A stretch of 56,157 nt of DNA, counting the filler, from Dugesia japonica (taxonomy: Eukaryota): NCBI GenBank assembly GCA_001938525.1. It is 5 parts of 5 records of this genome, joined end to end, with 100 filler letters (N's around TTAATTAATTAA, not from the genome) between each part and the next. Parts side by side here need not be neighbours in the genome. Positions count along the whole stretch, not along the records: positions 1 to 12,409 come from MQRL01583042.1; 4 more parts are not named here. One strand, written 5' to 3'. The stretch's first letter is position 1. Each line of letters begins with the position of its first letter. The notes under the pieces were generated by a model. It made no database searches. It was not told the origin of the DNA and saw only the letters and a list, made by a program, of their open reading frames with translations. Shown in pieces: positions 1 through 56,157 of the stretch. The translations under genes and the position numbers were made by a program.

Positions 1-19
1 TTTTTTTAAAATAAAGTCA

Positions 20-52
20 ATTCCTGACGAAGACAAGGTCGAAACATCGAAT
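20..52 (+). ncRNA. Minimal type I hammerhead ribozyme motif (Penelope-like element type)
   Basis: ATTC(20-23, stem I)-CTGACGA(24-30, core)-A-GAC/AAG/GTC(32-40, stem II)-GAAA(41-44)-CATC-GAAT(49-52, pairs with ATTC). The loopless stem III has one mismatch. Homologues occur at 52337-52365 and 54001-54032(-). Confidence 0.65.
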
Positions 53-180
53 CGTTATCCAATATCAATAAATAAAACCAAAACTTTGATCTAAGCTTTT
101 ATATTAAATGAATTCTATAAAACGATCAATGGTTATGTCCAACAATTATTCTCGCAATAATTGCAATTGTAAAACAATAA
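20..180 (+). mobile_element. Hammerhead-bearing dispersed repeat (PLE pseudo-LTR / retrozyme-like), copy 1
   Basis: The tail ttgatc-aagcttt...atcaatggttatgtccaacaattattctcgcaataattgcaattgtaaaa recurs at 26263-26355, 36920-37015, 49166-49245(-) and 53880-54035(-). Confidence 0.6.
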
Positions 181-3129
181 TTTAAGGTATAAGAAAATTT
201 TCTGTAACTCTATATAATTTTAATAACTCAAACTCTTGCAACTGTTTATTTCGGTTAATAAAACTCAATAAACGATCTCAATAATAAAACAAACTTTAAT
301 GCAAGCAACTGAAAATAAAAAGCGGAAAATTCATCAACAGTTGAANAAAATGCTTAAACAGAATCAAACTTTTCCTTTTGTCAAAAAAATAACTGGAAGG
401 CAGGAAAATTGAGCCAGAACAAGGTATCTTTGAAATATTTCTAAGAAAATTCCCCAAAATAAGACTTTACTGGATTTCCCATTGCTCGCACGTGCCCAAG
501 TTGTGTTAGATACAGTCTCAAAAATAGATACTACTTCAAATGTCAGACAGAAATTATAGTTAAATATGCTCATTTGGATTCACTTCGGTAGTGAAGCTCA
601 ATGTCAATGATTAATTTAGGTAAGCGATGAATTATCAAATATGGTGATTTCTTTATGATGATCAAAATTGAAATGAAGTGAATAATGGTAATTTATTCAA
701 CAAATCTGTATTAAATTCTTGAACAATAGTTTATTATTAAATTTTAGTGGGTAGGAACAATATTTTTCTTACATTTGGAAGCCCAATTTTTCTGATGAAA
801 CAATTATATTTGTAGTATATTTGCAAGCTTGGTGTGAAGTAATCAATGTGTAATGGGTATAAATAATAACTTTTTTGTTTTGCAATACCAATTTTACTTA
901 CTAAGTCATACTATATAGCAAGTATCTACTGGTTATCTAAAATAAAAGTTGCATTATTCATTATAAATGTGAGACGGTTTTCATTTATGGAAGGAAGTTA
1001 TTCTTAGACGCGAGACACCCAAATCAATAAGACCTGCCATTATAAATGTGCTTGAAATAAAAAATTATAACCATATATGGAAATTTCTCTTGATGGAATC
1101 AATTGACTTTCGGAGGATGTTTATACAAAATTATACAAGATTTGGTTCTATTGACTACAGTGAGTTATATAATCAAGGAATTGAGAAAATGAATTTATCA
1201 AATGGAAAGGAATGTTAAATATCTCCAGAATGCCACTTCAGAGTTGGAACTACAGATAACGAAACTGAAGCCAGTTTGAAAGAAAATTGAGAGAAAATTG
1301 TGGACTCCGCAAACTGTGCTCCAATTACACTTTTATATCAAGCATGTCATGGCAAAACTCCGCTACAACCAATGCCTAGGTACCCTACTGAAGTTAAAGA
1401 TTTCGAACCAAAAAACCAGTATTAAGCAAATGATGACTACCCAGCGAGAAGCTGATTTTCTTTTTTTAAAGCGAAGTTGTACAGTGGAGGATAACAGAAA
1501 TTTATCAATAAATGAATCACGCAAATGAGAAACAGACTTTATTCATCACCAGCATTAAAGTTAAAATTTATTAAATTAAAATTTTTATTGTTCTTAGATT
1601 TGTTTTCTAAAGTGTTTAAAACAAATTTTGCATCTGTTTGGTGCAATACCATTACAAAATTAAAGATTAGTTTAAATTGGTTTGATAAATTATTTAATGA
1701 AAATTGATAATTTACAATTCTAGAAATGTTTTCCGACCAACCTATTAAATATACCACGCAAGGTAAGCAACTAATCTGAATGAGCACAAAATTTCGACGA
1801 TGAGCAAAGAAGTATATTCAACAATTATTAAAAAAAGAAGGAAAATAAATCAAAAAATATNNNNNNNNNNNNNNNNNNNNNNNNNNNNNNNNNNNNNNNN
1901 NNNNNNNNNNAAATATACCAACCAAAAACGAGAACTCGTTGCGAACTGTTTTCCCAAATAAAGGAATCAAGTTGGAAAGTTTATTCTTGAAAGAGATCTT
2001 AAGATTTTTTCATCATTCTGATGAAACCAATCAAGAGGAAGAAAGTCTTTGAATAAATATATGCTCTTCTTGTAATTATATTTAAATTAAAGAATAAATA
2101 AACAACTAAACGTATTTAAGTTTCTTTTATTGACATAGTTATTTTTTTAAGAAGATATAATGAATTATAAACTGTTTAAATTAACACGAGTATATTCAAG
2201 AAAAATTTAAATGATATGGTCAAGGAATTGAACAAATGGATTGGTTAACTAGAAGGAAATGATGGTATATGGTGAAAGTGAAATGAAAATTAGGACGACA
2301 CGAAGCACTCATCGAGTTTACCACACCAAGCCACAATACGAATAGCTAGCTCTTTAAATTGGTCCCTAAGTAAAAGAAAAGTTCATGTACTCTGTAAGAA
2401 ATTCAGAATCATCGAAAGAATTTCTTTTCTTTCTGAATTTTTAAATGTTTGTGGTTTTCATGCGAATTGAGAAGATTAAATAAGAAAACAAGTTATACGT
2501 AATGAAATTCTATTAGTTATTTGCTTTCTTTGCTTTTAATCCATTTTTTATAGATTCCTAATTTTTCTATTTTCCTTTTTATCTAATAGAGGCTGTCATT
2601 TATTTGGATTTTTTAAAAATTCATTGTTGATCAATATTTTAAGCTCTAAATTAGTTTTTACTAGTTATTTCTTTATTTTAATTTCTTTCCATATATGTTT
2701 CCTTTCAATTCCTCTCTTGAACTATTTTTTACTTGACCTTTGATTTAAATTTGATTTAGTTTCTTACTTACTTTTACGTTATTTATGTAATTTCCTTTGT
2801 GCTTCTTATATTTTTTCTTTTGACATGTACTTTTGACATATTTATTAATTTGGCACTTGCTTATTATTTATAAAATCAATAATCAGTTAGTATTTTTAAT
2901 TAAATATAACAATTGTATTGTAATTATAGTAATTTTAAAAACTAAAAATTAAAGTAAAAAATATTTTTTTAACAGTTTAATTTACAATAAAAATCAATTT
3001 TAAAACAATATCTTTAATGAATTCATAAAATAACATTAAACTTGTTTAAATTTATTACAATACTAATTTTATTTACATAATTGTTGTAAATAATAATTTT
3101 TAAAATTTTTTAAATTTGTGTTTTAAAGT

Positions 3130-6100
3130 ATGGATAATACTACTGGAAAGCAATATTATGATTATAACTATTATACACAATTGGTATATAGAATATATTT
3201 CTGCTGTATTTTAATACGTTGGTTATTTTAGGGATATTATCCACCAAAACCTACTGATCCTAAACCGAGTGAAACTAATAAGGATCCTAGATTGAGTACG
3301 CAAGAAACTAACCAAAGTAATAATAATGTAAATGCTTCGAATAGTTTGCCAGCAAGTACAACACAGTCAACTACTCAATCCAATGCTTATAGTACATTAA
3401 CAGCTCCCAGTACTCAACAATATTATAATTATTATACTAGTTATCCGGGATATTATGAATATTATCAATATTACAATTACTATAATACAACGGGTGCTTA
3501 CGCTCCTGCACCCCCTAATCCTCCGAGTGCATCAGTTCAGCCACCATTACCAGATTCTACACAATCTACTACTGACTCATCAACATTACCAACCAATGAA
3601 GAAACTGAAGCAGTACCTAATGTAACTCCTAGTGAGACAGTTAACAGTTCAAATGAATGTACCAATGAAAATACAAATGTCGAAGGTGCGATTAATAAAC
3701 CTCTAAATCAAACATATTCGCAGTTATATTATCCTCCACCTATTAATTATAGCGTTCCACCTCCATTCTATGGAAACCAAAATTATTGGAATTATCAAAA
3801 TCAATATAATAAAGAACAAACGCAACGTATTTAAAGTTTATTGAAAATTGAAAGTTAATATCTCATATGTAGAATCTTCTCAAGCCGCACCAGCCACTAA
3901 TACTCAGAACGCAGTGAAATCCAAAACGACTACTAGGCCTTCGAGATTTCAGACTCAACAAACAAAGGTGGATAAAACTATTGTTAAACCCGCCCCACTT
4001 ATTACCAAAGATGAACAACCTGAACCTACGAAAACCCCAGTTTGGCCTGATGCATTAAAGTAGTTGTGTTTTTATTAGATAAAATTATTTAGTAACTAAG
4101 TTCCATAAATTTCAGGTTAATAAATATAAATGGAAAATAAACATCTAATTAATTATTAATATTAATTTACTGATTATATATATATATATATATACATATA
4201 TTCATAATATTCTGATTTTTAAAATTTTATTAATATATTTATTTAAAAAAAACGAATTTTTAGTGTTATAATATTCTACTATCATAAATGTTCTCAGGTT
4301 ATTTTTTTATTTTCATTATTTAGATAATCAGAAACTCAATATTTTATTGTTTAGTTCAATTGCTTATAAACCAATAGTTGTCAAACTTTTTATGATTTCT
4401 TGCGTGGCGGTTATACAGAAAATTTTTAATGGCCCGCGGACCCCTTTAAAATTTACAATTTAAATTAATCATATTTACCGTTGGAAATCACCTATTTTCG
4501 TTACGTATTTTGAGCTAACTCCAGTCAAATATTCGTTATAAACTATATCAGAGCGTTGCACTTCGTAGTAATTTCTGTAAAATACATTTTATGCAAACAT
4601 AAATACCATACGATAAATGAGCGAATGCTAAGCTTCGTGAGATATCTCGGGATTGCCGATTTATCAAGGGTCTGCAAAGCCGTTCGGAATATATTTCGGG
4701 AAAGTAATCCCCTCATTGCCCCGAAAAACCGTCTCGAGTCCCCTTATAGAACCGCGGACCCCAGTTTGAGAACCACTGTTCTAAACGCTATTTATAATGT
4801 AATTAACATATCTGCAGTTCAGAAATTTTAAAATATTAATTTGGCAGCATAATTGAAGATTTTGTATTAAATAACACAGGATAATAACTCAGTTAACCAA
4901 TCATATACAGCTTGTATAATACGAAGAAATTATTACATTTTTATAAAATTTTATAATTAAAATACCAATAATTTTGTAGATTTTGAACTTATAATTAATC
5001 TTGATAGTTCTATTTTTTAACTATGTAACATCCTTGAATTAATGAAGTATATTTTCAGTAATAAGGAAAATGTTGTTTTTTTGGAGGTCAATAAAGATTA
5101 ATTTTGTAAAATGAAAATAACAATTTATAATAAAAAAAAACGAAATTATATTAAAGTATTTCTCTAGACATAAATTAAAATAAACTTGTTTATCAACAAC
5201 CCGATGTAACTAGGGCATGGTTCGATTAATGGGTTTCTTTATATAAAAAATTAAAAAATAAACATTTACAATTGAATAAAGTTGAAATAGTTAATTTTCC
5301 AAGAGACTATATTTAAATTGCATGAATGCACAACACCATATTAGTATCTCAAACATAGACCAAACATATTTTACTAAAAGATTTGAAATCAGTATCCAAT
5401 GAAAATTCTACAGGACCTCCTATTATTACTTCATTTCTTTCAAAATCAAGTACACTTTCTCCAGAATTAGTATTGACAAACATTACTGCTATTGATAAGA
5501 TACAATTTGCTACATTTGCAAACAGTGATGACTTAATAAAAAGGAGAGACATTAATTAAATAAGCCATCCAGCTCTAAGAAGTAGTCAAAATCAAGTGGA
5601 AATTATTGTTTGATACTTGTGAATGATTTTCTTTAATATTAGACGAACGGACATCCGAAAATTAATCGTGTAAAAATTTAACAAAACAAATTTAAATGTT
5701 TATATTTTTCAATAAGTGACTAACTTGATATTTATTTTCTCGAATCTTTCCGGAACAAAACATCTAAAACAATAATTTGAATTAATATTTAAATCAAATA
5801 AAAAAAAATCCATAGCTGATGTCGCCAGTCATAAGAGTTTTACAAATAGAATTTTTTGCGAGAATAATAGTCAGATCGCATTTGAGATTTCAATAAAATA
5901 TAAGATTCGATAAAAATTTTCTTTTCGTTCTTTTTATTCGAATTTTCGACTATTTAATATTTCAACAACTAAAAATATTTCAACAAATAAAAAACAAACA
6001 AACAGATGTTTTGAAAATTTTTAGATTTACTGAGAAATTAAACGAAACTAGAACGATTTTTTTTTTCAATATCAGAAATATTAAAAATCTCAGAAAAATA

Positions 6101-8564
6101 ATTGAATTTGATTTTATTTAATCACTTTTATCTTAAAATTGATAATATTAATTTAATATTATTTAAAAATGTAAAACAACCAAAATTAATCGGTGAAAAA
6201 CCTCGATTAATCGACCATGACCTAGATTAAACTAATTAAAACGAATCATAATAGTAAAGTCAATATTCTAGTACCTTCTAAATTCTCCAAAAGATTTGTT
6301 ACAAATTATAGTTATNNNNNNNNNNNNNNNNNNNNNNNNNNNNNNNNNNNNNNNNNNNNNNNATAATCTATATCATTGTTTCTCAACTAGTGGTCCATGA
6401 ATTTCTTTATATTTATTATATAGTTTTACAACCTTTAAATGCATTATTATTCATTTTAAATGGCAAAATGAAAACCGAACACTTGCTTACCGAACAAAGT
6501 CGTATGTACTCGTCTCGTGTAATTGCGTGTTTACATTTGACAGCACTGCTTGTCTGTTGTAAGAAATGGATGTTTTGTTATTAAAATTTAGGTAATTAGT
6601 CCGTTAATTGCTAAGAAAATCTGAACTTTCTCAACTTTGTTATGCAACTTCTTATGTGATTCGCTATTCAAGCTTAAAATTTTTATTGAGAAACACCGAT
6701 CTATATTGTGTATAATTTTGGAATTTGGAGAATCTGGTCTACACTATAATTTTTCTTAAGCTAATATGAGATTATTTTATGTCTTATTAGTTAAATATAG
6801 TATTTTGTACTCGGTCGTTTAGATACAATTCGGTCATAAAATAAAAAAAATATTATTTGGATGTAAATTAAAAGCTAAAATAAATTAAATAATTTTATTT
6901 TGTAGAACGCTTTTAACTTTTGACTGAGATCTTCAAATTGATAAATAGTTTAAATGAAAACTTTAATATAAAGATTACTATAATATTTTCATTTCATAAT
7001 TAAATGTTTGTCCTGTGAAATTCATTTTCTGCAATTTTCAACTTACATTTTATTCTAACTTTTAACAGGCCTTTGTAATTTGACATGCTACGTAGATAAC
7101 AAACAAAAATGGCTGTTNNNNNNNNNNNNNNNNNNNNNNNNNNNNNNNNNNNNNNNNNNNNNNNNNNNNNNNNTTTGAATTTGTAACGAATTCGGTTACT
7201 TTTCAACACTAATTATTGTTTGCATGATATTTATAATAGCTTAAATAGAATGATAAAATATTGTGTTTTTGGTCATTTATGTATAATTTAACCCCTTACT
7301 GCATAATTTACCATATATGGCACAAACATATTATTTGTAAAATAGACAGGAAAAGGCATATACATCATAAATATATTTTTTGGCCATTCATGCAAGAAAT
7401 TTAGTTTGTTTTTAGGTTTAATTGATTTTTGTGAATAATATAGTATTTGTGCCACATATGACCCACCATGCGGTAAGGGGCTAATCACAAACTCGGTAGT
7501 ATATACGTATTAAAGGTTCAAACAAAAAAATTCAATTCTTATATTTGAAGTTTGTTATATAGATATCTACAGCTGTGACTAAAATTATTTATTCCTTTAG
7601 TAAACAAGTGAATGAAACATTTTATTACAATACACTTCACTAAGGGTTACAATTGGAGCTTGTTTAACTGTTTCGTATTCAGTATTGATTAGCACTTTGA
7701 ATTCATTTCGTGTACATAATACATTTTGTTTTGTCTGATTTTGAAAGAAAATCGTCATTTTAGTAAAGGAACAAATACTTTTAACCACAGCTGTTTATAA
7801 TATTTTGGAAATGTTAAACAAAATAATAATTTTCATTTCAGATTTTTGTAGAAATATTAAATGGCTTTAAAAGTGCGGTCCTTTCAACCTCACCATAAAT
7901 TAAAAAAATGTACGGGTTTAATTGATATCCTTTTTAGAAATTACGTACAGCGTTCATTTAATAGTGTGGATGAAGAAGATAAAGATAAAATGCAGGATTT
8001 ATTAAAGGATAAATTAGAGAATGCCTATAGTAAAGACATGGTGAATAAAATCGATTGGAGCAAAGAACCGCTACCGAAAATACCTCCGCCACCAACAACA
8101 TCGCAGTCTAGTAGTGGAAATAAAAGTCAAAATTCCAAGAAAACATACGGGTAATTGATTGTATTTATTTGTTATAAAATTCATAGTAAGTTAATGGAAA
8201 TAAGGTTGCAAAAAACGAGAGTTTTTTCACCTAATCTAAATCGATCGTCAAATACATCACAAGAAATATCTAGTAAATCAAGTCGGCGAATTTTTATGGG
8301 CGGTCGTAATACATTTAACAGTCACGCATCGTCAAGAAGTTCAAGTCGATCTTCCAGTTCTCGGCGTAAACGATCATCTCGTCGTCGTAGAAACCGCAAA
8401 CGCTCCAGATCTGATTCTGATGATTCTTTGCGAAGTGATCGGCGCTCTTCGTCACACGATTCACACAATGATACTCGTGAAGTTGGAATGTCACACAGAA
8501 AGTACAGGAAATACTCATCGGAGTCAGATCATAAATCAGACCACTTTTCAGATGCTGAAAAAAG
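3130..8564 (+). CDS. LENG8: LENG8/THP3-like (SAC3/GANP family) protein, 5' part; exons 3130-3183, 3232-3826, 3873-4059, 7938-8150, 8187-8564; 3' exons not found in this contig
   Basis: All junctions are GT-AG and phase-consistent (introns of 48, 46, 3878 and 36 nt). The spliced product has a Tyr/Pro/Gln-rich N-terminus, then WPDALKNYVQRSFNSVDEEDKDKMQDLLKDKLENAYSKDMVNKIDWSKEPLP. This matches the LENG8 block WP..MK.YVERCF...EEDKD...LLKE.L......IDWSREPLP. A GGRN.F motif and an Arg/Ser-rich region follow. Confidence 0.85.
4372..4778. mobile_element. hAT (Charlie/Buster-type) MITE in LENG8 intron 3
   Basis: TIRs caatagttgtcaaact / agtttgagaaccactg; 8-bp TSD ttataaac (4364-4371) / ttctaaac (4779-4786). 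Confidence 0.8.
5211..6224 (-). mobile_element. Non-autonomous hAT element with decayed C-terminal dimerization-domain relic
   Basis: TIRs tagggcatggttcgattaat / attaatcgaccatgaccta; flanks gatgtaac / gattaaac (6/8). ORF 5349-5552(-) FANVANCILSIAV...SGESV resembles the hATC dimerization motif. Confidence 0.7.
6374..6698. mobile_element. hAT MITE with perfect 8-bp TSD
   Basis: TIRs cattgtttctcaa / ttgagaaacaccg; TSD atctatat at 6366-6373 and 6699-6706. A second family member lies at about 39002-39358. Confidence 0.85.
7292..7480. mobile_element. piggyBac-type MITE
   Basis: TIRs ccccttactgcat / atgcggtaagggg flanked by TTAA / CTAA; subterminal inverted repeat catatatggcacaaa / tttgtgccacatatg. 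Confidence 0.75.
7570..7793. mobile_element. Tc1/mariner-type MITE
   Basis: TIRs cagctgtgactaaaa / ttttaaccacagctg, with TA on the left flank. Confidence 0.65.
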
Positions 8565-8695
8565 GTTTTGATATTTAATCTAATTTTCATTAATCTTTCA
8601 ACCGTTAAAATTCTATTTTAAACACTAAATAAGCGGTACACATTAATAGTCCGGGAGTAATAGAAACAACCCATTTTATCCAATTTACTGGGGAC

Positions 8696-8982
8696 CAGGG
8701 ATGCCAGATTTCGAATTCTGTGTTGCGGGACAAAATAGGAATATTTACAACTCCCGCTTTTATTTATGTTTTTTAATTGATTTGGAGTGCTATGAGACTT
8801 TACGTAAGCACTTAGGTTTACTACTCCTTACTACTTCTTGTGACTATTATTGTGCTAGTAATCTGATTCTGTTAGAAAAAATTATCAGTTTTATGACAAT
8901 ATTTTTGTTATTTTTTACCTGCGGGATATTTACTTGGTTGTGCGGGATTATTCCGCCCACTGTGGAACATCTGGCATCCTTG
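8696..8982. mobile_element. TIR MITE with 8-bp TSD (hAT/P-like)
   Basis: TIRs cagggatgccagat / atctggcatccttg; TSD ctggggac (8688-8695) / ctggggat (8983-8990). Confidence 0.8.
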
Positions 8983-9279
8983 CTGGGGATTATGTGGTTA
9001 GAACCACTTTTTTTTTAAAAAGAAAGACAATTTATCCATTAAGCTTCATTATTGTCGTATAATTGGTCTATTAAGTTTCGTTGATTAATTGATCCGAAAA
9101 ANATTGCAATAAAAGCATTTCTATTTCATTTTTAAGATTTAAATTTAGTTTTCAGAATCATTCAATTAATAAAAATTTAAAAATGTATTTGGAGCTTAAT
9201 TGGTTAAAATTAGAGTTTCTGAAAGCATGTATTTTCACGGATCGAGCTCGTTATTTTTTCGAGGTTATTGGGAAAAAAT

Positions 9280-9510
9280 AATTTAATTAAAAGTTAATGA
9301 AAAATTAATGAAATTAAAAGTTAATGACAAATTAATTAATTTAAAAGTTAATAAAAAAATTAAAATAAAAATTAATGAAAAAATTAAATTAAAAATTAAT
9401 GAAAAAATTAAATTAAAAATTAATGAAAAAATTTAATTAAAAGTTAATGAAAAATTAATGAAATTAAAAATTAATGAAAAAATTAAATTAAAAGTTAATG
9501 AAAAGTTAAT
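9280..9510. repeat. AT-rich minisatellite, unit of about 23 bp (aaaaattaatgaaaaaattaaatt-like)
   Basis: Visible tandem degenerate copies. Confidence 0.8.
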
Positions 9511-9666
9511 TTCAGATTTCAATAAATTGAAAGCATCAATCAAAATGTTTTTAATTTCTTTTTTGGTAGTTATCCGCATTTTCGACTGTCCAGAAATAGA
9601 CAACAGTCGAAAATTCTGATAACTATCAAAAAAGAAACTAAAATAAGATCGAAGCTTTTTATTTAA
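9511..9666. repeat. Palindrome made of two head-to-head fragments of the hammerhead repeat family
   Basis: tttcttttttggtagttatc..attttcgactgt (9555-9589) is inverted as acagtcgaaaat..gataactatcaaaaaagaaa (9603-9637). The arms continue into the family gatcgaagcttt motif. Confidence 0.7.
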
Positions 9667-10400
9667 GTATTATCGATTTTCATTATAAATACTGGAAAAT
9701 GTAGTGATTCTTAAAAATTTATGAAAAGCTTAACTAACTCTCGAACACTAAGACTTCTATTGGATTATCTTGGAGCTTGGTACTTACACATTTATCATCC
9801 TTTCTAAAATTATTGATATAATCAAGATTTGCATTGCTCATATTCTCTTTTTATAGAATATTTTTATAACACCCAAGTTGGTAGGTAGATAGTAACTCAC
9901 TTCACGTTCCCTGATGATATCATGTGCTATAGAATTTCTTGTTTGAATCGATTACACCACTTTTTAAAAACATTTTCTGACCGATCCCGAAACTCTAGTT
10001 TAAATATTCAAAAAATGTTTATCAATGTAATATTTAAATAGTTTTTATATTTTAACTGATTTACATAATCTTTATTATCAATTTTATAATATTCAACATC
10101 GGGTCCGCATTCGCGGGAATCCTTAAAGGCTGAAAAATGTTAACAAAATGAAATTTAAAATAGAATNNNNNNNNNNNNNNNNNNNNNNNNNNNNNNNNNN
10201 NNNNNNNNNNNNNNNNNNNNNNNNNNNNNNNNNNNNNNNGGAAATTTTCTTCGATCGATAGATAAATTAAATACTTCACTAATCTTATTTAAGCTTGTCA
10301 AAAATTTACAAGTTAAAGGTTAAATATCAGATATTTATTTACAATTATTTTCCGTTTTCTTTAATTCTCATTATTTTAATTTCTATTCCTGCATTTTAAT

Positions 10401-10750
10401 TTGTATTCCTGCAAATCCTCTCATTTTAATTGGTATTCCTGCAAATCCTCTCATTTTAATTCCTTTTCCTGGAAATCCTATAATTTTAATTCCTTTTCCT
10501 GCAAATCCTCTCATTTTAATTTGTATTCCTGCAAATCCTCTCATTTTAATTTGTATTCCTGCAAATCCTCTCATTTTAATTCCTTTTCCTGCAAATCCTC
10601 TCATTTTAATTTGTATTCCTGCAAATCCTCTCATTTTAATTCCTTTTCCTGCAAATCCTCTCATTTTAATTTGTATTCCTGCAAATCCTCTCACTTTAAT
10701 TCCTTTTCCTGGAAATCCTATAATTTTAATTCCTTTTCCTGGAAATCCTA
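10401..10750. repeat. 30-bp tandem minisatellite, about 11.7 copies, two main unit variants
   Basis: Unit (ttgta|tcctt)ttcctgcaaatcctctcattttaat with no spacers. This explains the repetitive ORFs on both strands. Confidence 0.95.
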
Positions 10751-12409
10751 TTCACAGCAAATATTCGATTTTTCTAAATCCATTACACTCATACTTNNNN
10801 NNNNNNNNNNNNNNNNNNNNNNNNNNNNNNNNNNNNNNNNNNNNNNTCTTTACGGCCTAGATACATTTCTGAAAAGTTGGTTGAAAGCGAAAAACCATAT
10901 AACGAAGTATAACACTTTATTAATCTAATATTAATTAATAAAATTTTCATTATTTATTAAAATTAATTCATACCTATTGCTGTTCGGTTTTATCTAGGTT
11001 CCGTTTGTTGAATTTACAAGTATTTTTTTCTACTTGTGGTGGGTTACTGTCGTCACGAAACGTTTAGAACAAATTTAAAATACGAGTATAGTTTAATAAT
11101 TTTTTAGGCCAATTTGATTAAACTTTATAATAATTTTTAACAATCACAATTCTATTATTAGATTGTATACTACAGTGTTCAATGCAACAGGCTTCATTGT
11201 ATTTTGATCACTATGTTTATTTTTTAATTTTATATTGAAATATATATCTAAATTAATATATAAAATCTGTTGAATTACATATCTATTGCTTTTACTTAAT
11301 CATTAAATCGAAATAAACACAATCAAATTATGAATCACTTCCTCTTTCCGAAAATATAGTATACATCATAATGAAAATCAGAGATTATCTAGAATTACAG
11401 AAGAAATTAACAATAATCATTAAATTAGTACACNNNNNNNNNNNNNNNNNNNNNNNNNNNNNNNNAAAAATTATTTCTTAATTAAAATAAAATATTTACC
11501 GTTATATTTTCAAAATGGAAGATTTTAATCAAAATAATGTGGATTTACAAAAAAGATATGTTCTATCGAAGAAATTAAGAAATGAAAAAACGTCGCGATG
11601 TCCTGAAACAGTTATTGTAGATGGAGAAAATAATAAAGTTCCCAACATTTCATATTAGTCGTTTGTCTCTAAGTAGAATCTTTCAATGAAAAACGTAGTT
11701 AAGATTTGTACCGAATAAGAGAACAAAAAGAAGTATGTGTATATGGAATCAATTATGTTGGTAGGATGGAGAAACTCCTATAAAATTCTTAATATCAATA
11801 AGAGGATACTTCCTTGTGAAGATCGATAAACTGAAAAATGCATATGTTCAGAAGAAGCCATTGATTAAACTATATCAGCGTTTCCCAAACTCTTTTNNNN
11901 NNNNNNNNNNNNNNNNNNNNNNNNNNNNNNNNNNNNCTTTTATACGAAAATCCTACAATTTTAACATCAGCACAATATTGATGAGAGCTATAGTATTATA
12001 GAAAATAATTTCTTTTTAAAAAAATCGGTGTTTCATTTTTTATATTGATTAAAAAAAATCTTTTACGCAATGCAAATGTTACCAGATCTAGGTTTTATTA
12101 CAATACTGATAATGTTGAATGAAATTAAATGGAATAGAATGGGGTCATATAAAATATAATGGAAATGAATTTTTCAAGAATCGAAAAAGAATTTTAAATT
12201 GGATTCGAATGGAATCGAAAATTATTTATAAAGCTTTTTTTGGAAATATATTTACAAAAAGTTCGCCGAAGGCCTGCTATCAGTCCATGGAACCCCAGTG
12301 TTCTGTGGAACACACTTTAGGGAATACTAGGTTAGATCATACTTCAATTACAATTATTTGTGTTTTATTGTGTTGTGTTAATAAAATTAATTTAATAGCT
12401 CAACATTTA

Positions 12410-12509
12410 NNNNNNNNNNNNNNNNNNNNNNNNNNNNNNNNNNNNNNNNNNNNTTAATTAATTAANNNNNNNNNNNNNNNNNNNNNNNNNNNNNNNNNNN
12501 NNNNNNNNN
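12410..12509. other. Artificial contig-joining spacer N44-TTAATTAATTAA-N44
   Basis: Exactly 100 nt with a six-frame stop core; identical at four positions. Confidence 0.95.
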
Positions 12510-14077
12510 AGAGAGAGAGAGAGAGAGAGAGAAATTTTGGGTTCTAGAAATTCATTTGTTTTACTATCAATATCCGCGAGCATTTCATACTTGACTGTAA
12601 TTTTTCTAGAGTGAAAAGGCGATCGTATATGCCACATGTTCATTAAAATTTCTAATCATTAGATAACATCAGTAACATTTTTAATATATAATAATGGTTA
12701 TTTAACATAATCATGATATAAGAGAATTACAACCAGAAACATATTGGAATTAGTACCTCTTGTCATTTTATCGTTTATTTTTCTTTGTATTTTTACAGTA
12801 AGACTTTCTAAAATCTGTTTTCTTTTTCTAAATCCTTCAATAGTTTTCCATTTAATTGTTTGAGTTTTCGATAAGAATTTATGAACTCCTCTACGGACTA
12901 ACCTTATGTTTTACAACTAGAAATATAAAATTTTCATTGTATCATTCCACAAATGATGAATCTTTTCAATATATTTTGTATCTAAACCATTTAAAAGTTC
13001 TTTTAATATTAGCACTAGATTTACAAACTGAGCCAATTTGACTCAATTTGCTTTATAGCAGATTAAATCAATCCGTAGATCTAGTGTCAATAAGTTAATA
13101 ATTTCAGATCATAAATATTGATAAAATCATTTAATATTGAAAATTAAACCGGTTTCATTTTTATGTTAAAAATATGTTTTAAAATATTGAGTCTTGCTTT
13201 TATATTTAAAAAAAACGCTAAAAACATTTTTATTTATAGACTTTATAATAATAATACTTGTGTTGTGGTGTGGGGTGTTGTATTTTAGATTTACGGTTGG
13301 TCTAGGTGTAATCAAACACAGCCATCGGTTTTCTCGAGGGAGTGCAGGCGTGCACTGATTTTATTTAGGTTTTTTTTGCTATTGATAGAAGCTCACGATT
13401 GATTGTGACGCCAGACGCTCTCCTATTCCCCATATTCATCAAGGAATCACGACGAAGTGTTTTTTTGTAAATTTTTATTGATTATCATAAAACAATAAAG
13501 TGTTAATTGTTGATAATTCCGTTCATCGTGACGGATGGGGCATCTTCGTTTAGAGTTTTCTCGTGCATTATCGTTACACAAACCGGCACTGTATTGCTGA
13601 ACTATTATCGTCTGTCATAACATTTGGATCAACTTGTCCCTAGGTTCACGTGAATTTCAGATGTAATTGGAATTAAATATTCATACCATCTGGTGTAATA
13701 AACGTTTGAGACTATTTAGGACTCATAAAATTTTATTTCAACTCATTAATTGTAAAACATCTGAATCAATTCAGCCTTCATCTCATCAACAGTAACAACA
13801 GTTGCGTTACCTTTGTTTTCTCAAACAATTTACTTTATATATTTCATTTCATTAACTGTACTATGAATGGTATTCACTTGGCTTTGACATTAAAAGTTTT
13901 CATTGAATTGATGATGATAGCAACCTCTCCAAATGTACTTTCTCATTGAATTATCTAAAAATGTTTTTATTTATAATAGACATAGTAAAATTGTCTCATT
14001 GAATTACATGAATTCTTTGTAGATTATTGACTTCAATAGTGACAAACTCTCATCGCACGATGTAATTTTTGTTTAAC

Positions 14078-14290
14078 AACTGTGATAGCAATATCATCTC
14101 CTTAAATTGCATTGAAAATTTTTAGTTTATTAATTGCGATAATAACATCATCTCATTGAATTGCACAAAAATATTTCGGTAGAATAACTGCGATAGTAAT
14201 ATCATCTAATAAAATTGCATGGAATATTTTCCGTTTATTAACTGCGGTGGGAATGTCATCTCATTAAATTGGACTAAAATTATGTCTTCT
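14078..14290. repeat. Degenerate 54-bp tandem repeat (about 4 clear copies, weaker copies back to about 13920)
   Basis: Units aa(c/t)tg(c/t)gatagtaatatcatctcattgaattgca... start at 14078, 14132, 14186 and 14240. Confidence 0.75.
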
Positions 14291-16598
14291 ATTTATCGAG
14301 GAGTCTAAATTTTAAAAATTAACAAAATTTGTTAAACTTACCCAAACAAAATAGCCGATAAAATGGTGATTTCCTTATTGACTAAAATTAAACGATTTCT
14401 GAATTAATTGAGATAAACAATTTCTGAATTGGTTTGGGAAATCTAATTGATAAAATTTTTTTTATGATTTTTTATTTGCTGTCTTCTGTTTTATATTTTC
14501 GTCCGCTGGCTTGATAAATTTTCTCTATTCTTAGTTGGTAATCGGTATCGAAATTGCTGGGTCGTATGCCAATTTCCTTATCGTGCGATTTTGTGTAGAA
14601 TTGAAATCTTAAATTTTATCGATGTGTTTGAATTTGGAAATTTATAACCGAATGAAAATGTGAAATGATCACAATGTAGCTGCTNTTTGTTTTCCAAACT
14701 TTTTTTTTCCAAATTTCCTGCAATATTTATACTCTTTTAAGAGTAATTTATGTTTTGATTGAGTGGAATTAATTTAAAATTAATTCAATTTGTTGATAAA
14801 TTATTTGAATTTATTACATTTCATTTTTATTATTCCAAAATCTATTGATTTAATTATTAATTCGTTTAATAATTTGATTATTATTTTTATTNNNNNNNNN
14901 NNNNNNNNNNNNNNNNNNNNNNNNNNNNNNNNNNNNNNNNNNNNNNNNNNNNNNNNNNNNNNNNNNNNNNNNNNNNNNNNNNNNNNNNNNNNNNNNNNNN
15001 NNNNNNNNNNNNNGTATTACGTGTTTGTTGAATATTATCAGATGATTTTATCTTTATTACTTGTTCAATTGTTATTTTTGGTGAGTTCTGTCCAAACAAT
15101 TGTGAGGAAAATTAATAATAAAAAAATTTTGTATTTTTTTAACTTAAATTTATGCAAATGGCAGAATTTAGAAAGTAGGAAATTTAAAATAAAAACATTT
15201 AATTTTATTGAAAAATTTATTATTTTCCAAGTTATTTTTATATTATTGTGATTTGCAATTTTTTTAAGCAATTTGTATTTAATAAATTGTAATTTAGTAA
15301 ATTGTAAAATTTGTGTAGTTTTTTGTAATTTGAAAATTTAAAAATTGTAAAATCTGTAGCAAAACAGTTTTTGTAAATTCTTTAATAATTTTTGTTTAAC
15401 AAAATAATTCTTTATTATGTGTAATATGAATTTAGACAATCCCGAGTTATATATGCCTCACAATAATAATAAAAAATTTAATTTGATTCGTAATAATTTT
15501 CTTTGCTATCCCAATAATTTTTTTCATGACTCCGAATGAGGTCACAACGCTAAGTCTAAGAAACGCTTGTCTAAATTATCAGTCCAAAATTTGATCCTTA
15601 TGTAAGTAAATGTTTTAAATCTTATGTGATTATTGGTTATCAATAAATTAGTAATTTCCCGGAATTTAACTGTGTTTGTGTCTATTAAGATGATAATAAG
15701 CACTAAAGAATACCATTATCTACTGTAGTGTAACTGTAAAATTATATGTAGTTTACTACGTATATGAGCGTTTGATGGACAGTAAATCCCTATATTTTGA
15801 GAGTATAAGCATTTACCAGAAGGTAATTATCACGAAGAATATTCTTATAGTAAATGCTAACGCCTATTCAAAACGTTGGCTTAATTGCGAATATACCAAA
15901 CCCTCAGAAATGTGCCGAACACTCGGACCTTACGTACACTTGCTTGTATGGCTGAATATAATAACTTAGCGTTGAAATCAGGAATGTGTATTATGTGTTA
16001 TGTTCATTATGTTATTGGTTATATGGTCTCTAGCTCGAGTTCTTTTATATTTATTAAATTAATAGATTGTTTTTATGTACTCATTTACCAAAAGAAAAAA
16101 ATAGTTCGATGGATAATTTTTGATAATCTTTTGTTTTATTATTAAGCAATAAATTTATTTCTTAAAAATGTAGAGTATCAATTAAGATCTTCATAAAGAT
16201 CAAAATATAAAATAATATAGAACACAATTTCTAAACAAAATATATGAAATATTATAGGACAATGTATTTAATAATTTGAAATACCTCCAAATAGCTACTT
16301 GGTTATTAGTATATTATTTGNNNNNNNNNNNNNNNNNNNNNNNNNNNNNNAGTTATGTTTCCTCAGCCAACTTTTAACATAAGGAGTAGCATCACAAACT
16401 TTCGAAGTTATCAAATGTGATACACTTTTTACTATTAAACTGGATTTTAAACGAGAACTTATGATATTTATCAATGAATACTAACATTGTGTATCAGCAC
16501 TGCTAACGGTAATTGCACTGATATTATTGTTTGCTTTTTAAATATTTTTGAAACTGCTTTGATTTCTGGAATGTTATTGCTAATTATATTTTGTAAAT

Positions 16599-16940
16599 AA
16601 TCATAAACATCATTTCTATTAATGTCAATGTTGAGATAGATTCAGGATTATTACGAGCCTTAGTCAACAATTGCGTGAGTTTTATTAGTTTAATAGAATT
16701 TTAGTCTAATCCAATGCAATTATCTTAACTGATATAACTCCTTATTAGACCTTAATACCTTAATATAAACAATCATAAAAATCATTTCTATTAATGTCAA
16801 TGTTGAGATAGATTCGGGATTATTACAAACTCACTTCAACAATTGTGCGAGTTTCATTAGTTTAATAGAATTTAATTCTAATCCAAAGCAATTATATTAA
16901 CTGATATAAATCCTTATTAGACCTTAATATCTTTAATATA
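16599..16940. repeat. Tandem duplication of about 172 bp
   Basis: aatcataaa(c/a)atcatttctattaatgtcaatgttgagatagattc...ccttattagaccttaata at 16599 and 16771. Confidence 0.9.
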
Positions 16941-19026
16941 TAAAATAATATTATGTAAATAAACTATATAGTCTGCTATATAATGAATTCAAAAGAAAAT
17001 TTTTTACTATTTAAATAACTTTATTTGCCTAATAGTTACAACGAATTTAAAAATTATACAATTAATAGTAAAATTATTTTATCTCGAGAATGTTGGTTCT
17101 CGAAAACCTAAACTCTACTTGAGATGTAACTTAAAAAGGGGGATTACTAAAAATTTGTAACCGTATTTATACCAAATTTTGTATAGGTTACTTTGACCCT
17201 TTCTTCGAAAATAAATAACAACATACAACTATTTTTCTAACAATAAAATTATTTTAAGAAAAATAAAATTAAAAATTTTCGTAAAATAAATAAAATTTAC
17301 CCTAAAATCACCAGATCGAAAATCCAAATAAATAAAATAATAATCAATATTCCAATATTATTGATAATAATAGATTATTTCAATGTTGTTGATAATAATA
17401 GATAGATTCATATTCTGTTTGTTGATATAAATTGATAATAACAGATTTATAGATAAGATTTATTGAAATACCAAATATAAAATTTTCGTAAATAATCAAT
17501 ATATACATTGTCAAATAAAAACAAAAATAGACTAAACGCCACAATCAAAACTCAATATACACATTGTCAAATAAGTTTGAATGTTCAAAACAAAAGAATA
17601 TACAAAATGTCAAAAATCAAATAAATTTGAATGTTCATTGATGAATGTTTATTGAATTGTTTGGCTTGATCGACTCTGAATAGATTAATTGACTGGTTGA
17701 TATTCTGTTGATCCTCGATACTTTGTTTGTGTTATATGTTTATGTATGTTTTATCTTGTATGTTTATGTATGACTTATGTGAGCTTACTGTAGGCTTGTT
17801 ATGGTGTTCCTAACATCAATTTTGAAAATATTTAGGTCATTATTAACCTAGTTATTTGAAAAGGTAAATACAATTAATTTTGATTTTAATAATTTTAAAG
17901 TTTATATAGCTCTCGAAATAAAAACCTAAATTAAACTGGTATGCGCTTGAAGGACGACCAAGTAAATTATGGTGAAAACCCGAGATTCCAATAAATGAAA
18001 TAAAGAATATACATCAACAATGAATAAATATTAATAAGTGATTAGTATAAAAAATATGTAATTAATAAAAACTTAAACATGTAACACAAATTTATCAATA
18101 AATTATTTAAACATAGGAAATGTCATCAATATTTTTTCAAAGAATATCGAAGTGAATAAGTTGAATTTTGTATAATATACGATTTTTTATGGAAACAAAA
18201 CCAATCGAATTTTGAAATGAAGTCTCATTCATTAAACCGCACGTAAAAATACTTCTGAATTTAAAAAAGAATTTTATTTAACAGTTTCTGTTTTTTATTG
18301 AACATTATCTTGAAAATGAAATGTAAATCATACAGTATACAACAAATGAAAACATTTCATTAAAATTTCTAAATACTACGAATTTAAGTCAGTCGAGATT
18401 TGTGAAATATTTTTACGGATGTTTTTATTTTGTATTAAAATTTTCTAATTTTATTAGCAAGAATTTTTTAAATTGATAGTTGATAAAAAAAAGTTATTAG
18501 AATTTTTTAATATTAACTATTTCAATAAACTTTACTCGGAGATTTTTCGATAAACAAAAGTCAAATAGACCTTTTTTTAATTTTTAAAAATACTTTAAGT
18601 TATTTTTTTATTAAAATAATCTGTGGTTAATTAAAAAATAAAAAAATAATTAAAATGAAAGTTTGCATTATTTTTATTTGCTTTTGTTTGTATTTATCAT
18701 CCCGTGATTTGTTTATTTGTATTAACTCTATTTAACTTTATAAATATTAGTATATAAAATTTAGATTTATTTCTTTGTTTACATGATTTTAAAGACATTT
18801 GTAACTAATTTGTAATTGCTCTTTAACTATGTGAATTTACGTAATAAGTTTTACAATTAATTTTTAACTATAATATTACATTTAAATAAATTTTCAAATG
18901 GAATTCAACAACTTTTATATAGAATGTTAATTATGTTAAATTATTTCATTTTATCAAATTTAAAAGTAAAGAATTTTTATTTTAGATTCAATATTAGTAA
19001 TTCTGAGAGTTTATTAATTATTTGAA

Positions 19027-19551
19027 ATGTCACAAATCAATGCAAATTTTCAAGAATTGATATCGACTAATAATAACAATAACAATGCTAATAGTCTTGA
19101 TAATGTTGCTGGAACAACTTTAATAACATCTGAAGCTTTGCAGCAGTTTTCTATGGCCAATCAATTTGCAATTTGCGCAAATTCTGGCAGTGGACCCGTG
19201 ATTTTATCCTGTCTAACTCCTATGCTATTACCAACTCTCGCTTCAACTTCTAAAGCCAATTTCGACATGTCTACTCAAGATAATCGTGGTCAAAATTCCA
19301 ACCACACGATGGTGCAACCTCAAACTGTTCAAATTCAACTCGCCAGTCCATTTAGTCTGACAAATAATCTCTGCAGTCCCAACAATGCGCAGTCTCTCCC
19401 GTCGCTAGGATTGTCATATATTAATCTTTCCTCACTTGGGAATACAGGGAATGCCTTTCCTATTCAAATCACCCTCAACAACCCGAACAGCAACCAACAG
19501 CAAATCACCATACCAACTGCTACCTTGAACAACATTAATCAGGAATTACAG
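19027..19551 (+). CDS. First coding exon of a Gln/Asn/Ser/Thr-rich protein resembling a transcription-factor activation region; remainder not in this contig
   Basis: 175 open codons with raised GC, an in-frame TAA upstream of the ATG, an acceptor tttag at 18981-18985 (UTR intron) and a strong donor CAG|GTAAAA at 19551/19552. Confidence 0.7.
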
Positions 19552-20513
19552 GTAAAATTTCACGTTTTTCACATCAATTTATCATTTTTTCATTAATAAA
19601 ATTCGATTTTCCTAAAAATTTCGATTTTATGCAAATTAACATATTTTTAATTTTAAAATAATTTTTCAATAAAAAAAATTCGATTTTTGTAAGAATTATC
19701 TGAGAAAACGTAAAATATTCAATTTCCAAATGTTCACAACTGGCGCGAGGATAATTTTGATCGATTTACACCAAATTTGTTATTGATCAATCAAAATCGG
19801 GAATAATCGATATTGAAGAGTGTTTTTGAGCATTTCCTTTCGATTTCCCATAAATCGGAGTGTTTAAATTGATTTTTAGCGGAAAATTTGCACAAGATTG
19901 CGATATAATACTAATTTGCGATAACGATTAATTGGGAATGAAAACAGAGTGGAACGTTGAGAAATGCCAGAGAAAATCGTTAAAATGGTAAAAAATCACT
20001 TTGAACTAGCTCGGATCAGCGTAATTCTCTTTGAGTGCCCCGCAAACTCGCAGCCTCTATTCGCTTCACGCCATTGCTTATTTATTCAATAACAACGCTA
20101 CAATGCTCACATCCATCGATTTTTACTGGGAAACAACATTTTTACCACTTAAAACGAGGATGGCAAGCTCTAATCGATCGGACGACGTCTTGGTTCTCTT
20201 AATAGCTCAATTTCTATAAATATTAACGATTTCTTGATACATGGTTACAGCGCCCGACTGGTTGCTACGGATATATCGATTGTGGTGGATTGTGATGGTC
20301 TCTATTGGTGCTCTGCCAGCTGGTCCTGAAAATTGGTTAGATTCACTCAGAGCAGTTTTCTTTCCTTCGTTCTTTCTTTCATTCTTTCCTTCGTTCTTTC
20401 TTTCGTTCTTCTTTTTTGTTTTTTCTTTCTTTCTGTCTTCCGATCGGAGCTAATTTTCTTCGGGAAAATGTTTTACCACATTCTCTAAATTCTCCTCTCT
20501 TTCAAACTTCTAA

Positions 20514-20544
<31 letters not shown>

Positions 20545-20872
20545 CTTGTAATCCTATACTTGTCTCAGTGTTAAATAAAGCTGTTAGAAAGGAGGATTGA
20601 GAAGAATAATGCAATCAACAAATACAAATTCGTTTTCTATTTCAAATTATGTTTTAACACGATCTTGTTGTTGTTGCTCCCAAATTATCGATTTTACCAA
20701 TGACANNNNNNNNNNNNNNNNNNNNNNNNNNNNNNNNNNNNNNNNNNNNNNNNNNNNNNNNNNNNNNNNNNNNNNNNNNNNNNNNNNNNNNNNNNNNNNN
20801 NNNNNNNNNNNNNNNNNNNNNNNNNNNNNNNNNNNNNNNNNNNNNNNNNNNNNNNNNNNNNNNNNNNNNNNN

Positions 20873-21052
20873 AAATTGTCAAAGATAAAAGAAATTGTCA
20901 AAGAAAAAAGAAATTGTCAAAGAAAAAGAAATTGTCAAAGAAAAAGGAAAATTGTCAAAGAAAAAATAAATTGTCAAAGAAAAAGGAAAATTGTCAAAGA
21001 AAAAAGAAATTGTCAAAGAAAAAGGAAAATTGTCAAAGAAAAAAGAAAATTA
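20873..21052. repeat. 19-20 bp tandem repeat aaattgtcaaagaaaaa(g)g
   Basis: About 9 visible copies running out of an N gap. Confidence 0.9.
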
Positions 21053-21159
21053 TTCAATAAGAAAGAAATAACTTCAAATTAATTTATTTCTCGAAATAAA
21101 GATCATTTTCCCAAAAAAACTCTTAACTAAAGTGGCTTATAAAGAGGGTTCCATTGTAT

Positions 21160-21780
21160 GAAATATTATATTAATATTATTTAATTATTTTATTTATTTA
21201 ATTATTTATTTAATTAGTTATTTATTTATTTTGTTTAATTAATTAATTTAATTAATTTGATTAATTAAATAATTTAATTAATTAATTAATTTTATTTAAT
21301 TAATTTATTTAATTAATTAATTTAATAAATTTATTTAAATAATTTATTTAATTAATTTAATTAATTAATTTAATTAATTAATTTAATTAATTTATTTATT
21401 TAATTTATTTATTTAATTTATTTATTTAATTAATTTATTTAATTTATTAAATTANNNNNNNNNNNNNNNNNNNNNNNNNNNNNNNNNNNNNNNNNNNNNN
21501 NNNNNNNNNNNNNNNNNNNNNNNNNNNNNNNNNNNNNNNNNNNNNNNNNNNNNNNNNNNNNNNNNNNNNNNNNNNNNNNNNNNNNNNNNNNNNNNNNNNN
21601 NNNNNNNNNNNNNNNNNNNNNNNNNNNNNNNNNNNNTAATTAAATTTATTTAATTGTTTAATTAATTTATTAATTTCATTAATTAAATTAATTAATCAAT
21701 TAATTACTTAAATTTACTAATTTATTTTATTTAATTATTAAGTAATTTTTTATTTATTTAATTAATTAATTAATTTATAG
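21160..21780. repeat. Nearly pure A/T low-complexity tract (TTAA/TTTA)
   Basis: Direct inspection. Confidence 0.9.
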
Positions 21781-22132
21781 TGTAAAATTTTAATTTTCAC
21801 GATAAAAATATTAAAATTTTTCTGGGAAATATCAATCGTAAATTTTTTTCTTTTTTTCTAATTTTTGCTGATAACAATCCATCAAAAAATCTGAATCTTT
21901 TCGATTTTCTCGCATTTCTCTCTTTGTTTTGCTATCTTGTCTACTGAAACATTGCTCTCAAACTTCCTCTTTTAACTGAATTGTTTTCGTTGTGTCCACC
22001 TCGTTTACATGTGATTAACTGCTGTCACAATATGCCAAAATTCCTGTTCTAATTTCTATTGCAATTGCCGTATTGTATTCGCTGTTTCTATCTTCCTCAC
22101 ATGACCTGTTCTCTTTACCCAAGTCATATTTT

Positions 22133-22232
22133 NNNNNNNNNNNNNNNNNNNNNNNNNNNNNNNNNNNNNNNNNNNNTTAATTAATTAANNNNNNNNNNNN
22201 NNNNNNNNNNNNNNNNNNNNNNNNNNNNNNNN
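22133..22232. other. Artificial contig-joining spacer
   Basis: N44-TTAATTAATTAA-N44. Confidence 0.95.
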
Positions 22233-22279
22233 ATGTAAATTTTTCGAATTTCGTGTTTACTTACGCCATTTTATTTGCC

Positions 22280-22400
22280 TTAATCCGGTGTTTCACCCCA
22301 ACACTTGTAAAGTTATTGTCCATAATTACATTGCGATTTGTCCCAAAATATGTTGCGCAGTTTTTATCTAAACAGAGCTTCATACTTAAATATATAGAGC
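22280..22400 (-). mobile_element. piggyBac transposase relic
   Basis: The minus strand reads YFGTNRNVIMDNNFTSV, matching the piggyBac G.NRN+T.DN.FTS motif around a catalytic Asp. Confidence 0.7.
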
Positions 22401-23040
22401 CTCATAAGCACTGTTGTGCGTTTGTGCGATTTTCTCGTGAAATTTAANTACATATATATTACCNATTTAAATTTTGTCAAATGCTTCAATTATTATACTT
22501 ATATGATGAAAATAGACAAATACAAAAATATTGGGAAAAATTTATAAATATTAATAAATCTATTAGCAATTTAATTTCAAATAGAGACTGGTAGGCTTTG
22601 TTGTGCTTTTTAGGGTTAAACTGCGAGTTTTGTATTATTATAACAGATACTAACGTTCGTTTTACTTTAAAATGATGTAGGTTTAAAATTTTTCCAAAGT
22701 GCAATTTCTATTTTCTTCAAGGGTGGGTTTAATTTAGTAAAAATTTTATTGTTATATTTTCATGTTTTTTCTAATACGATTCAAAACTTTATTGCATATT
22801 TTTTTTATAAAAATAACCATCAATTTAAATATATTTTTGTATCACAAAGACATTTTTACTCAGTCATATTTTCAAAAAGTTTAATTACATTAAATTTTTA
22901 TATAAAAGAAAGTTTGCAGGAAATTAATTGTCATTTAAACATTAAATCCATACCTCTAGAACTTGTATGTACTATGTAATAATTTAACTCGAGTGTTACA
23001 GGTAAATTTAAATACATACAAATGTAGCAAATTATAATTA

Positions 23041-23388
23041 TTGGGTCATCCGGAAAGGTCTGTGGATTTTGACAAACATATTTTAAGTGAAAAGTACAAA
23101 AATTTTAAAGACTTTCATTAAATATAAATATGATCCATTTTTTGGAATCGCCCTTCGCCATCGGTTGGGCAATTGAAAAATCCCTCACTCGTAGAAATCC
23201 TTTGGTCTATAGTCGAAAAAGTCATCTAGGTACGTTTTATCAATCAATACATTCATGTTTAAAATTAACTCACTGATGCATAAAAAAGCGCAATATTTCT
23301 TTGATTTAGAAAAACAAATTTTACTTTTAAGTTTTATTAATAAAATAAAGCAGGTTCAAAAAATCCACAGGATTTCCATATGACCTAA
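23041..23388 (-). mobile_element. Internally deleted mariner element
   Basis: TIRs ttgggtcatccggaaa / tttccatatgacctaa with TA on both sides. Retains the transposase C-terminus (YLDDFFDYRPKDFYE*GIFQLPNRW...NGSY). Confidence 0.85.
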
Positions 23389-23445
23389 TAGATGATTTAT
23401 TAACGTATTATTAAACTATTCATTTAATAAGTTTTAAAAATTTAG

Positions 23446-23609
23446 GTTCTAGTGAAATTCATATTTTAAATAACGCCAGTATGAAGGAAGAAGCAGTTTC
23501 AATTCATGTATTTTCACCCTATTTTGTAAATGAACATTATCAAACAAGAAGCCAAATGTTGCAATCTGGATCTAATTTCTACAGTAAAAACGGAAGGCTT
23601 TTAAGGTAA
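23446..23609 (+). CDS. CDO1: Cysteine dioxygenase-like protein, 3' exon (upstream exons not in this contig)
   Basis: Acceptor tttag|GT. Translation SSEIHILNNASMKEEAVSIHVFSPYF...SNFYSKNGRLLR* aligns with CDO1 [27 protein letters not shown]...TFHSKFG. His140, Ser153 and His155 equivalents are kept; the Tyr157 position is Phe. Confidence 0.7.
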
Positions 23610-24059
23610 AAAATCACTCTTATAATTACTTGATAATGGAACAGTTATGTTTAATTAATTAAGGCACTTTTCATAAAGCATCAGAATTCCACAGAGAACG
23701 CTCAAATTATATATAATTTCAAGTCAATTTGAAATTAAAGATAAATTGTTAAATAATTTAAATTTTGATTTAACATAGGTTATTTTATTCTTTTAATTAA
23801 TTTTTCGATTAAATTAAACGAACTATTTTCAAAATTAGATTTACATTTAAATAAACAGTAATGGATACTTAAACTATTAAAATAATAATGAACTAGTAAA
23901 CTAAGTTTTGATTTTATCGCGATTTTTATTTTCCAGTGTGATGACGATTTATTCAAAAAAAATACATTATTTTGTTAAAAAAAACAAATTATGATATTCT
24001 TTTGAAATATATAAGTACAGTAATTTGTGGTTAACTATATCGTCTGTTGCAAAGAAATT

Positions 24060-25130
24060 TAGTCCGGATTAACAGGAATACAGATAAGCAATTAATCACA
24101 TTTTTATATTAAACAAGGACAAAGAATACCATATCCACAATGATTAAATTCACAAAGGAATAAACATGTGAGCATGTGTCCATAGAAAATATAATGATTA
24201 TTATTCACGACTGAAATAATTAGTTATCTTCTTTTGATGGAGCTCTTCAATGCAGATTCCTCCAATATAACTTTGATGGGACTGAAAATCGTCAATAGTG
24301 GAGCCTTTATTCATTGTTTCCAAAAATTGTCACATTGCTCGCCATTCACAAACCATTGTGAATAGTAGGCGCAGGTAGAACATCAATAGAGTTGTGATGA
24401 TCATCACTAACATCGTTTGAATATGGTTCTCGTAGGTGCACTAGAATGTCATTAGTAGATGAAATATCTGCAACTAGGATATCGTTATCCGCAGCGACAT
24501 AATCATCAAATGTGTCACTTCATTGGGATTTTATTCATTGTCACGAAGGATGTCCCGTATTGTTACATCATTGGTATTTGGATCTTGAACGTAGTCAGTT
24601 ACTAACTGTCATTAGTCAAAGGTTGAATGTTTTCAATGAATCCGGAATGGCGAAATGGAATATGCAGATATATTTTCAAACTATTCTTTATAATGTGAAG
24701 AGCATTTAATCAAGTGTTGCTAAATTGCGTATTAATCAGTAATGAGAGTAGTTTTCTTACGAATATTGGATCGTCTATACAGAACTTTCAGATTGTAAAT
24801 TACACCAGAATCTGAAGACTGTATGCGATGTTGTATTTGAGGGGGAAATTGTTACGTGCAATAGCTCTTACATCTTTTCATATGCAGAGCAGTTGTTAAT
24901 AATGAGTGCCTCTTTCCGATTGTTTGTCCTCATTTTTAAATTAAAGTTTTGTGCGAATTTTTGAAATTATGATAACGTCATCCAAGCCTTTCCATTGTAA
25001 TGCGGAATTCATTTGAATAATCATGATTTCCAGAATAACTAGATCCAGATTAACCAAATATTTTATTATACAATCTCTAGATGCTATGTCAGTACAGGAA
25101 ATTTTGTTCGGATTAAAAAAATATCCGGAT
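24060..25130 (-). mobile_element. pogo/Tigger-type DDE transposase relic (boundaries approximate)
   Basis: The minus strand reads KAWMTLS*FQKF...NRKEALIINNCSAY...SPSNTTS then, after a frameshift, QSSDSGVIYNLKVLYRR. These are typical pogo DDE_1 blocks with stops. Confidence 0.8.
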
Positions 25131-26262
25131 CCTATAGTTGTTAAATAAATTAATTTTTTTAGTGAATTTCAGATGTCTTAGAAATAAATAAACTGAAAGC
25201 AATATTTATATGTTTCTATCATTCTTGGTTTTTATAAATAAATTTTTAATAAACCTTAAAGTGGTATAACATTTCATGATTTATAAATTTTCACTAGAGT
25301 AAATTTTATACTGATCAACATTTTATAACCTATTAAATTTTAATTTTTAAATAAGACAAAACAAAATCAATTAGGATAACTATCAGACATTAATTCCATG
25401 AATTCGGTATTTTGAAATTCAATTATTTGTAGCTTTACTACTATATTCAAAACGTAAGGTGCTTTGTAAATAAAACACAAGTTATTTATTTAATCGTCCA
25501 AATTTTCTTTTGTATCCTTCAAAGTAATCCATTCCCGTTGCCAATCCAATCTTTGAAACACTTTTGATATTTATTGTTTTGAATTTTCATTAGTAATTGG
25601 TTTCTGGCCTTCGGGGTAATCCCTCACTAACGCAATCACATACAGTTGCTCCTAAATATATACATTAGATTATGTAATCGATGGGTGTAGATTATAGCAT
25701 ACACTTATGATATATAATTACGCCATGATTACATAATAACTACATGAAAACTCAAGGATTACGAAATTCGTGTTATTTTTATCGTAATGACGTCATCTAT
25801 TACGTGACCACTTGGAGATTTTAATTTTTCACGGAACTTCGACGAGAAAAAACATTTTTTGTTTAAATTAACCAAATTTTTAAATTTTTTCAAAAATAAT
25901 GTCTTTTAGAAACCATCAAACTTTGAAAACCAGTCTGTTTTTATTTTGCTCGAGATCATTTTTGTTAAAATTATTATTTTTTCAACAAAATATAATTTCT
26001 CAAATTTTATCATCAGCCCATCTAATTGATAGAGAATTTTACACTGAATCAATAATATCTTAGTTAAAAATGTAAAGAAGATGAAAAGTATAGAAACTTA
26101 AAAAGAATGTAATGTAAACATTTTAGTTTAAAATAATTTTTTTGAAAAACTAAATTAATGATAGAGATAAAACCAGAGAATTCACGAATTACACAAGATA
26201 AATATGTACATACCGAAAGAATAATATAACTACCAAAAAGAAATAAAACGANNNNNNNNNNN

Positions 26263-26355
26263 ATTTTGATCGAAGCTTTTAATTTGATGAAATCTCAAAT
26301 GCTATCAATGGTTAAGTTCAACAATTATTTTCGCAATAATTGAAATTGTAAAATT
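26263..26355 (+). mobile_element. Tail of the hammerhead repeat family (5' part lost in an N run)
   Basis: ttttgatcgaagctttt...atcaatggttaagttcaacaattattttcgcaataattgaaattgtaaaa. Confidence 0.6.
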
Positions 26356-29111
26356 AAAATCCTATTTCATATGGAAGGAAGCATTTTACGATGAAAAACA
26401 TTTTCCAACAAAAGTCCTTAAGTCAATGTATAGGCAGCTTTATGGTCCCACCTCATTCATAATCCCATTTCTTCCAAAAAGTGAAAATCAATAAATCCAC
26501 AGTGCAATTTATTGTGCCAACAATTTCTCACGAATATCAATTAGCACATCAAAATAAAAATAGCACTAAAACGTTCACCTGCAAAACAAAAGCACAAAAA
26601 TTTAAAAGCTTTAAAAAAATTTTACCATTAAAACAAAAAACATTTTAGGCACCAATTGGGTACCTGTTCCCGTGGTGGAGGTGATGCTGTGTACCAGTAT
26701 CTACATACTTAATATTTGTAATTTATAAAATAGTTGGTTTTCTCTATAAAACCTTTTAATAACAAACGTGGAAACTAATTTACCAACCTAATAAAATTAA
26801 AATTTTACTAATGGGTTTATTTTGTGTTTTAAGTCTATAAAATTTAGATTAATACATCATTGTGTAAACGAGATTTTACATCCCAGTTTGGCACGTTCCA
26901 TTCGTTCACAACATAACAAAATAAGAGAGAATCCTTACTTGCAATAAGTTGAAGTGGACATTACACAAATATTTGATGATAAGTTACTAAATTTGATTAT
27001 GTCTCTATACTTTTTTTTATAAAATTTAGTTGACTACAATAAACAGTTGATTTCTTTGATAAATCTACTCCCAATGCCGTACAAATCTGTAAAAAAAATC
27101 ACTTTGTTCAGTCAATCAAAACGACGCTTCTTGAACAGTAGCATAGTGCAGGCATCTATGAAGTGTTTAGAGTCGAAATTGGTAAGTTTATGTGGATTCA
27201 TACGTTCAGTCTGTTGTCTTTACATATACACGAAAACCTCATATAACACTGTTCTGATTTAACACGGCTGATGAATTGTAGCATACATTTGTCCAACACA
27301 CTTTATATAACACGGTTTCAGAAAAAAAAACAATTAAAAATTAATTAACATTTTTTATCTATACGCCCACGGATTTCACTATGACAAATCATACTGGAAA
27401 TGTCCATGTCGATCAGTTGTGCCTGGAAATTCAAACGGTACAGGGCATATTTCTACGGAATCCGTAAATTTTTCTGGATTATTCTTTGTATATATGTACA
27501 TACATAATATGTATTACTAATTGATTTTTCATACATTTTGTTAGATGAGTTTGGAATACTCATCGGATCATTAATATCAGAACTCGAATTCATTACAAGA
27601 TTTATTAAAACAAAATCTAACATATAAATGTTTTTTTCAAACAAATTTAAAATTTCATATTCAAAACGGAAAACATCAAATATCAGTATTTGTAAAACAT
27701 TTAAAAATTTATCTAATGTCAAATTTTAAAAATACATTTTATTTTCTTTTAATTTATCTACAATTTATTAAATTTCAAATTTAAAAATACATTATATCTT
27801 ATTTAAATATTTAACAAACTTATTTCAATAAATTCCGCCTCAAAATACAAAAAATTAAATTTGCTTTTAAAAACTGCCTTTCACATTTAATCGTATTTGA
27901 TGATGAAAACGTACAACCGATCTCGAAAAAGAGTCGAATATATAGAATTTTAAGTGATATCGATGATGAATGAATGTTCTATTATGCTATTCAAGTTTTT
28001 TTTCGATAAATACGTAAATGTATATTTTTTCGATTGTTTATTTAAAAAATAAAAGATATTAACTAACTTCGATTTTTTCTTGGGAAGCCAACCCTAATTT
28101 TGTATAAATTTCAAACCTCCCATAACATGAATTTTCTAAGATTAAAGAAACGGTCAACCAATTACGTTTTGACTTTTTCCAAAATAACTGTATAATCCAT
28201 AAATGGTTGCATTATGTTTGTGCTGCAGTTATCAAAGGATTATCATTATACTTTGTCGTTATTAATATCTACTGAAACATCTTCCTGGATATATTTCAAG
28301 AATAAACTTATATCCATCGATACGCATCATAAATATACTTTTAGATGTTATCTATACTATGTAATTCATTTATGGGTAAAATTTTATTTCAATAAAATTG
28401 AAGCAGAATAGTTAAATAGTATTTACATAAATAGGATCTTAAATAATAAGATTGTAAAGTTTGATTTGAGGATAAAAAAGAAATTTTAATTAATGTTTTA
28501 TATTACTGTAGATTTTTGGATTATTTCTTTTAAATTGACTTGATATTTATTGTTATAATTCATTAATTCGAAACATTGCCAATGATCGTGATCATCTTTG
28601 TGTGATAATCATAAAATAAGAGTTGATAACATTTGGATACAAATATTTCGCTTAATCATGTTCTTTTAAGAAATTTCTTTGTATAAAAGAATTAACTAGG
28701 TGTAGCTAAACAAAACGAATGTAAAAATCGAAACAAACTGATAAAATTGTTAATGACATCTTTGCTAAAATAATTTGCACAGATTCATCTTATAAAAACC
28801 TTTTATTTATTAAAAATTAGATTAATTTATTGTTTTGTTTAGAGCACCTAAAAAATCTACTGACAAGAAGCAAAATACATTAAATGAAGCTTAAAATTTG
28901 TTTCTTTGGCATGATATTTTTTAATCAATAAATTTTATTTGAAATTACTTTCTAATTTATGTTTAAAAGCAAAATATTATTCACAATATTGATTTACTAA
29001 AAACATAATGATTAAGACGCAGGTTGAACCGAATCGATATTTACACAAAACAATATCAATGCTAAATAAATAAAAGAAAATTTAAATAAATGTGAGAATA
29101 AATACTAGTTT

Positions 29112-29665
29112 TCATTTAATGCAAACTGTATCTGGACATAATTCATTTCTAATTATCCACACTCCTTCAGAAACATCATCAGTTCGATATTCATTTGATT
29201 CAATAGTATTATTGTTGTTGTTTGAGAGAGATTCAATTTTATTTCGATTTTCGTTACTTCTGGGAATTCTTACATTTTGTTTTTGAACTTTTACCGGCTT
29301 ATCAATTTTCAAATGTGAATTTGTTTTTAATTCAACTGACGACGAGAGACCAGGTATTTTAGAATTTGTATTTGATGGTTTTTGATCAAATGAGTTCAAC
29401 ATAATATTGCTATTAACAATTGCAGTTGGTTTGGTTAGTTTAGTTGTAGTTTTCACATTTTCGTTAATTGATTCATTAGAATTTGTTTTACTTGTGTTGG
29501 TATTTGATTTCTTGTTTATTGGTTGAGTTTTAAGTTTATTAGACGTTACAGTAGACCCATTTAATTGTGGAGTTTTTTTCAAATATGTAACGGATTTATC
29601 TACATTCACTTGTGTAGGAAGTTTTGCAACTTTTGTAGATGCTGTGGTTATTGGAGCTTTTATGC
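29112..29665 (-). CDS. Probable terminal exon of a basic S/T/N/K-rich protein with an SxIP (EB1-binding) motif; possibly APC-like
   Basis: Acceptor ttttaatag|GC at 29666/29665, about 184 open codons, SKIP at 29352-29363, C-terminus SEGVWIIRNELCPDTVCIK*. Confidence 0.6.
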
Positions 29666-29774
29666 CTATTAAAATAAATATGATTTGACAACATTTAATA
29701 ATTTTTAAATAAATTTACAAATAATTCAAGTCAACTAATTAATTTTAAAAATTATATTTAGATAAAGAATATAA

Positions 29775-30090
29775 CAGGGGTGCACAATCTTTTTTTCTAG
29801 ACAGGCCGCATCATCAGTTTAAATCAACGTCGCGGACCATAAATGTAAAAATTTCTGGCCAAATGTTATGCATCACTGATATTATAGATACTATACTATA
29901 CTCTGTAACTTCAAAAATTTAATATAGCGCTGTTAAAGTGTCATTTTGCAGCTAGTATTTTGGAGGAGATCGTTGTGAATCCGTNNNNNNNNNNNGTGAA
30001 ATATTGATTGTATAGAATTATATTTCTATAAAAAATTAATTTTGGATTTTTAATGAATTTGGGTCGTGAACCGTATGTTATGCACCCCTG
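29775..30090. mobile_element. hAT MITE
   Basis: TIRs caggggtgcacaa / ttatgcacccctg; flanks gaatataa / gcatttaa (6/8). Confidence 0.75.
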
Positions 30091-30760
30091 GCATTTAACA
30101 ATGATAAAAATAAAATTTTTAAGGCGAATAAAACTTAGAAATATAACAGACAGTATTTTGATAAATTAACTTAAGATGTCATTCCTACAAAACTTTTGAT
30201 GAAAAGAACAATTGTAAATTTACTTTTTAATGAATATTTCAATAAATTACGAAATTTCATTCCCACGCAAAAATCAAAAATATTTAATTATATAAGGCAG
30301 AAAAGTGTGACAAATAATTAAACAATTACTTATTTATTGTATAATTTTTTCATATATTAGTGCACTTATTAAAAAATTATTTCATAAGAACATAAACTAG
30401 AAAAATGTTACTAACGTTCCTAAAAAATTACAAAAGTAAAAACACTAATAAAGTTTCAGATATTCACTTACGAATTTAGTTGTATTTAATTTACGAATAT
30501 GTCTGTTCTCATTTTCTTAACTCGGATTTTGAAATCTCTATACTTCTTTTATGAAAGACAATTCCTTCACTTTATAGTAAATCGATTTTGTACTCGTAAA
30601 GGTTTTCAGAAACCATTTTTCAACCTCTTCATTGGTAACGGAATAATTTGAACAATTACATTCTTAACACAACAGCTATGCATCAACTCTTAAGAGCATA
30701 TCTAACGCAAAAGCAAATTCCATTTGATTTAATGTTGCAAAATCTTTCGTTGTGTTCATC

Positions 30761-30860
30761 NNNNNNNNNNNNNNNNNNNNNNNNNNNNNNNNNNNNNNNN
30801 NNNNTTAATTAATTAANNNNNNNNNNNNNNNNNNNNNNNNNNNNNNNNNNNNNNNNNNNN
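30761..30860. other. Artificial contig-joining spacer
   Basis: N44-TTAATTAATTAA-N44. Confidence 0.95.
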
Positions 30861-31995
30861 AATATTAAAAATAAATTTATTATTATTAATTCTTTTTTAA
30901 TTGTAATGCAAATAATTAAAGTTTCTAACCAAGATCAAAAGATCTAAATGAATTATCTACTAATCCAACATATACTTCCTTAATAGGTTTTGGTTTTAGA
31001 CTGAACGTTAAACATGTACAAGCCTGACTACAATTAGTAATAAATTGATATCTGTAATCTCATTTAAAACTTGTAAAGATAAATAATTAATATACTTATT
31101 ATCTTTAAAGTTAAATAGAAAAATAGATCCTTTATGGTCAGCTAATAACAATCTAAATCCGAATTCGTCAAAACTGATACACGTTATTCGGGAACACCCT
31201 CCATAAGATAATTCACCACTCTTTTCCGATTGAAGAATATTAANNNNNNNNNNNNNNNNNNNNNNNNNNNNNNNNNNNNNNNNNNNNNNNNNNNNNNNNN
31301 NNNNNNNNNNNNNNNNNNNNNNNNNNNNNNNNNNNNNNNNNNNNNNNNNNNNNNNNNNNNNNNNNNNNNNNNNNNNGATTTATGTAATAAATTTAGTTGC
31401 ATTACTTTGCCGTTGTTAAGATTAACAAATTTCAAATTATGCCATAAATTAATAATTTAATAAAACAATAATGACCTTAAGATTCTAATTTTAAATTTTT
31501 TTGAAAATGACTCCAAATTAACTTAAACTTTATTAGTTTAAGGCTATAATTAAATACATTTATTTCATTTTCGTTTGTTTTATTTTGTAAATGATATGGT
31601 CAGTTTAAAACTTTGAAAATTTGCGTTTAATATATTTAAAATATAAGTAAAAAATAAAATACTGTGATTTTATTTGCTGCAATGCTTCAATGAAACGCGA
31701 AGTTTATTGTATAATTCTACATAAATTTTATAAGCAAATTTTAATAAGCAAAATGAAATATCCCTTGGTGCTAATTCAGGAAAAAGTTGATCTCGAATTT
31801 GTTCAGTAAAATGGGANNNNNNNNNNNNNNNNNNNNNNNNNNNNNNNNNNNNNNNNNNNNNNNNNNNNNNNNNNNNNNNNNNNNNNNNNNNNNNNNNNNN
31901 NNNNNNNNNNNNNNNNNNNNNNNNNNNNNNNNNNNNNNNNNNNNNNNNNNNNNNNNNNNNNNNNNNNNNNNNNNNNNNNNNNNNNNNNNNNNNNG

Positions 31996-32990
31996 TATAA
32001 TTGTATACAGATTATGATTCACAGCCAAAGCAATATCTCCATTTATATCATAAACACCTTTAGCAACAACTGGATGACTCAACGTATTTTTTGAACACCA
32101 ATTTTACTGATTAACAGGATTGCAATACATTTCCAGTATTTCTTGGAGTTTGTATGGTATTTTTATTCCTTGTACTGCTCTCACATTTAAAAAATTCTGA
32201 GAATTTTTTTATCTATTTCTGCTAATTCATTGTCAGCTTTCACTCGGTTTGATGGATTGGGATCAGTTTGAGCGCTTATCAAATACGCTACAGAAACCAA
32301 TTGAATTTATGAGGTCTTGGCGAATGATAATTACTACCAAAGTCGAAGTTTTTAACCTGAATGTTCTCCAAGGTTGTAATATATTTTCAAGAATAGCATT
32401 GATATAAAGTTGAGCAATATGGGAGTCTGTACCCCACGACATGTCCCAATTTTCTTTTAATGATTCCTTATTTTGGTTGTTTTTCCAAGATGAATCTAAA
32501 TATCTAAGACGAACATCTTCTTCGACTAGAAACAAGTATATATTATCAAAAACACAGCAAATTAACTCCGAGTAATCTTCAGTTTTTGTGTTTTCAAGTG
32601 TATTGAGAAGAATACTGTGATAGAATGTTAATAGTTTTGGACAGATAAGTAATTCTCGGTGTCGAATGCAAAATAATCNAATACCAGATATCGCTTGCAT
32701 GTGAATATCACAACTGAGAGTGTTGTCTTCTGCATAGAACATTAGTATTTTAAATACACGAAGATTAATAACTTTTCCTAATAAAAGGCTACTAAAATCG
32801 AAATATTTGCATTACAATCCAAAAGTGAATAATCCACGAGATATACTTGGTTTTTATGATATGAGGCAAAGTTTTTGTTTGATCTTTTTCCAAACGATAC
32901 TTCGAAATACAATTGAAATAGCGTTCGAAACAATCGAGTGATGGTCGCTATGAAGTTGTAACGTTTCTGTCCGACATTTACACATAATGT
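31996..32990 (-). pseudogene. NIPBL: NIPBL/Nipped-B/Scc2 cohesin-loader pseudogene fragment (HEAT region)
   Basis: Joining frames gives DCFERYFNCISK / KPSISRGLFTFGL*CKYFDF..VFKILMFY..QAISGI..FCIRH..FLVEEDVRLRYLDSSWK..KESLKE..IAQLYINAILE / SVAYLISAQTDPNPSNRVKADNELAEIDKK / FLNVRAVQGIKIPYKLQ..AVNHNLYTII. This is collinear with NIPBL (ACFNRYY, RSLFTVGALCRHFDF, YLQEEDTRM, VPYLIAMGTDP, CSHLYSMIR). At least 4 frameshifts, plus stops at 32812-32814 and 32104-32106. Confidence 0.85.
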
Positions 32991-33399
32991 CAAAAATTTT
33001 CATGAGATGGTGATGTATAATTTATTTTATCGAATAAAAGAATTAAAAGTTGTTGCTGGTATAAGCAGGTAGTGGGCAAAAAACTATAGTACATAGCGTT
33101 CTGTAAACGTTTGCAAATCCTGGCTATTAATGAACACTCCGACAAAACTGGTCAGTGAATTTTCGAGGAAATGCTAGTCTGTAAGACGGAATTTTCTGAG
33201 CTGACGTTTTATATACCAAAATGCTACAATATAAATTCATGTATACACAAGGAAAATAATAATTAACTGATGTTATCGAAAATAACTTTAAGCATACGAT
33301 AACCATTGATGTGTTAAATCGTATTTATATAATTGAAGAAATACAAAACTTAACTTCCCCTTCACTTTATTTATGAATTGTGTACGTTTCATGTAGTTT

Positions 33400-33900
33400 A
33401 TGGTAAGTATTCCTTTTATATAGAAATAATGTTATTTCAATCCTCGTTGATGGTTTGTGTCCTGTTAGTTGACAATCTGTAGCAACAAGTTGAAGAAATC
33501 CTAGACAATCATACTATTCTCTCAATTGTGATATATTAGTTAATAAGAATTGGAGGTTTGATTGCTTAACTTGACTAACAATAATTAATTTCTATATTTT
33601 AGCTCCGCCACCACATTAATTTTTTTGTTTTGTAGTATCCGGAACATGAATATATACTATATCAAATATTTAATCCGTAACCAGTAATTTGGACCATTTG
33701 GTGTCAATATAAACAAAATGATCTAAAATGATATAAAAGTAAGTAAGGTAAGAAAATCTAGCATTGTTAGAAAAATGATAGACCATATCGAAGAAACAAT
33801 ATCACTTTAAAATAAAATTAAGACTAGACCATTCAGATTTCAGTCATAGCCTAGAGTTGATGGCGGAATAAACTTAAGATATACAGTCTAGGCGGCTTCA
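33400..33900 (-). mobile_element. LINE apurinic-like endonuclease relic
   Basis: Ordered degenerate minus-strand motifs AMTEI(*) near 33840, CGGGAKI near 33605 and LGFLQLVATD near 33490. Confidence 0.45.
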
Positions 33901-34942
33901 CCTATATGATATTCAAATTACTATTATTTACTTCTAGACTGTTAATTTTTAATTAATCTCGTTTTACGAAATGCATGTTAAATTCCTGATCTGCTGTTTA
34001 CATTGTCTACATCTTTTTGGTATTTATTTTAATCGTTTTTTCTTTTCTTTTTAGTGAGGAAATCGGTATTAAGCTCTATTTTTGCTTGATTCTACTTGAC
34101 TAACTGTTCTACTTCAATAGATGTTATTATATGATTGTTGAAATGTTTTTCATAATCACTAATATAATTATTATTAATACATTTTCTTGTGAATCATTCT
34201 AAGTATATTTTGCTATTTTATAGTTATTATCCTTATCATTGCCATTATTTACGTTATATTGTTTAGATATTATTTCTGATTTTGTAATATTATCTTAACC
34301 ATAAGTGGTGGTGATTCCAGATATTACAATGGCTTCGATTTTATTACTCCCATATTCTACTTATTTTATCACCGGGTGTTCAAATTCAATTTAAGATAAA
34401 TTATGAGTCTAATATCAAATCAAGTAACGTTAATAACGTATCATTATAATTCATTGACGACGTGAGTATATTCTGCATTAGTATCAATTATTTCATTTTA
34501 ATAGTCAATGCTAGCTTACATAATCCTATTCAAATAAATAATCAAAGTATTAATTCCTAATTTTTCTGAATAGTAGTATATTTTTAAAGCAATAAAACCA
34601 TGTAAAGAAACCATATTTTTAGTGATCTAACAAATTTATTAACTTTTAAAATTTTATCGTGTTTTGTTATTTATAAAAATTAATATTTGCATTTATTGAT
34701 TTTTCTATCATTTAATATTAATTTTAGTTATCTAGTTTTTANNNNNNNNNNNNNNNNNNNNNNNNNNNNTACAAATAATTTTCAAAGAAAATTGTTTAAA
34801 TACGCTACCTTCTTATGAACTACAAATGACTATAATTTAAAATTTCGAGATTGTGTCAATTTGTGTGGTCTTATTGTTAAAGTACATCCTTATTCGACTT
34901 TAGCTTTCTATTTACTTTTTTTGGATTAAATTCAAAAATAAA

Positions 34943-37900
34943 ATGGAATTAGTTAATTTACAAACGTATTCTGAAAAACCGATAACTGATGACACCATGA
35001 ATATAATTTCGGTACGTTTGAGAATTGATTATGAAAATAGTCCAAACAAAAGCAACGAATGTCCAACTCATATTAATAGTGAAATTTCTCATTATTGTCG
35101 GGATTGTCGATGTAAAATGTGTTTAAAATGCTTCGATCAACACAAAACTCACGATACTATTGACAAAAACTTCATTATTCTGGAAAAAATTGATAATATT
35201 TCTGGAATTATTGAAAGATTTTATGTTATTAAATCTGATGTTATGGATATTATATCACAGTGTGATCAGCAAAAAATAACAATATTCGAAGTAAGATTAT
35301 TGGTTTTTATAAATGCTATTTTTTACACAGAAAAATGTATTATTTTTGAGAGTAAAATATTAAAAAACATTGTGAGGAATTAATTTTTTTTATAAAAATA
35401 TGTTAAATTTAATTATTTATATGTTTGATTGTAGTTTCAAATGAAAATTAAAAAGAAAGAAATTCTTTTCACAATTTTTAACTTGAAGAGTTTAAAAACA
35501 CAACATGAATATATGTAAATATAAATGTAAATTTCTATGATAAACAATTAAATACAAAAAACATAGATAAGATTAGACTTTATTATACATTACTTCGTAG
35601 GGTTTTTGGTGATATTTCATAATCAATCTGTTAATTTTCAATAGATTTCATATAGAATCCATGATAACAGTTTGTTGTAGACATTTGTGTTCTAATAAAT
35701 CTGATTTGGCGAAATAATGTTCTGTTTTATAGATTAATAGATTGATTGGATCATTTACCCTGGATTTTTGTAGATTACATTTTATTATAAATGTTATTGA
35801 TTTTTNTTTACAATTATTACTTGTAAAAATGAATTTCATTGGTTAAAAAAAAAATTTAAAAGGTCTTTAAAATCTCGTGAGTATATTTTTAAAAAATAGA
35901 TTATGAGAATTCTGAGTAAAACAGCATACGTAAAAGAAAAATCAATTCTCAAATTATTTTTTTGAAGTCTAATAAAAATCTAAAACTTTTAAACTAAAAT
36001 AAAATATGTAAAAAACGATGGCAAATGTTTAATAAAAAATAAATAACGCCATTCTTAATTTTTAAGTTCAACAATTTTTCAATAAAAATTTTTTTCTATA
36101 AAATAATATTTTATTAAAAAATATATTTTTAATTTTAAATTATATTAAAATTTTTTCATTAAAATTTTTCAAAACTAATAAAAAATTGAAAATTATTTTA
36201 GAAACATGAAAAAAAACATGAAAATATATTAAAATTTCAAAAATTGAAAACTTTTTTTTATCTACAATTTTTTTAATTAATTTAGTAGAAAGAGCTAGAA
36301 AGTCTCTATAATAATGCTTGAATTATGAAATCTAATTGATTAACGCTTCATACAAATCTCTCTCCCAGTAATTTTTTATATGAAAATAAATAAAAAAAAT
36401 ATAATATAATATAAAATATAATAAATATAATTTATTAAAAAATTAAAATATATTTTATAAATAAAAATTTATAAATTTGTTCACACAATACACGATATAA
36501 TTATATTTTATTATGAAATCAATAATCTAAATATATTTGTTAACGTTATTTTCATGATTAAAGTTAATCTCAATCAATTTTCATGTCACTCAAAAACAAA
36601 CCGGCGAATCGCCAGCTAAGTGGCTCAATGCTAAAATGACATTGGCCGGTCATTCGCCGGCTTTGTATTGCGATGGGTTAATTATTTTCTTTGTTTATTT
36701 CATTTATTTATTATTTACTTATGATTTATTTTTTTTATTTATTTATCAATAAATGGTGTTTATTTATATTATCATACTCACCAATTTTATAAATTAATCT
36801 ACATTTATATTTCCCCGGTATTATTTTTCGATAAGTCCTTGATTGAAAAATAATTTTGTAAAATCAATAATAGAAATATTTCATTAAAAGCTTCGATCAA
36901 AATATCAAAAACAAAAAAAATTTGATCAAAGCTTTTATTTTAATGAAATCTGAAAAACAATTAACGGTTACGTCCAACAATTATTCTTGCAATAATTGTA
37001 ATTGTAAAACAATAAAAATACTATCAAAATGTTCGAAATACTTTCATGTTGAGTTTTGTATTTTAAAAATATTCTATTATTATAAGTGATATTTGNNNNN
37101 NNNNNNNNNNNNNNNNNNNNNNNNNNNNNNNNNNNNNNNNNNNNNTTGTCAAAAATGTAAATAAACGTATATATTTTCTACGTGTATATGTATGTTTATT
37201 TTGCGTGTATGAACAAATTTTTTGAGTCCGGAACAAAACTATAAATTTATTGTAAAATATTTTAAGCATTTTAATTTAATTTATTATTTTAAAAATGTTT
37301 AAACTCAGGAATAATTTCCTTTTAAAATTCGTGTTTTGAATTTTATTAAATCTAAAAGGTATTCGTGAGTTCTAAGTAATTTTATTTAAATCAAATTTTT
37401 AATATTTGAAAGATTGTTTGAAATTTTCTTGTTAAAGTTTTAAATCAAATATTTTCATTAAATTATACAATTTTTAAAAATAATTATTCTTATTGCCCGC
37501 GAGAATTTACCTGCAATTTAATTGGTGGATATTGGATCACTTAATTTTAGTAACTCACTTTCAACCAATCGGAGTTTATTTATGTTTCGACCAATCCGAT
37601 TGCATCAAATTCTCTAGATCACTTCATCAGTGTAGATGGGATGATCCAGTGCGCCACTATCTACTCACCATTTGAGTTTATTAAAATTGGGTTTTCAAAT
37701 TAATTTCATTAATAATAATAATTTGTTTAAATAATTATTATAAAACAGAAAAATATCAGAAAAGCAATTAAAAAGCAAAAAGTAGAAAAAAATTTTGAAC
37801 CTAAAGAAACGATCAAATTATGAAATGAATAACAATGTTTAAATTTAAATTTAATTTAAATATAAATTTAGATATTTTGTTTTTAATTATTCAAATGAGA

Positions 37901-40900
37901 ATTGATAAAAAATATTATGCTAATCTCGATTTTATATTCGATAAAACAAATAAATTTTAATTTTGATATTAAATCAAATTTTAATGTTAAATTTACAAAA
38001 ATATAAAATATTATAAAAATAAATATAAAAATAATACAAAATTATTTTATTGAAATTTACAATATTAGAATATGTAAACTATGGGTCCGCAACCTATGGC
38101 ACGCGTGCCAAAAGTGGCACGCAAAGGAAATTTTTAAAAAGTTAATTAAACTTTATAATTTGTGNNNNNNNNNNNNNNNNNNNNNNNNNNNNNNNNNNNN
38201 NNNNNNNNNNNNNNNNNNNNNNNNNNNNNNNNNNNNNNNNNNNNNNNNNNNTATATGAAAACTTGCTGCATAGCAATATTTGTTAAATTTTTGTGTTTTA
38301 AATAATAACAAAAATTTTTATACAAAGGAAAACTTTGACCCCTATTCTATGCAATTAAATTCCAACACAAATGATCAGACATTTCAAAAAAAAAAACAAA
38401 AGGCGATGTGCGAGCTTACAAAGAGAGTTGGTAAGAAGAATATGGATTTGTTTTATTTAAAGATAAAGCATTATGTGTGTTTTGTTAAAAAAAGTGTTAT
38501 ATGTCGCACATCGAGTGTATAAACACATTTTCGCACAAAACACCAGCAAAAGTTTTCGACTGATGATGAAAAGAGATCATATATCACAAGAGCAATTGAA
38601 GAATATAAGCAGCAAATCACAGTTTTCCGCCAGACGTTATGTAGTAAAGAAAGAGCAACTGAGTAATAGGATTTTAGCAAAATTTAAGATTTAAGAATTA
38701 ATAAAAATCAAAAATAAACGAATAATAGAATCATGATGAATAAAAAGAAAATGTGCACAGTGATTTAGGTTTTTAATGTGACAAATCGAAAATTTTAAAT
38801 TCAACTTATCAAATTTAAGTAATTCAATCCTAAATGAATTTGTAGATTTGTAACTGAAATCAATCTTCGAATTAAATTTTGATTAAATGATATAATTAAT
38901 TAGTGTCAATAAGATTGTGAATTGCACCTATCTGTAACGTGATATCGCACAAATAAGAAAATATTGATTTTTTTAATGGATTTTATTAAAGATGGCATTT
39001 TTAGCAGTTTCTCAACTGGTGGTCGGCAGAAATATTTTAGTGGTCTGTGAACTTCTTTATATTTGTTACATAGTTTTACAACCATTAAAATCATTATTAA
39101 TCGTTAATGACAATAATAAGGCATACAACTTAGAAAATTGAGTACTTCCTTACCATATAAAGTCGCATGTACTCGTCTCCTACAATTACAAGTTTACATT
39201 TGTTAACACTGTCTGTCAGTCGTATGAAATTGGTGTTTTGTTATACTGTACCTAGAATTTAGGTAATTAGTCCGCGAATTACTATCAAAACCTGCACTTT
39301 CTCTAATTCGGCATGCAACGTTTTGTGTGGTCCACAATATAAGCTTAATATTTTTATTGGTTCTCAATATCATTTATGCTGATAAACATGGTTTCATAGG
39401 AATATATACTAACAATATAAAATAGCGTTTCTTGTAAACCATAACAATTGGTTTTTGTATGATGATAGATGTTGATAGAAATTTTCAATTTATAATTCAT
39501 AAAAAACCACAATTGACATTGATTAAAATTGCGACAATTTCATTATTTAACGGTCACTTCAACAGCTTTTAATTTCGTAATATTTTGTTTTACATTGAAC
39601 CTTTTAAAAATAATGGATTTAACCACGATGAAGTTTGAACAATGACATTTTATTTTTTATGTATATGCTACAGGAGTTTCAATAAACTAAAAAGGATTTT
39701 CTTAAATTTTTTATTAGAATTTCAAGAAGATTGTTGAAAAGGAAATTGATCTAGAAAATCTAAAAAAAAGATTCCTTCACTAAAGTTATCGACGAACGAA
39801 TCACACATTAATTTAAAGCAAATAAAACTGTTTAGAATGTCCGTAAATAAAGAGCATAGTCAAACGATGTCATAGAAGAAAGGGTAATTGAAATATGTTG
39901 TCAAAATTCAAGAACATCTGTTTGGTAGGCTCTTCGTGAATTAACTATATTTACGCTAAAGGCCACTATTATGGACTGAATTTAGTATTGAGATTTATGT
40001 ATTCGGGGAATGTATGAATGGTTGTAGATAAATTGGTGTGGACAAAAGTGAAAAAAATCAATTACTTAACTCTTTCACATTTTTAACAAATAAATCATCA
40101 TTTTTTCAGACCTTGACCTTATCAATCAAAATTTGACTTTTTGCCCTTAACTTTACGTAAAATTCATCTTCAAAAAATTTGTATTTTCATTTGAAAAACT
40201 TTCCTGTTTCATGCCTGTCTTCCTCCACTTTCTGAATGATTTGATTCCCTTTTTGACACATTTGTTTGGCAGAATGAGGTTGATCTTTGAAGTTAAAATT
40301 TCCTGAGAGACATCGAGCAAACCATTCACGGACTATTCTATCAGATACAGCATGTACACCATAAACTGCACAAATCTTTCTAGCAACCTGCAAAGCATGA
40401 AATAAAATTTCAATGTGTCGAATTTCTTCATTATTTATATCTATTTAAAAAGACTAATAAATTTTTACTTATTAATCAAATATCAAATTTATATCGAACT
40501 TTTTTAAAGCAATTTGAATGTAATGATTACAAGATTTTAAAATTTGAAATATTTCAACAAATTTAATATCCTTAAAATTATATACAGAACTTTTTCGTCG
40601 CCTATTCACAAAATGAGTGGAAATTTTTTAGACAACCTAATATATAAATATTTATGCATTTAAAAACTTATTATATAATACGAAGTAAATATTAGGTCAT
40701 TAAGTACGAATGTTGAATTTTTAATCAAAATTTAGGAAAAAGCAATACATTTAATCTAAATATGCACCAAACTTATTGACATAGTTCTGCCATCTTAATG
40801 ACAACTAGTTTATTCCAGCAGCGAAAATTTCTGGTGATAGAGTGGTGATAAAATCACGAAAGGCGTTTTTTGCAGTCTCATCAGATTTGAATCATTTTCC

Positions 40901-43900
40901 CACAAAGAAGTTGTATGATGCATGAAAGAAATGATAGTCTGTTGGAGCAAGGTTTGGCAAATACGGTGAGTGATATTGAGTTTCCAATTCCAACCCTACA
41001 GTCTGAGTATAATTGCTTGGACCACATTTGGCGGAGCGTTGTTTTGCAAGAGGATTGTCTGTCTTTATTGATCAATCTTGGCTGCTTAATCGCAAGCAAT
41101 TTCGTCATGTCGTTCATTTGGTTGCAGTAGACATTAGCTGTAATGGATTGACAAGGTCTCAAAAAGCTGTGATGATAATACCAGCGCTGGACCACCAAAC
41201 AGATATCATTAGCTTCTTTTGGTGAATATTCGACTTGGGACTTTGTTTTAGTTCTTTATTTTTATCCAACCATTGAGATGAACACTTACAATTATCGAAA
41301 CGAATCCATTGAAGAAATTATTCGCCTTTATGCCGTAACAGTAAAAGACGATTTCTTCTTTGCTGATTGCTTAATTCATGCGGAGCCAAGCAGTTTAAAA
41401 ATTTGACCTTATTAATTTGTTTTAAATGGTAGATTATTGTTTGGGTGGAAACGCTGAACTTTGCTACTAATTTGAGAGTATTTTGAGAAGGATCTTCTTC
41501 CACCAACACTTTCAGATATTCGTTATTAACCTTCGCCTAAGGTCGCCCACGTGGCTTATTTTCGAAACTAAAATCACCAGAACGGAATTTTTGAAACCAT
41601 CGCTGTATCATTCGTTCATCGACGACATTCTTGCTTAACACTTTGTTTATATTTAGAACTGTTTGCCTTAAATTGGTTCCACAACAAAACTCAATTTCGA
41701 AAATAATACAAATTTTTGACGTATCCACTTTTTCTGAATATTCGATATTAAAAAGACAATTTATCATATAATCGGAAATAAAACGTTTGCTTAAAAGAAT
41801 AATGGCGTATTTATACAGTCAAACCAAAACAAATAATTATCAAGATCAAAAATTAAAAATATCGACTGTCAAACGTTAGACTTCTGAACATCCGAAATTT
41901 AATACTTAATGACCTAATTGTATTACAATGAGTAGATAATATTTATCTGAAATCAGTTAGAATTGTAAAGTTGTAAAGTTATTTTTATGAATTTAATGAG
42001 AAATCTTTTTTAAGAAATTAAATAAATTCTCAGAAATTTAAAGATTGATATGAATTAATCTGAAAATTCCGTTATCTTAATTTGCAGATACATATGTATC
42101 TGAGATTGTTCCAATTCTGGATATTTAAATAACTCTAAAATGTAAATCAACAATGAATAACTTTCATCCCATAATCAAAATCTATTATAAAATTTATGAC
42201 TTCTATTATATCAATATTTGCATTATTATTTTAGTCTGTATTTATTTACTTACATTAACATTTTGATGCATGATTTTTTAAAAGCCTTTTAATAACTATT
42301 AATCAAGTATCGAATAAAATTATTTTCTACACAAATTTTGACGTTGAAATAATTTTTTATAGGACCAAAAGTCATCATTGGAAGATATTGAATCGAAATT
42401 CGATAAATTGCATTCAGAAATCGATAATTACAAAAATGAATTACTAATGGAATTGCAACAAGTGGTCGATAGTTGTTTGTATAGATTGGAAACCAATAAG
42501 AAAGAATTATTAGCTTTAAATGATGACATATCTAGTATAACTAATTTGGTGGCTCAAAATTCTTCGGCATTTGAAAATGTAATTTATTTTGAATTTATTT
42601 TTATTTTTTATCATTAAATACTAAATAATTTTTTTTATGAATTAGTATGAGGAATTAATTAAGAAACAATAGAATTATTTGGAATAATTTATTGATTTTC
42701 TCTACTGTAACAGCAGTAATTTTACATTTTAATTTTTGAAAATAATATTTATAGATGTTCCATATTTTTATATATTACAGGAAAATATTGATAAATAGTT
42801 ATATTTAACACAGATATGTACTCAAAATAAAAAAATTCTAGATTGTTATAATACATACGATATGCATGACAAATTATTTAAACAATATATTATTGGAGTA
42901 ACTTTTATTTTATTATTTATCTTATCTTATATTATCTTAATAATTATAATAATAATANNNNNNNNNNNNNNNNNNNNNNNNNNNNNNNNNNNNNNNNNNN
43001 NNNNNNNNNNNNNNNNNNNNNNNNNNNNNNNNNNNNNNNNNNNNNNNNNNNNNNNNNNNNNNNNNNNNNTAATATTAAAAGTAATATTAATAATAATAAT
43101 ATAAAATATGAAATAATATAAATCTCAAAAAAATTTGTTTTATATTTATTTGTTTCTTTTCATTACATTTGGAAGAATTCTTATTAACGGTTAAATAGAT
43201 TTTTAACAGAATTTATTTTGCAAACTTAAAATGGATGATATATAAAAGCATAAATTATTATTTTACATTTTTATATTTATGTTAATTCAATTGAATTGCC
43301 TAGCAATGAACAATTGTTTAGTTTATCACTATTATTATTTATTTATATTTCTTTTAGTATATTTTATGTTATTGACTTTATGCGATATTGAGAGATTTAT
43401 ATTAATAAATCTGTTATTTGATAAAACGTCTATTTAATTTTCTATCTTTTAATTTTGCAATCAGTAATTATAATGTAAAATTTTATTTATTTTCGTTGAC
43501 ACATTTTTTATGTTGATAATATATCAACTAAATTTTGCCTTCTTGATATCTTAACAAATAATTTGTTTTGATGGGTTGAAAACATAAAGCTTTATATAAC
43601 AATTAATCCTGGAAGAAGAGTGTCGTAGAAAATTTGTATAACTTACAAAAACTTAAAGATAATCTTTGGTTATATGGTTTAAAATGCAAAGTGAATGCAA
43701 AATTAGTGGGCAATGGCGAGCGATGAAAGGTTATAACTTGTATGCCTCATGAAAGTATACCATCTAAACGTTAATATAACATCAACCTAAAACTTCTACC
43801 TTTCTTTTTGCACATACATTCAGTCACAAATTGCGAAATTTTGTTTTTTCGTCCACAGACTTCATTAAAGAAGAGGTCTCATTATATCTTAACCTTTTCT

Positions 43901-46778
43901 AACTATTTTTATTCTTATCCTTATTTATAAGTGTGTTAATTCAACAGTAAAATTATATTTCATTGTAGTACTGAATAAGTAGAAGAAATTAACGAATTTG
44001 TATAGATAGGTGATGGAGTCAGTGCAATATGCCAAAGTGGGCCATGCCGAAAAAAGGTTGGAAAACATTGGTTTACATTTTAGTAAATTAAAAAAGTGAG
44101 ATCAACAATAACTAATCACTAATTAATACATTCAAATGATTATACCATGTTGATCGTATTAGTTGTTTTTATTTATTTATCTCGAGATAACCCTATCAGT
44201 AAAGACAGTAGAAATGAATATAGGGTTTTTGCGTAAGGATTTTAATTTATTAAAGTTAATAAAAGTGATTTATTGTAGAAGAATAAATTTCGAAATATTT
44301 TAAGTATGAAATATTTAGACAATTATTTTAGAGATAATGGATATTAGCAGATAATTTGTTTTACTCAAAATCAAGAGACTAACCAATAAAGTGTATTGAT
44401 TGTAAAAATAGGTTTCAATAATATTAAAAAAGAAACTTGTACAACTGTTTGTCTTTCCCAAAATCTAACTACATATTCGTTCACTGAAAAACATTTAAAA
44501 ATTTCTAATCCGAGGACCATTCAAATTCGTCTAATAATACAATGATTTTAGCAAGCATTTTCAGTTTAAAATGTCAATTACAGATTAAAAAACATATAAA
44601 TAAGTGAATCATCTAAAAAATCTTGAAATGTATTTACAAAAGTATACAGAACTATTCACAGGCATATAGTTAACTTACGATATTCCTCTGATAGAGATGG
44701 GTATGACATTGAGGAAATTAGAATCGAACTATTACAAGTATACAATACAGCATGAAAAACCGTCTACAAAGTATTGATAAACAAACTGTTAAAAAAATCA
44801 AAAAATAAAATCAATTATAATAAGAACAACAAATAAATCAGGCAGATTGGTAATTTATCAAAACAGACTTACAGTGAATTTATTTCACAACACCTACAAA
44901 AAGCTACTAAGAACTAAACGAAATAAATTTAAAAACAATTAATAGGAATAGATAATATATATCAAGATCATCTCAAATCTTTATTTCTAACAGTAAAATG
45001 TCACGATTTCAATGTACCATAAAAGAGCATAAATTATATTTTAAAGGAATACCTATTATTAATGCTTCTGACACCTTTTCAACTGCATTTTTCAAACTTA
45101 TGGCCAATATATTGAAGTCAAAATTAAGTTTATTTACTGCATATCTATAGACTAATCTGTAATTTATTGATGATATATTTGAAAATGTCGCCTGAAAATA
45201 TCATTGAAAGATACTAGGAACATACATATTTTTTAGGAAATTACCAAAATTAATTTCAAATATCTTATTAATTTATATCACTTTTCGGATAGCATCTGTG
45301 CCGGTAATAAAATTTACCGATAAATTTTGGTTTGGCATTGAGTAACAAGTTGTCTTCTATTCTATATGTAATCTTTATGAACTTCATCGAAAAAAAGAAA
45401 TTTCTAAAGCTAATAAGAAAATTTATCTATAATTTGTCCACAAAAGTATTGTTACAGTTACGAAAAAAAAGAAAAAGAATATTTTATTGAATTAAAAAAC
45501 AAAAACCACTTTTCAAAGTACAATCCATCATTAATCATCACTTTCTGCCATCGGTCTGCAAGTTTCATAATATGGCCAAAGTAACATTCTGGCATCTTCG
45601 AATGAAAGAACTGTTGACAAACCTCTTCAACTTCATCAAATAATTCAAATTCTATGATCATAAAATAAGTACTACATATATCTAAAAAGACCGTAGTCAG
45701 ATGGTATAACGTCTGGATTGTATGGTGGACATGGTAAAACCTCGACATCGTCTAACTTTTCACATTTCTCCTTAGTTTTCTTGGCAGCGTCTGGTTTGGC
45801 GTTGTTTTGGTGAAACAAGGCGAGATTCCGATGGACTAAAATCTAATATTTTCCTACCAAATATGGTCAAGTTTGCCGACGACCATTCAGAACTATTTTG
45901 AAGTGCAAAATATCTTCAATGTTTCCCCAGACTAAAATAATGATCTTCTGGTCAAATCGATCTTGACGTGNAATGGACGGGGTTGCCTAGCGTTGTGGAA
46001 TCCAGTTCTTTTTTCTATTGAGATTTACCAGAAAGACCAACTTTACATCTATTGTCACAATCAGAATCGATCATCGAATGGATTTCTGAGCAGTCGATCA
46101 CAAATTTCTATTCTTTTGACTACTTGTGCCTCAATGAGGTTGCGTGTATCTTAACTCGGCTTTTGTTTGAATAACCAAGTTGCTGAAGATATCGATGAAT
46201 CATTTATTTGCCAGCCCCAAGTTTAGATTCCAAATCGTGAGTACTTGATGCTTGTTCGGATTCTAAAAAAGCTTCTAATTATCCATCATCCGACTTTGAC
46301 GGCCAACTGCAACAAAAAAATTTATCTGAGATACTGAAAAATCCTAGAATAATATTTAAAACTTAAGCACCTTAACACATTCGATTACAGAAACCAAGGT
46401 AATAATTATTTTGGTGTCAAATACATTTGTGATGGTAAAAATATTTATATCAAATAATAAACACTTTATGCAAGGATAAATATACACGTATAATTATCGG
46501 AACAAAAATAAAGGAACATCTCAAGCATAAAAATGTGAAGTATAAAAAGACTGTTCTCGTGACAAATAATAGGGACAAGCTACGTTTCGACTATACAAAA
46601 AATCATGAAAAAATAGTAATTAAAAAACAAGCTTAAAATCAGCATATTAATAATTTATAATAAATTGAAATAATAAATAATTCATTCTAATTATTTTTAG
46701 AAGGACATTAATAAATTAGAAAGTGAATTCCCGAATAAGACTATTTGTCGAAAATTCAGATATTTAACTAATAATTAA
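34943..46778 (+). CDS. RING-less B-box zinc finger plus coiled-coil (TRIM-like) protein, about 213 aa; exons 34943-35290, 42363-42578, 46701-46778 (last exon tentative)
   Basis: B-box2 CPTH-x8-CRDC-x4-CLKC-x3-HKTH. Donor GAA|GTAAGA, acceptor ttttatag|GAC. Exon 2 is a heptad-rich helix (LEDIESKFDKLHSEIDNYKNELLMELQQ). Donor AAT|GTAATT, then acceptor tttttag|AAG leading to TAA. All junctions are phase 0. Confidence 0.75.
36878..37015 (+). mobile_element. Hammerhead-family tail preceded by an inverted copy of its own 5' part
   Basis: atttcattaaaagcttcgatcaaaat (36878-36903) is inverted relative to atttgatcaaagctttta...aatgaaat (36920-36949). Conserved hairpin at 36978-36998. Confidence 0.65.
38080..38700 (+). 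mobile_element. hAT (Buster/SPIN-like) 5' end with decayed N-terminal zinc-finger region
   Basis: Terminal ...caacctatggcacgcgtgccaaaagtggcacgc; the frames give YVCFVKKSVICRTSSV*THFRTKH. Confidence 0.6.
39002..39358. mobile_element. hAT MITE, same family as 6374-6698
   Basis: Shared blocks gtttctcaact.gtggtc, atgtactcgtctc, tttacatttg and aatttaggtaattagtccg. Confidence 0.75.
40187..40640 (-). mobile_element. mariner 5' fragment (TIR plus HTH region)
   Basis: ARKICAVYGVHAVSDRIVREWFARCLSGNFNFKDQPHS; TIR ...gacaacctaa followed by TA at 40641-40642. Confidence 0.85.
40692..41917 (-). mobile_element. Near full-length decayed mariner element with pseudogenised transposase
   Basis: TIRs ttaggtcattaagta / tacttaatgacctaa with left TA; 1226 bp. 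Fragments RWFQKFRSGDFSFENKPRGRP, APHELS, KKLMISVWWSSAG and LAPTDYHFF, with stops and frameshifts. Confidence 0.92.
45430..46330 (-). mobile_element. Decayed mariner transposase (boundaries approximate)
   Basis: Fragments HQNNAKPDAAK, PPYNPDVIPSDYGLF and IMKLADRWQKVMINDGLYFE. Confidence 0.85.
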
Positions 46779-46951
46779 AAAAATTTTTTTAATACGCTTT
46801 AAAATTTTATTGAAAAAAATTAATGTTTTGAATAATCTTAAAATCATTCAACCGTTGCGTTTTTTTATAAACAAATATACAAATAGCAAAATATAAATAT
46901 TGATTATTTTAGAAATGGTGAAAATTAGTTTTCAAAAATTGAAACGTTTTC

Positions 46952-46952
46952 A

Positions 46953-47002
<50 letters not shown>

Positions 47003-47022
47003 TAATAATAATAATAATAATA
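46952..47022. repeat. (AAT)n microsatellite at contig end
   Basis: Direct inspection. Confidence 0.95.
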
Positions 47023-47025
47023 AAA

Positions 47026-47125
47026 NNNNNNNNNNNNNNNNNNNNNNNNNNNNNNNNNNNNNNNNNNNNTTAATTAATTAANNNNNNNNNNNNNNNNNNN
47101 NNNNNNNNNNNNNNNNNNNNNNNNN
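47026..47125. other. Artificial contig-joining spacer
   Basis: N44-TTAATTAATTAA-N44. Confidence 0.95.
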
Positions 47126-48705
47126 TATTGTCTTTAATTACCATTGTGAAGTGATGAAGTTTAAAATCGTGAGCAACACTCACAACCAAAAATCTGTTAG
47201 CGTGGAGACAGCTTCAAGTCTAAGTGGATTCAAAGACTCTTTGTCGGAATTATTATAGCTTGTGGTAAAAGTTTGAGTTACTTCGGATTCGTGTGGATAC
47301 GCTGGCATCTCTGTCTTCGTCATTTGAGAATGCCGCACATTATTTGGATGACCTCCCTTATTAATTAAATGGCTCTATTATAGTCATTTTTTGTAGAATA
47401 AATCATTGATATTTTAAAATGTTAATTTATTTAGTCAATCGATAATTAAAGATGTTTAATATTAATATTAATTATTGATTAATCTAGTTATTGAGTAGTC
47501 AAGGATATTTTAAATCATAGATTATTATTGTTCAATGTTACTAATTTTCGATTAAGTGATATGTCATTTATTTTTCAGTGGTATTACTTCGACAGAATTC
47601 TGTGGTTTTCAGGAACAAAGCTAGAGAATAGTGACGAAATTGAGATGTTTTAGAAGTTGTACAAATTAAGAAAACGACAATGGGAAAATCGAGCCTGAAT
47701 TAAAAAATACGAGAAGTGATGCACAGATTATAAAATGTGAATCTGGCAACCACCCAGAAATAAGTATGGAAAAACCTAATGTACACTATCTTCTTACTTC
47801 TGCAACAGTTAAAGGATCGCAAGATCAAATTAGTGGCTCATATTGTAAAGTAATGTAAATTTATTCCCACCTCCTCGGTGATGATGAACCAACCTACGCT
47901 AACTCAGCATCGACTTGTTTTTTATATTAATTAAACTATTTTTGTTTGGAATTTTGATAAATGCGTGACATGATAAACATCACAATTAATTGTTTAATAT
48001 CTGGTAGAAGTCTCATGTATGTAGTGTAATTAAAACTTAATTTTATAGACTAAATTATTTTCTTGCTAAGACCAGTAATTTAAATAAACCAAAACCAAAA
48101 AAGTAAAATTTACATTCACTTTAGGGATGGGTTACCGACTACATTCAGGAAATCTGGTCTAAAACAATAGATGAAATTCTTCGCTGGATTCNNNNNNNNN
48201 NNNNNNNNNNNNNNNNNNNNNNNNNNNNNNNNNNNNNNNNNNNNNNNNNNNNNNNNNNNNNNNNNATTGTCATGTATGGAGTTACTATAGCAATGATTCT
48301 AATATTAGGATTTTCTGACATTTATAATACTCAAAAAAATTGTCATCATTAAATGCATTTCAGCTATAACTAAAAAACAAATACCAAAATAAACAGTATT
48401 AGCCTTTTGTAATACCGCTATATCGAGATGCATTTAATATCGAAAATTATAAAACAGGTTTCGTGACACTAAGAGATGACAGTTTAAATATTTTAATCCC
48501 TATTCTAATTTTTCTATTTTCCATACTTTATCAGGCTTTTACTACGAAAATAAATAAAATCCGATTGGAAACTCTTCAAGTTTTAAAGTAATTCGTTTTC
48601 TCAGTATTTTCATTCTTTAGTAAGATTATTGTTTTAAATTTAATTTTGATTAAAAATAGATATTAAAAAAATTTTAATTAATTTTCTTTTTGTGAACCTT
48701 TTTAT

Positions 48706-51700
48706 TTATCTACTACATTTCTCATAATTCTTTATTAATTTGAACATTTTCTGCCATGCTTCTGACTTTGAAATGCATAATGATCCGCCGCCACGTTTAA
48801 ATTGACTTTTCTATAAAGAAATAAACATTTAAATAAAAATTAATGAAATAAAATTTAATTCACCATTCTATTTATGTCGCCGATACAAACATATGATAAT
48901 TTCTGTGATTGAGAAATTGCCCATTTTGAATGATCTGATTTACTTTGATAGACTTTATTTGTGAAATTTATTTGATCAACATTGTTTACCTTGAAAATAA
49001 TTTAAGATTTTCANTGAAAATATTTTTATTTTAATTAGTTTTTAAAATTAAATCTCTAAATTTCTTCAGAAATCGTTGAATAAATTCTCATATTTCAAAA
49101 TATTTAATAACTATGTAAACTTAAAATTTCAAAAATTATTTTTAAATATTATAAATAGTGTCATATACAATTACAATCATTTCTAAAATAATTATTGAAC
49201 TTAATTATCGATCCAATCATATTTTCAAAANATCCAAAGTTTGGAAATTTTCAACAAAAAAGTTAATGAGAAAATAATTTTCAGTTTTTTCGCGAAATGA
49301 CTTGATTCATTGTATCCATCGAAAAAATTTTACTTAGTATAATTAAATTCGTTTTCCTTAATGCAATTATTAATAATATCCAGTCAACAATTTATAGTTT
49401 TCAGGGCCGTACTGTAACCTTTGGGGGTCCTTTGCAAACACTAAAAAAAAAATTTTTAATTTGATGGAATTCATTTTTATTTAAAAATTAATAAGAAAGA
49501 AATTATAAAGGAATTTTTCTAGATCTTTTGCTGGCAAATTCATCAATAATATCATTGTAATCAATGTTTCTGGCTTTAGCATTTTCAATCGACAGTATTG
49601 CTAATCCATAAAGTGTCATAGTAGAGCGTAGATAATTTTCAATTACTTTTAGTTTTGAAAACGATCGTTCATAATTAGCAACGGTAATGGTTGTTGTTAA
49701 AATTATTCTGTTGAAATTTATTTTCTGTTGCGTTTTATTTATTTTTGATTCTGATTGAGCAAGATTGATTAACTTACAATTCTTTTTGCCAAGCTCATAC
49801 GAATTGGTTCTCTTTAAAATCGGTTTTCCCGAAATTTGAAATTGTAATGTTTTTTCATCGTATTCTCGCTATTCATATTCTAACTTTAATAATTTTAATT
49901 TAACACCGAAATTTTTTGGCGTTTGATTTAAAAAAAGTTTTATAAAAAAAATATTTGGAAAACATTTAATTACAATGATTTCTTATTATTAAACCTTTTA
50001 TAAAATGTATTAAAGGTGATTAAATAAATCTAACTTTATATTTTAATTGACATTGAGAATCCAATTTTCCGCCTTTTCCGTTTGTCCATGTTTCAACAAA
50101 TAGTGAATCATTTAGTGATGGTGCAATGAGTCCACTGTATAAGTCTTTACTAAGAACATTGATAAATGTTGAAATTTAGCATATTTAAAAGATTAATATC
50201 ATCAAATTTTTTAAATGTATGTCTTGATTATAGGAAATATTAGGTAACCAAAATTTTGGATTATTATATAACAAGCAAAAATAATACATTAATTCAAAAT
50301 AGGCACTAATACTACCGACACAGTTCTACCATCTTAGTGGAAACTGGTTTATTGCAGCAGCGAAAATGTCTGATGATAAAGTAGCGATAAAATCAAGAAA
50401 GTCGTTTTTCTCAGCCTCTTCAAATTTGAATTATTTTCCCACCAAGAAATTGTCTGATGCCGGGAAGAAATGATAGCCCGTTGGAGTAAGGTCCCGAGAA
50501 TATGGTAGGTATTCAATGGTAGATTTCCAATTCAAACCCCTTTAGTTTGAGCAGCATTGCTTGGACAGCATGTGGTCGAGCGTTGTCTTGCAAGAGAATT
50601 GACCTGTTTCTATTTCGGCTACTTAATTGCAAGCAATTTATCATGTCACCCAATTGGTTGCAGTAGACATCCGCTGTAATGGATTGACCAGGTTTAAAAA
50701 AATATTTAATGGATAGTACCAGCGCTAGACTACCAAACAGAAACCATTTGATGAATATTCGGCTTTGGACTCTGTATTTGTGCTTCATTTTGATTCAGTC
50801 AGTGAAGTGAGCCCCTTCGATTATCGAAACAAATCTATTTTTCGTCACATCTCATGATACGTTGAAGAAATGGTTCGCATTTATGTCGTAACACTTGTTA
50901 GAATTGATGTTTCTTAAATTTAGTGAATTCATAAAAATGAAGTCTAAAATCAATTTTCAAAAATTATATATTTTTAAAAACTTCACACAACAATTACAAT
51001 ATTAGAACAACACATTCTTCTGAGGATTTCTTCATCTTCTTGTAATTTAATAAAAATCGATTCATCTTACATAAAATACAAATATTCGAAATTTATCTAA
51101 ATATCATTTTTGATTTCAAATCATTCAATTATTATTTTTGTGAAACTCATTTTAATTCTATTTATTATTTTTAAATTTGTAAATCTCACAACAGTAAAAG
51201 AACTCTAGTTTCGAGACGTATTCTTTTCTGATGGTCGGTTAATTATTGCGGAACTAATCAGTCTAACTTTTTGACCATGTCAATTTGTTTTAAATAGTTA
51301 ATTATTGTTGGAATGGAAACGTTGAAATTTGCCGCTAATTTGAATATTAAAAATTTCGACTGTCAAACTCTGGACTACAATCAATGCAAATTTAAGTAAT
51401 TTAGTTTATTTCACTTTTGTGCACGCCAATTTAATTACAACCATTAATACATTCACTCAGTTTGTAATACTAAATTCGGACTACTGTAGTGGCCTTTAGC
51501 GCAAACAGGGTTTAAAAAATCATCAATATAAATTTTGAAATATAAATAAAAAATGGAATGAACATTTTATATTGAAATATGCAAAAATTAATTACACATA
51601 TACATATTATGTTATTATTATTTATTAATTAAATAATTAACATTAATTAACATTTTTATGATTAAACTACCTTCATTGTATTTAGGTGATTTGCCAAAAT

Positions 51701-51874
51701 GAATTAACTCTAATGAATTTAGTGTTTTAAATTTCAGAATATTGGAATCGGGTTGTTTTGAACGAACATTTTTAATCAAATTTGGTAATAAATGTATCAA
51801 TTCTATATCATCTGTAAATAATTGTGGCAAAAAGTGGCTGTAAACTGAGGCTTGCATCATCAATAACTGTTTGA
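48706..51874 (-). CDS. DNASE2: Deoxyribonuclease II, 3' half; exons 51874-51671, 50144-50035, 48989-48864, 48810-48706
   Basis: Phase-consistent GT-AG splicing gives KQLLMMQASVYSHFLP...HFGKSPKYNE|DLYSGLIAPSLNDSLFVETWTNGKGGKLDSQCQLKYK|VNNVDQINF...SDHSKWAIS...VCIGDINRM|KSQFKRGGGSLCISKSEAWQKMFKLIKNYEKCSR*. The DNase II signatures DLYS, DHSKW, C+GD+NR and RGGG.LC are present. Three of the four exons are absent from the ORF track. Confidence 0.92.
49402..49715 (-). mobile_element. hAT 3' end with dimerization domain, inside a DNase II intron
   Basis: ILTTTITVANYERSFSKLKVIENYLRSTMT..GLAILSIEN...IIDEFASKRSRK; terminal cagggccgt at 49402. Confidence 0.85.
50240..51390 (-). mobile_element. Decayed mariner related to 40692-41917, interrupted by an insertion of about 310 bp (about 50893-51205), inside a DNase II intron
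   Basis: TA-ttaggt terminus; ILLQDNARPHAVQ and YLPYSRDLTPTGYHFF. Homology to the 41330-41480 region resumes at about 51205. Confidence 0.8.
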
Positions 51875-52260
51875 CTAAGATATAAAGAGGATCAAATATG
51901 TTTGTTTATAGGAAATATTTTTCAACCACTATCAAAGCTAATCATAAGTAAAGTAAATAAATTTTGCTATAATAAAAATGAAATATAAATGTGAAATTTG
52001 GGATATTTATCAAATAGCAATAAAAGCAAAAACTAAGTTAAATATTTATCCATTTATTTTGAGTTTTCCATTTTCATTATTATGAAAAAACAATTCTGAA
52101 TTTATCTAATCGTTTCCTCCTAATTCCTCCCACAATACTATTTGAGTGGAAATAAAGAAATAGATATTAAAGAATGTAAAAAATATCATTCAACTTCATT
52201 GAATTAGATTCAAACGGTTTATATGATCATAAAGAGGACTTTCAATAAAGTAAAAACATT

Positions 52261-52418
52261 AAATTCGTTTTTAACACCAAAAAATTTTTTATTTCAAAAT
52301 AAATTTTTTAACAAGCAAAGATCAAAGAAACAATAGTTCCTGAAGAAGACTGTGCCAAAATATTGCTTGTTAAAAAAAATTTTTTTTAAATAAAAAAATT
52401 TTTGTTANAAACGAATTT
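52261..52418 (+). repeat. Palindrome (arms of about 58 bp) enclosing a degenerate hammerhead copy
   Basis: aaattcgttt...ttttttaacaagcaa / ttgcttgttaaaaaa...aaacgaattt surround ttcCTGAAGAagactgtgccaaaatattg. Confidence 0.6.
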
Positions 52419-54000
52419 ATTTATTGACAAAAAAATATTTAAGTTTTAAAAAAATTTTAAAATTAGATTTTTGAGTTTACTTTTTCAAATTTTAGTTAAA
52501 GATTTGAACCAAGTGTCGTCGACCATCATAGTCAAAAAAACATTATATATCAATAATGTATAAAAATAAAAATTATAAATCTTATATTTATTTTAATATA
52601 AATAATTGTGAACAATAAAATGCAAATGGAGCTTGATACAATATAATACAAATATGACAGTAAATAATATATGAACTGATGAATAAATATATAATTGTAA
52701 AACAATGTATTGTGAAGGCGGAATTAAGTGAAATGTAATATAAATAGAGATTATAAAGTCATGTAACTGGATATTAATTCTGATGAAGGTTTTATAAAAC
52801 GCTGGAATTAAAAATTTATAATAAAAATAAAATTTAACATTTTTTATTTGTTTTTATTTTATTCATCAAAAATTTTATTAAAATATAATTATTTGTCAAA
52901 AAACGCTTGATCCAAAGTTTTAGTAGGGGAAACCAACATGTTCAGAGTGTGTGTGGCATATATATTAACGCTTCAACAATAAACAATATATAAAATTTTT
53001 ATTTGATCGAAATCCAAAACTGTAATTTTGCAATCGATACAAAATTCAATAATTATTACAACCTATCTTTTGAAATTCGTCACAATTATTATAACGTCTG
53101 ATTCTGATTTCATAATAACAACTCTTTACAACAACTCCTTAAGATAGTTTGCAATCAATTTAATATTTATAGTAGATGGATACTTGCACATCTGGTCACC
53201 CCCCACCCTGACACCCTGAAAATAAGTGGCCTATAAATTTATCCAGTATATTATATAAAAGATGTGTTGGGAAAATAGTTAGCACACATGATTGCATCGT
53301 CATATATGTTACGTCATAATTACTTATTCGTTGAGGTTAATAATGGTAATTATACCATAATTGCATTATCTATTATGGAATCTCTCTGAAAACTTCATAT
53401 TTTCAGGGAAATCGGAAGTAAACCCCTTTTTCTTAAAAATAACTTTTTTTTTAAAAAAAATTTTAAAATAATTTTTGTTTTCCAAACATGAAAATTTTTA
53501 TGCCTGACAATTTCCTCAGAATCATTTTTGGAAACATTTATTTTTTCGAAAAAATGCTTTCTCAAATTTTATCATTAGAATATATTGATATATTCGAAAG
53601 AGAATTTTGTGCAGATTAAGAAAATCGCCAAACCTTATCTATGCGGAAATAAATTGAAAAAAGAAAAATTTTTAAAACCAAACAATTATACGCAAGATGT
53701 GTATGCACAAGGTACGTAAACAGTTAAAGTACTAGTTAATCTGTGTACTATTAATTTCATTGCGAACAATAGAAATTAGTTGCGCTTCTGGAAAAATTAA
53801 AATTAGATACTCCCCGGACAATATTAACGAAAAATATTAAATAAATAACAATGAATAATAAAAGAAACTGATTTCAAAATAATATTTATTTCAAAACAAT
53901 CTGTACTTTCTGATTATAATTGTTGAGTAAACTATTTAATAATAGATTTATTAAAATAAAGAAAAAGCTTCTATCAAAAATAATNGTATTTTTGTTGAAA

Positions 54001-54032
54001 TTCAAATTTTCGACAATTGTCTTCTTCAGGAA
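54001..54032 (-). ncRNA. Minimal type I hammerhead ribozyme motif (best-preserved copy)
   Basis: Minus strand TTC-CTGAAGA-A-GAC/AATT/GTC-GAAA-ATT-T-GAA: intact core, stem II, palindromic loopless stem III (AATT) and stem I TTC/GAA. The family tail follows to about 53880. Confidence 0.65.
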
Positions 54033-54939
54033 AATGATGACTTCTTGATAGTGTTGAGTTACAGACACACATAGATCACAGACACAAAACATATACACGC
54101 ATAACATGATAACAAACATAACCAGATCCTCAACAGTCGATCCTCAAAATCATCAGTCAGTTCTCAATGCACCCAGATCCAGACTATTATCGATTCGTTA
54201 TAATGGAACATTGTTGTGTGAACATTTTTATTTTAACAATTTAATTAAAATAATATTATTGATTTTATTAACAATATATCTAAAAATCACGATTTCTCGG
54301 ACTGATTAATAAGTGATCTTGAAAATATTATTTATGTAAATATTTTAGTGGTGACTTTTGAAAATCACGATTGATTTAATTTATTTATGTAAATGTAAAT
54401 ATTTTTATTTTTTTAAAAGTGCGTTAATTTGATTGGTTGATGGTATGTTTGCATGAGAGTTTTATCGTTTTGTTTTTTAAATTGTTTTTAATTTTACACT
54501 TTTAGGATCTTCATGAGAGTGAAATCAGTATATATACTGACTGATTCCACTCAATTTTTCGAGTAACTTTAATCAGTTAGAATCCAACCTCTCTAACTAG
54601 ATTTAAAATCTTGCGAATAAGGTGTTAAGAATATCAGTGACGTGTACGTTTATTGTATTATACATCAAAAATAAAAATTTTAAAGGTGATTATTTGGTTT
54701 ATTTATATAAGGGCAAACCTACATATATTACCATATTTATAATTTTCAATAAAGATATATCTTATATAATATTTGTANTAACACACAAGGGTAAAATCAA
54801 CACCCCTAAAATTCAAAGATANATTTTATTTTATAGTAAACCATAAAAAATTACTTTGTAGAGTTGAATACCCAGCAATAGATTCAAAAAGATAAAATAT
54901 CTTTGTAAGAAAATTCTTTATATTTTATCAAAATTTTAT

Positions 54940-55345
54940 TCTTAATTTCAGTCAATACTTTATTGACAAATTCACAGTGTTGCTCCTTTGTTTCGGTAAA
55001 TATGAGAATATCGTCTAGATAAACCATCGCTCCTTTTATTTTCCCGATTACTTTATTCATCATTTTCTGGAACGCACCTGGTGCTGCCGCAATTCCAAAA
55101 GGCATTCTATTGAAACAAAATTGACCTTGTTTAGTCGAAAAAGCCGTCTTCTCTTGAGAATCTTGACTGAGTTCCACTTGATAGTATGCATTTCCCAAGT
55201 CTATTGAGCTAAAATACTGTGTACATTCTTAAGCATCCAGCATTTCGTCCACATTCGGCATAAGAAAAGCATATATTTCTGTTATTGGATTGAGCTGTCT
55301 GAAGTCTAAGCATAATCGTATATCCTTTTTTTCTATCTCCACTGG
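54940..55345 (-). mobile_element. Ty3/Gypsy LTR-retrotransposon reverse transcriptase fragment (disrupted)
   Basis: IRLCLDFRQLN...YFSSIDLGNAYYQV...KTAFST..GQFCFNRMPFG...FQKMMNKV...VYLDDILIF. A frameshift/stop lies near 55230 and the fragment is truncated on both sides. Confidence 0.92.
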
Positions 55346-56074
55346 TCAGGGTAATTCCGTAAAACCACAGATGCTGAATCTCCAATGGATTCGGTATGAA
55401 ATTATTTCTTTAACGAACAATGAAATCCAGATTAAAGATGACTTAATCTAATATATTTATATGGACGAAAATGAACTGCAAAATCTGGCTAACCAACATT
55501 TATTCCAACAACTGACTACTGCAACCAATTGGTCCAGAGCTTGCCAACCATTGCAGGAAAAAATTCCAATGCTGGTAGTCGAGATATCTCAACTCAGGAG
55601 ACAAAACCTTGAATATGCTCGGAGGGATGAATCCCAGGGCATGCAGACCTGGAAGTTGAAAGTCGTAGTGGAATGGCTCTGAGAGAACAACAAGAACTTG
55701 ATTAGGCTTCAACGTGACGCACACTCAATTTCGTCATCAATTTTTTACCCAAAAAAAGGTGGAAAATTTTCGTTGATCTTTGCTCTGATGACGAACAATA
55801 AATGTGTGATAAGCTTTGAGCATGTTGTATAAAAGTTCATTTAAAATATGAAATCGGTATATATGAGTTAATATCGTTTGATTAAGGTGATGGATTCTGT
55901 CACCAAACGACAAAGGCCCCAAAAAAATTCAGATAGTACGTTCAAGTACTCTTCACAAAGAGTAATTGTCACAGGAGCTGCTATCAATGTACTCAAAAGA
56001 CGATTATATCAAATCCTCGTTTATGGGTCATGAAATGGTATATATCTTTACGAGTGATATCATCCATGAGGCCA

Positions 56075-56109
56075 ACATTATTATTTATTAATATTATTAA
56101 TATTATTAA

Positions 56110-56157
<48 letters not shown>
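56075..56157. repeat. (ATT)n microsatellite
   Basis: Direct inspection. Confidence 0.95.

Follow-up and report, generated by a model that had tools for sequence, protein, structure and literature searches.

A short dispersed repeat of Dugesia japonica with a minimal hammerhead motif of the Penelope-like element kind and two defined ends

Minimal hammerheads and their carriers

The closest described relatives of the repeat treated in this article are the minimal hammerhead ribozymes (min-HHRs) in the pseudo-LTRs (pLTRs) of metazoan Penelope-like elements (PLEs). Min-HHRs are marked by an extra base after position 9, the pair G10.1–C11.1, and a palindromic helix III (Cervera and de la Pena 2014, PMC4209133). 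The motifs barely cleave alone and were dispensable for insertion in vitro (PMC4209133, PMC11167929). The repeat of Dugesia japonica shares with them the core of CUGANGA and GAAA-NN-UH, the extra base, G10.1–C11.1, and a palindromic helix III without a loop. Like them, it occurs as thousands of single dispersed motifs and in opposite-strand pairs (PMC4209133). With 3 to 4 bp, its helix II is shorter than in most min-HHRs and similar to the C. briggsae row in Fig. S3 of the same paper; the Schmidtea mediterranea motif of that figure belongs to a different sequence family. The carrier also differs: min-HHRs sit on variably truncated PLE ends (PMC4209133), whereas the Dugesia motif sits on a discrete unit whose 5′ end is fixed, ~5 nt ahead of helix I. 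Dispersed minimal hammerheads in thousands are already known; the defined 5′ end and the unit length are new.

Non-LTR retrozymes (PMC7229834; bioRxiv 10.64898/2026.07.22.740005) are likewise short, non-coding, and low in GC, carry a type I hammerhead, occur as dispersed monomers, and are proposed to be non-autonomous PLE derivatives. They are defined by tandem arrays of at least two hammerhead units and characterised by plentiful monomeric RNA, both linear and circular, and those of PMC7229834 have canonical hammerheads and circular RNAs. The repeat, by comparison, shows no array, carries a minimal motif, and has few tandem joints, which are not constant. The Poseidon PLE of Anolis (PAc; PMC11167929) resembles the repeat in a hammerhead ~100 to 150 nt upstream of the 3′ end, a terminal stem–loop, AT-rich targets, and no RNA ends at the cleavage site. 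However, PAc is autonomous and has two reverse transcription (RT) start sites that define a 30- to 40-nt tail, whereas the repeat has its two main ends only 4 nt from each other and is without a linked ORF. Among the Chlamys PLEs of Chlamydomonas (PMC8557442), MRC1 and other non-autonomous members parallel the repeat, as read below, in being non-autonomous and mobilised by a PLE. Unlike it, these members form pLTRs and head-to-tail multimers, and most Chlamys elements are without canonical hammerheads. Further literature for comparison is found in PMC6155905 and PMC6431247, and the FASTA supplements of PMC6515669 hold reference PLE proteins. No description of the repeat family was found in the literature searched, a scope without most subscription papers, Repbase, and Dfam; the supplement of PMC8557442 gave 0 matches for Dugesia, Schmidtea, and three short motifs.

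As the unit is short, highly abundant, and defined at both ends, the boundaries of the RNA template can be read from it directly. It could separate three sources of that template, namely an own promoter, the 5′ end of an autonomous mRNA, and a circle. On the plain reading, annotation would gain a further PLE-dependent repeat family. In this planarian, RNAi and the mapping of RNA ends are routine.

Extent, ends, and copy number

The window, meaning the whole stretch of 56,157 nucleotides that was analysed (filler included), consists of five segments, taken to be separate contigs, which are joined by N44-TTAATTAATTAA-N44 linkers. Its GC content is 25%, and introns are short. At its start lies the reference copy of a ~165-bp dispersed repeat, which spans positions 13 to ~174–178 (+). 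Reads and contigs of public Dugesia data sets were mapped to positions 1–345 of the window at 80% likeness. From two DNA data sets, both genome-sized, 27,918 (X1) and 27,526 (X5) contigs mapped to the repeat, and with ~28,000 contigs per data set the original prediction was right to call the family abundant. The summed depth in X1, which the mapping tool does not equate with copy number, is 0.57 to 3.9 million over 13–180 versus 6 to 31 over 193–345, and the repeat thus stands at ~10^5 times the depth of its flank. Over the last 21 bases, the depth declines near-linearly, at ~147,000 to 152,000 per 31-mer in X1 and 166,000 to 176,000 in X5. Dividing the depth per 31-mer by a single-copy depth of 9 to 20 yields a rough estimate of 7,000 to 19,000 copies, in which older and diverged copies, like most of those in the window, are probably under-counted. 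A floor is given by the at least 757 X1 contigs whose loose ends fall on 174 or 178.

For the full-length copy (13–178, +), the steps in depth together with the loose ends and the joints place the 5′ end at 11–13 and the 3′ ends at 174–178, so that the span of 20 to 180 first assigned to the element has to be replaced. The X1 depth jumps from 17,000 (1–12) to 681,000 (13–24) and climbs ~threefold toward the 3′ end. Loose ends before 13 number 170 in X1 contigs, 160 in X5 contigs, and 137 in X22 raw reads, and the agreement of their flanks is 0.46 to 0.47, the level of unrelated AT-rich flanks. With this fixed 5′ end and these unrelated flanks, the element is non-autonomous as to form, as had been proposed. 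At the other end, 558 X1 contigs have loose ends at 174 and 199 at 178, again with unrelated flanks (agreement 0.45 to 0.47). The main 3′ ends among the loose-end rows listed are 174, 175, and 178, to be compared with the optional 30- to 40-nt tail between the two 3′ ends of PLEs.

Seven of the 15 joints listed connect opposite strands, and four of these seven terminate precisely at 13 (to 85, 98, 104, and 106), which makes 13 a family terminus and more than the break point of one copy. The 6 to 8 letters adjoining 13 are TTTTAA-like in all three majority lines; hence, the true end may lie a few bases upstream, or the letters may be due to a preferred target. A search for target-site duplications gave only A/T runs of 5 to 7 nt, and these were rejected as chance. 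Since both ends are fixed, the repeat is likely a short passenger of a Penelope-type element and not a broken-off piece. An origin of the repeat by chance or as an assembly artefact was rejected on the basis of shuffles, resampled windows, and the mapping of public data.

The hammerhead at the head of the repeat

The reading of the head as a minimal type I hammerhead motif of the PLE kind is supported, with self-cleavage being predicted from sequence. The 5′ strand of helix I, CAAUUC (18–23, +), pairs with the 3′ strand at 49–54 (+) in the pair table, with five of six pairs in the reference copy and all six once the family U at 53 is considered. The core CUGACGA follows together with an extra A (A31) between positions 9 and 10.1 (24–31, +), as seen in both the sequence and the structural descriptor. 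Helix II (32–40, +) comprises 3 bp, GAC/GUC, herein G10.1–C11.1 corresponds to G32–C40, and a 3-nt loop, loop 2, that contains the variable site of the head (position 37, G>A, 22%). GAAA, the loopless helix III, and U16.1–C17 occupy 41–48 (+), where helix III reads ACAU in the reference copy and palindromic AUAU in the family. By hammerhead numbering, the cleavage site is predicted between 48 and 49. The initial classification as a minimal type I hammerhead is therefore retained for the family, which has the CUGANGA...GAAA...UH core, G10.1–C11.1, and a palindromic loopless helix III. Helix I is 6 bp long in the family, has 5 of 6 pairs in the reference copy, and is reduced to 3 bp in the copy at 54029, which was counted as agreeing with the short helix I (~3 to 5 bp) of min-HHRs. 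Rfam returned no match at gathering scores and no hammerhead family at E ≤ 10 in 1–400. In single copies, the hammerhead is not the minimum-energy structure (z −1.26 to +1.06 in four heads), as is expected for a motif without loop 3.

Two near-fixed differences distinguish the family from the reference copy. A change 45 C>T, present in 99.5 to 99.6% of the mapped depth, creates the helix III palindrome AUAU, the C at 45 breaking a helix III pair in the reference copy itself; a change 53 C>T, present in 99.7%, completes the 6-bp helix I. Both are mismatches to the query and thus cannot be a search artefact. Among the 126 single substitutions in 13–54, four add a pair, so that two of two would occur by chance with p ~5e-4. 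Because both differences restore pairs, the hammerhead appears to be under selection in the source copies. Older window copies use another palindrome, AAUU, and AUAU/AAUU constitutes a covariation. This AAUU palindrome is found at five of the six window family sites with GUC-GAAA versus one of nine unrelated GTCGAAA sites, with a background of 27%.

It had been suggested that the core should be conserved better than its flanks. This holds insofar as no X1 change of at least 5% falls on a catalytic position among 24 listed of 29 (C17>A reaches 2.5%) and the near-fixed changes restore pairs. It does not extend to the comparison of head and tail, with variable sites at 1 of 42 versus 13 of 124 positions (p = 0.12), a comparison that is confounded by mapping to one subfamily and was rejected as evidence of core conservation.

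The tail

The AT-rich tail (55–178, +) contains a hairpin and an ATG. The hairpin, 143–150/156–163, sits just before the 3′ end and is weak, with z −1.29 in the reference copy and −2.37 in the copy at 36975. The ATG at 108 opens a frame up to the 3′ end in two of three copies. The 48-aa frame holding the tail peptide had no match in two protein libraries, a weak test because about half of the query is element-derived. Patterns of tail and head gave 0, 1, and 0 matches in viral and prokaryote collections; the single match (L074) is without the GAAA half and was ascribed to chance.

Copies in the window

The complete core pattern CUGANGA-A-GAC-loop-GUC-GAAA-NN-UH has two matches in the window versus 0 in 100 shuffles, and the structural descriptor has two, whereas 200 Markov-resampled windows average 0.005. 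Three copies had been described as sharing the motif. The cores at 24–48 (+) and 54029–54004 (−) are indeed complete, but 52337–52365 reads GCC-AAAA and thus misses G12. The second complete core belongs to a decayed full-length copy (53882–54040, −) with an AAUU helix III, U17, and a 3-bp helix I. Its tail is weakly recognisable, 70 of 500 shuffles scoring as well and E being 1.1 at the expected spacing. The helix II of this copy (54008–54024, −) is a perfect 10-nt palindrome and could pair between two molecules.

The pieces first noticed at 9598, 26263, 36920, and 49166 are real, and a tail-only profile yields eight matches at E ≤ 0.033, six of the eight being its own seeds and the best E in the reversed window being 0.06. 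The first is a copy with a broken CUGANGA, an intact GUC-GAAA-AU-UC, and a partial tail (9589–9668, +), which stands head-to-head with an inverted partner, a 5′-truncated copy that begins in helix II (9510–9587, −). The extent of the second had to be revised, as it continues upstream over an N gap to ~26215; it is a 5′-truncated copy from behind the hammerhead to the 3′ end with an 11-N gap inside (26215–26353, +). The third comprises element positions 61–180 at 85% identity (36901–37015, +; blastn E 9e-32), is 5′-truncated, and adjoins an inverted 5′-truncated arm from element position 85 (36870–36901, −; blastn 85–118, E 0.005). The fourth is a 3′ tail fragment (49166–49213, −; blastn E 3.5e-5, profile E 0.01). 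The earlier listing of ~7 copies was incomplete. Apart from the inverted pieces at 9510–9587 and 36870–36901, it was without a copy that begins in helix II, reaches the 3′ end, and has lost an internal piece (5837–5951, −; nhmmer E 1e-9 as a non-seed, 0 of 500 shuffles) and a decayed, head-only copy with the same 5′ motif start, a broken core, and an AAUU helix III (46720–46780, +; nhmmer E 4e-4). Repeat pieces fall in four of the five window segments, in line with the reported spread over four contigs.

The similar head without G12 at 52337–52365 (+) has an unrelated tail, and this tail has an inverted partner of its own at 52260–52318. The tail does not align to that of the family (415 of 500 shuffles score as well; no match to the tail profile), and it is probably a sister family or a chimera. 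The region 52260–52419 as a whole shows a G12-less hammerhead-like head in a head-to-head inverted pair with a different tail, possibly a second PLE-derived family. Two further stretches were left out of the copy count, namely a weak head-like match at 43607–43659 (+; E 0.086) and, at 37630–37585 (−), a stretch of the form CTGATGAAG...GTCGAAA in which helix II is not properly formed.

RNA and the state of the template

In the oligo-dT data set X22 (~25% of reads scanned), 2,202 repeat reads were found on both strands, 96% of them continuing into unlike flanks; X21 (~6% of reads scanned) gave 62, again on both strands and with 92% continuing in this way. These reads fit passive transcription within host RNAs. 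RNA ends do not pile up at 48/49 or anywhere else in these cDNA and oligo-dT libraries, which are of kinds that would miss small circles and cut monomers. Full-length copies retain 13–48 upstream of the predicted cut, which implies a template that was uncut or religated. Taken together with the rarity of tandem joints and the missing RNA pile-up, this retention makes an uncut template likely. Min-HHRs are characterised by weak self-cleavage in dimeric form, and for the monomeric min-HHR, PMC4209133 reports no cleavage.

Two changes in the region 60–92, 72 A>T (58%) and 80 A>T (78%), dominate the X1 DNA depth and are found in 1 of 146 and 1 of 252 cases, respectively, in X22 RNA. A young and homogeneous subfamily may be silent; strain differences or the alignment of short contigs are alternatives.

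Link to Penelope-like elements

No GIY-YIG/RT partner had been visible in the window, and this was upheld. Pfam searches of 125 of the 130 ORFs of at least 58 aa (five low-complexity ORFs were left out) detected no GIY-YIG and no PLE RT domain, only Ty3-type RT, mariner, and hAT pieces, and tblastn of the window with four PLE proteins from metagenome loci gave a best E of 0.87. An autonomous EN+ PLE has an ORF for RT and GIY-YIG between pLTRs; the window contains none, and the unit found is 165 bp long with unrelated flanks. The signs of mobilisation by a PLE, 5′ truncation and an inverted 5′-truncated partner copy (a PLE trait; PMC8557442), are present, with seven of the 15 listed joints being inverted and pairs in the window at 9587/9589 and 36901.

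A scan of metagenomes with the core pattern returned 73 loci, 24 of them full minimal hammerheads. Eight of these 24, from ~4 independent families, lie close to a same-strand ORF for RT and/or GIY-YIG, and a ninth has one at 4.6 kb. PLE RTs are likewise present at two further loci, in which the palindromic helix III is longer; the other 47 loci gave no RT/GIY-YIG match. As the metagenome loci stem from other organisms, they show only the association of this core variant with PLEs. Within the autonomous PLE families so found, and in contrast to the repeat with its unrelated flanks before 13, the sequence ahead of the hammerhead (70 nt printed) is visibly common to most copies, although in one family, two of 12 copies break off within ~10 nt of helix I.

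Two of the loci, L017:1339–5378 (−) and L059:158–4789 (+), are marine-metagenome PLEs by a minimal hammerhead in which a NADAR and GDSL-like ORF lies upstream of the RT and GIY-YIG ORF. In L038, L068, L071, and L056, minimal hammerheads are directly followed by CCCAAC-type or TTTCC stretches, and L068 also has GATTAC repeats. The CCCAAC-type stretches resemble the telomere-type ends of EN-minus PLEs.

Origin of the repeat

What is observed is the size of the repeat, its ends, its high copy number, the anatomy of its hammerhead, and the presence of 5′-truncated and inverted copies. We give an even chance to the repeat being a minimal unit of a PLE that is non-autonomous and depends for its copying, in trans, on a PLE reverse transcriptase–GIY-YIG protein. 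Herein, source copies would be transcribed from ~13. The PLE protein would bind the tail and nick AT-rich DNA, and reverse transcription would begin internally at 174–178, just behind the small hairpin. The hammerhead without a helix III loop would stay uncut as a monomer, so that full-length cDNA would reach 13 and keep the whole motif. Incomplete or template-switched synthesis would give rise to truncated and head-to-head inverted copies, and most genomic copies would be decaying monomers that are transcribed only inside host RNAs. The anole PLE is described as starting RT internally in vitro, in a stem–loop that lies downstream of the hammerhead, on RNA that is uncut and at targets rich in AT (PMC11167929). 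The weak point of the trans-copied unit is that there is no obvious reason for a never-cut hammerhead to be conserved across subfamilies of a purely non-autonomous element. More tentatively, and with a chance clearly below even, the unit may represent the minimal cis-acting core of a PLE, its 3′ end marking the internal RT start and its 5′ end either the place where the PLE mRNA begins or the completion of exactly one round of an RNA circle. In that case, many single minimal hammerheads of animals would be defined units and not random truncations.

The conserved yet uncut hammerhead and both fixed ends would be accounted for if the copies were by-products of the mRNA of an autonomous PLE, reverse transcribed from 174–178 inside the start of an ORF to the transcription start at 13. 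There would then be no separate non-autonomous master, and the hammerhead would be kept for the autonomous element. The anole PLE has a hammerhead that overlaps the beginning of its ORF, and its RT starts ~111 to 118 nt into the ORF on pLTR–ORF junction RNA (PMC11167929). The frame from the ATG at 108, open in two of three copies, would suit such an origin, as would the position of all four listed indel rows at 60–73 and none in 108–174. It is nevertheless doubtful: the listed variants in 108–176 fall mostly on second codon positions, a non-coding pattern; an open frame of 22 codons is common by chance; no sequence is shared beyond 174–178 (agreement 0.45 to 0.47); and the protein searches with the 48-aa frame, although weak tests, were blank.

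The original prediction had likened the repeat to retrozymes with cleavage as dimers. In such a cycle, rare tandem sources would be cut by dimeric hammerheads, and the monomer 49–174/13–48 would be circularised and reverse transcribed once round from 174, resulting in copies of 13–174. This would give the hammerhead a job and explain the palindromic helix III and the AUAU/AAUU covariation; dispersed monomers of retrozyme families are described (bioRxiv 10.64898/2026.07.22.740005), and a few tandem joints lead to 13 (from 160, 174, 177, and 184). However, the tandem joints listed have depths of 7 to 28, corresponding to single loci, and linkers of 0, 12, 18, 19, and 31 nt, whereas the cycle predicts a constant direct joint from 174 to 13, of which there is none among the joints listed. 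Neither a tandem joint in RNA reads, nor a copy of more than unit length, nor a tandem copy in the window was found. Consecutive tandem units with hammerheads, which characterise non-LTR retrozymes, are accordingly missing from the window and represented only by single-locus joints among those listed, though short contigs may hide arrays. Given these inconstant joints, the retained 13–48, and no RNA ends at 48/49, the dimer cleavage cycle is not sustained and is regarded as improbable.

A rise in depth of ~threefold toward the 3′ end would also be expected if the copies were pLTR remnants, ordinary 5′-truncated 3′ ends left by an autonomous PLE that is abundant and whose truncations cluster just upstream of the hammerhead. 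Single min-HHRs are interpreted in this way in PMC4209133, the two of 12 copies of the metagenome PLE family that stop within ~10 nt of helix I provide a precedent, and helix I is preceded by a U-rich stretch and an AG that resemble the intron end of the D. virilis PLE (PMC4209133). Against this, the flanks upstream of 13 are unrelated in contigs and raw reads (0.46 to 0.47), and several independent inversion joints fall exactly on 13, which renders such remnants quite improbable.

Helitrons end in TC...CTRR. A non-autonomous DNA element (MITE or Helitron/Helentron derivative) with a captured pLTR piece would share the fixed ends, shortness, AT-rich flanks, hairpin near the 3′ end, and lack of poly(A) and target duplication, but is highly improbable in view of a sequence with no terminal inverted repeat and no TC...CTRR ends, the frequent 5′ truncation with constant 3′ ends, the head-to-head inversions, and the maintained hammerhead pairs. 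Classical SINEs have a tRNA-, 5S-, or 7SL-derived head with a Pol III promoter. This class was rejected for the repeat, in which no tRNA and no Rfam match were found and the head is the hammerhead motif.

Other features of the window

The window further contains a DNase II exon (51621–51905, −). Among 66 candidates it matches Dugesia japonica DNase 2-1 alone, with 94% identity across 73% of the query, which places the host among the Dugesia planarians. For an exon that we take to be TBC1D31-like, one search found no relative, and another returned only B-box clusters. Among mobile elements, there are decayed mariner copies at 40190–41818 (−) and 50232–51505, 75 to 77% identical to each other, a Ty3-type RT fragment at 54887–55228 (−), and a hAT dimerisation-domain fragment at 49506–49868 (−). 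A second dispersed repeat of ~300 bp is present at 6388–6688 and 39038–39359 with 75% identity, and a tandem repeat at 10350–10750 is built of ~30-bp units with frames open on both strands.
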